The notes: a model not told the origin generated them from the sequence alone. Shown: positions 1 to 56,062, numbered from the stretch's first letter. The stretch: DNA of 56,062 bases from a virus (IMGVR_UViG_3300025676_000023:1-56062); one strand, 5' to 3'. Made by a program: numbers and translations.

Positions 1-1767
1 GCTGCTGGCGCGACTGGACCGAGTGGCGCAACTGGCGCAGCGGGAAGCGATGGCTCTGCTGGTGCAACTGGACCTGCGGGCGCAGGAGGAAGTGCTGGCG
101 CTGCTGGCGCAACTGGACCGAGTGGCGCAACTGGCGCAGCGGGTGCAGCGGGAAGTGCTGGTGCTGCTGGCGCAACTGGACCTGCGGGCGCAGGAGGAAG
201 CGCTGGCGCTGCTGGTGCAACTGGACCGAGTGGTGCGACTGGCATAACTGGCCCAACTGGAGCGGTTACTGTCACTACGGAAGATATTTATACAACGGTA
301 TCATCTGATGACAACTACTTCGATGTTATGGCTCTGTTGCATTTCGAAGGCTCAAACGCGCAAACGACAACGGAGGACGATAGCGAAAGCCGTCACACTC
401 CCACTATGGTGGGTACTGCGCAACTTTCCACAGCGCAAAAGAAATTTGGGTCAACAAGTCTTCTTCTGGACGGTGACAGCGACTACATTACTCTTGCTGA
501 TTCTCCAGATTGGGATTTCGGCACAGGTGATTTCACAATTGAGTGTTGGTTCTATTATGACCAAGCAACAGCGCCGCAATTTGCTACTATTTTTGATAGA
601 GGTAACGGAAGCGGTAATGGTTTCAGTCCGTTTTGGGTAGCGGTTCTGGATGATTCAGGTATTAAATTAGTAGCTACTTGTGGCACGAACGGTAATCAAA
701 CAAATGTAATTAATCACTATAATCTGGCAGCTATTACTGACAATACGTGGTATCACATTGCGTTAGTGAGGCATGGTAGCAACTTCTACATCTACTTAGA
801 TGGTGTGTCCTTATCTGGCGCGGAAGCTACAGATTCATCCGCATTGACAGACCAAGCTTACCCTATTCTTGTTGGTGCTCGTGGTCAAAGCGGTACAGGT
901 AGTTATTGGGGCGGTTATATTGACGAGTTCCGCATATCCAAATTATGCAGGTATCCTAGCGGTACTACATTTACGCCTTCAGCAACTGGGCTACCTGGCG
1001 AATCGAGGTACAGCCAAACAGTTGTAACAAGTGTTTCGGGAAGCGGGAACACGACTACTTATTCCGCTGGCTCTTTACTCGACTTAGCAACTACAACATT
1101 TAATGTCGATTTAACAGAAGCCGCAGAAGCAGCTATCGCTAACGGAGATTACCTATTATTTTTAGACGGCGGGGCTACTGGCACTCAGTCAAAGGAGGCT
1201 TTAGCAGACTTAGTTACGTTAATGGCTGGAAACGGAATAACCGCTTCTAGCTCTGTATTGAATTTAGACGCCGCACAAACGACTATCACGTCTCTTCTAG
1301 CTACTGACATTAAGATTGGTGAAGATGACCAAACAAAGATTGATTTTGAAACAGTTAACCAAATCAACTTTTATGCAGACAACACTAAGAGAGTAACAAT
1401 AGACTCTACTGGGTTAACTGTTGATAGTGGCAGCTTATCCATTACTGGGAACTTACATACTGCGGTTCACGACCACGGAACAACTGCTGATATCAATGTT
1501 GACTTCAACGAGGACGCTTTGCAGAAAGCCCTTTTAAATGGAAACGTCGCTATTGACACAGCCGCCGCTAACAAAGGCGCGGGTAAATCAATTGTTATTA
1601 AAATTCTTTGCGATGGCACGGCTAGAAACTTTACTTGGAATAGTAGCTGGGTATTTATTGGTGAAAAACCAACCAGCATAGCGGTAAATAAAACAGCATT
1701 ATTGAGTATGACATGTTTCGGCACAAACGAAACTGATGTTATTTGTAGCTATGCTGTACAAGATTAA
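1..1767 (+). CDS. Tail fibre/appendage protein, 5'-truncated: collagen-like Gly-X-Y repeats, LamG/ConA-like domain, fibre C-terminal region
   Basis: Frame 1 is open from base 1 (AAGATGPSGATG...) into ORF 328..1767; LamG motifs 'GTGDFTIECW', 'WYHIALVR', 'GYIDEFRIS'. Confidence 0.85.
   Translation, partial: AAGATGPSGATGAAGSDGSAGATGPAGAGGSAGAAGATGPSGATGAAGAAGSAGAAGATGPAGAGGSAGAAGATGPSGATGITGPTGAVTVTTEDIYTTVSSDDNYFDVMALLHFEGSNAQTTTEDDSESRHTPTMVGTAQLSTAQKKFGSTSLLLDGDSDYITLADSPDWDFGTGDFTIECWFYYDQATAPQFATIFDRGNGSGNGFSPFWVAVLDDSGIKLVATCGTNGNQTNVINHYNLAAITDNTWYHIALVRHGSNFYIYLDGVSLSGAEATDSSALTDQAYPILVGARGQSGTGSYWGGYIDEFRISKLCRYPSGTTFTPSATGLPGESRYSQTVVTSVSGSGNTTTYSAGSLLDLATTTFNVDLTEAAEAAIANGDYLLFLDGGATGTQSKEALADLVTLMAGNGITASSSVLNLDAAQTTITSLLATDIKIGEDDQTKIDFETVNQINFYADNTKRVTIDSTGLTVDSGSLSITGNLHTAVHDHGTTADINVDFNEDALQKALLNGNVAIDTAAANKGAGKSIVIKILCDGTARNFTWNSSWVFIGEKPTSIAVNKTALLSMTCFGTNETDVICSYAVQD
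7..264 (+). repeat. Collagen-like (Gly-X-Y)n coding repeat with imperfect ~100-nt higher-order units
   Basis: Uninterrupted GAT/GPS/GAA/GSA triplets; near-identical DNA blocks start at about 1, 100 and 208. Confidence 0.9.
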
Positions 1768-1769
1768 TC

Positions 1770-2585
1770 ATGTCTATTCATGTTCACAAAACTGGTCTGA
1801 ACAAAACATTAGGTCAGCAATCTGATGGTATTGTTACTACCGATTTAACTGGTAATTTTATTCCTACGGCTGGAATCGAGACTCTTTACTGGGATAACCA
1901 AGTAAGCAGTGGCCTAAATTTGCGGCGATTCAATGGCGTAACACACTCCACCACTGACCCTGATCATTTTCTGCTTGACGGCACAAATGATTACCTCGGC
2001 AAAGCCTCAACTAGTTACGGAGGGAACCCTCTAGAGCTTGGTGGCGGCACAAGACCTTTTACGCTAGGTCAGTGGTTTAAGTACAATAACGTAAATCATT
2101 ATATATTTTTTTGCGGCACAGCTGCGGACGTGGGCTTAGGTATGACTCCACAGTATCACTCATATATCCTTTTAGAAGTTTTGGCATCAAACGACCAATG
2201 CAAGCTAACAGTTAGACCAGCATACGACGGTTCGGTACGCAGCGACACCGCCACTTTTAGCAATTTTACTTTCGTTGACGATACGTGGTACTATGTTGCG
2301 CTAACCCATGACGGGGCCGCTGATTATTCGGTTTATGTTAATGGTAGTTTTATCGGCTCTCTAACTTCCACTTACGCGCTTCCCTACGGGACGGACTCTA
2401 ACGCCATTGAATGTGGAGCTAAAAATATTGATGGCACTAAGTCTTACTCTGGCGCTAACACAAAGATAGGCCACGTACACGTTTACGAAAATGGATATCT
2501 AACCAACTCTCAGGTTAGGCAAAACTTTTTAGCTACTCATTCTGTAAATAACACTAGGGTTTATGGAGCGACTTATACCGCGTGA
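1770..2585 (+). CDS. LamG/ConA-like lectin domain virion protein
   Basis: 'FLLDGTNDY', 'WYYVALTHDG', 'VYVNG', 'LTNSQVRQNF' motifs typical of phage LamG proteins. Confidence 0.75.
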   Translation: MSIHVHKTGLNKTLGQQSDGIVTTDLTGNFIPTAGIETLYWDNQVSSGLNLRRFNGVTHSTTDPDHFLLDGTNDYLGKASTSYGGNPLELGGGTRPFTLGQWFKYNNVNHYIFFCGTAADVGLGMTPQYHSYILLEVLASNDQCKLTVRPAYDGSVRSDTATFSNFTFVDDTWYYVALTHDGAADYSVYVNGSFIGSLTSTYALPYGTDSNAIECGAKNIDGTKSYSGANTKIGHVHVYENGYLTNSQVRQNFLATHSVNNTRVYGATYTA

Positions 2586-2821
2586 ATTATATTATTATTC
2601 AATCTAAGCATTTAGAGCATGTTGACTTTTCGTTGGTAAAAGAAAATAACCCTGACACTTTAAGGTACTCCTTGAATGGGGAACACTTCTTTGTAAAGTA
2701 CGAAGGGGAGCAGCCAGAGTTTGCTTTTGATATAACTCAAGACGCCGTAGGTCTAGAGGAATATACCCACCAAGAGATTATTGAAATTTTAAGTGGCCCA
2801 CAATGGACAAGCCCAGATTAA
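2582..2821 (+). CDS. Small conserved phage protein found next to fibre genes
   Basis: GTGA overlap with upstream gene; 'TLRYSLNGEHFFVKYEG...YTHQEIIEIL...W' pattern. Confidence 0.6.
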   Translation: MNYIIIQSKHLEHVDFSLVKENNPDTLRYSLNGEHFFVKYEGEQPEFAFDITQDAVGLEEYTHQEIIEILSGPQWTSPD

Positions 2822-4419
2822 AAATAAACGATAAAGAGGTTGGCTTACGCGATTTAGGGGATGGACTGTTTGAGCCCAAAAACCTCAAAGTTTTGAATGA
2901 AGTTTTTCATGGTTATCACGAGCCTAAAGCGGCTGGACGCTTTTTCGTGGAGAACCATATCGCCAAAGAGGAGCCCGAAAAATACCACAAAATACAAAGC
3001 TTTTGTTTCGTTGTAACAGAAAACATAAAACAAGAGGGAGCGATGATGTTAAAAAGCCTTCGAAAGTTTCACGACCAACCTGTGTATGTGATATGCGACT
3101 TAGCTTCACGAAGGTTTTTCACGCAAGAGGGACTAAAGGATGAAAGTATAATTTGTAAGCTTACAAGCAAAGAGGAATTAGAAAAGATTAACGAAGAAGT
3201 TTTTAAAAACCACAAATGCATAGCTAATAATGTTCACCGCCCCGCCGAAATACTTACAAAAATGGACGTTATGAATTTCGCTTTAAAGCATCACGACAAC
3301 ACCTTCTTCCTCGACGCGGACATAATTGTGTTAGATAATTTACAGGAATACTTTAGCGCCAAAGTTGTGCTGTCGCCGCATTATTATCCCAAACAGTATA
3401 CCTCTCATGGGTTTGAGAATGGGTTTTACAACGCTGGTTACGTATTTTGCGCTTCTAAAGGGTTTCCCAATTTTTGGAAGCATATTTATTTAAATGACTC
3501 TATCTTCTTCGAGCAAGAAGGTATGAATAGGATTCCAGACAGACAAAATATACAAACTTTTTCTAAGGAGCATAACGTCGGCTTTTGGAGAAGAGGGGAA
3601 ATGCCTAAGCATGTAAAGTCTTTACATTTTCATATAACAGATGGTGTTGATAAAAATCGTTGCGACTCATTAAAAGAGATGAACCAAAACATAAAGGACT
3701 TTGGAGTAAACCTGCTAAAAGAGCGTCACGAAGATTTATACAACTACCACCTTAGAATGACTTCTGCTAAGAAAATCGCTTTTATCCACTTTGGAAAAGC
3801 CGCAGGAGTTTACGTAAACGCATATATGAAAGAAAGATGCGCTAGAGGTCATCGAAAATACTTTTCTTGGCACGAAAGCTCAAACCCCTACAGGATATCA
3901 GATAGAGATTGGACGCAAGAAGAGCTCCTTGAAATAGCAGAAACAAAAGATGAGTACGCCTACGTTACAAACCATCATATAAACTGGAGCCTTGAAACCG
4001 TGAAAAAATTTAAAGAAAATGGTTGGTTTACGTTTATGTTTCTTCGCCGACCAGAGGAATTATTATGCTCTTTGTTTCATTGGAGCAAAGAAAAAAACGT
4101 CCAACTCAGGCCAAGCGATAAAGAGCCCGAGACTCTTCAAGAAACGTTTGAGTACGCAACCAACTTAGAAGATTTTTCTAAGCTGTGGAGACCCCCCGAT
4201 TATATTGACGAGTTAGACTATGTTGCGGAATTTAACGACAAAAACTTCAGCGCCTTTCTGCTTAAATATTTCGGAGAAACATACGAGCCCAGACCGCCAA
4301 GTAATACAAGCGAAAACAAAGGGTTTACTCATTACAGGGAAAATGGGGAAATATCAGACAGGGCAGCTTGGGCGCTGCTAAAGCACCCCGAATATGAAAG
4401 GGTTTTAACTTATTTATGA
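2803..4419 (+). CDS. GT-A glycosyltransferase fused to a C-terminal sulfotransferase-like domain
   Basis: DxD motif 'FFLDADIIV' and 'FYNAG'; C-terminal 'FIHFGKAAG' (5'-PAPS loop-like) and 'FLRRPEELLCS' (3'-PAPS-like). Confidence 0.7.
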   Translation: MDKPRLKINDKEVGLRDLGDGLFEPKNLKVLNEVFHGYHEPKAAGRFFVENHIAKEEPEKYHKIQSFCFVVTENIKQEGAMMLKSLRKFHDQPVYVICDLASRRFFTQEGLKDESIICKLTSKEELEKINEEVFKNHKCIANNVHRPAEILTKMDVMNFALKHHDNTFFLDADIIVLDNLQEYFSAKVVLSPHYYPKQYTSHGFENGFYNAGYVFCASKGFPNFWKHIYLNDSIFFEQEGMNRIPDRQNIQTFSKEHNVGFWRRGEMPKHVKSLHFHITDGVDKNRCDSLKEMNQNIKDFGVNLLKERHEDLYNYHLRMTSAKKIAFIHFGKAAGVYVNAYMKERCARGHRKYFSWHESSNPYRISDRDWTQEELLEIAETKDEYAYVTNHHINWSLETVKKFKENGWFTFMFLRRPEELLCSLFHWSKEKNVQLRPSDKEPETLQETFEYATNLEDFSKLWRPPDYIDELDYVAEFNDKNFSAFLLKYFGETYEPRPPSNTSENKGFTHYRENGEISDRAAWALLKHPEYERVLTYL

Positions 4420-5087
4420 ACAACTTAAATTATAAATCATTCGTTTGTAAAGAGCAGTATTATTATACGTATGGCGCTAGCGTTTTTTTGCAGTGTGTTA
4501 GTGAATGGGGTTTAAAACCTACAGATAATTTATTAGATATAGGCTGTGGCTCTCTTAGGATAGGCAAGCATTTAATTCCGTTTCTTGAGGCTGAAAAGTA
4601 TTGCGGCGTCGAGCCAGAACAAAAGTATCTTAAGGATGGTTTGAAGTGGGAGGTATCGGAGTCTATGTTAAAGCTAAAAAGGCCAAGTTTTATTTATAAT
4701 AATGATTTTGATTTTAGTTTGTTTAATAGAAAATTTGATTTTGTTTTATCTAGTGCAGTATTTATCCATTGCAGTCCAAGTCAATTTGTAAACTGTTTAA
4801 AAAGCCTCAAGGGTCATCTGTCTAAAGATGGCCGTTTTATAGTGAGTCTTGGGTTATCAAGTACGATACAGCAAAAAACGTTAGAAGAACCAAAATCAAA
4901 AGATGAGCCCACGGACAAAGACAGGCCGTATAGATACAGCGATAATATACTAACAACTTATAACGTTAATTACTTAGACGATATCTTAAATGAAAACGGC
5001 TTCAAAAAAACAAGAAGTCTTTGCCCCTACTACGGGATTAAGCAGCAAAAAGCGCGGCAGACGATGTGCGAGATAAAATTATTATGA
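4416..5087 (+). CDS. Class I SAM-dependent methyltransferase
   Basis: Motif I 'LLDIGCGSLRIG'; 'FDFVLSSAVFIH'; 'LSKDGRFIV'. Confidence 0.85.
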   Translation: MNNLNYKSFVCKEQYYYTYGASVFLQCVSEWGLKPTDNLLDIGCGSLRIGKHLIPFLEAEKYCGVEPEQKYLKDGLKWEVSESMLKLKRPSFIYNNDFDFSLFNRKFDFVLSSAVFIHCSPSQFVNCLKSLKGHLSKDGRFIVSLGLSSTIQQKTLEEPKSKDEPTDKDRPYRYSDNILTTYNVNYLDDILNENGFKKTRSLCPYYGIKQQKARQTMCEIKLL

Positions 5088-5152
5088 ATGCATCTGGGTT
5101 AAAAGAGTACATGCAACCCTTCTTTGATAAGAAAAAAATAGAAGAAAAATGA
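5084..5152 (+). CDS. 22-aa micro-ORF (MNASGLKEYMQPFFDKKKIEEK)
   Basis: ATGA overlap with the upstream stop and ATGA overlap with the downstream start; fills the gap exactly. Confidence 0.4.
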   Translation: MNASGLKEYMQPFFDKKKIEEK

Positions 5153-5721
5153 GTCTATCTGAAGAAAATCTTAAAAAAATACATTTTGAACTCTTAAGTA
5201 GATTCAATTCTTATTGTTGGATATCTGGTGGGTCTATACTAGACGCACTTGACGACAGAAAGCCTAGGGACATAGACATCTACTTTGAGTCTCAAAGAGA
5301 TCAAGAAAAGGCTGTGTCAAAGGCTAAGATACAGGGCGCTAAAATCATACAACAATACCCTCTCGGCACAAAATTGGAGTGGGATGGGATAGAGATTGAT
5401 TTAACATTTTGCGGTAAAAACCCAGAAGAGGTGTTTGATAAATATGATTATACTATAATGTGCATAGCTATCGATAAAAATGGCAAATTCTTTCATCATC
5501 CAGATTTTTTCGAGCATTACGGGGAAAGGAAACTGTATTATACAGGAATAGCCCAAAGCAAGGGGTCGGCGCATTTTACGAATAAGAGCAAAAGACTCAA
5601 AAAATACTTAAATAAAGGCTACGATATTGACGGTGAAAACCTTGAATTCTGGCTAGAATTAATACTAGAGGACCAAAAAAGGTCTAAAAAACCAAAAAAT
5701 AAAAAGCTAAATTCCGTGTAA
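5149..5721 (+). CDS. Nucleotidyltransferase (poly(A) polymerase/CCA-enzyme head-like)
   Basis: 'WISGGSILD', 'PRDIDIYF', 'YDYTIMCIA' motifs of class II Pol-beta-family NTases. Confidence 0.75.
   Translation: MSLSEENLKKIHFELLSRFNSYCWISGGSILDALDDRKPRDIDIYFESQRDQEKAVSKAKIQGAKIIQQYPLGTKLEWDGIEIDLTFCGKNPEEVFDKYDYTIMCIAIDKNGKFFHHPDFFEHYGERKLYYTGIAQSKGSAHFTNKSKRLKKYLNKGYDIDGENLEFWLELILEDQKRSKKPKNKKLNSV
5716..5721 (+). promoter_or_regulatory. GTGTAA putative late-promoter motif upstream of the neck operon
   Basis: Same motif recurs 10-30 nt before several structural gene starts; here it also forms the upstream Val-stop codons. Confidence 0.45.
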
Positions 5722-5731
5722 CTAACATAAA

Positions 5732-6229
5732 ATGAAGATCGTAGACATAGCTGATGAGATTTTTCGCGAATTGAACCAACCCTCAGAGGTTTCAATCCCG
5801 CAGATAGCCTTTTGGGTTAGGGTTAACGTGGGCACGCTAAATAACACTATAAACGCGTGCTACTCCATAGACGTAAATTCTTTGGAAATTTCGCCAGACC
5901 CAGGCTTAGAAGAAAAGTCAATATTAAAAAAACTTTACGTTATCCACTATTATGACATTAAAGTCCGATCAGCCCTTGGGGCAGCTTCGACTGACCCAAT
6001 TGTTGAAGTCACCTCGGATGGGGCGACAGTTAGGAAGCTAAACAGAAATCAAACCAGTCAATTATTTTTAACCCTCAAAAAGCAAGAAACGGAAGATTTC
6101 AATATGCTTGTGGCAAACTACAAGATGCTTAAATCTAAACCGATTCAAGTCGCTGGGGATGACACGATTGCTGGATACGATTCTCCAACGTCAAATCTAA
6201 ATAGATTAGACAAAAGCTCAGACTACTAA
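5732..6229 (+). CDS. Putative head-tail adaptor/neck protein
   Basis: Position at the start of a four-gene block before the tail tube; size; 'EVTSDGATVR' strand. Confidence 0.45.
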   Translation: MKIVDIADEIFRELNQPSEVSIPQIAFWVRVNVGTLNNTINACYSIDVNSLEISPDPGLEEKSILKKLYVIHYYDIKVRSALGAASTDPIVEVTSDGATVRKLNRNQTSQLFLTLKKQETEDFNMLVANYKMLKSKPIQVAGDDTIAGYDSPTSNLNRLDKSSDY

Positions 6230-6231
6230 AA

Positions 6232-6666
6232 ATGGCCAGCTTACTAGCTAACACCACCACAAGTGAATTCTCTAAAATATTGGAGGATCACTTCGACACG
6301 TTCAAAAGAAAGATCGTCGTCCACAAAGAGCCCATCAAGTCAGTCACTAACATACAAAATAACGCGCTTCACGGATATGGAGACGCGGCGGAAGCCAGCA
6401 ATGTCAGTTACATAGCTCAGAATAAAGAATTTTACGCCATCGTTAATTACGAAAGCCGACAGACAGAAGCCGCAACGCAAGTAGGAACATTAGAGTCGGG
6501 AATGGTTAGGATAAAGGTGGAGAAAGAAGCGTCAGACTACATAAAAGAGGGCAAGGTGGAGAAAATAGAGATCGACGGAAAGACTTTCAATAAGATAACT
6601 GACGATAAGGTTCAAAATTACCTAGGGGTTACATTTTATATATTCTATCTACAGGCGACAACATAA
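6232..6666 (+). CDS. Putative head-closure (stopper) protein
   Basis: Position; beta-rich 144 aa with 'IEIDGKTF'. Confidence 0.45.
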   Translation: MASLLANTTTSEFSKILEDHFDTFKRKIVVHKEPIKSVTNIQNNALHGYGDAAEASNVSYIAQNKEFYAIVNYESRQTEAATQVGTLESGMVRIKVEKEASDYIKEGKVEKIEIDGKTFNKITDDKVQNYLGVTFYIFYLQATT

Positions 6667-7271
6667 TGGCTAAGGTATATAAAACTAGAATCAAAAAAAG
6701 CGCTGTAAAATCAATGAGCCAAAAGCCTTTGAGGGACCAAGCTTACAAGATAGTCAAGCAGCGGATTGAAGAAGCGAAGCGGAAAACTCTAGCTATTTTT
6801 GAAAAGCACCCAGTAACCTCGGAACTAGAATCAGGACCAAGGGGAGAAAATATCTCTGGGACTTTGGGCGGGTATGGTAATTTGTTTAGTTATATAGGCT
6901 TTAGCAGTGGGGCTAGCCCAATTGAGCCGTTGAGGACTTACCTGAACAGAAAGCCGAGGGTATATAAGAATTCTAAGTTTGTAAAAAAAAGTAATTCTGC
7001 CGAATTTGTATTTAGAATTGAGATACCAAGTTTTAGTGAGATGGAGGTGCTGGCTCAATCCCCATTCGAGGGAAGAAGCTGGCTAAGAGGACTCGAAAGG
7101 GGCATATCTGGACTTGGGTACTACTTGCACTCTAAGACGGGGCAGTTGGCGGGAAGCCGAAGCGGGTTCGGCTTGCAGACAGAAAACAGGCTCAGAGCCA
7201 TGACTTTCAAACCGATAACTTACATGACAAACATTTTGAAAGAGTTCAGGAGAGAGGCTAACTTAGGATGA
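6666..7271 (+). CDS. Putative tail-completion/neck protein
   Basis: Position; basic protein ending 'FKPITYMTNIL', as in Ne1/gp10-like proteins. Confidence 0.4.
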   Translation: MAKVYKTRIKKSAVKSMSQKPLRDQAYKIVKQRIEEAKRKTLAIFEKHPVTSELESGPRGENISGTLGGYGNLFSYIGFSSGASPIEPLRTYLNRKPRVYKNSKFVKKSNSAEFVFRIEIPSFSEMEVLAQSPFEGRSWLRGLERGISGLGYYLHSKTGQLAGSRSGFGLQTENRLRAMTFKPITYMTNILKEFRREANLG

Positions 7272-8137
7272 TAGCTCAATACGACAATATTGTAATGTCG
7301 AGCTTTATGCTCTGGTTCGACCATACGCTTTTAGACAAAGGAAAGGCGTTTACTAACACTAGTTCCTTTTTCTATGATGTAGATAGCCTATATAACGGCT
7401 ACAATACCTACGGCTCTCCATTTAGACAGTTCGTAGCTGACGAATCAATAGCTAATAAGCATGGCGCAGACGTTATTAACCATGTCACTTTAAATAACAG
7501 CACTACAGTTAGGGGCGCTTCTAATTTTGCTAATATCAACTACGAACAAGGTCAAGTTTACTTTTCTAGCGCAGTTTCAAGCCCAAATACCACTTTGAGT
7601 GGGGATTATGCCGTAAAGGATTTTAACATATATATTACTAACGAATTAGAAGAAAAACTACTTTTCGAGACCCAGTTTAAGACTAGGAATACCACCAATA
7701 CTACCGCTACTGGATTGCCCCCAAGCACTATGACTTATCCAGCGGTTTTCCTCAAGAATAATGGCAGCAAAAATGAACCCGTCGCTTTTGGGGGGCAAGA
7801 TCAAACCGAAATGGACTTGCGAGCAATTGTACTTTCTGACGATCAATATAAGTTAGATGCAGTTTCGTCTATTTTTAGGGATAGAGTAAGGACTTTTGTG
7901 CCGCTTATACCAGCGGCAGATATGCCCTTCAACGCCCTTGGAGACTTTAAGGACAACCAACAATACAACTATACAGGATTAGCGGATACAACCTCGAAAA
8001 CAGGTGTATTTATAGACAATGTTTATACAAGTAAGATCGGCGGAGTCACTTATACCCAGAAGACTAATGTAAACCCAGACGTCTTCAGCATGGTAATTGA
8101 CTTTGAACTAAGCGACTTTAGGTTTCCTAGAGTTTAA
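7268..8137 (+). CDS. Putative tail terminator protein
   Basis: Directly upstream of the tail tube; 'TYPAVFL' motif. Confidence 0.45.
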   Translation: MIAQYDNIVMSSFMLWFDHTLLDKGKAFTNTSSFFYDVDSLYNGYNTYGSPFRQFVADESIANKHGADVINHVTLNNSTTVRGASNFANINYEQGQVYFSSAVSSPNTTLSGDYAVKDFNIYITNELEEKLLFETQFKTRNTTNTTATGLPPSTMTYPAVFLKNNGSKNEPVAFGGQDQTEMDLRAIVLSDDQYKLDAVSSIFRDRVRTFVPLIPAADMPFNALGDFKDNQQYNYTGLADTTSKTGVFIDNVYTSKIGGVTYTQKTNVNPDVFSMVIDFELSDFRFPRV

Positions 8138-8193
8138 ATCGGTTCCCAATCTACTAAAAATTCTGTAAATATTAACAATCAGGGATAATCACA

Positions 8194-9339
8194 ATGGCTA
8201 GAAATAGAGTAATTTATCAATCGGAGGCACTATACGTAGGCCCAACTACAATTGCACAACAGCATACCATAAGTAACGTTTTGCAATTACAGAGGGTCCA
8301 AAGTGCGAACTACAGTTTTAACCTAGAACGCCAAGACGTTAACCAATTTGGCGAGCTAGCATCAATCGATAGAGTTATCTTGAGCGCTCCTACTGTGTCG
8401 CTCGATTTCTCTTATCTCGTTGCCAACCTTTATAATGAATCTGGACTCGGATTTACCACCAGCGACGCTGGGCATACGAGCCACATTTCTTGCATTAAAG
8501 GAATTTTGGACAAAACATCTGACGAGAAGAACTACTTCATCAAAACCGTTAAAGAAGGTGCTGATGAACGTGGAACTCATCCTGATAGTCGTCACGACGC
8601 TTTTAGCGAAGGCGCGGCTACTCACTTGACTCAGAGCACAATTGGCATCGGCAACGGATTTATCACATCTTATACCGCTGAAGGCTCAGTTGGTAACTTC
8701 CCAACCGCCTCTATTAACGTAGAAGCGTTGAACATGGTTATCACTTCTGGCGCTTCAGGATTCAACGTTCCTTCTGTTAACGCCACTGATGGTGTGCCTG
8801 TTACCGCTTATCAGGTTATCCTGCCTACTGGTGTTAGTACGCCAGCGTCTGATACGACTTCGGTTCTAAGACCAGGTCAAGTCACGGTAAGCATCGTGGA
8901 TAACGGTCAGCACGCTGGCGGAACCGCGTTTGACGAAATGGGTGTTCTAGTGAGTGACGCCAAGATTCAGAGCTACAATATCAGCTTTGACTTGGGACGT
9001 ACTCCGCTGGAGAAACTCGGAAGTAAGTTCGCGTTTGCTCGTGAAATTGACTTCCCAGTGACGATCACAGCTTCCGTTGAAGCTAACGTGGGCGAGCTTA
9101 CCACTGGTAACTTGGCCGACATGATCAGCACAGATCAAAACTACGACTTGTTCGTGCGTTTGAAAGACCCAACTAACACAAATGTGCATGTTGATTACCA
9201 CATCAAGAAAGCTAAACTCGACAGCGAAGAGTTCTCATCGGCTGTCGGAGATAACAAGAGTGTTACTCTGAACTTCTCCGCTCAGGTTGGTGGACCTAAC
9301 CAGACGGATATTGGCTTCTTTATGAGTGGTGTTTCCTAA
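8194..9339 (+). CDS. Major tail tube protein with a tandem duplicated tube fold
   Basis: Position before chaperones/TMP; followed by a strong terminator; two similar halves ('VQSANYSFNLERQDVNQFG' / 'IQSYNISFDLGRTPLEKLG'). Confidence 0.7.
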   Translation: MARNRVIYQSEALYVGPTTIAQQHTISNVLQLQRVQSANYSFNLERQDVNQFGELASIDRVILSAPTVSLDFSYLVANLYNESGLGFTTSDAGHTSHISCIKGILDKTSDEKNYFIKTVKEGADERGTHPDSRHDAFSEGAATHLTQSTIGIGNGFITSYTAEGSVGNFPTASINVEALNMVITSGASGFNVPSVNATDGVPVTAYQVILPTGVSTPASDTTSVLRPGQVTVSIVDNGQHAGGTAFDEMGVLVSDAKIQSYNISFDLGRTPLEKLGSKFAFAREIDFPVTITASVEANVGELTTGNLADMISTDQNYDLFVRLKDPTNTNVHVDYHIKKAKLDSEEFSSAVGDNKSVTLNFSAQVGGPNQTDIGFFMSGVS

Positions 9340-9363
9340 GAAACCATCTTAAGAGATTATTCC

Positions 9364-9394
9364 AAAGCCCCCAGAAATGGGGGCTTTTTTCTTT
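9364..9394 (+). terminator. Rho-independent terminator
   Basis: AAAGCCCCCA-GAAA-TGGGGGCTTT hairpin followed by a T tract. Confidence 0.9.
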
Positions 9395-9400
9395 ATTTAT

Positions 9401-9406
9401 GTGTAA
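9401..9406 (+). promoter_or_regulatory. GTGTAA putative late-promoter motif
   Basis: Immediately after the terminator, 26 nt before ATG 9433; purine-rich AAGG leader follows. Confidence 0.55.
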
Positions 9407-9432
9407 ATTATGGCAAGGGAAAAGGAAAGGTT

Positions 9433-9684
9433 ATGCAGGAAAAAGGCATCAAAAGGGACGAGTTGGAGGAAAAGCTTCAAGAGTATGTCTCATTTCAATT
9501 GACCAGAAAAGTCACGCATTTATATAAAAACTTTCTTTTTATTTTAGAGGATTTGAAGTCTCAAGGGTATGATATTTCAGATGAAGATTTCCAGAGGTGC
9601 AGGAAAAGGATATTGGATCACGGTAATGATACAGTCAGAGAGATAGAAGACTGTTTAAAGGACTTGGACATAAGGCTTAAATAA
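9433..9684 (+). CDS. Small helical protein in the tail-assembly region
   Basis: Strong SD-like leader; TAATG coupling to the next gene. Confidence 0.6.
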   Translation: MQEKGIKRDELEEKLQEYVSFQLTRKVTHLYKNFLFILEDLKSQGYDISDEDFQRCRKRILDHGNDTVREIEDCLKDLDIRLK

Positions 9685-10616
9685 TGAGAAAACTATTTAA
9701 TTTTAGAATCGGAAGAACAATAACGGAAACTAAATCGGAAACATCTAAAAACGATAAAGATGAAACCGTAACCGTAGAAAAAGAGGTTAAGACTAACATC
9801 TCTCAAGTGGTGGTTCTTCGCAAGCCTAATCGCTCTTTGTTTGACGAGGCGGAGCTCTTTTACGGGGTCAGGTTATCTGAGGGCATCAAGGCTGGACTTT
9901 TAACCAGAGCTCTTCTTGCTAAAAGATTTTCGAACGACGGTGGCATTTTATCTGAAGATGATAAATCAAGATACGCCGACATGTACCTTCAACTTTACGA
10001 GCTCCAGATGGACATGGACAAGTTGTCTGCTATCGGGGAAAGCAAGCGTACTAGCGCTCAAAACCAAAAATTTGCTGATTTGAGTGAAGAGGTAACAAAT
10101 ACTAAAAGAGAGCTAACGGATTTTGAAATGGCTCAATCCTCTCTCTTCGAACAGACCGCAGAAAACAGAGCGAGAAACAAAACTATTTTATGGTGGACTT
10201 TGCAACTATCTTACCTTGAAGACGAAGAGGGAGAGCTCACCGCTGTATTCCCCCAAGACGGGTATGACGGAAAGCTCGCTAGATATGACGAGATGGAGGA
10301 GTCTGACGACTCATTTGAAGAGGAGTTGATATCCAAGCTTTTGTATTACGTAAGTTTTTGGTACGTCGGAAAGGTTAATAGCGAAGACGATTTTAAGAGA
10401 CTCCTAATGGAAACAGAGGGGGCTGAAGAAGAAGAGGTCGAGGAGCCTAAAAAGGAAGAGCCTAAAAAGGAAGAGCCTAAAAAGGAAGAGCCTAAAAAGG
10501 AAGAGCCTAAAAAGGAAGAGCCTAAAAAGGAAGAGCCTAAAAAGGAAGAGCCCCCAGAAGAAGTCGAGCCAAAAGTGAAACAAACCCCAAACCCAGATGA
10601 GGAAAAGAGTGGATAA
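9684..10616 (+). CDS. Putative tail assembly chaperone with PKKEE repeat tail
   Basis: Position between tube and TMP; acidic and helical. Confidence 0.55.
   Translation: MRKLFNFRIGRTITETKSETSKNDKDETVTVEKEVKTNISQVVVLRKPNRSLFDEAELFYGVRLSEGIKAGLLTRALLAKRFSNDGGILSEDDKSRYADMYLQLYELQMDMDKLSAIGESKRTSAQNQKFADLSEEVTNTKRELTDFEMAQSSLFEQTAENRARNKTILWWTLQLSYLEDEEGELTAVFPQDGYDGKLARYDEMEESDDSFEEELISKLLYYVSFWYVGKVNSEDDFKRLLMETEGAEEEEVEEPKKEEPKKEEPKKEEPKKEEPKKEEPKKEEPKKEEPPEEVEPKVKQTPNPDEEKSG
10443..10552 (+). repeat. Seven perfect 15-nt tandem repeats (GAGCCTAAAAAGGAA) encoding (EPKKE)7
   Basis: Directly visible in the sequence. Confidence 0.95.
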
Positions 10617-10639
10617 TGCCCAATTATCACATGATCCTC

Positions 10640-10664
10640 AAAGCCCCCTCGTGGGGCTTTTTTT
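10640..10664 (+). terminator. Rho-independent terminator
   Basis: AAAGCCCC-CTCGT-GGGGCTTT hairpin plus T tract; ends 4 nt before ATG 10669. Confidence 0.8.
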
Positions 10665-10668
10665 GTAA

Positions 10669-11682
10669 ATGAGTGATAAAATACCAGCAGAAGAACTTAG
10701 AATAGTCTACGGACAAATAGTTCGCGGGTGCTCGTATTTTCATTCAGAAAAATTCGGAGAGATAGCAATCAAGCATCTCACCCAGTATGACACTGAGCTT
10801 CTAGACATCAAAAAAGAAAAATATAAAAGAATAGCTGAAAAAGAAGGTCTGCCAACAGAAAAAGAAAGAGTTAACGACTTAATGGAAGAGGGTCTATGGA
10901 CTAGGCAAAACGAATTAGACGTAGAGTCTTCTAGGAAATTTATATCCAAAATGGAAGACACCAAAAATAAAATGGCGCTTAAATCAGAAATAAGAAGAAT
11001 CGCGGCCAGTGTCGAAGAAGAAGAGAAAAAGCTAACCGCCTTACTGGAAGAGAAGAAGGATTTAGTTGGTTTAACGTCGGAAAGCTATTCAGAGAAGAAG
11101 GTGAACGACTATTATATTTATTTGTCACTATATAGAGACAGTAAATTTGATAAGCCGCTTTTCTCTGAGCCCGAATTTGATGAAATAAGCGAAAATGACC
11201 TTACGGCTTTGATTGTTCATTTTAATAAATCAACTAGGACTCTTGCTCAGATCAACCTGAAAAGGATAGCTTTATCTCACTTTTTTCTTAATAATTTTTA
11301 CTTATGCGAAAATAATCCCTACGTCTACTTTGGCAAGCCCGTAGTCGAGTTGACCTATCATCAAGCTGATTTGTTTTCTTATGGCAGATACTATAAGCAT
11401 GTCATGTCTGAGATGAAGAGCCCATTGACAAACGAAATGATGGATAATCCAGATTTACTGACAGAACAGCACAGTATCGAGCAAAATAAAGAAAGCGTGC
11501 TCAAGGACACCGCCGACTCAGGCACGGCAAGCACTGTCGTCGGAGCCACAAAAGACGATCTGGAGTCCCTTGGGGTGGCTGCTACGCAGAATATGGGCGA
11601 AACAGTGGACCTTAACGACGAACTGTCAAAGAAGGGCGGAACTATGTCTATGGAAGATATCATAAAATTGCACGGACAATAG
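10669..11682 (+). CDS. Putative second tail assembly chaperone
   Basis: Immediately upstream of the TMP; coiled-coil N-half. Confidence 0.5.
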   Translation: MSDKIPAEELRIVYGQIVRGCSYFHSEKFGEIAIKHLTQYDTELLDIKKEKYKRIAEKEGLPTEKERVNDLMEEGLWTRQNELDVESSRKFISKMEDTKNKMALKSEIRRIAASVEEEEKKLTALLEEKKDLVGLTSESYSEKKVNDYYIYLSLYRDSKFDKPLFSEPEFDEISENDLTALIVHFNKSTRTLAQINLKRIALSHFFLNNFYLCENNPYVYFGKPVVELTYHQADLFSYGRYYKHVMSEMKSPLTNEMMDNPDLLTEQHSIEQNKESVLKDTADSGTASTVVGATKDDLESLGVAATQNMGETVDLNDELSKKGGTMSMEDIIKLHGQ

Positions 11683-11689
11683 GGTTTCT

Positions 11690-11695
11690 GTGTAA
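11690..11695 (+). promoter_or_regulatory. GTGTAA putative late-promoter motif for the TMP gene
   Basis: GTGTAATTAC in a 32-nt intergenic gap, followed by SD-like AAAGGA. Confidence 0.55.
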
Positions 11696-11714
11696 TTACT
11701 AGTGGTAAAAGGAC

Positions 11715-14700
11715 ATGGCGGCAGATCGACCCATAGCAGAAGGCACTATTCGCTTTACTCCAGACACTCGCTCATTGGCGAATGTCGAGAAAAGCGTCAA
11801 GAAGGCTATAACACGTATCGAGGGGGTAGCTTCTCGCGGCGGATTACTTTCTAAAGCCTATACCCAACCCTTGGGTAAGATAACAGGCGCTACCGACGAA
11901 TTCACCAAATCCCTAGAAGCTTCTAACGCTCGCGTTATTGCGTTTGGCGCTTCCGCTGGCATCATCTATACTGTGCAGCGAGCGATTACTGCGTCTGTTG
12001 GCGCGGCGATCAACCTCGAAAAGACGCTCGCAGACATTAACGTCATTTTAAATGAAACAAATAGTGGCCTTAGAAAATTTTCTCAAGAACTGTTTACAAT
12101 AGCGAAGGGCACGGGTCAGTCCTTCAGCGCTGTTAGTGAAGCCGCTTTGGAATTTGCGCGTCAAGGTTTAGCGGTAGAAGAGACCCTGAAGAGAACCCGC
12201 GACGCAATGATATTGGTTCGCTTGTCTGGATTGGATGTCGTGTCTTCCGTGGAGGCTGTCACCGCTACCCTAAATAGCTTTAACCAAACCGTAATTACGT
12301 CCACACAACTAATCAACAAATTGGCCAATGTTGACGCTGCGTTTGCCGTAAGCTCCGCTGACTTGGCCGAGGCCATCCGAAGGGTTGGTAGTTCCGCTCA
12401 GGATGCCAACGTTGGTATTGACGAGCTTATTGCTATGGTGACTACCGCTCAGCAGGTTACCGCTCGCGGCGGCTCTGTGATTGGTAACTCATTAAAAACG
12501 ATCTTTACTCGCTTGCAAAGGCCAGCGGTGCTTAATGATTTAGCGGCTTTCGGGGTTAAGGTCAAAGACGCTTCGGGAGCGATGCTTCCAGCCATGCAAG
12601 TATTGAAGAATTTCTCTAGCGCTTATGGCGGCTTAGCGCCAGCGCAAAAAGCAGTTGCCGCAGAAATGGTTGGTGGCGTATTCCAAGTTAACGTTTTGAA
12701 GGCGGCTGTTGGTGACTTGGGGAAACAATTTTCTATTTATGATCGAGCCTTGGGCGTTTCCATCTCTTCTACGGACCAAGCTATCCAAAGAAATGCCCTG
12801 TTAAATAAAACCCTATCCACCTTAATAAATGAAAGCTTAATTAACGTACAAAAAGTTGGCGCTGCTTTTGCCAACTTAACTATCACACCAGCCTTAACTC
12901 AGGTCCTTGAAAGCGTAAATACAGCCGTTGATAGTTTGACGCAAAAAGCTCAAGATGGCGATCTTGGCGTTACCTTTGGTAAGGGAATTTTAGCTGGCAT
13001 AAGTAATATCTTAAAAGGTCCAGCGCTGATTGCTATCGCGGGTATTTTGGGCAAACTTACTTTTAGCTTCTTCAAGTTCTCTACTGACGCGTTGAAAACT
13101 TTCACTGGGTTAAATGATACTGCTAATAGGCAAAAAGAAATGCAGCAGTTGATTCAGAATATTTTAATTAAAAATCCGACCTTGATTCAAGCCGCTACAT
13201 CCAGTGCGGAGGGATTGAAAATGGTGGAGCAACAAATCTTAAACATTGTTGAAGCTCAAAATGTAGCTATGAGTACTTCGGCGCAGCTTTCCTCAAAGAT
13301 AGCGGGCAATGTGTCTGCCTCCAACCTTAAAAGCATTAACTCCTCAGTGAGCGGAACGGCAGCAGCAGGATTTGTCCCCAACTACAGTCGCAAAAACGAG
13401 CGAGCAGAAGTTGCTGGCGCTATTCAAGGCGGTTATATGCCGGGCAACATTGAGACAATGCAAGTCAAAGGCGTTGGAACCGTAACTTGGAATGACGCTG
13501 AAACTGTGAAGACGTTCCCAGGCATGGAGCAGCCCGCGATCATGCCGCCTAGACAAAGTGACGCTGGGAAAAACTACGAAAAGAAATTTAAAGCCGCGCA
13601 CGGATTTAATCCTTATGCTCAGGGATTTGTACCGAACTTCAATAAGGGCAAGGGAATAAGAGTTATTGATGGTGACACTATGGAGGCTATGGCCACCGAA
13701 GAGAAAAGCTATAGACTGTCAAAGGTTGACGCCGCTGAGTCGAGTGACGGAGAATGGGGCAAAGCAGCGACAGCCCTGTTGCGAAAATCGACTTTGAGTA
13801 AAAAGGAGCGATTTGAAAAAGCTATTGCGAGAGGCGAAAAAGCCGCTTACGGACGGGGCTTGTTTGTTGATGAGAATTTTCAAAAACTTTTAGTAAAGAA
13901 AGGGCTCGGGGTCCCCGACTTAAGATACGCTAGTTCAAGCTACGCCGCTAAAGAAGTCGAGAAAGCGCGGGAGAAGGGGGCAGGAATATGGAGCGATAAA
14001 AAGAACGAAAAAGTTCTGCAATATTTGGGCCAGAGCAAACTGTTGGGCAAGGAGGAAAACCTAGAGTATAGGACTGGGAAAGGGTCCTTAACCACGAAGA
14101 AGCTCTTCGATAAGAAACACAAGGATACAGGTGATGTATTTCTCTCCCAAGACGCCCACCATAATCTATTCTCAAAAAAGAAAAACAAAGCTCTAGGTTT
14201 TATCCCTAATCTTGAATATGGAGGCTTGCGAGATGAAGATTTAGGTGATTCATTTATTAATGTAAACCCAAATAACAAAGCCAAATCAATTGATCACAGA
14301 TTAACCCAAAAAGAAATCGGAAAAAGAGTAGGCGGGAAAACTCTAATCAGGGGTCCAGAGGGAGAAACTCTCGTGGTGGGTGGAGACTTAGAGGGCAAGT
14401 CTGGATCAATCACAGTCGGCGGGTTAAGCGCCAGAAAGATAAAGAAGGCCAACCCCAAATTTGCCTCGATGCTTGATCAAGTTCCGAATCTATTTGACGG
14501 TTTAGCTTATCAAATCATGGGCGCTGTTGGGGCTAAATTTGACCCAGAGGGAGCAAAGGGCGCTGTTGCTGGCGTTAAGTTCGAGCAGGAATTTGCCGCG
14601 AAGCATGGACTTCCAGAAGCGGGAGCTAAAAAGGGTTCTGATTTTATACTTGCCGAGAAGATGGCTCAAAACCTTGGCACTCAAAAACATTTGCAATTAA

Positions 14701-17700
14701 AACTTTCGATGTTTGAAAAGAGCAAGCGCGACGTTGAAAAGACTGTGGATATAGCTTCTTCGTTTAGTAAGTATTTGGTTGACATGCTTACCAACAATAT
14801 TAAAACTCAAGGACTTTCGAAACTTGTTGGCCCAGATAGATTCAGAGCCGCTATGGGGGTTTTGAAAAAGAATCCAGCCTTAAAATCTCAATGGTCTGGG
14901 TACTTTGGAAAAGCGGGAATGATGGCTGAAGGGCTTGTTCCGAACTTTGCAATGGGTCTAGGCAAAGGCAAAAAATTACTTGAGAGAGGTAAAGTTAGGC
15001 TTGGAGAATTGGGCTCCGAAAGACGGCAAGTGAACGTAAACAAAGGGAAGGCTCTTTCTGGTCAAGCTGTCGCATACCTCGCGCAAACCTTTGGGGTCAG
15101 CCCCGCGATACTAGCTACAATAAGCCCAGCTATTGAAGGGGAGATTGACGGGCGTGCTTCGTACAATAAGATGTTAAACCCAAAGGGCAGAATGGGCGCA
15201 GGTATAAAAATTAGAGCAAGACCCTTTGAAATTTTAAATAATTTACATATCCCCGAAAAAAGAAAAGTATACCCCAAGGGAGAGGTTCTTAATGCCGTTT
15301 CATCTTTTGCCCACGAAAGCACGCATGCTCTTCAGGCCAAGATAGCAGGTGGATTACATGGAGACGAAGGTTTATCTCGGGACGCGCTTTGGGCCTCGAC
15401 CGCTGGCAACATAAACCCCCAAGAAGCTTTAAATCTTGTACCCGAAAACAAAAGGCAAGGGGCGGTCGATTACGCTAGCTCAAAAATTCACAGCGAACGA
15501 GCTAAGGAGTTAGGGGTATACCAAACCGAAGCCGAACAAGACTACGAAAGAACAGCTTATTATACTGGCGCTGCCGCCCGAGAGAAAGCGAAGGGCCTGT
15601 ATGGTTATGCGAGAGGCCTTGTTCCGAACTTTGCAAAATATCAAATAGGGCAAAAACTTCCCAAGGGTCGTGGGGCAGGTGGAAGACATCTAGCGGTAAG
15701 AGATAACAATATGGGCATTCATTGGGACCCCAGTGCCATGTTCCATGCTGATTTAGTGGAAAGAAGTGGGCTGCAAGGCAAAACTATGGATGGCGGTTGG
15801 CTTTATCCTAACGGACGATACGAAAAAATTAAGGGACACGATGGGTCTGGGCTGCAAGCGAATGGTCTTGTTCCGAATCTCGCTGTAGATTCTAGTTTCG
15901 CAATCAAGCAGCGAGCCAATAAAGGTCTCGTTCCAAACTTCGCCCAATCTGCTTTGGGCGCGGCTATTGGTCGAGAAAAAGCTGCTGGCTACAGCTCTAG
16001 TCAAGTTAAAGTTGGGTATGATTCTAGATTGGCCGCAAGCGGCGGCATAGGTGTTTATAATTCAACCGAAGGCTCTTTAAGTCGGGCTATTAATATGCAC
16101 GCGGCTTCTGGCAAAACAATGGGGCAAATTCAAAAACAAGGAGCCAGCAGAGGGATGGTTCCAAATTTTGAAACTGATGCTGGTGACTTTTTAGGCGGAG
16201 GAGCATCTTTGATGTTCATCGCGCCTATGCTCAAGCAGATGGCAGACGGATTTGCTGCGTCTAGAACCAAGAAGAAGGAGGAAGCCGAAGAGGTCGATAG
16301 GCTAACCAAGGCCATCCGCGAAGCCGAAGAGGCTGTTGGAGAGTTCGACGACAAGCTAGCCTCAGCGGCCCCCAGCAAAGAAGACATGAGCTCAAAGCGG
16401 GCTGAGATAGATAATAAAAAGGTAGAGGACCGAGAGAGCGCAAGGAAATTCGCTGAGGACAGTTTGGGCGATAAAACATCCACGGGCAAAGACAGGAAAA
16501 GAAATAAAGACGGAACACTTAGCCTCTCGACAATGAACAAATCAGACAGGAAAGAGTTTGATAAAGCATTCAATAGGTCGCTTGGTGCGCGGAATAGATC
16601 GACTGACGCGATGGAGAAAGAACTTGTTCAAATGCAGAAAGACAGAGATTCGAGGGCTAAGAATTTGACGGCGAGGGAGAAAGCTAGTGATCTCGTATTG
16701 CAAGCCGAGGAGGAGTACGCCCAAGAGCTAGATAAACAAAAGAAAAACAAGCCCACCTTAAATAGAAAAGTCAGCGAAATCGGCGGTCAACTCGCATTCT
16801 CCGCCCCAATGCTGGGCGGCATGGCTGGAAGCTTACTTGGAGGAAGCACGGGCGCAGCGGTAAGCGGCTTCGGTACGGGCCTAGGCACAGGTGCGGCGGG
16901 GGCGATGGTAGCCGCTGAAGCGGGAGAAGGGATGACTAATTTCTCGAAATCTATGGAAGGAAAGAAGGGTATTGGCGGGGGTCTTGGCAAAGTGGCGGGA
17001 GCAGTGGGAGCAATTGCTGGCCCAGCGGGTATGGCAGTAGCAGGGCTTATGGCTGTGAAGGGCGCACTTGTCGCCATGAAAAAGGCATCTATAAGAGAAG
17101 AGGGCGCAAAAACAGCAGCCGCCTTAGAGACGGTCTCCAAAAAATTCAATAAAGTGCAATCCTCTGGTCAGGCATTTATGGATGGATTTGATAAGTTGGC
17201 GAGAGCCTACGAGAATCCACTCAACGCAAAACCTGAAGACGTAAAGCGAATTAAAGATCAAATGAGCAAGGCTCTTGCTGATGCTCCAGCCGATTTCAGA
17301 AAACAAATTAACGCCGCCGCTGGAGACGCAGACAAAATCAAAGCCGCCTTTTCAGAGATGATGGAGAACCTCAATCAAAGGAAATCGGGCCTGTCGGCCT
17401 CTAAGGATATTTTTGATATGCGAGAGAAGTTTGCTTCGGGAGTCTTTGACAGGACACTTTTCGATAGAAAAGGCAATGGAGAATTATCCGCAGAAGGGTT
17501 AAATGTCAAGGGCACTATTGAATCTGGAATTCAAAGCGGAGCAAAGAGGGAAGAGATGAGAAAAGCAATTGAGAATAATGAGAACGTAGACTTCTCAAAG
17601 AAAGCTGATCAGATAAGGTTCTTTTCCGAAGAGTATAGTGCGGCAGTCAATTCGATAGAGAACCCATCAGGGATTGCGCTTACCACCCAACTGATGCAGG

Positions 17701-20700
17701 AGTTTTTTGAAAGATTAAAGAAGGGCGCTAAGGAAGCAGATAAAATAGCGGCGGATGTAGAAAGGAGGCAGAAAATAGAAAGAAAATACATGAAGCACAT
17801 GAATCTTCTTAAGGAGAAACTGCAAGCCTTCGTGGCGACTCTAGGGCTAGTAGCTAAAAGCGTTCAAGAAAAATCCTTCACGCTCCAAAAAATGGGCAAC
17901 AAAAGCAAAGACACTAGTCTTGATTTGATGAAGGCGCGTTTTGAGGGGTCAAGCAAAATGGTTGACCCATTCAGAACCCGCACTGAAAAAGTGCGCTCAA
18001 GCTCAGACGCTAAACGGTTCGAAATAAGAGCTAACTCAATAAAAGAAATGAGGAACGCCATAGCTGAAGGCTCAAGAAAAGCCCTGTCCATCTCAGCAGA
18101 AGGCTTTATGAAAGCCGCTTCTAAAATAGAAGCCTCAGCAAAGAGCCTAACGGCAAAAGAAAATCGCGAGCTCCTAACTGAATTCCAAAGAAACAAAAAA
18201 GCCCTCGACGCTCTTCAGCCCGTGATGGAAAACGCTTTCGCGGAATTCGCGAAGACCCCAAATAAATTAGATGCTCTAAATGGCGTAAGCACCAAAATGA
18301 AGGCGGCTCTAATAAAAGCTGGGTATGACTCATCAAAAGCTAACGTCCTGACCTCCATTTTAACACAAGAACTTATATCAAATAAAGACACCATCGGAAA
18401 TAAATTAGCAGAAATAATTCAAAAACAAAAAGACCAACTTCTCGTTGAGCAAGAACAAGCTTACTGGGCTCAAGAGAGCGCAAAACTTCAGGATAGACTT
18501 TCTTCGTTTGGGGGAGGCTCGGACTTCTCGAAAGGAGGCACAACCAATCTCTCAAGCAATTTCTCCAAGATGACGGACAATCTGGGCCAAGCTATAACTG
18601 GCGCTATGTCTGGGGGAATTATAGAATTGGGCAGGGCGCAAATGGGGATATTAGATACTCTTCTTAATAATTTAAATTTCGACAGTCTCAGGGGAGACAT
18701 AGAGGGATTAGCTCCATTACTGGGGCCAGCAATAGCTGGCAGAGCCGCAGACATAGAAGGCCAAATGAGCTTTGCAAAACAGCTAGCTAGAATCCAAGGC
18801 TTCAAGGGCGCGTTCCCCGAGGTAGACAGTCAGCAATTAGCCGTAGAGCAGGTATCTCAGCAGCTCAAATTAGATGACGTGCCCGATCATATCAGGGCAA
18901 TGAGAAGAAATTCAGACGTATTAAATACCTTAATCATGGCTCAAACCCACGATATGGCGAACGCAAACACCGAAGCCTTCAGTGACGCGTTGAAAATGAA
19001 CGGCCTACAAAACTTGGGCAGAAACTCAATGGCTTCGGCAATCGCTGGAAAACAAAATATCACCGCCAACGATCAAATCAGGCAGGTAAATATGGTAGGG
19101 TTTGAGGCACTGAATAAATCAATACAAAAAGACCTTCCCAACTCAATCAACACAGCGATGGCCCCGTTTAAAGACAGGATGGGGGAGATAGGGAAAGTCT
19201 TAGAGGACATGCAAATAGCCAAAGGAGGAAAGCCGCTTGAAGATAAAGCGGTGGAGGCTAAAATAAAATTAGGTAATTTAACCGAAGAATTCCAAGAAAA
19301 GCAAAAAGCCGCAAGGGAACAAAATAAATTTCTTAAACCACTCGAGAACCCCTTCGAAGTTGGCAAAAAACAACTACTAGCGGGGGGTACTACAACTGGG
19401 TCCAAATTAAAAACCGTTAATGACTCTCCTTACCGAGGTTCTGGTGAATTTGAAGATTTATTTGGATTGGGAATATACAAGAACGAGTTAGAAAAGAACG
19501 ATAAAGACTACAAGAAGAGAGTTAAAGGGAACGATATGGACACAAGCTTGAGGGATCGGTACGCTGCTAACACAGCGGCGTTAAAGAAACTAAATACCTA
19601 CCTGAGTAACAACGAAATCGATCTCTCGGGGGCACAAAAAATGGCCGCACGATTCGAAGGAAACAAGAGCAACTTTGGAAAGGAAGAGAAAACTACGGGG
19701 CACACAGAGTTTAACAGAAGAGCAGCATTTAGGGCTAGCATCAGGGTTCCTGCGAATTCTAAAATAGAGCGGGACCCAGGCATTAAAGCTGCCCAAGCTA
19801 ACCTCGAAAAAGCCCAAAAAGCACACCAAGATTACCTAGATAAAACAAAAAAAATGCGAGAACCCTCTTCGGGGAACCGCGTAAGCGAGACCGTAGCAAG
19901 GCTATCCAGTATTTTGAAGCCAACTTTAGAGAAGATATTCAGCAAAAAACTGTTTGAGAAATTCACAAGCACGAGCTCTGACATCGGGACTGTCGCAGAT
20001 GATGAAGGAGTCACGCGGAACAGGATGGATATTCAAGGGAGAACGGCTACATACTCACGCTTCAGTAGGGCGCAGATTGACGCGGAGTACAAGAAGCTGC
20101 AAGGGGAAGAAGGCGCGGCAAGAGAGACACTCCGTGGGCGAGTTGATGACGGAGGAGAAGTACGCGGGTTTGATGCAACAGCTATTGAAAAACAACAAGC
20201 CGAAAACGCACTAAAAAGAGTCGCGCTATTGAAAGCCTCCCTAAAAGTATCAGACGCCCATCTGGCAGCAGATGAAGAGCATAAGAAAGCGATGCAAAAA
20301 CTGAAAGACGCTGCCGCTGAGAGGCTTGAATTCATCCAAGATTCCATAACTCAAAACGAAAACATAACCCAATTGTTGGTCTTGTTCCGTCAGGTCCAAT
20401 TAAAAATGGCGGACAAAAAGCTAATAAATGCTGCTCAGGAAATCTTGCAAACATCCGTAAGCTTTGGCGATCCAAAACAATTACGTGACAATGCTGAATC
20501 TAAATACAGGTCTGGAATTAGCTCCATTTCATCGCTTGACCCAGCGGAACGAAAAAGAATAAGTGAAGACTCCGTAAAGCTCGGAGCATTAAGAAATAAA
20601 GTAAATACCGCAGGGGGTGAAGAGCTTTTCCAGCAGTTTATGACGAGGGACATGGGCATGGATTTTGACGAAGACAAGCTTAAAAAGCTAGGCCCATTAG

Positions 20701-22868
20701 AGTACGCAATAGAGCTTTTTGGCGACCTAGGAGAAGAGGGCCAAAAAGCCATTGAGGAAATCATGAACAAAATGGCAAAACATGGAAAAGACAAGTTTGA
20801 ACTAAGAGAAGATTTCAGAGGCAGAGACAGAGCTAAATCAGTAAGAGAGTTTAATAGAGAATTGGAATTCGCCGAGAAAGGACTGTCTACCCTAGCGCAA
20901 GTCCAAGCCGTAGTAAATAAAAGAATCGCAACATACGTAGCGCTCGGAGGCCGACTGTCCAAGGAAGAAATACAAAAAGGAAACAAGCAAGTCCAATCTT
21001 CTACCCTAGCAGAATTCGACAGAGAGCTAGGGGTCATAAGCAAAAAGGGATACAGTGCCCAAGTAATCCTCCAGAAACTAGGAGATAATATATCAAAACT
21101 GGTACAAAATCCAGAAACAAAAAAGGGAACTATTGGGAAAGACAGAATCGAACAGATAAGAAAAGCAAACAAAGCGGCGACAAGAGACTTTGGGCGGCAA
21201 TTCGAAGTCACCAAGGAGCTTTTTGAAGGAGGAGCGGTAAGCATAGACGTGCTCAGGTCGAGCCTTGCCCAGTTCAATGAGAAGGCGATGCAAACTGGGG
21301 ACTATGGATTTGAGAATTTCTTATCGTCAATTAAGGACGAATTCACATACACCAACGCAGATTTTTACAAAGACATCGACCAAATGGGTCGAGAATTCGC
21401 TAGAGACTTCAAGAGCGGAACAGCCTCGGCTTTCGGCGAAGCAATCAAAGGCACTAAAGATTTGAAACAAGCATTTTCCGAGATGTTCGGAAATATGGCC
21501 GACAAGATGCTTGATAAGTCCCTCAATATGGCCACCAACGCTGCGTTTGGAGCGATGGGCTTCAAGGGAATGAACAAGGGCGGACCCGTTAAAGGCTACA
21601 GTCAAGGCGGATCAGTCGTCGGAGGCTCTGGCATTAAAGACGACGTGCCAGCTTATTTAAGCCGAGGCGAGTATGTGATTCGCCGTAAAGCGGTAAATGA
21701 ATACGGAAAACAATTTTTTGAGTCATTGAATGGCGGCAATGTAATTGCGGCAGCGTCTGGCGGGGGTGTCGGTGATAAACTTTCCGAAGGCTCTGCCCAG
21801 AAAATCTTTGGCGGAAAAGCCCGCAATGCGGCTGCTATCCAAGCAGAAAGAACAAAAAGACTAAATGCTCTTTCGGGCGCTGGAATAGCATCTTACGGGT
21901 ACAAAGAATCAACTGGAGACACGAAGGAAGATTGGCTCGGAAGAAAGACCTCGCAAAAGATACTAGCAAGTAAAGTTGGGTTTAGGCTGGATTTTGGCAA
22001 ACCACTAAACGAGGAGCGAATCAAAAAAATACAAAGCGCAGTAAATAGCTACCCAGAAATCGGACCATTCATTGATCCAGACATCTTCAAGAAGTCAACC
22101 GTGCAAATCGGAAAAGGAGCAACGAAAGCTAAATTTAAAAACAGCTTCATATACAATGAAACCAAGCGGCCAGACGCGGGGAAATTTAATATCGATTCAA
22201 GACTTTCCAGCCTCGCTTTAAACGATGAAGACAACCCGCAGAACAAATATAAATTTTCAAAGGCTGACGAATTCTTTGGTTATCAAAAGGACCGCTTAGA
22301 GTACTACTCCGACAAGCAGAAAGAGCTGCAAGACTTTCAAGATCAAAAAGCCGCCAAGAGAACTAGCTTTCTGTTCGGGGCAGCGGCGATGCTGATCGGG
22401 GGCGCGGGGGGTGGCGGCAGGGGTTTTGCCAAGGGCGGAATCAATAAAGAAGATAATATCCCAGCACTGCTCACTGGTGGCGAATACGTGATGCGAAAAG
22501 GCATTGTTGACAAATATGGGATGTCATTCTTCGAGAGTTTAAACAGGGGCAAAATATCAGCCTTCAACTCTGGCGGGTACGTAGCTCCTGTGACTGGAGC
22601 TAGCGCCATAAGAGAGCACAAACTGGGCGAAGGCAGCAAATCTTCGGAGGGAGTCTACAGCACAAACAACATCAACATATCTATCAATGTTGACGGGAAC
22701 GGCGCTGTAACAGCCGAGTCTGATGAGCGCGGAGCAAGCAGCACGAACCCCGCCTCCCAAGAAGAAGCTAAGATACTCGCGGATAGAGTCAAGAGCGCAG
22801 TAGTGGAAGTTATAACTAACGAGAAGCGACCAGGGGGAATGCTCTACGGGAGTCAGGGAAGCGTTTAA
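11715..22868 (+). CDS. Giant tape measure protein (3717 aa) with an internal array of enzymatic cargo domains
   Basis: N-terminal TP901-like core ('LADINVIL...GQSFSAVSEAALEFARQG'), long helical and Gly/Ala-rich segments, C-terminal 'GG...VPAxLxxGEYV' repeats typical of gpH-like proteins. Confidence 0.9.
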   Translation: MAADRPIAEGTIRFTPDTRSLANVEKSVKKAITRIEGVASRGGLLSKAYTQPLGKITGATDEFTKSLEASNARVIAFGASAGIIYTVQRAITASVGAAINLEKTLADINVILNETNSGLRKFSQELFTIAKGTGQSFSAVSEAALEFARQGLAVEETLKRTRDAMILVRLSGLDVVSSVEAVTATLNSFNQTVITSTQLINKLANVDAAFAVSSADLAEAIRRVGSSAQDANVGIDELIAMVTTAQQVTARGGSVIGNSLKTIFTRLQRPAVLNDLAAFGVKVKDASGAMLPAMQVLKNFSSAYGGLAPAQKAVAAEMVGGVFQVNVLKAAVGDLGKQFSIYDRALGVSISSTDQAIQRNALLNKTLSTLINESLINVQKVGAAFANLTITPALTQVLESVNTAVDSLTQKAQDGDLGVTFGKGILAGISNILKGPALIAIAGILGKLTFSFFKFSTDALKTFTGLNDTANRQKEMQQLIQNILIKNPTLIQAATSSAEGLKMVEQQILNIVEAQNVAMSTSAQLSSKIAGNVSASNLKSINSSVSGTAAAGFVPNYSRKNERAEVAGAIQGGYMPGNIETMQVKGVGTVTWNDAETVKTFPGMEQPAIMPPRQSDAGKNYEKKFKAAHGFNPYAQGFVPNFNKGKGIRVIDGDTMEAMATEEKSYRLSKVDAAESSDGEWGKAATALLRKSTLSKKERFEKAIARGEKAAYGRGLFVDENFQKLLVKKGLGVPDLRYASSSYAAKEVEKAREKGAGIWSDKKNEKVLQYLGQSKLLGKEENLEYRTGKGSLTTKKLFDKKHKDTGDVFLSQDAHHNLFSKKKNKALGFIPNLEYGGLRDEDLGDSFINVNPNNKAKSIDHRLTQKEIGKRVGGKTLIRGPEGETLVVGGDLEGKSGSITVGGLSARKIKKANPKFASMLDQVPNLFDGLAYQIMGAVGAKFDPEGAKGAVAGVKFEQEFAAKHGLPEAGAKKGSDFILAEKMAQNLGTQKHLQLKLSMFEKSKRDVEKTVDIASSFSKYLVDMLTNNIKTQGLSKLVGPDRFRAAMGVLKKNPALKSQWSGYFGKAGMMAEGLVPNFAMGLGKGKKLLERGKVRLGELGSERRQVNVNKGKALSGQAVAYLAQTFGVSPAILATISPAIEGEIDGRASYNKMLNPKGRMGAGIKIRARPFEILNNLHIPEKRKVYPKGEVLNAVSSFAHESTHALQAKIAGGLHGDEGLSRDALWASTAGNINPQEALNLVPENKRQGAVDYASSKIHSERAKELGVYQTEAEQDYERTAYYTGAAAREKAKGLYGYARGLVPNFAKYQIGQKLPKGRGAGGRHLAVRDNNMGIHWDPSAMFHADLVERSGLQGKTMDGGWLYPNGRYEKIKGHDGSGLQANGLVPNLAVDSSFAIKQRANKGLVPNFAQSALGAAIGREKAAGYSSSQVKVGYDSRLAASGGIGVYNSTEGSLSRAINMHAASGKTMGQIQKQGASRGMVPNFETDAGDFLGGGASLMFIAPMLKQMADGFAASRTKKKEEAEEVDRLTKAIREAEEAVGEFDDKLASAAPSKEDMSSKRAEIDNKKVEDRESARKFAEDSLGDKTSTGKDRKRNKDGTLSLSTMNKSDRKEFDKAFNRSLGARNRSTDAMEKELVQMQKDRDSRAKNLTAREKASDLVLQAEEEYAQELDKQKKNKPTLNRKVSEIGGQLAFSAPMLGGMAGSLLGGSTGAAVSGFGTGLGTGAAGAMVAAEAGEGMTNFSKSMEGKKGIGGGLGKVAGAVGAIAGPAGMAVAGLMAVKGALVAMKKASIREEGAKTAAALETVSKKFNKVQSSGQAFMDGFDKLARAYENPLNAKPEDVKRIKDQMSKALADAPADFRKQINAAAGDADKIKAAFSEMMENLNQRKSGLSASKDIFDMREKFASGVFDRTLFDRKGNGELSAEGLNVKGTIESGIQSGAKREEMRKAIENNENVDFSKKADQIRFFSEEYSAAVNSIENPSGIALTTQLMQEFFERLKKGAKEADKIAADVERRQKIERKYMKHMNLLKEKLQAFVATLGLVAKSVQEKSFTLQKMGNKSKDTSLDLMKARFEGSSKMVDPFRTRTEKVRSSSDAKRFEIRANSIKEMRNAIAEGSRKALSISAEGFMKAASKIEASAKSLTAKENRELLTEFQRNKKALDALQPVMENAFAEFAKTPNKLDALNGVSTKMKAALIKAGYDSSKANVLTSILTQELISNKDTIGNKLAEIIQKQKDQLLVEQEQAYWAQESAKLQDRLSSFGGGSDFSKGGTTNLSSNFSKMTDNLGQAITGAMSGGIIELGRAQMGILDTLLNNLNFDSLRGDIEGLAPLLGPAIAGRAADIEGQMSFAKQLARIQGFKGAFPEVDSQQLAVEQVSQQLKLDDVPDHIRAMRRNSDVLNTLIMAQTHDMANANTEAFSDALKMNGLQNLGRNSMASAIAGKQNITANDQIRQVNMVGFEALNKSIQKDLPNSINTAMAPFKDRMGEIGKVLEDMQIAKGGKPLEDKAVEAKIKLGNLTEEFQEKQKAAREQNKFLKPLENPFEVGKKQLLAGGTTTGSKLKTVNDSPYRGSGEFEDLFGLGIYKNELEKNDKDYKKRVKGNDMDTSLRDRYAANTAALKKLNTYLSNNEIDLSGAQKMAARFEGNKSNFGKEEKTTGHTEFNRRAAFRASIRVPANSKIERDPGIKAAQANLEKAQKAHQDYLDKTKKMREPSSGNRVSETVARLSSILKPTLEKIFSKKLFEKFTSTSSDIGTVADDEGVTRNRMDIQGRTATYSRFSRAQIDAEYKKLQGEEGAARETLRGRVDDGGEVRGFDATAIEKQQAENALKRVALLKASLKVSDAHLAADEEHKKAMQKLKDAAAERLEFIQDSITQNENITQLLVLFRQVQLKMADKKLINAAQEILQTSVSFGDPKQLRDNAESKYRSGISSISSLDPAERKRISEDSVKLGALRNKVNTAGGEELFQQFMTRDMGMDFDEDKLKKLGPLEYAIELFGDLGEEGQKAIEEIMNKMAKHGKDKFELREDFRGRDRAKSVREFNRELEFAEKGLSTLAQVQAVVNKRIATYVALGGRLSKEEIQKGNKQVQSSTLAEFDRELGVISKKGYSAQVILQKLGDNISKLVQNPETKKGTIGKDRIEQIRKANKAATRDFGRQFEVTKELFEGGAVSIDVLRSSLAQFNEKAMQTGDYGFENFLSSIKDEFTYTNADFYKDIDQMGREFARDFKSGTASAFGEAIKGTKDLKQAFSEMFGNMADKMLDKSLNMATNAAFGAMGFKGMNKGGPVKGYSQGGSVVGGSGIKDDVPAYLSRGEYVIRRKAVNEYGKQFFESLNGGNVIAAASGGGVGDKLSEGSAQKIFGGKARNAAAIQAERTKRLNALSGAGIASYGYKESTGDTKEDWLGRKTSQKILASKVGFRLDFGKPLNEERIKKIQSAVNSYPEIGPFIDPDIFKKSTVQIGKGATKAKFKNSFIYNETKRPDAGKFNIDSRLSSLALNDEDNPQNKYKFSKADEFFGYQKDRLEYYSDKQKELQDFQDQKAAKRTSFLFGAAAMLIGGAGGGGRGFAKGGINKEDNIPALLTGGEYVMRKGIVDKYGMSFFESLNRGKISAFNSGGYVAPVTGASAIREHKLGEGSKSSEGVYSTNNINISINVDGNGAVTAESDERGASSTNPASQEEAKILADRVKSAVVEVITNEKRPGGMLYGSQGSV
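13368..16169 (+). repeat. Eight dispersed in-frame G(F/L/M)(V/I)PN(F/Y/L) motifs within the TMP
   Basis: Starts at 13368, 13623, 14196, 14931, 15615, 15864, 15924, 16152, all in the TMP frame. Confidence 0.9.
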
Positions 22869-23617
22869 GAATAACGCAATTCAGTATTTGCGATAATATC
22901 CCTATCAGATAAAACCACATTTTGGGGGAAACCATTAGCAGCGAAAGCTTGCTCACCACTTTCTGGAGCTTCGATAGTTACGCTCGGGGCGAAATCATAT
23001 CCACAACCATAATCAACCACATCAATTCTTTCTACTTCGCCATCCTTGATGGAGGCAACTGCTTTAGCCGCGAAACCAAAATAGGTTCCAGTTGGATCGT
23101 CTATGGTGACTTTAGGCGGGGCTGTGTATCCGCTGCCCTTCTCTAACATTTCAATATGAAAAATATTACCAAATGGATTATAGCGCAAAATGTCAGCGTC
23201 TTGCTCGACGTCATTGAATCTAAGGTTATCAGGCAGGTCTCTGAGGAATGATTTAAGTTTGATTACGTGGCCTTTTAAGGCTTGATCCTCTTCTTCTAAG
23301 GCTCTGAAAAAAGGCACATCTAAATTAGTTAAAAAGAAATCGCGGCGGTTTCTGATTTCGCCATACATCTTTTCAATGAACGCGGTCCTTATGTCCATTG
23401 TGAGTTTATCGTTCTCGTCTATTTGGTAGTGGTTTCGGTAAACTTCAGGAGAGACCGTATCCTCCTCAATGAAGAAGTATTTTCTAACCTTACCCTTAGA
23501 CTCGGGACGCATGGTTTCGTAACGCTCTAAAGCTTCTTGCTCGTCAACATTTAAAGAAAAACTTATGACGTGCTTTTCTCCGTTCTGTAAAAAAATTATG
23601 AGATTATTGTTTTTCAT
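22865..23617 (-). CDS. Tail fibre assembly-like/virion accessory protein
   Basis: 'RNRRDFFLTNLD...LRDLP' (Tfa-like) plus 'GSGYTAPPKVTI...GCGYDFAPSVTI' repeat seen in phage baseplate proteins. Confidence 0.55.
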   Translation of the reverse strand: MKNNNLIIFLQNGEKHVISFSLNVDEQEALERYETMRPESKGKVRKYFFIEEDTVSPEVYRNHYQIDENDKLTMDIRTAFIEKMYGEIRNRRDFFLTNLDVPFFRALEEEDQALKGHVIKLKSFLRDLPDNLRFNDVEQDADILRYNPFGNIFHIEMLEKGSGYTAPPKVTIDDPTGTYFGFAAKAVASIKDGEVERIDVVDYGCGYDFAPSVTIEAPESGEQAFAANGFPQNVVLSDRDIIANTELRYS

Positions 23618-23618
23618 G

Positions 23619-26600
23619 TTAGCATCCTGCTGGAGTATTGCCAGCGCATTGAGGCAGGGAGGTGTTCTTTTGGTCGTTTGTTTCTTCCGTTGTCGCCATC
23701 ACAAAAAAGATTGCGTTGGACAGGTAAGAGTTATCAACCAGCTTGCCCATGTGAACGTCGAAGTAACAAGGCAATTTTGGCAGACCGCCAAAGCCCTGAA
23801 CGAATCCAGCGGGGTGGAAATTAAAGTACGCATCACTTCCGCCTATCTGCAAATCTTTGCCAGCGTAAGGACCGCTAGTGGCGATTGCTGCATCCATAGC
23901 GGCCTGAGCGCCAGCTTTAAAATCGCTAGCGTAACTGGGCTGAATGGCACTGGTGGGACTAAAGAAGGCGTCTATACCCTCTAGAAAAGTGTTACTGTAG
24001 TAAGATTCATTATTACTGTTCATTCCAACCACCCAGTACGGATCATCCTTGGCTTTTTTGAAATGCACTCTGTATCTTCTGAAGCCCTTTGTGTAGCTCT
24101 TGCTGTCTGTGTGAGTAAAGTTGTCGCTTGCATCGGTGCTGCTGTCGGAGTACCCACCCTTGGGAGATATATCTCTAGTGGCTGTATTCGAAGGGTAATT
24201 GTTCGTTAACAAATCACCCTGCTTCCAGTAATACCCGCACCCCATAGAGTAATTGTTTAGAGCGTTCGTTGGTCCAACAACCATAGTCCCCACCGCCGCT
24301 GTTATTTCGGTCATATATATGGTGGGAGATTTAAATGTACAATAAAACGGAAGATATCCTTCGTAATTACTATACTCATCAGTCACGTCTTCGACGCAAG
24401 CTATTCCACGACCATACCAATTTCCCTGAACGTCAATTTGAATCCAAGCTTTCCAGCCCTCCCCAAGTAAGTCCATTGTGTCTTGGGTGACTTTTTCTAT
24501 CCCTTTGACGTCAGAAAATCTACCTGTGAGCTTTTTAGTGAGATCGTAAGAGTCTCCATTCGAGACTGCTAGTTTTTCTACGTCTAGATCAAATTGGTCA
24601 ACGTAGGCGACCATGAAATAAGCGTCTTGAGTTTCTGTGTTTTGAGTAGACCAGCTTGGGTTAATTTCTATAACATCAACATCGGCGCTTATTCTCTGCA
24701 TGTCTATTCCGCCAGCTCCACCTTGGTAATCAGAATAACTAAAAGTAGAGCTCCGTGAGAGAACGACCACCTCTTTGACATCGGACGGCCTATTTAAATT
24801 AAAAATCTTTAAGTGGTTGTTCAGATCAACAAACCCCTGCAAAGCACTTGCTTGCGTTGGCGCTGGATTATCAACGAACAAAAAGTCCATTCCGTCTTGT
24901 TGACCGTCAGACGAAGCCCCTTCTGGGGTTTGAGCCACGACCTTAAGGGTAACTTTTCTTTTGATGTTATCGTAACTATTTCCTGCCGCCGCGTAATTAT
25001 CCGCCAAGGTCCAATCGTAAGTTGTTAGGGTCGAATCTGAGTCATCAGGTTTATACTGATTAGTTGTTTTTATAGGGGTTCCAGCGGTGGTATGCTCAGC
25101 CCAAACCCTAAGTTGATAGCTGAAATCAAGCGCAATATTTGCGTCGTCAACTTGAGGTATACTTGTGGCCCATTTAAATCTAACTGTTGAATCTTCGTAT
25201 TGATCAACTGTTCCAGCGGTAGTCGGGTCGCTCTCGTTTGGATTTTGACCAGCGGCACTTACGGCGTCGTCGTGCAGGGATAAATGACTAATTTTAACGT
25301 CTCTAATCGGGTTTACTCCGCCAACGGTTTTGCTCTGACTTACATTTACGCCATTAGATTGACCCAAGCTGTTGTAAGCGTATACAGAAATATAATATTC
25401 GCCGTTTGTTGCTGGTATAAAGCTGGCTGTCAAATTATTTAAAGAAAATACTTTCACCGAAGAGTCGTAAGTCGCTTCGGAAGCGCTAGCCCCTTTCCTT
25501 ATGTATACTTGATAGTACGAAACGCTTTCTGAGTTTACGGTGCTCGCTGAAAAATTAAATGAGACTTTCTTCGTGTTCGGAGCTCCTGCTATCGAAGTGA
25601 GGCTAGGGACGCCAATTCCAGCGGGAGCACCAGGCACTGCGAAGTTGATATTGTTTACGGGCTTGGTCGCTTCGTCAATTTCGGCATATTTACGACGGGC
25701 GTATTCCGCAGCGGAAATTTCATATTTACCCTTGTCTCTTTCTCCTATGTTTATGACTCTAAACTCTTGCTCTTGAGTCAGGGACTCGAAGAAGGTGTCT
25801 GCACGATTATCTACGCCTGTAGTAGCTATGCTCCAAAGGGCTTCGCCGCTAAATCCGCTCGTAGTATAAGAAGTTTCATTTAGATTTCCGCTCACGGTTA
25901 TCACGCTAACCCCACTTACCGAAGCTATAGTATTCGAGCTGATGTCAAATGTTTGGATTTGTTTATTTCTGATTAAATCTATTTCACTTGAATTATTTAA
26001 GCTTACCTGAGAGGTGTCGTAATAAAAAGAAGGAGTGGAGACTTTTAGCTGGTATTCCCTTTTCTGGTCTAGATTGTCGTTCGTGATGAATTTGTTTCCA
26101 TCCCAGCTTTTGCCGCCTTTCAGTTTGGCGTCTAGGGTTATCTTAAAAATGGAGTCACTAACTCTATCTAAACCCTTAATCCTTCCCCCTCTTCTGGTCA
26201 TTGATCTATTCGTGTCGGAGACGGTAAACACGTCACCTGGTCTTAATATAGACCCTTCTTGACCAGCAGAGAAAGACACGGTCTCCGTTTCGTTAGCTTC
26301 CGTAGATAGAATCCAGCGACCAAGTCGTTGGGCTTGAGATTTACTTGTGCACCCAAAGGCTGAGATTTCTTTTTCTTTTATTCCGTATTTTCTGATTGAA
26401 TCTATGTCTTCTACGTATTCAACGGCTGGCTCAAATTTGTTGTTTTTGTCATTGTATCTCACAATCGCTACGGTGTGCCTGACCTTGGCGCTTGTGCTGG
26501 AGTATTTGAATTCTCCATTTTGTACGTTTGTGTTATTGAATTGAAATATGGGATTCTTTAAAGCATCTTGAACCGCGAATAGAGCGCCTCCGTTGTAATA

Positions 26601-27932
26601 AACGATGCCCCTGAATATGCTGGCCATGTCATTTAATACTTGATAAGCGTCTGATCTAGATTGAATTAGTATATTGCAGCTAAACCTTGGTTCTAGTCCA
26701 TTGTCGTAATCTTGAACGAGCTCGTCGCAGTATTGGCCTATTTCGTAAAGAGTCCACTTGTCGAGTGTTGATGTGTCTACATATTTACCCAACCCATACC
26801 TCTTGTTCGTAATTAGGTCGTAAAAGCACCAAGCTGGGTTGTCTGTCCAGTATAGGCCCTTGCCTCTGGAGGCTCCCACGTATGTGTCGTCTTTTTTGCC
26901 GTAAGGACCAACGCTTTCCGTTGAGAAGGTTCCGTCCCAAGTTCCGTGGTAAGTCCTTGATATCGGGTCGTAATTACTCGGAATCTTTACCTTCAACAGA
27001 TTCATGTCGTAGGCTCTGTCGGGTATTTTTGAAAAGTTTTCGGCGTCGAAAGTGTTTTTAACTACGTAAGATTTCGGGTATATGAATGTGTCGTCTATTT
27101 CTTCAACTATATTGTCAACAAAGATATCATTTTTAACGTCTGGAGTCGTGGGCTCTTCGGTCTCTTTAAAGATTTGAATCTCCCAGCCAATGAAGTCTCC
27201 CCTGCCGTCTTTGTCCCTAGCCGCGACTAGAGGTAGATCAATTATAAAGCTTCGAGAGTAGGGGCTGGATAGCGAACCTTCAACTTGCATTGACCCAACG
27301 GATGTATATTGGACATCAGAGCCAAGAGCATACTTTGCCCTGTAGCTAATGTTGACCGCAACGCTAGCGTCGAGCAGTTTGCCGTAGGTTTCATTTGGTT
27401 CTGCTGTCGTGCCTGGGTTTCTGTCTACTTTTCCAAGCGATGAGATTTTGAAATTTACGATTGCCTTATTGCAGTATTTATTTCTAATTACGTAGTATCT
27501 CTCATACTTGGCGAACTCAATCGTTGCTCCGCCAGTTTTTCTTTCCTTACCTCTTAGTTTTTCATTGATTTGAACGAGTCTTCTCGAATCAAGCCCCTCC
27601 TGAGAGATAGTCTCTTGATTGGTTACTAAGTCTATGCTCTGAAAATTAAACTTAAAAGAATCTTTATCAAAGACGGGGTTCTTATTCCAGTAAATCGAAG
27701 CGAGCTCTCCAGTGTTTATGCTGGAGTGGTAGGGCTTGTGGGTCATTCCTTGGGTGTACCCTATCGAGCCAGCGACGTTGCTTCCGTTGTCTTTGTACTC
27801 TTCGTGTACTAGTCCTGAAATTTCACCCTCACACAGCAAGTCCACAACATAGCCAGTAGTGTTAGACATGTACCTAATGCCTGTGCCGTCTCCAGCGCCG
27901 TAATAAACGCCTTGTACTTTATCAGTAGCCAT
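23619..27932 (-). CDS. Tail tip/host-specificity protein, lambda gpJ-like
   Basis: 'DLLCEGEISGL', 'WTDNPAWCFYDL', 'RYGLG', 'EPRFSCN', 'AFGCTSKSQAQRLGRW', 'LRPGDV'. Confidence 0.9.
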   Translation of the reverse strand: MATDKVQGVYYGAGDGTGIRYMSNTTGYVVDLLCEGEISGLVHEEYKDNGSNVAGSIGYTQGMTHKPYHSSINTGELASIYWNKNPVFDKDSFKFNFQSIDLVTNQETISQEGLDSRRLVQINEKLRGKERKTGGATIEFAKYERYYVIRNKYCNKAIVNFKISSLGKVDRNPGTTAEPNETYGKLLDASVAVNISYRAKYALGSDVQYTSVGSMQVEGSLSSPYSRSFIIDLPLVAARDKDGRGDFIGWEIQIFKETEEPTTPDVKNDIFVDNIVEEIDDTFIYPKSYVVKNTFDAENFSKIPDRAYDMNLLKVKIPSNYDPISRTYHGTWDGTFSTESVGPYGKKDDTYVGASRGKGLYWTDNPAWCFYDLITNKRYGLGKYVDTSTLDKWTLYEIGQYCDELVQDYDNGLEPRFSCNILIQSRSDAYQVLNDMASIFRGIVYYNGGALFAVQDALKNPIFQFNNTNVQNGEFKYSSTSAKVRHTVAIVRYNDKNNKFEPAVEYVEDIDSIRKYGIKEKEISAFGCTSKSQAQRLGRWILSTEANETETVSFSAGQEGSILRPGDVFTVSDTNRSMTRRGGRIKGLDRVSDSIFKITLDAKLKGGKSWDGNKFITNDNLDQKREYQLKVSTPSFYYDTSQVSLNNSSEIDLIRNKQIQTFDISSNTIASVSGVSVITVSGNLNETSYTTSGFSGEALWSIATTGVDNRADTFFESLTQEQEFRVINIGERDKGKYEISAAEYARRKYAEIDEATKPVNNINFAVPGAPAGIGVPSLTSIAGAPNTKKVSFNFSASTVNSESVSYYQVYIRKGASASEATYDSSVKVFSLNNLTASFIPATNGEYYISVYAYNSLGQSNGVNVSQSKTVGGVNPIRDVKISHLSLHDDAVSAAGQNPNESDPTTAGTVDQYEDSTVRFKWATSIPQVDDANIALDFSYQLRVWAEHTTAGTPIKTTNQYKPDDSDSTLTTYDWTLADNYAAAGNSYDNIKRKVTLKVVAQTPEGASSDGQQDGMDFLFVDNPAPTQASALQGFVDLNNHLKIFNLNRPSDVKEVVVLSRSSTFSYSDYQGGAGGIDMQRISADVDVIEINPSWSTQNTETQDAYFMVAYVDQFDLDVEKLAVSNGDSYDLTKKLTGRFSDVKGIEKVTQDTMDLLGEGWKAWIQIDVQGNWYGRGIACVEDVTDEYSNYEGYLPFYCTFKSPTIYMTEITAAVGTMVVGPTNALNNYSMGCGYYWKQGDLLTNNYPSNTATRDISPKGGYSDSSTDASDNFTHTDSKSYTKGFRRYRVHFKKAKDDPYWVVGMNSNNESYYSNTFLEGIDAFFSPTSAIQPSYASDFKAGAQAAMDAAIATSGPYAGKDLQIGGSDAYFNFHPAGFVQGFGGLPKLPCYFDVHMGKLVDNSYLSNAIFFVMATTEETNDQKNTSLPQCAGNTPAGC

Positions 27933-28573
27933 TAGTAATACTCCCCATCTTCAAAGATTACTCTGTCTCCATGCTCGTGGGAGTATGCAATCGCTAAGGA
28001 GCCGACCATTACCCTTCCGTACCCCACGGGAACGGGACCGCCTGGGTTGTAAGTGTTAATTGGCCCGCTAAATAAGTAGGACTCTTTTTTGTGTGTCTGC
28101 TGTATTTCTCTGAAATCTTCAAATTCTGGCGGCTCCGCGAGAAGGTTGCTCATGCCAGTCATAAACGCGTAAGCGCCCATCATCGTCATCATCGCGCTCT
28201 GCGTGTGGAGCCCCATACCGAACATCATAGCGCCCCCCACAACCAAGGCTATGTCTTTGGCGTCATCGCCCGCACCCTCTAGGACTGGCACGACATCTAT
28301 TGATTTCATAGTCTTGCTCAAGAACATCTCGGAATCTTTAGCTTCTTCCGCTTCATTTATTGGCTTTGAAAATAAGTTTTTATCGTCAGTAAGTATTTTG
28401 TATTTTATGTTTTGCTTTTCGTTAGCGAAGATAGCTTGGGAAAGTTTTCTTTTCGAAAGCACGTCAACCGCCCTCAACGCTTCAGCGACATTAGACACCT
28501 TGAGGTCCCAATTTTTTTGACCTAAAGCTTCAGCTAGATTTCCGTGGAAAGTTATTTTAGTTAGTCCTGACAT
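27932..28573 (-). CDS. Tail assembly protein, lambda gpI-like
   Basis: 'ITFHGNLA', 'VAEALRA', 'IDVVPVLEGAG', 'SYLFSGPIN...GGPVPVGYG'. Confidence 0.9.
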   Translation of the reverse strand: MSGLTKITFHGNLAEALGQKNWDLKVSNVAEALRAVDVLSKRKLSQAIFANEKQNIKYKILTDDKNLFSKPINEAEEAKDSEMFLSKTMKSIDVVPVLEGAGDDAKDIALVVGGAMMFGMGLHTQSAMMTMMGAYAFMTGMSNLLAEPPEFEDFREIQQTHKKESYLFSGPINTYNPGGPVPVGYGRVMVGSLAIAYSHEHGDRVIFEDGEYY

Positions 28574-29276
28574 TTTTATGCCTAATTATTTTCTTAATGA
28601 GCTTCTGGTGTCTGCCCGTTAACGATTCTATTCTGGAGTAGCTTCTTACTGGTTGATGCAGGATCAAGCCGTTGTCTAGATAAAGCGCTATATGAGAGCA
28701 CGGCTTATTCCCCCCCGAATTAAATAATATACAATCATACTTCGATAAGCTTGATACTTCAAAAAATCCTTCGTCTTCGAAGTGTTTTTCGAACAGTTCG
28801 GGTAAATACGACTTCCAGTCTTGATCTCTATAGTGATGGTTTAGAGATATGCTTAATTCGTCCTCGTAAAAATCTCTCACCAAAGAATAACAATCCGTGT
28901 TTCCTATATCAAACTTTCTGCCTATATATCGATTAAAGCTTCCGTAAGACGGGGAGAATTGCAGGAGAGAATTGTCCTCGGGGCAATACATTACGTAAGT
29001 TACTCTATGAGCAATACTGTTAAATTTGTCAAACTCAGAGAAGTTCCGATTGCCATTCGTGTGAGAGTGATAAACAGCAACGATCTCACCAAGGTTTGAG
29101 GCTCTCAAGTAGTCTTTAGGATTAACCCTAAAAAGGTCCTTTCCCGCAGAGTCGTTTTTCGTGGGAATACAAGCTAATTTCCCGCGATCAGAAATAATCA
29201 AACCACAACACTCTCTGGGGAACTCCTTTTCGTGATGAGCTTTGATCTGCTTTTTAATTTTACTATCTAAAATCAC
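28557..29276 (-). CDS. Tail assembly protein, lambda gpK-like (JAB/MPN plus NlpC/P60)
   Basis: 'PRECCG', 'YHSH...FSEFD', 'DCYSLVRD', 'HIALY...ILH'; likely GTG start at 29276 overlapping the gpL stop. Confidence 0.9.
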   Translation of the reverse strand: MILDSKIKKQIKAHHEKEFPRECCGLIISDRGKLACIPTKNDSAGKDLFRVNPKDYLRASNLGEIVAVYHSHTNGNRNFSEFDKFNSIAHRVTYVMYCPEDNSLLQFSPSYGSFNRYIGRKFDIGNTDCYSLVRDFYEDELSISLNHHYRDQDWKSYLPELFEKHFEDEGFFEVSSLSKYDCILFNSGGNKPCSHIALYLDNGLILHQPVRSYSRIESLTGRHQKLIKKIIRHKNVRTN

Positions 29277-30451
29277 TTTACCGCCCTCCTTGAAGTCGGA
29301 AAGCCCCCGAAAGGCAGGGGTCCAGACACTGAGGCTGCATTCGCAGAGCCTATCTCTGGGTTGTTCTTCCATCTTAACCTGCATCCATCTATCGTTTTCG
29401 AGCATTGGTCAGCGACCCAATAAGCGTCTTGCGGGGGAGGATTGCCCTTGTTGTCACCTATCTTTGAAACGAAATAATAGTTAACACCTTTAACCTTTAC
29501 TCTTACTGACACTCCCTTGCCGTAAGAGGTGTTGGAGTTCCATTCGTCTTGTCCATTTTCAATGTTGTATTGAACGTCTACCCCGATAATAGAAGTGATT
29601 GTTTCGTTGTTGTATGTGGCTACTGGTGGAGCCGCGCCGTTGGCCCCGTGACCAGTGTCTTTGCAGTCTGAATTTGAATTTTCGTGATTTAATTCATTTG
29701 GTTTTAGGTAAACAGAATCTGGGGCGTCCTTTTGCTGCTTCCATTCATAACAGCAGCCTTCCCCTCTGTAAGTCCAAGGGCAGGAGGAGTCATTAACCAC
29801 CCTGCCTGGAAGTTTCAAGCCTTGAGTGTCGAACGGAGAGGCTAGTTCTAATTCTAATTGTCCTTTGCTCTCGCTGGATTTTCTATCTACGAAATAAATG
29901 TCAGGGGGAAATTGGGCGTTTGGGTCTGGGTCGAAGTCTGCGGGTGGTGTTAGAATATTGGAAATCAAGGCTCCGTTTGCGTCATAAAAATTAGAAGAGT
30001 CTAAGTATTTAGCAAAAGTTCTTACCCTAGTCACTTTGGCCCCCACTAAGTCGTCTAAGTCTCTCATTGCCAGCTTGAGGTAAGTTATCCTGTTGGCTGT
30101 TTCTTGAGGTAGCCCTTCTGGGCTTATTGCTATTGAGAGCTTGGGTTTGGGAGCAGTGCCTTTGGCGCTTATTTCGTACCCGTCAACATCGATGGGGGCC
30201 GCATAATACTCTTTACCATCAAAAAATACAGAGCTCCTAAATAATTTAATGTTATTATGAAATCTAAGAATATGTTTGCCATTGTCTTGGTAGGCGTTTT
30301 TGCCTTGACCTTCAATGTATAAATTTCTTTCGTTGTTTTTAAGGAGGTCTGTGATATCTATCTCAAATAAGGACACAATAGCAGAGGGGCTAAGTGACGC
30401 TGATTCCAGCGACACTTTCTTTAAGGAATTTTGCGCGTCATTTGTATTCAT
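29273..30451 (-). CDS. Minor tail protein, lambda gpL-like
   Basis: 'LVGAKVTRVRTFAKYLD', 'ELASPFD', 'CPWTYRGEGC', 'DQCSKTIDGC', 'PFGGFP'. Confidence 0.92.
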   Translation of the reverse strand: MNTNDAQNSLKKVSLESASLSPSAIVSLFEIDITDLLKNNERNLYIEGQGKNAYQDNGKHILRFHNNIKLFRSSVFFDGKEYYAAPIDVDGYEISAKGTAPKPKLSIAISPEGLPQETANRITYLKLAMRDLDDLVGAKVTRVRTFAKYLDSSNFYDANGALISNILTPPADFDPDPNAQFPPDIYFVDRKSSESKGQLELELASPFDTQGLKLPGRVVNDSSCPWTYRGEGCCYEWKQQKDAPDSVYLKPNELNHENSNSDCKDTGHGANGAAPPVATYNNETITSIIGVDVQYNIENGQDEWNSNTSYGKGVSVRVKVKGVNYYFVSKIGDNKGNPPPQDAYWVADQCSKTIDGCRLRWKNNPEIGSANAASVSGPLPFGGFPTSRRAVK

Positions 30452-30452
30452 C

Positions 30453-30959
30453 TTATTCCACTACCTCTTCCAACTCTACCTTGATTGAGTAATTATTCTC
30501 AAAATTCATCGTCACGTCCCAGCTCCTACATACAAACTTTTTCATTGAAGAATAGGGGGACGGAGGCAGGTACGCAAAAGCTTCAGAGCCTCCGCGCTGA
30601 TGCAGGAAGTGGGAAATCGCTGTCGTTTCCGCTTCGTTCCTTTTGTCGAATACTAGCGACACTTTAAGTAGTCTCGTATTTATCCCGTCTGGTGTTCTTT
30701 GCTCGTATCCATCTCCGAATTTAATAGTCCTTACCGTGGGGTCTGTAGAGACAGAGGGGGAGTAGTTGGGAATCCAAAAGAAGTGGGGGATTGTTTTATT
30801 ATCAAAAGTGATATTCCCGCCCCATTTAGAAGCCCCCACGCTTGGGGTCTGGGTGTTTGAGTCTTCTAGGCTATAGAAGTGACTGTCAGAGTGGAGGTAA
30901 ACCTCATTCTTTGAAGCTGTACCTCCAGCCCAGCTTGGTATTTCATATATAGAACCCAT
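30453..30959 (-). CDS. Minor tail (distal tail) protein, lambda gpM-like
   Basis: 'VRTIKFGDGYEQRTPDGIN', 'FLHQRGGSEAFAY'. Confidence 0.9.
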   Translation of the reverse strand: MGSIYEIPSWAGGTASKNEVYLHSDSHFYSLEDSNTQTPSVGASKWGGNITFDNKTIPHFFWIPNYSPSVSTDPTVRTIKFGDGYEQRTPDGINTRLLKVSLVFDKRNEAETTAISHFLHQRGGSEAFAYLPPSPYSSMKKFVCRSWDVTMNFENNYSIKVELEEVVE

Positions 30960-30980
30960 ATCCTTTTTCCTTACCTTATT

Positions 30981-31021
30981 TTACACGTTTTAGAGATAAA
31001 AAATAAAAAATCTTAGTGTAA
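30981..31021. promoter_or_regulatory. Divergent pair of GTGTAA motifs (minus 30981-30986; plus 31016-31021)
   Basis: Each motif points towards its operon, 21-26 nt from the ATG; AT-rich spacer. Confidence 0.65.
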
Positions 31022-31047
31022 ATATGTAGGATAGAAGGCACAAGGGA

Positions 31048-32067
31048 ATGGCAGATTATTATAATTACAATAATGTGAGCGTAAAAGTGGGCGGAAGCGG
31101 TATTTTAGCTGATTCTGCGTCCTTTTCCTTCTCTAATCAGTTGTCCGCTTCGGATAGAATCAATAAAATTGGAGGCAATGAATACGTTGCTGATGGGGGA
31201 GTAAATGGAACGATGAGCTTGAGCTACTTCGTAGACGCCAATAGCGGCGATCCGTTTCATATGGCCGACGTAAAGCCAGGTCAAACGTCCTTCCCGATAG
31301 ACGTTGGTGGGCTAACCATCAACTCGGGCTTTCTTACTTCTTATAGTTGGGCCGCAACCCCGCATGGAGCGCTAAAGGTCAGTGCGAATTTTAACTTCTA
31401 CGAAGATTTTGGCGGCTCTTTTGCCCCCGTGATCTTGGGAGACTACGATTGGGATTGGTATAAAATGTCAGACTTGAGTGTGTCGCTTGCGGGCATGGAT
31501 GTGTCAAGTAAGATTGTGGCGATGTCTTACGACGAGTCTCACTCTTTCGAGCCTTTGTACGACATAAGCGGGGTAGTCCCAAAAGAGATGTCATACGGAC
31601 AAAAAGTAAAAAGTTTATCAATTGACACCTATAATATATTTGAAGCCATACCATATACAGGAAAAGAAATAACCGTAGATGTAGGGTTGAGGGGCCAATC
31701 GGCGATGTGGAGTGTTAAAGGGATATTGAAAAGCAAAAGCATCAGCATCGATTTTGGCCAGAAGATAATTTCCACTTTAGAGATTGAAGAGGACGGGTAT
31801 GGGGGAGCGCCAACAATTACTCTTATTAGCTACCCGTATGGACACAACGCTTTGTCGGTCATCGAATTGTGGGGTACGAACCTAGACCAAGCGACAGCGG
31901 TCTATTTTAATAATGAAATAAAAGCTAACGAAATAACCGAAAGAACCTCTACGTACATCAAGGTCAAAATACCTAGGTTTGCAATTGACGGGCCGATCAG
32001 GGTTGTCACGCCGCATGGCGAGGCTACGATTGGGGGGGCAAGCATAATTAGTCTCGATATACCATAA
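31048..32067 (+). CDS. Minor tail-tube-like protein with a C-terminal IPT/TIG domain
   Basis: 'SGFLTSYS' resembles tube 'NGFITSYT'; 'IELWGTNLDQATAVYF...IKVKIP...GPIRVVTPHG' is IPT/TIG-like. Confidence 0.55.
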   Translation: MADYYNYNNVSVKVGGSGILADSASFSFSNQLSASDRINKIGGNEYVADGGVNGTMSLSYFVDANSGDPFHMADVKPGQTSFPIDVGGLTINSGFLTSYSWAATPHGALKVSANFNFYEDFGGSFAPVILGDYDWDWYKMSDLSVSLAGMDVSSKIVAMSYDESHSFEPLYDISGVVPKEMSYGQKVKSLSIDTYNIFEAIPYTGKEITVDVGLRGQSAMWSVKGILKSKSISIDFGQKIISTLEIEEDGYGGAPTITLISYPYGHNALSVIELWGTNLDQATAVYFNNEIKANEITERTSTYIKVKIPRFAIDGPIRVVTPHGEATIGGASIISLDIP

Positions 32068-34325
32068 TGCCAACAAGCGGAAACATAAATGAATCAGTGC
32101 AGTTCCATGTGAGTGGTGCTGGGTCAATTACTGGTGTCAATTTTGGAGAAGGGCTGGCAAATTTTTCAATTATTAATACTGAAATTATTGAGGCGTCAGT
32201 TCCTCAGACCGCTAGTTATGGAAAAGTAGTATTTGGAAAACAAAACATAACTGAAATTTTTAATGTCACAGCGACTGGCAATGGAGACAGCGCGGCTTAC
32301 ACAGCCTTAACGGGTCAAATAAATAGTTTGGGATATTACGTTTCGGCTTCTGGGTGCTCAACAGGAGTGACCACTTTCACAGAAAACAATTCTGCCTCTG
32401 GAGTTTGCGTGATCTCCTCTACGGGCTCTTCAGTTTCAAGCGCTTCTGGAGTCATGGTTAGCGCTCACGGAAGTGGCTTCTGCGGTGGGCCGACTGGGTT
32501 CTCTACTGGAAGCTATACTGTCTCCCAGACTAGATTAAGCGGAATTTCAGTTAATCAATTGGGGGCTGATAATAATTACGTTGCACTAGGCTTAGTCGAG
32601 TACACTGGTAGCTTGGGAGTGAAAAAAGCGGCTGTTACTGTTACTTGTGAAACCTCTGGTAGAACATCCCAAACCGACTATAACTTTGTTCCTGTTTCTA
32701 GAATCAATTCGTTTACCGCTGTACCTAGTGGCGGCGGATTAATTACTTTATCTGGCAATTGTTTCACTTCTGTTACTGGCGTTAACTTGGGCGCTGGTCA
32801 GAGTTTGGCTTTTGGTGGGGTAAGTAATACTGAGATTTCGGGGCAAGTTCCGACTGGAGAATTCAATGATAAAATTTATCTTTATCTTTACTCTGGACTG
32901 ACAGTTGTTTCAAGTCAAAACTACGTTACCTCTGGCGTTGTTAGCGGCATAGACAAAAGTCAGACATTGTCAATTTTACCAAACCAAAACCTCGTAGCTA
33001 ATAGAGGGCTAGTTGGAAGCATTATTGTAAATGGGTCTGGCATGAATAACCTGACTGGCGTCAAATTCGTAAGCGCGCAGGACGTAGAGATTAACGTCAG
33101 CAACTTCACAGGAACAAGCGGCCAAGTCACGGCCTCCATAAACGGCTTGGCGACGGGCTTTCATGATATTGTTTTGTCTAAAACTGGAGCTTCAGCCACT
33201 GGGGAAAACATTGTCCAAATTTTGGATTCTGGATCGTTTAGTTACTCTTATGAAACCGTGTTGTCTTCTGGGTTTAATTATATTGGAGAGCAAGCCAGCT
33301 CCTCTGGTTTAGCTTCAGTATTGAATTCTGCTACCTACGCATTTGAGCACGCTGGGGAAGCCGATAGAATCTCTGTTGAGTTTTCTGGGGAAAGCATAAA
33401 CGCAGGAAATATAACTTTTAGCCTAAATAAAAAATCGAGCATAACCAAAACCGTACAGTCAAACTATACGATAAAAGCCAACGCCTCCGCTTCTGGAGCA
33501 AGCGTCACTGCGGCTTACGGCAAGTTCAATAGCGGAATATATACGACAAGCTTGTATGGCGCTTACGACCCAAGCTCATCTTACGAGATAAACGATAGGG
33601 TTTGCGACGTTAACTCGGAGTCAACCTCGCTAAATTCGGTAAGTACTGACTTTACTTCAACAGGGGTTCACACTGGGACGATCAGCGGAAATCCAGAGCT
33701 TAGTTTGGCCTTGATTGGCTTGTTGAGAAATAACGACGTATCACAATACACAGCTTATGTAGATCAGCAGTCTTTGTCTTGCGTCGTAAATCAATCAACG
33801 GGCATTACTTCTGGAGTGGTAGGGATGACCGCCACTGGTAGTGGGGTAAATATTTCTGCGAGCGGATTCAGCACTTCCAGCAACACGGTAGCCATAAACA
33901 ATATGATATCCTCTACTGGCGCTTATTCTGGATATGTTTTAATTTCTACAAGCACTGGGGTATCTGACAATTTTGAATCTTACATTTATCAAAGCGGGAT
34001 AACTTTTCCGCATAGTTCTTCTGATTTAAATAATACCAACAGCCAAATTTGGCATAATGTATTTGGCTCAGGAATCGCTATACTTTATCCAGGAGGGTAC
34101 GCTGGAGAGCACAGCTTAACCAGCGGCTTCGCTATTATTACTGGGAGCGTAACTGGCACTACTCAATTAAGCTTTTCTGGACAAAGCGTAAGCTCTGTTA
34201 ATAACAGCATAAGCGGCGAGATAACTAACAACCGATCCCAGTGCACCACTGGTGACCCTTCACACTTTGTAACTGGAGAGGTCGTGAATTTGTACCAAAC
34301 TGGATACTTCTACGGATACTGCTAA
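32067..34325 (+). CDS. Ser/Gly/Thr-rich virion protein with IPT/TIG Ig-like domains
   Basis: 'ITLSGNCFTSVTGVNL...EISGQVP', 'VNGSGMNNLTGVKF'. Confidence 0.65.
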   Translation: MPTSGNINESVQFHVSGAGSITGVNFGEGLANFSIINTEIIEASVPQTASYGKVVFGKQNITEIFNVTATGNGDSAAYTALTGQINSLGYYVSASGCSTGVTTFTENNSASGVCVISSTGSSVSSASGVMVSAHGSGFCGGPTGFSTGSYTVSQTRLSGISVNQLGADNNYVALGLVEYTGSLGVKKAAVTVTCETSGRTSQTDYNFVPVSRINSFTAVPSGGGLITLSGNCFTSVTGVNLGAGQSLAFGGVSNTEISGQVPTGEFNDKIYLYLYSGLTVVSSQNYVTSGVVSGIDKSQTLSILPNQNLVANRGLVGSIIVNGSGMNNLTGVKFVSAQDVEINVSNFTGTSGQVTASINGLATGFHDIVLSKTGASATGENIVQILDSGSFSYSYETVLSSGFNYIGEQASSSGLASVLNSATYAFEHAGEADRISVEFSGESINAGNITFSLNKKSSITKTVQSNYTIKANASASGASVTAAYGKFNSGIYTTSLYGAYDPSSSYEINDRVCDVNSESTSLNSVSTDFTSTGVHTGTISGNPELSLALIGLLRNNDVSQYTAYVDQQSLSCVVNQSTGITSGVVGMTATGSGVNISASGFSTSSNTVAINNMISSTGAYSGYVLISTSTGVSDNFESYIYQSGITFPHSSSDLNNTNSQIWHNVFGSGIAILYPGGYAGEHSLTSGFAIITGSVTGTTQLSFSGQSVSSVNNSISGEITNNRSQCTTGDPSHFVTGEVVNLYQTGYFYGYC

Positions 34326-34326
34326 A

Positions 34327-35574
34327 ATGCCTGAACCACATGTAACATATTATGTAAAAGTCGCCGCCTCGGCAGTCTCCCCGTATCAAAACGTGTTCTT
34401 CATGAGCGGGTCTGGGGATAGCTCTTACACTCAGAGTTGGAGTACAGCTTTAGCTTATCATAACGATTGCGCTATGCCAATGAAGGTCTATAAGTTTGAC
34501 CAGTCAGACTCTTCAAACGCAGGGCATCCATTCTATTTATCTAGCTACTCAGACGGAACGCACTACGGGGGTTTTGGCGGGGGTGTCGCTTTAGGTAGTG
34601 GCGCGGGAGTTTATCATTATGGAGTGCCAGGCAATAGCGGCGCTTCGACTAAAGTTAACATGGCGGAGATGCATGGGCACGGCGCGTTCTACGACCCTTT
34701 CTATCCATTTTGCCCCAACCACACTGGCATGGGCGGAATATCACTTTTCACTGCTACCCAAATTTCTGGTGAAGAGTGTGTGTCTGGGGATTATAGCGGC
34801 AGCGCGCCATACTCGGCTTGCACTTTGGAAACTGAATTTACGGGACAACTCAACACTTTAATAAGCTCAACAAATACAACTCAATCTGGTAAATACGGAG
34901 ATTTCACAACGCAATCATACTCGATTGTTACTGGGGTTGAAACTGGGTCTTTTCAAATAGCTGCAATCTCAGCCAATGGAGCAAGTAATTCCGCCGCGCT
35001 TGATCGGTTGACTGGGGTTCTTCAACCTCACTTTTCCACGAGCGGAGTAGCGATAAATGACGCGGCTGGAACAGCGACGACAACCAACATAAGCAGCAAC
35101 ACTATTACTTACTCAGGACAAGTCACTGGCTCGAACACGGCTACTGTGGTGGCTATTGCTAGTAAAAGATACCACATAGGTTATCACCCGCAAATCAGCG
35201 GAAACTATACGGGGGCAAACGTGAACGTGACTTGCCCAGATACATCAATTCAGGTTACCCTCAATAGGAACAGACAAATATATGACACTACTGGGTTGAT
35301 CTCCCAACCCGAAGACTCAATCACTCAATTCGTCACCTCTTTAAGCGCGACTTGCACAGGGTTCGAAACGACCCTAGAAGCTTCCTGTTTAAAATATCAA
35401 AATGGTGAAGAAAAATATGGCAACATAACATTTACAGAGGATAATAAAGACGCTTGGAGCGGCTATTTAGACAACGGAAGTTACCAATTAAGATATGTTA
35501 GCGGGTCGTTTACAACGCCGCTTGGGCTACATACATTGGGTAGTGGAACTATAAACGTAGATAGATATGTATAA
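34327..35574 (+). CDS. Virion protein with a cupredoxin-like N-terminal domain
   Basis: 'YKFDQSDSSNAGHPF...FYPFCPNHTGMGG'. Confidence 0.6.
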   Translation: MPEPHVTYYVKVAASAVSPYQNVFFMSGSGDSSYTQSWSTALAYHNDCAMPMKVYKFDQSDSSNAGHPFYLSSYSDGTHYGGFGGGVALGSGAGVYHYGVPGNSGASTKVNMAEMHGHGAFYDPFYPFCPNHTGMGGISLFTATQISGEECVSGDYSGSAPYSACTLETEFTGQLNTLISSTNTTQSGKYGDFTTQSYSIVTGVETGSFQIAAISANGASNSAALDRLTGVLQPHFSTSGVAINDAAGTATTTNISSNTITYSGQVTGSNTATVVAIASKRYHIGYHPQISGNYTGANVNVTCPDTSIQVTLNRNRQIYDTTGLISQPEDSITQFVTSLSATCTGFETTLEASCLKYQNGEEKYGNITFTEDNKDAWSGYLDNGSYQLRYVSGSFTTPLGLHTLGSGTINVDRYV

Positions 35575-37333
35575 AAGAATTACAGAAGGGCAAACGCTAA
35601 CTGTCACTGGGTTAAACTTATACTCAGGAAGCACTCAGGTATTCTTTAACACAACGGGCAATGAGGTCGGGGTATTAAACGACTCTTACAACGTTGATCA
35701 CACCCAAGTCTCCGTAAACGTTCCCGCAGGGCTCCCTGACTTGAACGACGTTATTGTTTATAATGGTATAAATTATTTCACTGGAGGCTCTAAGTATAGA
35801 TTTTTTGCCGCCCCAAGCATATCTGGCCTATCTGACAATTCGGTTAAATGGCTAGAAGACGTTTTGGTAAGTGGTAAGTATTTAGCTGAGACCACTGGGG
35901 TTTCGATTGACAGTAGTGGGTGTGATTTTTACATTGAGGGTCAAAATAGAGTCGTCCTCACTGTGGCCGCAGACATATCGAGCGGAGAGCAAACTTTACA
36001 GTTAGACACTAAAGGGGGAGTAGCTACCACGAGCATAACCATTGAGGAGCCCAACCTAGACGGAGAGCTCTCCGTCTATAGCTACAATAGCGGCTTAGCT
36101 TTTGGAGAATCTGGAGTTATAGAGAACGGCAAGGCAACGCACAGGGTAAACAGGATTATTGTGTCTGGATACTCGGAGCAATTGTTTATTGATCCATTAG
36201 ACATGATTAGCCACGGAACAACGGGGCTTTCATTTAGAGTTCCAAATAAAGCTATAAACGGACACCCTGTTATTCTGCAAAATCAAACAGGGTATTATTC
36301 TAGCGGCAACTATTACCCGACTATAATAAGCCAACATACTACCTCTCAAAATTTGAAAGTTATTTCGCCTTATGTGTCGAGCGTGTCTACTGGTGCGGCC
36401 AAATACCAAGACTCAGTTACCGTCAACGGCAGTCAGGTAGAAAATTGCAAAATTTTAATTTCTGGATACAACGTGGGCTACATTGAAGCTACAACTACGT
36501 CTACTGGCCTCAATACTAACGTATTCAGTATGCCCAGAGGGGCTATGCGATCTAAGATCATCGCTAGCGGATACACGGGCGATACGAGCTCGACTTCCAC
36601 TTCAGTAAGTCACATTTACCCGATACCGACGATAACGGGCGTTTCTGCATCGTCTTGGGTAATTGGAAATCAAGTCGAAATTGAGGCTATTAACGCAGCG
36701 GAAGCGAGGCCTTTAGTCGCTATAGATGGTTACGATAAATTAAGGGGTGGTGGAGCCTATAGCGTAAATGGTAAATTTATAGTTGGGTTGCCTAGTGATT
36801 TTTCATCAAGCAGGGTTAATCATTTTGGATCAACTAGCATCGACAACTCTTCCTTGTCTGATAGTTTGACGACGGGGGTAAGCAAAATTACCACCACAAT
36901 AAACGCGGAAATGATTGGTAGCGGGAGCCCGTTTCTGGTTTCTAGATATGAAGGCGGGTACTTAAATGATTTAAGCACATTCGTCGATCAAATCATAAAT
37001 ATCCCTAATTATAATGCCGTTACTATTTCTGGCAAACAGCCCACGATAATTGGACTGAGCTCAAACAGGTCGGTAAAAACAGACACCATATCGATTAGCG
37101 GAAATTATTTCATGACCGCTTACCAATTAACCCTGTCGGATGGATCGGAAACTAAAACCTTACCCACTGGAAGCTTTAACGAGCCAACTCAGGCGGGACA
37201 CAATTTCATAGAGGTCATACCCTCTGGCTCGGCAAACAACTACGAAGCGCCCCACAAAATATCAATTAACTTAAGTGACCTTAATTACTCTGGCACGAAT
37301 GGAACATTTACCCTACAAACAATAACACCATAA
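35567..37333 (+). CDS. Multi-IPT/TIG virion protein
   Basis: Repeated 'TVTGLNL', 'VSGKYL', 'TVNGSQV', 'ISGNYF' Ig-like units. Confidence 0.65.
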   Translation: MYKRITEGQTLTVTGLNLYSGSTQVFFNTTGNEVGVLNDSYNVDHTQVSVNVPAGLPDLNDVIVYNGINYFTGGSKYRFFAAPSISGLSDNSVKWLEDVLVSGKYLAETTGVSIDSSGCDFYIEGQNRVVLTVAADISSGEQTLQLDTKGGVATTSITIEEPNLDGELSVYSYNSGLAFGESGVIENGKATHRVNRIIVSGYSEQLFIDPLDMISHGTTGLSFRVPNKAINGHPVILQNQTGYYSSGNYYPTIISQHTTSQNLKVISPYVSSVSTGAAKYQDSVTVNGSQVENCKILISGYNVGYIEATTTSTGLNTNVFSMPRGAMRSKIIASGYTGDTSSTSTSVSHIYPIPTITGVSASSWVIGNQVEIEAINAAEARPLVAIDGYDKLRGGGAYSVNGKFIVGLPSDFSSSRVNHFGSTSIDNSSLSDSLTTGVSKITTTINAEMIGSGSPFLVSRYEGGYLNDLSTFVDQIINIPNYNAVTISGKQPTIIGLSSNRSVKTDTISISGNYFMTAYQLTLSDGSETKTLPTGSFNEPTQAGHNFIEVIPSGSANNYEAPHKISINLSDLNYSGTNGTFTLQTITP

Positions 37334-37334
37334 T

Positions 37335-38111
37335 ATGTCCGCAAATATACAATTTCTCGCCTTACCTTCTGGAACCACGGTGACTCCTTCTTACGGCTTC
37401 CTGAACGACAGCTTTACAATAAGCGGTGCAAATCTTAATTACGCTACTGGCGTAAAGTTTGTAGATAAATTTCAAAACGAAATTGACTCGTCTTTTTCGA
37501 TACATAGCGCGTCTAAGATCGTGGGGAATGTTCCTTTGCTGGACTCTTCTATGGGCAAGCACGAGCTCAGAATTCAAAATGAAGTGGGGTATACGAAGCT
37601 GTACTTTGACCCATTAGTCCCCGTCCTAACGTCAGAACCAAGAAGGCTTATTCAGCATACGGTAACAGACATAACAGATCACCTAGGCATAAACGCGTCA
37701 ATTGATGAATATGCGCCCAATCAAACTCAGGGCTTTGAGATAGCCTCAACTACGGTTCAGGCCATTCACGCTTCCAGCACGTTTACGATATCTTGCGAAT
37801 TATCTCTAGAAAATGATTTCTGGGGATCGGCAGTTTTAGCTTTGTTTAAGGACTCAGAAACTTCTCCGAGGAGAGTCTGGAACTATGGCCTTATTGGCCC
37901 CACAATGGGCCAGATGGCGACTTTAAGCTACGTTGTGACGGCGGGTAGCGCTACAAATCAAACTTGGCGTTTGAGGCTTGGTAAGACGAGTAGCTCTTTC
38001 GCGACTGTCTATTTAAATAGAAACCTGTCCAACACAAACCCTTACGGCTTGGATGTGGCTAGGTCGTATATGACTATAACTGAAATAGAAGCACAAGGAG
38101 TATCTTACTAA
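37335..38111 (+). CDS. IPT/TIG domain plus fibre-tip-like C-terminal domain
   Basis: 'TISGANLNYATGVKF'; C-terminal 'SYMTITEI'. Confidence 0.55.
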   Translation: MSANIQFLALPSGTTVTPSYGFLNDSFTISGANLNYATGVKFVDKFQNEIDSSFSIHSASKIVGNVPLLDSSMGKHELRIQNEVGYTKLYFDPLVPVLTSEPRRLIQHTVTDITDHLGINASIDEYAPNQTQGFEIASTTVQAIHASSTFTISCELSLENDFWGSAVLALFKDSETSPRRVWNYGLIGPTMGQMATLSYVVTAGSATNQTWRLRLGKTSSSFATVYLNRNLSNTNPYGLDVARSYMTITEIEAQGVSY

Positions 38112-38434
38112 TGGACATTTTACAAGTATTAACGACTTTTTACCAAGAGCACGAATGGGTATCTAAGAATAACGACTACGACTCTCTGTATTGGAGTGAG
38201 AGCAACTCCGAGCCTAAGCCCGCCCTAGAAGAGCTGCAAAGCAAGTGGGACGATCAAAGCTCCGAAATTGACAATAAGAAAATTCAAGCCGTGCGTCAAA
38301 GGGAAATATTGTCCAAATGGCCAATAGAGAAACAGTTCGAAGCTATCACCGAGCTTCATATGGATCGCCCCGAAAAGATGGATGAGCTTATTGCGTACAT
38401 TGAGCAAATAAAAATTGACAACCCAAAGTCTTAG
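38111..38434 (+). CDS. Small fibre-associated (XkdW-like) protein
   Basis: 'YDSLYW...KPALEEL', 'IKIDNPK'; last gene of the fibre operon. Confidence 0.45.
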   Translation: MDILQVLTTFYQEHEWVSKNNDYDSLYWSESNSEPKPALEELQSKWDDQSSEIDNKKIQAVRQREILSKWPIEKQFEAITELHMDRPEKMDELIAYIEQIKIDNPKS

Positions 38435-39174
38435 TTTTTTATTTTCTTTATTCTTTCGATCAACTCAAAAGCTTTCAGGTTAGGAATGTCTTGAATCCCA
38501 CTGAGAGATTCCGCTCCGTCGTACCCTTCGTCTTTTAGCCTTTTCTTAATTTGATCTAGAGATATCCCCTTCTCTTTCATGAGGGAAATCAAAACGTCTT
38601 TAGGGTTAAAGTCTGAAGAAGAGGGCGACTGATTAGAGATGTGCTGTTGCGGGGGGGCAACTCTGGTTCCATTTCCACCAAGCTCTTCTTGGCCAACGAT
38701 ATTGATTCTAAGAAAGTTTCTCACGCATCTAACGAAGGCTCTGTTTTCTGCAATCGGACCAAGGAATACCGAAGCGAAGCCGCTGGTGTTCATGGGAGAA
38801 GCGTCACCCACTGAAGAGAACGTTACGGCTTTACCTTCTGTTTCGAAATTAGGAATCCAATCTATGCTGCAAGTAGCCGCTATGTACTCTGGGCAAGGGG
38901 AAGTCATGGTGTAAGCGACATTCGTATAGCCCCTAACTTGAGCGAGTTCTTTGATTCCCCCAAGCTTTATGATTAATTCGTGATCTTGAAGTTTAGATAC
39001 GTCGTTTTCATTTGTCTTTTGGCGATTGGCGTATAAGAATTCTGGCTTTACCATCTTTCGCCAATCTACGAAGCCATCTTCATTGAAGATGTAGTCAACC
39101 TTGGGCTGTCTTATCAAGCCGTCTGTGTCGCGTTCTACTCTGACTATGGATGAAGATAAACGTTTCTTTGTCAT
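38431..39174 (-). CDS. Rad52/Sak-like single-strand annealing protein
   Basis: 'GDAS...IAENRAFVRCVRNFLRINIVGQEEL' resembles the Rad52/Erf-type AExRAxxRxxR...EE motif. Confidence 0.5.
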   Translation of the reverse strand: MTKKRLSSSIVRVERDTDGLIRQPKVDYIFNEDGFVDWRKMVKPEFLYANRQKTNENDVSKLQDHELIIKLGGIKELAQVRGYTNVAYTMTSPCPEYIAATCSIDWIPNFETEGKAVTFSSVGDASPMNTSGFASVFLGPIAENRAFVRCVRNFLRINIVGQEELGGNGTRVAPPQQHISNQSPSSSDFNPKDVLISLMKEKGISLDQIKKRLKDEGYDGAESLSGIQDIPNLKAFELIERIKKIKN

Positions 39175-39180
39175 GCCCCT

Positions 39181-39210
39181 ATTATGCGCTACACTTGCGC
39201 CTTAGTCAAG
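39181..39210 (-). promoter_or_regulatory. Sigma70-type promoter TTGACT-N17-CATAAT with overlapping palindrome; apparently leaderless
   Basis: Exact 17-nt spacer; ATG 6 nt after the -10 box. Confidence 0.75.
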
Positions 39211-40389
39211 CTTTTTAACTACGTAAGTTTCATCTAAGAAGTCCCAAAAATCTTCATTTTCAACGATTGGGGTAAAAGAGAAGTCGTTGATATTTTCCAT
39301 GTGAACTCCAGCTTTGACATTTGATACGCTATTGTAGCACTGGCCGTCTTTCAGTATTTTCTTTCTAGTTTTATAAAAGTAATTCGAAAGGTCTTGATCT
39401 TTGAGTTTTTTGAGACCTTCTTCGTCTACGTACTTTTTGAAGATAAAACTATAATCAAGATAGTCCATTTTTATATCATTCAGCTCTTCATCTTCCAGCT
39501 TAGTCATGAGGGTGTACTTTATGCCGTTTGTGTGCATGAATTTAACAAAATCTGGATCATGGTCTTTGCCTAAATAATAAACTAAATTTTGTATTCTTTG
39601 TCTCTGGTTCTTGATTATGACTCTATCAAGTGCTTTCTCCGTGCATACGACACATACCATTTGATTGAGTTGCTGGGAAAGCATTTCCTCATCGAAATGT
39701 AAATCCATCCTCACGATTAACGGGTGATTGCCTAGGGGGTTATTGTTCAGTTTAGCTACGGATGTGGGTATGTTTTGGACGTTAATGTCTGGATAATTTT
39801 TCCCTATATGAACCCTTTCGTATGGGACTTTGTAGTCAACCCCCAGCAAATCAAACACAGACTGCGCGACCTTTTCTGCGGAAATCTCATTAATCGTTTT
39901 AGGGTCTTCGTTCAAAGCGAAGCTAGGCTTAACCCCGTCCCTGTTCGGCTCGTGAAGAACTACGTCTTTAGGGTCAGACCAATAAGGACCGCTAGAGCGT
40001 GTCCATTGATTACAGTATAAGCCTACTATTTTTTTGCCGTAAGAAGAGGCCATGTGAACCCCAACGCTATCCACCCCTAGGTGGAGCATTGAGCCTTTAA
40101 TTAAATACGCCGTCTGGGATAACGTGGTTGCCCCGTGAGTATGTAAGCAGCCGTCAATGGCCCTATCTTTAGCAAGACCTAATTGGACTATTTTTATCCC
40201 TCTTTTGTCTAGCTCTGGCTTTAGGTAGAAAATTACCTCGTCCCAATAATCATAATCTCTAACGTCTGCGCCTCCAGACGGCTGGAGGGTAATGTAATGA
40301 TTTTGATTCAGGGGGAAGTATGAATCATAAATCCAAGGCTTATCTATTTGTAAACCGCAATGCGTTGCGTAAGACTCAATTATGTGCAT
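39202..40389 (-). CDS. GT9 (heptosyltransferase-like) C-terminal half plus an extension
   Basis: 'RDYDYWDEV', 'IVQLG', 'LHLGVDSVGVHMASSYGKKIVGLY'. Confidence 0.75.
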   Translation of the reverse strand: MHIIESYATHCGLQIDKPWIYDSYFPLNQNHYITLQPSGGADVRDYDYWDEVIFYLKPELDKRGIKIVQLGLAKDRAIDGCLHTHGATTLSQTAYLIKGSMLHLGVDSVGVHMASSYGKKIVGLYCNQWTRSSGPYWSDPKDVVLHEPNRDGVKPSFALNEDPKTINEISAEKVAQSVFDLLGVDYKVPYERVHIGKNYPDINVQNIPTSVAKLNNNPLGNHPLIVRMDLHFDEEMLSQQLNQMVCVVCTEKALDRVIIKNQRQRIQNLVYYLGKDHDPDFVKFMHTNGIKYTLMTKLEDEELNDIKMDYLDYSFIFKKYVDEEGLKKLKDQDLSNYFYKTRKKILKDGQCYNSVSNVKAGVHMENINDFSFTPIVENEDFWDFLDETYVVKKLD

Positions 40390-42298
40390 ATTTTAAATCC
40401 TTGTAAACAATTACATCCTTACCGTTGTGTTGGTAAGATTGATACTTCTGAGTGGTGATGAAAGGTATGAAAGATATTTCAAAGTACCCTTTGTTTTTGG
40501 AAGAGCCCTCTGTGAAGTAATGACTCTCAAATTTTTCAGAGAAAGGTATTACCTTATAAACGTGAGGGTTTCCGTCTAAAATATTCATGAACTCTGGGGA
40601 AGTGGCTACGTATAAATTATGATCTGGGTAAGTTTCTTTTATAGACCTAAAAAGACTTGTAGACAAAAATATATCTCCCGCGCTTTTGGGCATTGAAAAT
40701 AAAATCCTTTTGCCCTCGTCGTCTTCGCTTAAAAGATCGTCTAGGGTTGTATTTTGGGCAGTCTCTTTCGAGGCCACTTGCCTGAAGTATTGTTCTATCT
40801 TTTCTCTGGGAGCGCCCTTCTCCCGCTCTTTCATCCAGTGCTTAAAGCCGTCGTCCTGATCATTCATGCTTTCGTAGTTTAGGATATTGGAGTACATATG
40901 CAAAATCCAATCGGCGTCACTTTCGATTACTGGCATTACATAGTTAGGGTTGCCTTTTCTGCCTTCGAAATTAAAATCGTAGTTTACATCAGCAGCGTTA
41001 TCTATGAAGGCTTCAATTTTTTTACCAACGGCCTCTATTGAAAAATTATCTACAGTCCACTTTCTCGCGGCTTTGCCCATCTTGTCTTTTGCTTCGGGCT
41101 TCATTTTCAAAACTTTCCCCAGCTGTCTGCATATTGAAGTCGGGCTGGTGGAAGCTTTAATGAACTCCGTGCCGTGCTCTCTGTACTCAGACCATTTTAG
41201 GGGTAATGAATTAGCTTCGGGTGAGCACATTTCTTCTCCGCAGCTATAATTGGTAACCAGCGTAATTAACTCTGTTAGCTTCGCCTCTTGGATGGGCATT
41301 TCCTGACCACCGCTAGTGAAGGGGTGGCAGTAAACGTCCATAAGGTTGTAGATTTCATTTAACTGCTCTTCGGTTACTCCGTGTCCAACATTCGTCGTGC
41401 CAGAGGACTTTTCGGCTTTACAGAAAGGGCAGTCTAATTCCTGCCCGTGAAACTGCTGTATCGCGTATTTATTGCAAGCCTTACAAATGTAAGTCGTCAA
41501 AATGTCTTCGTCCTGTAAGTCGTACTCTCTCGCTAGCTTGGGGATGTTCCACCCTTCGCCATAGTGAGTGTGAAGTAGCAGTTTGGTTTTTAGCTTTGGA
41601 TTTTTCTTTTTTAACTCCTTGAATCCTTCCAGAAGATTAGGCACACTTTTTCTTAGCTGATTTCTAAATACAAAGCCGACAATAAAGGTGTCATTTGGAA
41701 TGCCTTGCATGTTTCTCAGCGTGGCCCTCTTGCTGTCGCTCACTTTGAAGAACACATTCGCGTCTACTGCTCCATGAACGGTTTGGACATGATCATGCCC
41801 AAGCTTTTTCATTTCTTTTTCCGCGAAGCTGCTCCATACCCAGAAGTTGTCAGTTTTTTTAGCCGCCTCAAGGGCGCTTGGCAAAATAGGCAAAGAGTCT
41901 AAGGTCGTCCAAAGAACCGAACTAATCTTCTTAAACCAAGGCTTTCCGATTGCAAAATCTATACCCCAAATATCTTGAGCCGCAATATATATATCAGGCT
42001 TCTCTTCTTTCATTACCCTATCTAAATAATACTCTCCGTAGGAAGCCCTTTTAGCTAAGTTGGGGTCTTTGTTGATTTGTTCTAGTTCAGCTTGATCATC
42101 GGGCAAAGAGCCCACGGATTTCCACGGCAACATTTTATGTTGAAGGGCGGAGTAGGGCGTTCCACAGCAATAGTGGACCAGCTCATACTTGTCGGTTTTA
42201 TATAAATAAGAAAGCAGGGCTTTAGCGTTTCTGCCAAAGCCTGTTTTTCCTAACGCGAAATCTGTTTGAAGTAGTACCTTTTTTTTCTTCATCACCAT
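40376..42298 (-). CDS. GT4-type glycosyltransferase with a Zn-ribbon insertion, fused to a GT9 N-terminal domain
   Basis: 'TGFGR', 'RNQLRK', 'LNEIYNLMDVYCHPFTSGGQEMPIQEA', CKAC/CPFC; C-terminal 'SAGDIFLSTSLFRSIKETYP...LDGNPHV'. Confidence 0.8.
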   Translation of the reverse strand: MVMKKKKVLLQTDFALGKTGFGRNAKALLSYLYKTDKYELVHYCCGTPYSALQHKMLPWKSVGSLPDDQAELEQINKDPNLAKRASYGEYYLDRVMKEEKPDIYIAAQDIWGIDFAIGKPWFKKISSVLWTTLDSLPILPSALEAAKKTDNFWVWSSFAEKEMKKLGHDHVQTVHGAVDANVFFKVSDSKRATLRNMQGIPNDTFIVGFVFRNQLRKSVPNLLEGFKELKKKNPKLKTKLLLHTHYGEGWNIPKLAREYDLQDEDILTTYICKACNKYAIQQFHGQELDCPFCKAEKSSGTTNVGHGVTEEQLNEIYNLMDVYCHPFTSGGQEMPIQEAKLTELITLVTNYSCGEEMCSPEANSLPLKWSEYREHGTEFIKASTSPTSICRQLGKVLKMKPEAKDKMGKAARKWTVDNFSIEAVGKKIEAFIDNAADVNYDFNFEGRKGNPNYVMPVIESDADWILHMYSNILNYESMNDQDDGFKHWMKEREKGAPREKIEQYFRQVASKETAQNTTLDDLLSEDDEGKRILFSMPKSAGDIFLSTSLFRSIKETYPDHNLYVATSPEFMNILDGNPHVYKVIPFSEKFESHYFTEGSSKNKGYFEISFIPFITTQKYQSYQHNGKDVIVYKDLKYAHN

Positions 42299-42810
42299 TC
42301 CATGTCGTCATCTGATTGCTCCTTCGGAGTGCTCTTCGTGGGGGCTTCTTTCTCAAACTTATTGTGATACTCTGAGTCGGTAATTTTCCAATGACCCTGA
42401 AGTAAGTACCTTAAGTGCTCAAGCAGGAGCATTGCTTCGCCGCCGTCAAGCGTAACGAAAAATGACAATTTGTTCGTGGAATCATCTTTAGCCGTGACTG
42501 TGGCTGACCAAGTATAGCTGCCAGCATATTCGCCCGTGGAGGCCGAGAGAGCGAAGCCAACAACCTGCTTCGCGCTTTGATGATAGCCTTTCGCTTCGCC
42601 TTTTCTCAAGATCGCGTTTATGAAGTCTCCGAACTCTTTTGCGCTAAATTTGATTATAGCCTTTTTGTTTTGATCGAATTTTCCCTGTCTTCTTTTCTCA
42701 TCCCAAGAAGCCTGTTTAATAAACGTCCCAAAGAACTCGCCTTTGTCGTTCATGTAAAACGAACAAGCTGCCCCGCTAACTTTGGCGTTGGGTTTATAGA
42801 AGTTAATCAT
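42292..42810 (-). CDS. Putative ssDNA-binding protein (Whirly/PC4-like) with an acidic tail
   Basis: beta-beta-beta-alpha duplicated pattern; C-terminus 'SDDDMEW'; directly downstream of dnaE. Confidence 0.45.
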   Translation of the reverse strand: MINFYKPNAKVSGAACSFYMNDKGEFFGTFIKQASWDEKRRQGKFDQNKKAIIKFSAKEFGDFINAILRKGEAKGYHQSAKQVVGFALSASTGEYAGSYTWSATVTAKDDSTNKLSFFVTLDGGEAMLLLEHLRYLLQGHWKITDSEYHNKFEKEAPTKSTPKEQSDDDMEW

Positions 42811-42816
42811 ACTGAT

Positions 42817-42845
42817 ATATTAATGGGTTGAGGTCAATTTGTCAA
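42817..42845 (-). promoter_or_regulatory. Sigma70-type promoter TTGACA-N17-TAATAT; apparently leaderless
   Basis: Perfect -35 overlapping the dnaE TGA; ATG 6 nt after the -10 box. Confidence 0.7.
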
Positions 42846-45391
42846 TTTTTAAGTTCTGACAATTTGGTATATACCTTGTTGTCTTGAATCGAAATTAAGT
42901 CAGCGAATACCACGCCGTCAGCCTTTGACCCCTTAACTATTACGATGTTCTTTTTCTGAGGAAGCGAGCCGTTCATGGCCTCACAATCTTCCATTTTTTT
43001 CGAAAAGATCATAACTGGCGTTGTTCCGCTTTCGTCAGAAATAATGGCCTTAAGGTAGCTGTTTCCGTTCTTTGAGCGGCCCCGCCACTGATCGTCCACC
43101 TGACCTACGAAAACGGCCTTAGAACGAGCCTCAAGAGCGTTAACGGTACGCACAGACATCAGATTAGACCTCTTTTCTGCGAAGATGTCTTTGAGGTCTT
43201 TGTTGTAAGTGTATCCCAAGAGCATTTTCTCGTAGTACCAGTTGGCGAAGCTTTCTGATTGGCTGTTTTTGGTATAAATTTCAAGATATGGCACGTATTT
43301 TTTCTTTATGGTTCCGTACCTAGACTCCTTAATTACCACCTTACCTTTCTCGTTTTTGAATTCGCGTAGGTACTTTATTATCTCAACTAGGTCATAATCA
43401 AATTTTTTGGCAAAATGTGATGCGTATTTCTTTTCGGTGACAGTTAAGATGTGCCACAACTGAGCTTCTAGAACCACCTTGCTCCTAGACTGCTTGAACC
43501 CCTCCAAAGACCCCGCTTGGATCAGAGCAGACAAAACCCCAATATTTAATTTCGCCTCGCTGGCGGCACGAAAGATTTCAAATTTGTCTGAAAATTCATT
43601 TTTAAAGTTATTTATCTTTTCGACTGCTTTATCAGAGATGCCTTTGATTGACAATAAACCAAACCGAATGTCTTTGCCTTCAATGGAAAAGTCCATTTTA
43701 GACTTAGTTAAGTGGGGAGGCAGGAGCTTGATGTCGAACAAGTCCATCTCTTTGTGAATCTTTGAGATTTCACTAATGGGATCAGGTTCGTGACGGCTCA
43801 TCTTGAGAAGGCTTAAAAAGAACTGTTGCGGATACTTAAATTTAAGATAGACCGTCGAAGCCGCTAAGGCTGCGTAACTAACGCTATGGCTTTTGTTGAA
43901 GGAGTAGTTCGCCGAGTCCTCTAAAATTTGCCACAAAATATCTGATACTTCTGAGGGGATATTGTTTTCTTTTACCTTGTCTTTAATTTTCTTTTTCCAT
44001 TTACGAACTTCTGATCTCTTTTTCTTGCCGACGATACGACGCAGGATTTCCGCTTCGTCAAGCGAGAACCCAATTTTGTGAGCCATTTTCATCAACTGCT
44101 CTTGGTACAAAGCGACCCCGCCAGTCTCTTTAAGAATGTCATCAAAGAACGGGTGGATAACTTCGTAAACATCATTGTTGGTATAGTTGGCGTACTGATC
44201 CGTAAACTGCATCGCGCCTGGTCTGGCTAGGGCTAGTACGGCGCTCAACTCCTCAAGGTCTTTTGGTTTTACCTTTTGGCAAACTTTGTAGTTTGTGTCG
44301 GCTTCAATCTGAAAGGCTCCGTGGGGAGTTTGCAAGTCTTGAAGCTCTCTGTAGATAGATTGGTCATTGAGGTCAATGTCTGTGACTTTAATGCCCACCT
44401 GTTTACAGACATCATCTACGACAGACACGCTCCTTAATCCAAGCAAGTCCAACTTTACATTAAATATAGAAATCCAGTTCATGTCGTACGACGATACGCC
44501 AGCATCTTTTGCAGATGTCAATTCTGCTGGGCAAGTGTCTTCCATGTTGTCATATGAAACGGAAATTGCGGAAGGGTGGACACCTTTGTTTTTTACGAGA
44601 CCTCTCAGCTTCAGGGCCACTTCATAAGCCTCTTTGTTTTCGTCGCACCATTCGCGGAACTTTTCTTCTTGTCCGTAGGCTTCTTCGATATCCATCACTT
44701 GGCCGTATGTTTTCGGTATCAATCCTGACACCTCGTTCATTTCGGTTTCTTTTTTCTCGGCTACGATTTTGCCGCACTCTTTCATTAAGAGTTTTCCACT
44801 CAAGGTATTAAAGGTTATAATCTTTGACGTTTTACCTTCGAACTTTTCATCGAGGTACTTGATAACTTCCTGCCTCCTGTAGTAGCAAATGTCTAAATCT
44901 ACATCACACATCAGAGAGCCATCGAGGTAGGTTACGCCATCTACCACTTTTTTCTTCGCCCTGATCTTGGAAATAAATCTCTCGAAATATAAGTCGTGCT
45001 CAATTGAGTCTATCCCTGTGACATCAATTAAGAATAGGACAATACTGCCAGCAGCAGAGCCTCGCCCTAGCCCAGTAGGGATGTCGTTTTCTTTGCAGTA
45101 ATTTACAACGTCCCAAACTAGAAGCACGTAGTCAACGAAGCCCAAGTCTTTTAGGGTTTCTAATTCGTATTTAATTCTGGTGACGTATTTTTCGTGAATT
45201 TCTGATTTTTTATCTAAGTTAAGGTCTGCAAAGCCGTTTAGGCAAAGCTTTCTGAGGAAGTCATAGTTACTGCAATCCTCGCTGACTTTTGCTTTATGCT
45301 TGAGCTCTTTGCTGATCTCGAATTGGGGCAAGCGAACGCCGTGAATCTCTAAATCGTAATTTTCAAATTTATTGGTAAACTTTTCCATCAT
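42842..45391 (-). CDS. dnaE: DNA polymerase III alpha catalytic part, lacking the N-terminal PHP domain
   Basis: 'GRGSAAGS', 'LYFERF', 'DVDLD', 'KLDLLGL', 'YQEQLM', 'YSFNKSHS', C-terminal OB fold. Confidence 0.95.
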   Translation of the reverse strand: MMEKFTNKFENYDLEIHGVRLPQFEISKELKHKAKVSEDCSNYDFLRKLCLNGFADLNLDKKSEIHEKYVTRIKYELETLKDLGFVDYVLLVWDVVNYCKENDIPTGLGRGSAAGSIVLFLIDVTGIDSIEHDLYFERFISKIRAKKKVVDGVTYLDGSLMCDVDLDICYYRRQEVIKYLDEKFEGKTSKIITFNTLSGKLLMKECGKIVAEKKETEMNEVSGLIPKTYGQVMDIEEAYGQEEKFREWCDENKEAYEVALKLRGLVKNKGVHPSAISVSYDNMEDTCPAELTSAKDAGVSSYDMNWISIFNVKLDLLGLRSVSVVDDVCKQVGIKVTDIDLNDQSIYRELQDLQTPHGAFQIEADTNYKVCQKVKPKDLEELSAVLALARPGAMQFTDQYANYTNNDVYEVIHPFFDDILKETGGVALYQEQLMKMAHKIGFSLDEAEILRRIVGKKKRSEVRKWKKKIKDKVKENNIPSEVSDILWQILEDSANYSFNKSHSVSYAALAASTVYLKFKYPQQFFLSLLKMSRHEPDPISEISKIHKEMDLFDIKLLPPHLTKSKMDFSIEGKDIRFGLLSIKGISDKAVEKINNFKNEFSDKFEIFRAASEAKLNIGVLSALIQAGSLEGFKQSRSKVVLEAQLWHILTVTEKKYASHFAKKFDYDLVEIIKYLREFKNEKGKVVIKESRYGTIKKKYVPYLEIYTKNSQSESFANWYYEKMLLGYTYNKDLKDIFAEKRSNLMSVRTVNALEARSKAVFVGQVDDQWRGRSKNGNSYLKAIISDESGTTPVMIFSKKMEDCEAMNGSLPQKKNIVIVKGSKADGVVFADLISIQDNKVYTKLSELKN

Positions 45392-46026
45392 ACGTCAATC
45401 TGCCATTTTAACTTATTCCAAACTTCGATATTTAACATTAAGTCATTAACCGCATCGTGCAAGTTATCATAATCAACGTCTATGTCAAACTCTTTACCAA
45501 GGGCGGTGAGGTTTGTTCTGATGCCCTTTTGTCTTTTGTGGTAAGTCATGTATTGATACTCCATCAAGTCATCGCCGTTCTTGAAGGGGATACCCATTTT
45601 AATACCCTTGGCTAAGGCGTTCGTATCTATGAGTTTTGGGTACAAGTGCTCTGCGGATTTTCCCATGTATTTATAATAATCTTTAATTAAGTAAATATCG
45701 AAACCTAAAGTGTTGTGGCCCATTATGTAATCTGCATCATCCAACCAGTCTTCAATCGTGGCAAAAATCTCTTCGGGCTTGACTCCAAGTTTATCAATCT
45801 TCTTTTGGTTGTACCTTGTGATTCGGGCCGCGTCTTCACTAATTTTCAGTTCTGTGTCCCACTTAATAAATATATCTTTTTGGTCTACGATCTTTGATCC
45901 GACAAGCTTAATCATGCCTATCTGCCAAGGAAGATTATGGCAAGAGTTGAGGCACAGATTCAAGGTCTCACAGTCAATAAAAACGTAAGTCTTTTTCTTG
46001 TCAAATCTAAGTAGGTGCTCGTCCAT
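45388..46026 (-). CDS. DEDDh 3'-5' exonuclease (epsilon/DnaQ-like)
   Basis: ExoI 'FIDCET', ExoII 'GHNTLGFD', ExoIII 'HDAVND'. Confidence 0.9.
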   Translation of the reverse strand: MDEHLLRFDKKKTYVFIDCETLNLCLNSCHNLPWQIGMIKLVGSKIVDQKDIFIKWDTELKISEDAARITRYNQKKIDKLGVKPEEIFATIEDWLDDADYIMGHNTLGFDIYLIKDYYKYMGKSAEHLYPKLIDTNALAKGIKMGIPFKNGDDLMEYQYMTYHKRQKGIRTNLTALGKEFDIDVDYDNLHDAVNDLMLNIEVWNKLKWQIDV

Positions 46027-46391
46027 TATCTGTATACCCTGTGGCTATCCGAGTCTCTGTGGAAGGTGCTTGCCTCAATTAATTTAACGTTTCCGTTTTT
46101 TGCAATCAACTTATGCGGTCTGCTTCTGGGCATCTCCATGCATCCACCAGCCCCAATGATTGTTGTGTTAACAATGCCTTCTTCCGTTTCGATCCAGTCA
46201 ACCTGAAGAGTGCCCTCTAAGACGTAGAAGGTCTCATGCTTGTCTGCGTGGTAATGCATCGAGGTACTTTGGCCGTCTAAGATGGTGAGAACCTTACCGC
46301 AGTAATTGTGGAAAGAATTATTTGCAAACCACTCTTCTTTGCCCCAAGTTTTGGCGACCATCTTGACTTTGGATATCATACCTGATCTCAT
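46026..46391 (-). CDS. Cupin, sugar isomerase/mannose-6-phosphate isomerase-like
   Basis: 'KTWGKEEW', 'SMHYHADKHETFYV', 'PH', 'EAST'. Confidence 0.8.
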   Translation of the reverse strand: MRSGMISKVKMVAKTWGKEEWFANNSFHNYCGKVLTILDGQSTSMHYHADKHETFYVLEGTLQVDWIETEEGIVNTTIIGAGGCMEMPRSRPHKLIAKNGNVKLIEASTFHRDSDSHRVYR

Positions 46392-46397
46392 GAGTCT

Positions 46398-46427
46398 ATA
46401 GTAAACTATCCTTGAGTCGGGGTCAAG
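46398..46427 (-). promoter_or_regulatory. Sigma70-type promoter TTGACC-N17-TACTAT with palindrome; apparently leaderless
   Basis: 17-nt spacer; ATG 6 nt downstream; CTTGA-N7-TCAAG. Confidence 0.7.
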
Positions 46428-47337
46428 CTATCAAATGCTTAAATTTATCTTGATTGTCAACAAGGTAAGCGGGGTGGTTTTCGTAATTTATTTCAATCTT
46501 TTTGGTCATATCGCCGAAGTCGCTCTTCACTCTCTCCAAGGCTTTTTCTGGCGTATCCATATCGCGGTATCTATTGTCCTCTCCGTGTCGTAAATCTTTT
46601 GAGTGAGCCCAGCTACTGTATTTTTGATGTATCATTTTCCCGCTGCCGTCATCCATGCACGAAAAGTGCCACCCCATATCCCCCCCCAAACAGGGGTGAG
46701 TGCTTGCATTCAAACTCCTAGCTACGGCTGGGCATACATTCAAAAGGGTGCTGTACTCAGAAACTTGACCGCAACATTGGACATTACAAAATAAGTTCAA
46801 TTTGTAGAAAAAAAACTTCATATACAATCCAAATATCGGCCTTACAAGTTGCCCACTGGGGAGAGAATAGCCCCCTAACTGAAAAAGTTTTTCCTTATCT
46901 TTAAAGCGGGCCTTTAAGTTCTTAAAGCCTAAGTCTGAAACTATTTCGTCAACTGGGGAAATTAGCACAACGTCTTCTAGCTGCGCGCCGTGTTTCCCCA
47001 AGAGACTTACGAGATGGTTGCCTTGCAAATGGTCTCTCACCCAATCGGGAGAGTATTGACTTGGGCGTTCCGCGCCTAAGTAGCTTTGGGCTTGTGGATC
47101 AAGATTAGGAATTTTATCTAGCAACTCGTCAACAGTGTCTATCGTCTCATAGGTTAGTTTTGAAGAGTATTTCTTAAATCTTTCTTTATCGAAGTTAAAA
47201 GGCTTTGGGTCGCCTGTGTGAGTTTGACCAGCCTCTAAGACGATAAACTTATCGACATGATCCCAATGTTGATTAACCCTGAGTTCCAGTAGGTCATTTT
47301 CATTCAAAAAATTACAGCAATCAAATACTTTACTCAC
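46423..47337 (-). CDS. GT17 family glycosyltransferase (beta-1,4-GlcNAc transferase-like)
   Basis: 'FLNENDLLELR', 'VDKFIVLEA..TH.G.PK', 'ISPVDEI', 'GWHFS'; likely GTG start at 47337. Confidence 0.8.
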   Translation of the reverse strand: MSKVFDCCNFLNENDLLELRVNQHWDHVDKFIVLEAGQTHTGDPKPFNFDKERFKKYSSKLTYETIDTVDELLDKIPNLDPQAQSYLGAERPSQYSPDWVRDHLQGNHLVSLLGKHGAQLEDVVLISPVDEIVSDLGFKNLKARFKDKEKLFQLGGYSLPSGQLVRPIFGLYMKFFFYKLNLFCNVQCCGQVSEYSTLLNVCPAVARSLNASTHPCLGGDMGWHFSCMDDGSGKMIHQKYSSWAHSKDLRHGEDNRYRDMDTPEKALERVKSDFGDMTKKIEINYENHPAYLVDNQDKFKHLIA

Positions 47338-48082
47338 TGCTTTCTCCCCAGCTTTCCAAGCAGAACTCATTACTGGTCATGTGGTCAAGGTTAGGCTTGT
47401 CTAGCGTTGTCCTGTTGTTGATGCACCTAAAAGTTAAGAAGGCTTTAAAGTCTTCCTTTTTATCGTAGAAAACGCTTTTGACATTGATGCATTTATTTTT
47501 CTCGCAGAACTCCTTTACTCGGTTTCGAATGAGATAATTAAACGGCACATCATTGTCTTCAACCGCGAAGAGCGGATCACAGAAGCTAAGGTCTGGGGTG
47601 CAAATTGTGCCGTGAAGAGTATTCTTATGCAAGAACGAGTCGTAAAAGGGTACTACTAGAGATAGGTCTTTGTCGTTCCAGAAGCCCTTTAATGATCTAT
47701 AATCAATTCTGGGAACGTAATAGAATCCTTCTTGGGCGGCTTTAGTATATATTTTAATAAGCCTTTTATACCCAGCTTTGTTATTGGCAAAGATAATCAG
47801 CTTAGAGGTCTTGTTAATCTCTTCTTCGTTTTTCTCTTCCATGTTGTCGCAAACACTTATCCTCAATCCAAACCTGAAGTTGAGGCCAGCTTTTTGGCTG
47901 TTTAAGTATCCTTGCAGAAAACCGCTCATGGAATCGTCAACTAGATGCAGGTCTTTGATGTCGTTCTTTTTGCACAAGTCAATGATCGACCTTGGGCCAT
48001 TCTCTATGGACTCACCCTCTTCTTGCAGGGTGAGAATGGACTTGCCTATCGAATAGTGAGATTTAAAAAACGGAATAGTCAT
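47330..48082 (-). CDS. Stand-alone PHP domain of DNA polymerase III alpha
   Basis: 'KSHYSIGKS', 'LIIFANNKAGYKRLIKI', 'GFYYVPRID' match the DnaE N-terminus. Confidence 0.85.
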   Translation of the reverse strand: MTIPFFKSHYSIGKSILTLQEEGESIENGPRSIIDLCKKNDIKDLHLVDDSMSGFLQGYLNSQKAGLNFRFGLRISVCDNMEEKNEEEINKTSKLIIFANNKAGYKRLIKIYTKAAQEGFYYVPRIDYRSLKGFWNDKDLSLVVPFYDSFLHKNTLHGTICTPDLSFCDPLFAVEDNDVPFNYLIRNRVKEFCEKNKCINVKSVFYDKKEDFKAFLTFRCINNRTTLDKPNLDHMTSNEFCLESWGESSE

Positions 48083-49074
48083 TAGAATTCAAATGGATCA
48101 TCGGACTCCTGAGCGGGAGAATGTGGCGCTTGGTTTTTCCACCTAGGGCAACCATCCCACTTTCTCACCTCCACTGTTTGTCCTTTTTTTGGTTTCATGT
48201 CGTCTTCATAACTAGACTGCAACACCCTTGAGTCTTTGTCAAGAAGAACATAATACTCAAGGCTATATTTTAAAGGGCACACCCACGTCTTACCTGCGCT
48301 GCACAACCATGAATTTTTACGGTTATCTGCCGCGTAGTTTGCTTGTCCGTCTTTTTCGGTGAAGTTGTTGACTAATTTATATTGAGAGGAGACGTAGTGC
48401 TCGAACCCGTTTATCTGCTCCTCCGTAAACTCTAGCTCCTGAATTGGCGCTTTAGGAAACTTCAGAAACATAAAATTGAAAATGGTACGCTTAGCTTTCG
48501 GCCATAAAGTCCTAGCGGCCAAGACGTACATCATTGCTTGCCCCTCTCCATCTAGGGCTTGCTTGCTGAATTTCTTCTTGCTGCTTTTGTAATCTATGAT
48601 CTTCAGCGTTTTTCCCTTGTCGTAAAGCGCGTGTTTGTCTATGTAGCCTTTAATTACGTACTCTGGGTCTTTGCTTTCTATGAGGAAGTCTTGCTCTGCC
48701 TGTCCTAGCTTTCCGTTGTTGTCTGTGCAAAAGAAATCTTGCTTTAGCCCAACCAAGATCATCTTCTTTATTAATTCATAATTATCAATATTAGGGTCAT
48801 TATTATCCATGTCCGCTAGGACGACTTTCCTTTTGACAAGCCTAGTGATGGCGGCGTCAGCTTCCAGATTGCTGCCCTCTATGATCCTGTCGTAGTTAGA
48901 GCGATGCTTGTCTAGCTGCAAATACTCTAGTACGTGGTGGCATATAGTGCCCCTCCTAGCCCCGTCATTACCTTTGTCTGGCAAGTCTGTGTGGTATTTA
49001 GCCCAATAAAGCTGGGAGCAGTTCTCTAGGGTTTTTAACCTAGAAGCGGATATGTATTTCTTTTTATCACTCAT
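48082..49074 (-). CDS. PD-(D/E)XK exonuclease (RecB/AddB/Cas4-like)
   Basis: 'ISASRLKTLENC', 'RGTICHHVLE', 'KGYID', 'IIDYKSSK', 'QAMMY', C-terminal Cys residues. Confidence 0.85.
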   Translation of the reverse strand: MSDKKKYISASRLKTLENCSQLYWAKYHTDLPDKGNDGARRGTICHHVLEYLQLDKHRSNYDRIIEGSNLEADAAITRLVKRKVVLADMDNNDPNIDNYELIKKMILVGLKQDFFCTDNNGKLGQAEQDFLIESKDPEYVIKGYIDKHALYDKGKTLKIIDYKSSKKKFSKQALDGEGQAMMYVLAARTLWPKAKRTIFNFMFLKFPKAPIQELEFTEEQINGFEHYVSSQYKLVNNFTEKDGQANYAADNRKNSWLCSAGKTWVCPLKYSLEYYVLLDKDSRVLQSSYEDDMKPKKGQTVEVRKWDGCPRWKNQAPHSPAQESDDPFEF

Positions 49075-49978
49075 CGATACTTTTCGCCCAATCTAAGATT
49101 TGTTCTTTAGACATTTCCCCGAAATCCCCATGAGTAGGTAATATAACCCTAACTTGGTGTGAGTCAAAGTAATTCAAGAGTTTTTTCTCGGCTTTTTCAG
49201 CGGCCCTGTTTCCCGCCCCACTACTTTTACTGTCATCGTTAAAGGAGACTATTATTTTTGATAAATTAAACCTGATAAAAGCCCCCACCAGCTCGGCGTT
49301 CAGATCAAGGCCAAATGATACGGCCACGTTCTTTACCCCGCAATCCCACAGGGAAAGCATGTCTCCAATGCTTTCGACTATAATGACTGACCTTGAGCTC
49401 TTAATTATTTCATGATTTAAATAGAGTGGGTATTTCCACTTTGATTTATCACCTATAAGTTTCCACTTGGGTCTCTTATCGTTTGGTTTTAAATCTCTAC
49501 CAGCAAAACCAGCGATATTTCTTTTCGCATCAAAAATTGGAAACACGTATCTGTTTGCCATCCTGCCTTCAAGCACAACTCCGCCTTTAAATTCGGCAAC
49601 TGAGTATTCAGATACGCCCCTATCAACCCAGTAGGAATGATCTGGGGATAGCTTGGTCAGTGAGTCTTTTGAGAATCTTTTGGGCATTCTTAGTTCTGGT
49701 TTATCTTTGTGTTCTATCCCAGCGGCTATACCCTTAGTGGATAGCCAGCTTCTCGCTTCATCTATGCTTTTGAGATTTAGGGTTATCTTAACTAGGTCGT
49801 CAAAGCTTCCCGTCATGTTTCGGGCGAAGTCAACGAATCGACCATTCTTTTTATTTACTGCTAAAACTGTGTTGTTGTCAGAGTCTCTATATATTGGTCT
49901 GGTTCTGTATTCCTTGTGGTTCTCGATTATATTTGTATAGCCAAGCTCCATTAATACTTCTTTGTAATTTTGACTCAA
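49067..49978 (-). CDS. dnaG: DNA primase (TOPRIM)
   Basis: 'NRYVFPIFD', 'GFAGRDL', 'PKWK', 'IIVESIGD', 'AGNRAA', 'DFGEM'; TTG start. Confidence 0.85.
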   Translation of the reverse strand: MSQNYKEVLMELGYTNIIENHKEYRTRPIYRDSDNNTVLAVNKKNGRFVDFARNMTGSFDDLVKITLNLKSIDEARSWLSTKGIAAGIEHKDKPELRMPKRFSKDSLTKLSPDHSYWVDRGVSEYSVAEFKGGVVLEGRMANRYVFPIFDAKRNIAGFAGRDLKPNDKRPKWKLIGDKSKWKYPLYLNHEIIKSSRSVIIVESIGDMLSLWDCGVKNVAVSFGLDLNAELVGAFIRFNLSKIIVSFNDDSKSSGAGNRAAEKAEKKLLNYFDSHQVRVILPTHGDFGEMSKEQILDWAKSIDE

Positions 49979-51492
49979 AGTATCCCGTCTCCGTCTCCTT
50001 GAAACTGATCCTCCAAAGCGTATGTTTCTCTGGCTCTGTCGCAGATATTTCTTAGCGACCCTTTCTCTTGAACCTCAAAATTCTCCACCGAGAAGTTCAG
50101 GTAATTCATTATGTATTTTTGAGAGCCGTCAGGAAATAAACGCTGTAGATAATCTTGATGCCCCATAGCGTCCTTGCCTTGGAATCGACTTTTCAATGGG
50201 ATTAGCTTGTGTGTTCCTGAGTCAAATACAAGTCTTCCGCTCTCATCGTACTCATTGTCGGAAGCAATCTCGTCCAGAGTTTTCCTTCTGAAGATCGCCG
50301 TGAACGCTGCGTACCATTGGAGTCTATCTGAAAGCGATATCGCCGAACTGTCATCGACAAGTGATGAGCCCGTCCTGTTTCTGTTCTCGCCGCTTCTGTT
50401 AAGCTGCATGGCTGTTAGCAGTGGGGCGTTGACCTCTTCCGCTATCTCTTTAAGTCTGCTTATCTTTTCTCCGATGGCTTGGTACTCGGCCCAGTTCTGA
50501 CCGACTTTCTCCCCCGTAAGCTTAACGTAATCGTAAGCGATCAGGCACTTATTGCCCCTGCCCACCTCCTTGTAATACCACCTTCTGATAATTGAGCAGA
50601 TTTGATCTATGCTTTTATTGCTAACGTGCATGTGGTAATAGTCGTTATTCTCCTTCAAGACCTTTGCGGCTCCGCGAACTTTGTCATAGTATTCTGGGTT
50701 CTTCCTCCAATTGCCTGTCTCCAGATGCCAAGTGGGTACGCCCGTCAATGAAGATATCATTCTGAATTTGATTTCTTCAGTGGTCATCTCCGTGTCTAAG
50801 ATCAAGGCTTTGATACCGTTTACCTTCGCGCTTTTGAAGCACACATCGTTTAGCCAAGTGGTTTTGCCTTCGCCTGGCCTAGACGCAATCGCGTATACGT
50901 GACCGCATCTGAACCCTCCGTACAACCTATTAAACTCTGGGTAAGGGCTAGCAAAGCCGCTTTCTGATTCTGGATTGTTTCCAGCTTCCTCAACTAAATC
51001 TAGCAAATCATCAGTTATCTTCTCTGGCTTATCTGACTCTGCATAGTTAGATATTTTGTCATTATAAATCGAATCGCAATCTCCAACAATTTCATCTACG
51101 TTTTTAGAGCCGTTTGTTTCTACCTCTAACTTTAGCTTGTCCGCTGTGGTCTCAATTTCTCTTCTGATTCTGAACTTCAATAACTCTTTAGCGGCCTCTA
51201 TGATCGCTCGCTGGTTGATTTGAATGAACGATAAGTGTTCTATGTAATCATAAATATTAATATCATCTTTAAATGAAACGCCCAGCTCTTTGATCTTGCT
51301 TGCCAAGAGAACCTTGTCTATCGTTTCGTTCTGATAAGAACAGCTTTTGATTACGTTGAATATTGTATAATGAACGTCATTGTAGAAGTCTTTTTCCGTT
51401 ATAAACCCATCAATCTCTAAGAAAACATCTGGATACCGAATCAACCCCGCTAGTACATGTCGTTCAACTTCTAGGGAATAGATTTTACTCAT
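49975..51492 (-). CDS. dnaB: Replicative DNA helicase
   Basis: Walker A 'SRPGEGKT', 'DTEM', 'YDYVKL', 'QLNR'; probable start MSKIYS at 51492 behind its own promoter. Confidence 0.92.
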   Translation of the reverse strand: MSKIYSLEVERHVLAGLIRYPDVFLEIDGFITEKDFYNDVHYTIFNVIKSCSYQNETIDKVLLASKIKELGVSFKDDINIYDYIEHLSFIQINQRAIIEAAKELLKFRIRREIETTADKLKLEVETNGSKNVDEIVGDCDSIYNDKISNYAESDKPEKITDDLLDLVEEAGNNPESESGFASPYPEFNRLYGGFRCGHVYAIASRPGEGKTTWLNDVCFKSAKVNGIKALILDTEMTTEEIKFRMISSLTGVPTWHLETGNWRKNPEYYDKVRGAAKVLKENNDYYHMHVSNKSIDQICSIIRRWYYKEVGRGNKCLIAYDYVKLTGEKVGQNWAEYQAIGEKISRLKEIAEEVNAPLLTAMQLNRSGENRNRTGSSLVDDSSAISLSDRLQWYAAFTAIFRRKTLDEIASDNEYDESGRLVFDSGTHKLIPLKSRFQGKDAMGHQDYLQRLFPDGSQKYIMNYLNFSVENFEVQEKGSLRNICDRARETYALEDQFQGDGDGIL

Positions 51493-51501
51493 ATGAGTAC
51501 A

Positions 51502-51531
51502 AGCATAACGCCAACTTGATCTACGGTCAAG
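51502..51531 (-). promoter_or_regulatory. Sigma70-type promoter TTGACC-N17-TATGCT with palindrome, upstream of dnaB
   Basis: 17-nt spacer; ATG 9 nt downstream; CTTGA-N7-TCAAG. Confidence 0.7.
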
Positions 51532-51853
51532 AATTTTCGTCGAGATCGTCGAAGGGACCACCTTCGTCTTCGTCATCGACGTCGTTATCTTCGGGAGGCA
51601 CATCTTCAAGAATATCTTCCTCCAGCCCCATCTCCATAGAGGCTACTGTGTTTTCCAAGGTGACCGCATCGACTGCCAGACTCCAATTCTGAATATAGTG
51701 CTGTAAAGCCATAGCCTTAGAGGCATCATCAAAATGGCTATTTACTACGGGATATCCATCATCGCCAAAAGAGAACATGATGAATCCCCCGTTGCTCTTC
51801 TCGTTCATATGCCTGAGAAGCGGCTTGTCTACTTTTTGGGGTGCTTTGGACAT
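51527..51853 (-). CDS. Hypothetical protein with an acidic C-terminus
   Basis: Clean ORF filling the gap; preceded by a GTGTAA motif. Confidence 0.65.
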   Translation of the reverse strand: MSKAPQKVDKPLLRHMNEKSNGGFIMFSFGDDGYPVVNSHFDDASKAMALQHYIQNWSLAVDAVTLENTVASMEMGLEEDILEDVPPEDNDVDDEDEGGPFDDLDENS

Positions 51854-51862
51854 TTAATTTTA

Positions 51863-52282
51863 TTACACGATAGAAATCCCGTATAGTTCTTTTAAATAAT
51901 CGGGAGATAGCTCTTTTAAATCCTTTTCATAAATTTCCATAATTATAAAATTGTTTAATTCTAGCCACTCTCTTTTTTGGACGTCTCTCTTTATTGATTC
52001 TAGGTATTTAGCTCTTGAATTTCCATGAAAAAACTTATTGAAACTGTCGTGCTGGGGGCCGTTGACTTCTACGGCAATCTTTTTAGTCATGTTTACGATG
52101 TCTACTTTCAGTCTAGTTCCGTATACTGGAAACTCTTCGTAGACTATATGGTTCTCCCAGTACCCCTTGAAGAATTGCTTTACGTTAAATTGCAGCTTAG
52201 ATCGAGACTTTTTACCCCACTTAATGAGGTATTTAGTAACAGACTTGCTCTGAAGTTTTCCCCTGACGTTATAGAGTCTCAC
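51863..52282 (-). CDS. Vsr/DUF559-like endonuclease
   Basis: 'SKLQ', 'EEFPV', 'VDIV...AVEVNGPQH', 'RDVQKREW'. Confidence 0.75.
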   Translation of the reverse strand: MRLYNVRGKLQSKSVTKYLIKWGKKSRSKLQFNVKQFFKGYWENHIVYEEFPVYGTRLKVDIVNMTKKIAVEVNGPQHDSFNKFFHGNSRAKYLESIKRDVQKREWLELNNFIIMEIYEKDLKELSPDYLKELYGISIV

Positions 52283-52664
52283 GATTGAGCAGTCTTTCTT
52301 CGTGGTGAAGGATTTGGTGGCAGTTGGCGCAAAGAGTTTGGCATTTTTCCATTTCTTTTTTAATGGCTTCCATACTGTAGCCCCTGTTTACCGCGTTTCC
52401 TATTTCAAACAACTTCTCTTCCCCTTCTCTGTGATGATGTTGTAACGCTCTCCAATCATCAAAGTCGCATAGCTCGCACTTTTTATTAAATTTAATTTCG
52501 TTTAATTGCTCTCTGGAGTTGTGTCTCCTTTTCTTTTTGGAGGAACTATAACACTGGTTACATTTCAGCCGAAAATACGTTTTTCCTTTAAGGATATTCG
52601 CAACAGCGAAATGACCACCCTTCACCTGCTCGCCCCTCTCTTTATTGCAGTATTTACAAATCAT
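52269..52664 (-). CDS. Zn-finger HNH endonuclease
   Basis: CKYC, CNQC, CELC, 'ALQHHH', 'KCQTLCANCHQILH'. Confidence 0.85.
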   Translation of the reverse strand: MICKYCNKERGEQVKGGHFAVANILKGKTYFRLKCNQCYSSSKKKRRHNSREQLNEIKFNKKCELCDFDDWRALQHHHREGEEKLFEIGNAVNRGYSMEAIKKEMEKCQTLCANCHQILHHEERLLNRETL

Positions 52665-52672
52665 TATTAAAT

Positions 52673-53089
<417 letters not shown>

Positions 53090-53094
53090 ATAAA

Positions 53095-53616
53095 TTATTT
53101 ACACCATTCCCAAGTCTTTAGACCATCTCTAATGTCTTGAGTTTTGATTTGCGTTAGTACGTCTTTCCTGCCGTTTCTTGAGTATAATTTGTACTTAGCT
53201 AGGCGTCCCTCCGAGACTCTGGTTTTAGTATCTGTTATGAGTTTTTTACATAACTCTCTCAACTCTGATCTTCTCGCTATTAAAAACGTGCTCTTCAACT
53301 CAAAGGCTATAAAATCAGCCTTGCCTTTAATCCACCCAGCTTTTCCGTTCACATTAAGGAACTCAATCCATGTCCAGTCATCGTTAAATTCAGAGTCTCC
53401 CCTGCTTGTCCTCTTTCTAGACTTCACGTCAAAAGACTTCATGTCTCCAGCCTTATTTTTTACGTGATAGTCTATGTGATCATACATATCCTGCTGCTTT
53501 GAAGACTTGATGGCTTCGTACCCCTTCTTGCCGCACACTTCCACAAATAGGTCTTCGGCTTTTTTGCCTATTTCGAAACTGTCGTCATCAGGTTTTAGGT
53601 TGGCGTTAACTCTCAT
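53095..53616 (-). CDS. PD-(D/E)XK family nuclease-like protein
   Basis: 'GKKAEDLF', 'HIDYHV', 'FDVKSRK'. Confidence 0.65.
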   Translation of the reverse strand: MRVNANLKPDDDSFEIGKKAEDLFVEVCGKKGYEAIKSSKQQDMYDHIDYHVKNKAGDMKSFDVKSRKRTSRGDSEFNDDWTWIEFLNVNGKAGWIKGKADFIAFELKSTFLIARRSELRELCKKLITDTKTRVSEGRLAKYKLYSRNGRKDVLTQIKTQDIRDGLKTWEWCK

Positions 53617-53622
53617 AGCTCA

Positions 53623-53652
53623 TATATATCAGCTACTTGCAGAATGATCAAC
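53623..53652 (-). promoter_or_regulatory. Weaker sigma70-type promoter TTGATC-N17-TATATA with a degenerate palindrome
   Basis: Same spacing as the other copies; ATG 6 nt downstream. Confidence 0.5.
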
Positions 53653-54742
53653 TCTTTTTTAGGGCATTTCTGAATTTGTTGAACAAATACTTTCCAATCT
53701 CTGGGTTCTCTGAAAAGTACTTCCTCAAGTTGTCCATGCCTTGGTGCTGTTTTTTGAACTCTAATTTCGTTTCTTTCTCGACTTCTTGGCAGAGCTCATC
53801 AGCAATCGTCACCCAAGCGCCTTTGGCTACGGCCATGTCCCATTGCAAAAGCATATCTACGACTTCGTACTCTACCCACACGCTTTGACCTTCACCCGCT
53901 CGATACTTAATGGGATATTTTACAAGGGTTCCCGTTTTTTCGTTTGGGGTTTTTCTGAAGATGATTTTGCACCAATGACCAAGCATGTCGCCCTTGCCGT
54001 TCGGTTGAGTGCTAATTAAGTCTTTGTTGTACCTTTCTTGAAACTCTAGAATCCAATCACTGTAATGAAGCAAAGCGTTACCCCCAGAAGCGTTGGTAAG
54101 CTTGGGGTCCTCTTTAGCGTAAGGGTTAATGCTTACCTTGCTCCGCACTTGCGAAATCATGAAACAGATGTGGCCGCGAGTAGCAAGCCCCAAAGCCATG
54201 CGCTTGAGAAACGCCGAGCTAATTAAAGAGCCTCCCGCTACTTTCACCGCGTCATCAGAGCCTTTTTCTAGATCGCCGCGAGGAATAAGGGCGTCCATAG
54301 AGTCGATAATAAACATGTAGTTGTACTCTTCTGGATTGTCTTGGACCAAGCATCTCATGAAATCGACCACAGACTCGTAAACATTGCTTTTGTAAACAAA
54401 CCATTTTTTCTTGTTGGTGTCGATTCCAGCGCGAGAGATCATATCGTCAGACAACCTACCTTCGGCTTTGATGTAAACCACCATCCTTTTTTCTTCTTTT
54501 TGGAAATTGCGAGCAAAAGCAAGGGCGCATGAAGTTTTGCCCCCCTCGGATACTCCAGTCGCTCTTACAACGCCTGGACGAATACCTCCGCCCATTTCAA
54601 TATCTAGAAGCAAGCTTCCGCTGGAAACGCTGTAGTGGTGATCCTTCTCAAAATTATAGTGATCATTTTTATGCTGATTCAGGTACGCCTCTATTTGTGT
54701 GAGCGGGGACGTTTCGTCGCTTGTTTTTTTAGTTTTCGCCAT
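53648..54742 (-). CDS. recA: RecA/UvsX-like recombinase
   Basis: 'SSGSLLLDIEMGGG', Walker A 'GVSEGGKT', 'IIDSMDAL', 'ISQVR', 'SGGNALLHY'. Confidence 0.9.
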   Translation of the reverse strand: MAKTKKTSDETSPLTQIEAYLNQHKNDHYNFEKDHHYSVSSGSLLLDIEMGGGIRPGVVRATGVSEGGKTSCALAFARNFQKEEKRMVVYIKAEGRLSDDMISRAGIDTNKKKWFVYKSNVYESVVDFMRCLVQDNPEEYNYMFIIDSMDALIPRGDLEKGSDDAVKVAGGSLISSAFLKRMALGLATRGHICFMISQVRSKVSINPYAKEDPKLTNASGGNALLHYSDWILEFQERYNKDLISTQPNGKGDMLGHWCKIIFRKTPNEKTGTLVKYPIKYRAGEGQSVWVEYEVVDMLLQWDMAVAKGAWVTIADELCQEVEKETKLEFKKQHQGMDNLRKYFSENPEIGKYLFNKFRNALKKS

Positions 54743-55079
54743 CTTTTAAAAAATCCATTGTTGTTTTAATCTTCTTTTTAACCTCTTTGTCTTCTCCTAT
54801 CTTGTCACTTAATATAGCCCCACCTTCCGATGGTTTCAAGTTAAGATTCTTTCTTCTTTCTAGATTCTGTAATAAAGATACGCCGTCGTCCGTCAGAAAG
54901 TAAGAAAGGGAAAACACGGGGTCTTGGGTTTGGACTGACAGCCAGAATTTGATGTCGGAATTAACCGCAAGCAGTTGTTTGGCTATTTTGATCTCCTTGC
55001 CCCAGAAAATCTTAGGAGCATGTCCGCAAAAGTGATTGACTAAAAGCTGGCATTTCTTGTGGTTACTTGGGGCTGGCAT
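54729..55079 (-). CDS. Hypothetical protein
   Basis: Clean ORF behind a promoter, overlapping the recA start. Confidence 0.6.
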   Translation of the reverse strand: MPAPSNHKKCQLLVNHFCGHAPKIFWGKEIKIAKQLLAVNSDIKFWLSVQTQDPVFSLSYFLTDDGVSLLQNLERRKNLNLKPSEGGAILSDKIGEDKEVKKKIKTTMDFLKDGEN

Positions 55080-55084
55080 AACTA

Positions 55085-55114
55085 TTTATATCATGCACTT
55101 GATGGGCAGTCAAG
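55085..55114 (-). promoter_or_regulatory. Sigma70-type promoter TTGACT-N17-TATAAA with palindrome; apparently leaderless
   Basis: 17-nt spacer; ATG 5 nt downstream; CTTGA-N7-TCAAG. Confidence 0.65.
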
Positions 55115-55118
55115 GGGA

Positions 55119-56062
55119 TTACGAAAGGTCGTCATTGATTATTTTAGAGTCCCTCATGTTCAAAACTAAGTGGTCCAACCTATCTTTTGGCGCTTCTAGG
55201 GATGGGTACGGGTAGTGACCAATTATTTTTTCACGGAAAATAACATCTGCCGTGGCTAGGATGCTTTCGGGGGGAGTATTTATTGGGTAAACATAATGAG
55301 CCCAAGGATTCCATTGAAAGCAGCTTTCGGGAGGCGGTTTTCCGAACTCTCTGCAAAACCTGTAAAGAATTAAGCACGGGACTCCGTAGGCAAATGCTAG
55401 GCATTTTAGCCCGCTATCTGCTCCGATGTAGACTCTGGCATTAGAAATTAAACTTGATATTTCTTTTATCGTTCCTGAGATTATTTCTACATTTTCATAT
55501 TTTACTGACCATTCATAGAGGTTATCTTCTGATAGGTCATCTATCACGAAGCACTTGATGTTCGCCCTATCGAAAAGCTTCAAAAGGTCTTCGCAGTATT
55601 CCTTGTCTAATTTATTGGGGCTTGTCGGGGACAAGCCGCTGTTTAAGTGGAAAACTATATACTCTTCGTCTGGCGGAAGAGTTCCTTCAAAATCGGGTTT
55701 GGGGAAAAAATTAAAATATCTATACCAATTAAAATCAAACCTCTTATTGCCCCACATAGTTTGCTTGGTGTCGAAATCATATACCCTATCAAAAGTCCTT
55801 AGCTCTTTTAAGTCTTCCTCTTTGCAGTTTAGGAAGTGGGATTGATAGGGTACTATGCCTCCTTGCGAATCTTCGACCAAACATTTTTTGTATTTTCTTT
55901 CTTTTATGTGCTTTATTTTTTTGTAGAAACTTCCATATAGTTTCTTTAGGCATTCGACTGGGTAGTCTTTCGCGTCCACTGAAAAAGCTGTTATTTCTGC
56001 GTTTGGAAATTTATCTTTTATGGCGGGAATGAACCTGTTGTTGGCTAAGTGGTCTCCAAGCC
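55119..56062 (-). CDS. GT9-like glycosyltransferase, 5'-truncated by the window edge
   Basis: Frame open to the edge: 'LGDHLANNRFIPAIKDKFPNAEIT'; C-terminal 'YIGADSGLKCLAFAYGVP'. Confidence 0.8.
   Translation of the reverse strand, partial: LGDHLANNRFIPAIKDKFPNAEITAFSVDAKDYPVECLKKLYGSFYKKIKHIKERKYKKCLVEDSQGGIVPYQSHFLNCKEEDLKELRTFDRVYDFDTKQTMWGNKRFDFNWYRYFNFFPKPDFEGTLPPDEEYIVFHLNSGLSPTSPNKLDKEYCEDLLKLFDRANIKCFVIDDLSEDNLYEWSVKYENVEIISGTIKEISSLISNARVYIGADSGLKCLAFAYGVPCLILYRFCREFGKPPPESCFQWNPWAHYVYPINTPPESILATADVIFREKIIGHYPYPSLEAPKDRLDHLVLNMRDSKIINDDLS

Follow-up and report, generated by a model that had tools for sequence, protein, structure and literature searches.

The tape measure protein (TMP) encoded in a 56,062-nucleotide viral DNA (the window, meaning the whole stretch analyzed) carries an array of domains punctuated by a strict short motif, which is conserved at the peptide level, lies in predicted linkers at the domain boundaries, and marks the points at which domain cassettes are exchanged among relatives. 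The motif characterizes a large clade of uncultured phages and is essentially confined to TMPs. The layout is shared by hundreds of uncultured phages from aquatic habitats, which suggests that the loading of cargo proteins, and possibly their release, is built into the TMP. The best reading of the motif, which we favor tentatively, is that of a recognition site for an endopeptidase that would free cargo in the tail lumen. No description of a motif-punctuated TMP module array was found in the literature.

The TMP gene occupies positions 11715 to 22868 on the plus strand as a single open frame of 3717 amino acids. Its identity was established by a Pfam match to PF10145 (PhageMin_Tail) at residues 130 to 320 (positions 12102–12674, plus strand; E 2.3e-25, 90.1 bits against a cut-off of 33.2) and by PHROG matches, all seven of which were to tape measure families (best E 6.3e-35). 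The N-terminal 520 residues are common to 138 of 142 long relatives. The module array is placed between this PF10145 core, together with a hydrophobic segment at residues 424 to 457 (positions 12984–13085, plus strand; Kyte-Doolittle windows of at least 1.3), and a C-terminal ruler of about 2200 residues, and a second, Gly/Ala-rich hydrophobic segment was found by hydropathy 3′ of the array at residues 1757 to 1790 (positions 16983–17084, plus strand). The TMP gene is part of the tail module. Positions 23619 to 30959 on the minus strand hold the lambda-like tail-tip genes M, L, K, I, and J (PHROGs 14, 18, 30, 32, and 31), which are convergent with the TMP gene and not co-directional with it, and the gpK homologue carries Prok-JAB and NlpC/P60 domains. 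Homologues of the tail-tip genes were found in 45 to 61 of 80 related loci, eight conserved ORFs belonging to no family lie directly 5′ of the TMP gene in 63 to 76 of them, and tail-module synteny overall is kept in 45 to 76. No cultured member of the clade was found in the GenBank set searched.

Eight copies of G[FLM][VI]PN[FYL] were found between TMP residues 552 and 1485 (positions 13368–16169). An earlier note on this DNA had placed eight in-frame copies at residues 552, 637, 828, 1073, 1301, 1384, 1404, and 1480, with spacings of 85, 191, 245, 228, 83, 20, and 76 residues, and both series were reproduced exactly. All on the plus strand, they are motif 1 (GFVPNY, residues 552–557, positions 13368–13385), motif 2 (GFVPNF, 637–642, positions 13623–13640), motif 3 (GFIPNL, 828–833, positions 14196–14213), motif 4 (GLVPNF, 1073–1078, positions 14931–14948), motif 5 (GLVPNF, 1301–1306, positions 15615–15632), motif 6 (GLVPNL, 1384–1389, positions 15864–15881), motif 7 (GLVPNF, 1404–1409, positions 15924–15941), and motif 8 (GMVPNF, 1480–1485, positions 16152–16169). 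A six-frame scan of the window gave no match in the other five frames. By chance, two matches were obtained over 2000 shuffles of the TMP, and the analytic expectation is 0.0009 per protein. Two near-copies were left uncounted, namely GFNPYA at residue 630, where it closes the first module and is conserved, and DQVPNLF at residue 921, inside a folded cassette.

In AlphaFold models, all eight motifs fall in low-confidence linkers flanking confident domains, with a block mean pLDDT of 47 for motif 1 and values below 50 for motifs 2, 3, 4 (in both models), 5, 6, and 8. The motif is thus modeled as a short linear element of disordered linkers, and the predicted domain boundaries coincide with the motifs, as the earlier note had expected. 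As in a polyprotein, the same short site is present at every domain junction within predicted accessible linkers.

Across the family, the core motif was matched 912 times in 268 distinct proteins, compared to 0.15 in shuffles, and its extended form reads A-[SA]-x-G-[FLMHY]-[VI]-P-N-[FY]-[AS]. Variants departing at one position were few relative to the 912 full matches (18 at G, 14 at P, 53 at N, and 6 at the final aromatic), so these positions are near-invariant; 31 otherwise perfect copies have Ser in place of Asn. In an alignment of the motif with its flanks, only positions −3 to +6 carry information, and G, P, and N are retained in lineages whose cores are just 25 to 50% identical. The codons of the eight window copies vary synonymously, with a mean identity of 12.6 of 18 nt, which indicates that selection acts on the peptide; one pair of copies has an exact 19-nt run in common.

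The restriction of the motif to TMPs was evident in 80 loci gathered via patterns in the N-terminal core, independently of the array. In these loci and the window (3.67 million six-frame residues), 304 matches were in TMP frames versus four elsewhere, two of the latter belonging to the TMP of locus L050 and two being antisense. One to six motifs are present in each of 78 of the 80 TMP ORFs of these loci. In records of 182, 180, and 137 kb, which include two near-complete genomes of about 180 kb, nine of ten pattern matches were in the TMP and the tenth was inside a folded YopX-like ORF. The clade comprises 392 cluster representatives at 50% identity, all uncultured and drawn from metagenomes of marine and other aquatic settings.

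The frame of the array is constant and consists of a motif, a FIRST module, a motif, zero to about 11 variable cassettes each closed by a motif, a LAST module, and a final motif. The 195 distinct TMPs carry 2 to 14 motifs each (most commonly four) and yielded 752 inter-motif segments, which fell into 179 clusters, 118 of them singletons; the prediction in the earlier note that the motif would stay as the number and identity of the domains vary was thereby borne out. Variability applies to the inner segments and not to the first (79 residues) and the last (70 residues), both of which are conserved modules in most relatives. FIRST (residues 558–636, positions 13386–13622, plus strand), defined by model and clustering, is a small predicted alpha/beta domain ending in HGFNPY, with a model pLDDT of 82 to 94, 27 invariant columns over 40 sequences, and 137 members, 135 of which stand in slot 1. 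LAST (residues 1410–1479, positions 15942–16151, plus strand), defined in the same way, is a small conserved domain with 131 members in the final slot and a model pLDDT of 90 to 97. No relatives of either module were found in Pfam or PDB.

Four variable cassettes lie between these modules in the window, all on the plus strand. The first, C8 (residues 643–827, positions 13641–14195), is a staphylococcal-nuclease-like domain with a Lys-rich tail. It matches Pfam SNase at 28.1 bits against a cut-off of 21 and a thermonuclease in PDB at E 5.8e-6, with DGDT, R, VD..E, and YGRGL aligned, positions which we take to be the SNase catalytic residues. As judged from these alignments, the cassette belongs to the SNase family and its catalytic positions appear intact; a fold search matched weakly (E 0.19), owing to the poor quality of this part of the model. 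The second, C6 (residues 834–1072, positions 14214–14930; 12 members, slots 2–4), had been labeled PD-(D/E)XK-like in the earlier note. Unlike the SNase label, this one gained no support, there being no Pfam match and no VIA match with Z of at least 5 for the 546-residue model, in which part of the cassette reaches a pLDDT of 80 to 95; leads to LPD domains in a protein atlas were weak, with scores of 0.85 to 0.88, below the 0.9 line. The third, C31 (residues 1079–1300, positions 14949–15614), is by its motif a candidate zincin-like peptidase, the HExxH label of the earlier note being retained on that footing. Its HESTH (residues 1200–1204) falls within predicted helix 123–143 of the model, and HES[TM]H is kept in all three C31 sequences (the window, P0004, and P0041); the cassette had no Pfam match, its best Foldseek E value was 0.9, its best VIA Z was 6.1 to helical repeat proteins, and its MSA was very shallow. 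The fourth, C13 (residues 1307–1383, positions 15633–15863), has five members and a poor model. A 14-residue spacer (residues 1390–1403, positions 15882–15923, plus strand) separates motifs 6 and 7. Since the models of the 239-residue and 222-residue cassettes are largely helical, the description of the whole stretch as non-helical holds only in the sense of not being coiled-coil.

Cassettes occupy differing slots with differing neighbors across relatives. For example, the SNase cassette has 18 members in slots 1 to 5 with 10 distinct right-hand neighbors, and C13 directly follows FIRST in P0012. Among BLAST alignments to relatives, 64 stop at residue 642 and 22 begin at 1404, seven begin at 828, and seven stop at 1079. 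Fragments were found in which LAST follows immediately on C6 or on C31, or C13 on C6, with the junctions at motif positions. Spacing between motifs is very irregular in the family, from 14 to more than 400 residues, and eight of 752 segments are shorter than 30 residues. In one relative, a nucleotidyltransferase-associated domain was recognized (PF16581, 34.2 bits, cut-off 26.7). For most cassettes of the relatives no Pfam family was found, so that "effector" is a term we infer from mosaicism and a few enzyme domains, and a cargo role is putative for the many cassettes with no recognizable enzyme family.

Compared to known kinds of proteins, the array has several partial likenesses. Enzyme-bearing TMPs, such as those of Bacillus phage Stills (annotated with LysM and lysozyme) and SPbeta YomI (annotated as a transglycosylase), likewise hold an enzyme inside a PF10145-type TMP, with N-terminal cores about 25% identical to that of the window. 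However, they carry one or two fixed muralytic domains and no mosaic array, the strict motif was absent in all four cultured-phage TMPs checked, and FIRST and LAST are missing, matches being restricted to the N-terminal core. MARTX toxins are type-1-secreted bacterial proteins in which a mosaic effector array stands between conserved membrane-engaging flanks and the linkers are cut by a constant built-in cysteine protease domain, which cuts after Leu. The TMP array resembles them in placing mosaic domains between conserved flanking regions, an analogy of layout only; no MARTX-type cysteine protease domain or RTX glycine-rich repeats were found in the TMP by Pfam. Viral polyproteins and T4-type head cargo share a 6- to 8-residue site at every junction and cargo that is loaded as a fusion and later freed, but the compartment here would be the tail lumen, and we know of no case of such cargo being processed there. 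Polyvalent proteins are large, combine many domains in mosaic fashion, and are believed to enter the host together with the DNA; release of their domains by proteolysis was predicted (Iyer et al. 2017, PMC5512222). They share the mosaic, shuffled architecture seen here in 179 segment clusters among 195 TMPs with variable slots and neighbors. In contrast, as described in passages of that paper, they are packaged in the head, with MuF, LPD, ART, and MPTase as their defining domains; Pfam searches with the whole TMP and each segment, at E values up to 0.1 to 1, gave no MuF, LPD, ART-PolyVal, or MPTase-PolyVal domain. In the available text of PMC5512222, "tape measure" has no occurrences and no boundary motif is described. 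Sle1-type effectors of actinobacterial contractile injection systems have a TMP-derived scaffold inside a tail-like tube (PMC13277306), and like the array they place an exchangeable functional domain on a packaged scaffold. According to the abstract of that paper, which makes no mention of a repeated boundary motif, they differ in having a single C-terminal functional domain and in belonging to a contractile injection system and not a phage.

The earlier note had read the motif as a protease-cleavage or sorting signal and the TMP as a polyprotein delivering effectors at injection. In the model that we tentatively prefer, a single conserved factor acting in trans, most probably an endopeptidase, would recognize the motif. 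Cassettes would be made as TMP fusions and thereby loaded in the lumen of the tail tube as it polymerizes around the TMP. Cleavage of the chain at the motifs would follow, in the maturing tail or once the protein has been ejected, and the enzymes set free, for example the nuclease, would enter the host just before the DNA. Viral polyprotein proteases of high specificity read sites of 6 to 8 residues, and cargo proteins of phage heads are brought in by way of a targeting sequence, which is then removed by cleavage. Phage P1 DarA and DdrB also undergo processing, according to passages of PMC5512222. No cognate protease could be linked to the motif. Within the tail module, recognizable peptidase domains were limited to JAB and NlpC/P60 in the gpK homologue. 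Such gpK domains are located at the far tail tip, where other roles have been proposed for them. Prohead proteases were not consistently present (S78 in none of four records, ClpP in one of four), and FIRST and LAST showed no detectable relation to any protease in Pfam or PDB. The HExxH cassette was considered as a general processing enzyme and rejected, as it is too rare, with two homologues (P0004 and P0041) among 184 other proteins compared. A more specific version by analogy, which we consider rather doubtful, would make the lumen a programmable cargo hold, in which cassettes are translated within the TMP, a clade-specific reader, perhaps FIRST or LAST acting as a new miniature protease much like the constant protease domain of MARTX toxins, cuts G-[FL]-[VI]-P-N-[FY], and lineage-specific free enzymes are delivered ahead of the DNA.

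The main alternative to cleavage, possible and in our judgment less probable, is that the motif is an uncut docking peptide, each copy of which binds the same conserved partner so that the cassettes remain tethered. The partner might be the inner wall of the tube, a tail assembly chaperone whose gene lies just 5′ of the TMP gene, or, on the host side, a chaperone or prolyl isomerase encountered during ejection. Docking would keep the globular modules in a threaded or unfolded state within the lumen, or would aid their refolding. A strict linear motif of 6 to 10 residues, in predicted disordered linkers and exclusive to TMPs, is the same set of features that argues for cleavage. Many protease sites are less strictly conserved than this motif, and its near-invariance would suit a binding peptide equally well. 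The invariant Pro after V or I would suit a prolyl-isomerase or chaperone site, and the function of the HK97 TMP needs the periplasmic chaperone FkpA. The eight conserved upstream ORFs (63–76 of 80 loci), being without family, provide candidate partners, and an uncut TMP would retain its ruler function; cuts at the first and last motifs would part the N-terminal core from the ruler, for which we know of no precedent in TMPs. However, the irregular spacing of the copies fits poorly with a periodic tube lattice, the motifs are not packed on FIRST or LAST in monomer models, and no partner was identified.

Two further readings dispense with a dedicated reader or a separate enzyme. It is improbable that the motif is mainly an evolutionary junction, a neutral flexible linker at which recombination swaps, deletes, or duplicates cassettes. 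Homology breakpoints do fall on motifs, short spacers such as the 14-residue one here resemble deletion scars, and the exact 19-nt run shared by one copy pair is of the kind that such a reading would favor. Yet the synonymous variation among copies points to conservation of the peptide, 18 nt is short for homologous recombination, and a mere linker would be expected to drift in lineages where G, P, and N are kept. Less probable still is self-cleavage at the conserved Asn, in which succinimide cyclization would break the N-[FY] bond, as in the asparagine peptide lyases of nodavirus and tetravirus capsids and intein C-termini. The near-invariant Asn is followed by F or Y and then A or S, and tetravirus capsids are cut at N|F; however, known Asn lyases require a folded catalytic environment, the flanks here are without information and the motif is modeled as disordered, and Ser replaces Asn in the 31 copies noted above.

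TMPs are familiar as rulers and channel formers, sometimes with one wall-degrading domain. In this large and environmentally widespread clade, the TMP is a scaffold for a hypervariable, modular set of mostly unknown domains whose boundaries are marked by a strict peptide. If the motif is cleaved, the array would be the first case of a cargo system in the tail lumen of a siphovirus, and the motif would supply a well-defined, transferable junction through which foreign proteins could be loaded into phage tails. If it is a docking peptide, a new contact between a TMP and a partner would have been identified. Under either reading, the motif is a simple sequence handle on domain boundaries, which would help to mine more than 100 unannotated candidate host-interaction domains from viromes.

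The motif array of the tape measure protein (TMP), built on the peptide G[FLM][VI]PN[FYL], is real, far beyond chance, and general to a large uncultured clade. The protein is encoded at 11715-22868 on the plus strand in one uninterrupted frame of 3717 aa. It is identified as a TMP because aa 130-320 match PF10145 (Pfam, E 2.3e-25), all seven of its PHROG matches are TMP families, and the lambda-like tip genes M, L, K, I, and J adjoin it. The motif starts at residues 552, 637, 828, 1073, 1301, 1384, 1404, and 1480, and the window's five other frames lack it. The coordinates and spacings that the earlier note had reported were exact on re-check. Shuffling the TMP 2000 times gave two matches in total, and the analytic expectation is 0.0009. 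Synonymous codons vary among the eight copies (GGA/GGT/GGG/GGC, CCC/CCG/CCT/CCA, AAC/AAT), which agree at a mean of 12.6 of 18 bases, with a common 19-nt run in one pair. Thus, it is the peptide, and not the DNA, that is conserved.

The tip genes, together with a gene for a 250-aa Ig-like fibre protein, lie at 22865-30959 on the minus strand and converge head-on with the TMP gene, unlike the single co-directional operon of lambda. Of 80 related loci, 45-61 have tip-gene homologues downstream of their TMP (a count of presence only). The gpK homologue (28557-29405, minus strand) has two domains, Prok-JAB (E 3.3e-11) and NlpC/P60 (E 8.2e-9), which are the sole recognisable peptidase domains of the tail module. 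The TMP gene is immediately preceded by a run of eight ORFs (5732-11682, plus strand) that are kept in 63-76 of the 80 loci; they match no PHROG family and no Pfam family above cut-off, and presumably include the clade's tail tube, chaperones, and connector proteins. The remainder of the window holds replication genes, and no terminase, portal, capsid, or prohead protease was recognised in it with PHROGs. The record of 56,062 bp, which the window spans in full, is estimated to be ~34% complete; the identical TMP sequence is also present on a contig of 173,074 bp. The DNA polymerase (phrog_405, minus strand) appears to be split into an 849-aa ORF (42842-45391; profile positions 317-1075) and a 250-aa ORF (47330-48082; positions 62-192), between which lie an exonuclease-subunit gene, a cysteine-dioxygenase-like gene, and a 315-aa ORF. 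The TMP C-terminus contains two copies of D[DN][VI]PAxLxxGEYVxR...FFESLN[GR]G, each after a Gly-rich run, at 21639-21740 (aa ~3309-3342) and 22452-22553 (aa ~3580-3613); this consensus is also kept in a 14-protein alignment of relatives.

A word-indexed search with TMP residues 520-1520 retrieved 32 giant TMPs (2270-5603 aa), all with 2-10 copies of the motif, and HMMER against 1.84 billion cluster representatives retrieved 392 proteins at E <=0.001, 317 of them at <=1e-10. The N-terminal TMP core is common to 138 of the 142 retrieved proteins of at least 1800 aa; the remaining four appear to be N-terminally truncated, since the array starts near their N-terminus. As these proteins were gathered with the array, the presence in them of the motif and of its two conserved flanking modules, FIRST and LAST, is partly by construction. 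This does not hold for the 80 loci, which were kept from 427 relatives found in IMG/VR with two N-terminal core peptides as scan keys and were thus gathered independently of the array. The TMP is the longest plus-strand ORF in 78 of these loci and has 1-6 strict motifs there, most commonly four; in L050 and L055 another gene is longest, and the motifs of the L050 TMP were found by a six-frame scan.

A logo from 180 instances reads A-[SA]-x-G-[FL]-[VI]-P-N-[FY]-[AS], with no information beyond -3 to +6. In 268 distinct proteins there were 912 core motif matches versus 0.15 in shuffles. Few one-off variants in this set affect G (18), P (14), or the last aromatic (6); position 2 varies more often and evidently tolerates H (86) and Y (78). 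Asn is replaced by Ser 31 times. An N-glycosylation sequon was rejected as the meaning of the motif, S being found at position +6 in just 33 of 180 instances, and a weak PAM2 match on the motif region (E 0.11, below cut-off) was taken as chance. A count over 3.67 million six-frame residues, from the 80 loci (flanks of up to 10 kb) and the window, placed 304 copies of the motif in TMP frames and four outside them; of these four, two belong to L050's own TMP and the other two run antisense to a TMP. Three whole virus records of 182 kb (98% complete), 180 kb (100%), and 137 kb (79%) gave ten matches to the back-translated pattern, nine of them inside the TMP. The tenth, LGLVPNY in a 170-aa YopX-like ORF of the locus L085 (G001:C1:155500-163500, minus strand near 159490), is probably due to chance. 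The nearest TMPs from cultured phages, those of Stills, phiL47, Kirov, and SPbeta, align to the window TMP over the N-terminal core alone, at ~25% identity, and none of the four has the strict motif. The TMP matches in genome collections all come from metagenome-assembled bins of inconsistent taxonomy, and therefore no host is assigned to the clade; several member sequences carry TARA ocean labels.

The architecture of the array was counted with a widened motif, G[FLMHYIVW][VIL]P[NS][FYLWM], in TMPs of at least 1800 aa. The 195 distinct TMPs have 2-14 such motifs each (four in 96 of them), and their 752 inter-motif segments fall into 179 clusters, including 118 singletons. Of the 137 FIRST modules (~78 aa), 135 occupy slot 1, and 28 different neighbours follow on the right; LAST (~70 aa) ends the array and is preceded by 41 different left-hand neighbours. 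The most frequent layout is FIRST, one ~260-aa cassette, and LAST. The window has the order FIRST, C8 (an SNase cassette), C6, C31 (an HExxH cassette), C13, a 14-aa spacer, and LAST; in the family, slots 1-5 can hold C8 and slots 2-4 C6, and C13 directly follows FIRST in the protein P0012. Alignments of the window TMP with its relatives end at residue 642 (64 cases) or 1079 (7) and start at 1404 (22) or 828 (7), and fragments join C6 to LAST, C31 to LAST, and C6 to C13 precisely at motif positions. As judged from these alignments, homology starts and stops at the motifs.

Single-sequence pattern scans of IMG/VR for further C31 or C6 loci found no relatives. Free-standing homologues of C6, C31, and C13 were sought among shorter proteins by a search that reached just relatives with exact shared 5-mers; all 22 matches look like TMP pieces because of their lengths, contig ends, and, on some, PF10145 tags. 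P0099, P0146, and P0140 keep FIRST and have lost the cassettes and LAST; in P0099 and P0146 the motif after FIRST has become GLVPEK or GFIPES (G[LF][VI]PE, with Asn and the aromatic lost). Motif decay upon array loss was set aside as a candidate, as the alteration occurs in two of four array-less cases, too few to use. Of the 17 FIRST modules with downstream motifs and no intact next motif, at least 7 are also followed by an altered copy. Further downstream motifs are present after 190 of 194 FIRST modules.

The array is mostly protein dark matter, because few cassettes match any family. The SNase call for C8 in the earlier note was verified by profile and PDB sequence comparison. C31 keeps HES[TM]H in all three sequences (the window and both homologues) and matches no Pfam family or fold; its role as a general processing protease was rejected, with just two homologues among 184 other proteins compared. 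C6 has no match in Pfam or fold searches, and its atlas leads to LPD domains of polyvalent proteins fall below that tool's own line. FIRST and LAST have no relative in Pfam or PDB (in profile searches of PDB sequences, best E 0.11 for FIRST and none for LAST). That they are copies of one domain was not established (hhalign E 0.14, probability 0.44); MAFFT tended to place LAST rows onto FIRST. Candidate functional residues would be E565, E596, and S615 of FIRST, which are invariant, its H629, kept in 13 of 14 sequences, and R1420 and E1421 of LAST. Five cassette-rich TMPs gave just PF10145 above cut-off. Among ten cassettes taken from relatives, one passes a Pfam cut-off and the others gave nothing or sub-threshold matches. 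This one, a recurrent cassette with 8-9 members (L003:13154-14416), matches PF16581 (nucleotidyltransferase-/cytidylyltransferase-associated, 34.2 bits), which points to a possible nucleotide-modifying cargo in some lineages.

Two AlphaFold2 models, both multi-domain, were built for aa 540-1085 and 1066-1520 from cleaned alignments (A3 and A4), which replaced a broad first alignment that had misaligned unrelated cassettes and LAST rows. FIRST (aa 559-637) is predicted as a block of helix, four strands, and helix at pLDDT 82-94, LAST reaches 90-97, much of C6 is confident (up to 95), and so are parts of C31, including the HESTH-bearing helix; the SNase and C13 parts are poorly modelled. The motifs bound every confident domain in both models. 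The expectation of the earlier note that domain boundaries would coincide with motifs is thereby borne out, as are its comparative predictions of a conserved motif between varying segments. Seven motifs lie wholly within pLDDT <50, and the block around motif 1 averages 47. Low pLDDT may also come from alignments of little depth; the motif columns, however, are better populated than any others and still lack modelled structure. Such a predicted lack of structure is as expected for a linear motif needing a partner. For the multi-domain models, Foldseek against PDB gave nothing at E <=0.001, the wide VIA search gave best Z scores of 4.9 and 6.1 to unrelated helical proteins, and the best BFVD E was 0.011. 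Complex prediction of FIRST and LAST as a loop-closing clamp scored 0.00 and 0.00, which speaks neither for nor against it.

The strict peptide is found in every linker, with any neighbouring domains and with cores diverged to 25-50% identity, and this implies one conserved, putative reader of the motif. We tentatively favour an endopeptidase as this reader. However, no protease has been identified for the motif, the peptidase-bearing gpK homologue is located at the tail tip, the HExxH cassette occurs in few relatives, prohead protease families turn up inconsistently among clade records, and cuts at the outer motifs would part the TMP core from its ruler. Docking of the peptide to a tube, chaperone, or host prolyl-isomerase partner is a somewhat unlikely alternative. 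It is improbable that the motif is a recombination junction without a reader, a reading weakened by the synonymous divergence of the copies. Self-cleavage at the motif Asn can hardly be credited, as both the disorder of the motif in the models and the Ser-for-Asn variants weaken it.

In full-text literature searches, neither the motif nor a TMP cassette array turned up. The accessible part of the polyvalent-protein paper (PMC5512222) does not mention tape measure proteins, and in that of a jumbo-phage overview the TMP appears as a conduit only. The nearest published concept, going by the accessible portion of a 2026 paper (PMC13277306), is that of TMP-related effectors of contractile injection systems, whose functional domains are exchangeable. 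The mosaicism of the cassettes and the few enzymes among them suggest that they may be effectors. With an endopeptidase as the reader, synthesis of the cassettes as a TMP fusion would guarantee their loading into the tube lumen, and cutting at the motifs would let the freed modules leave before the DNA does. On either side of the array is a hydrophobic segment (aa 424-457 and 1757-1790), so that the ejected array may form a loop linking two membrane-active regions. Head cargo carries cleavable targeting sequences, and MARTX toxins are laid out as arrays; a scheme of fusion, loading, and cutting in these tails would be analogous to both, and to polyvalent proteins.
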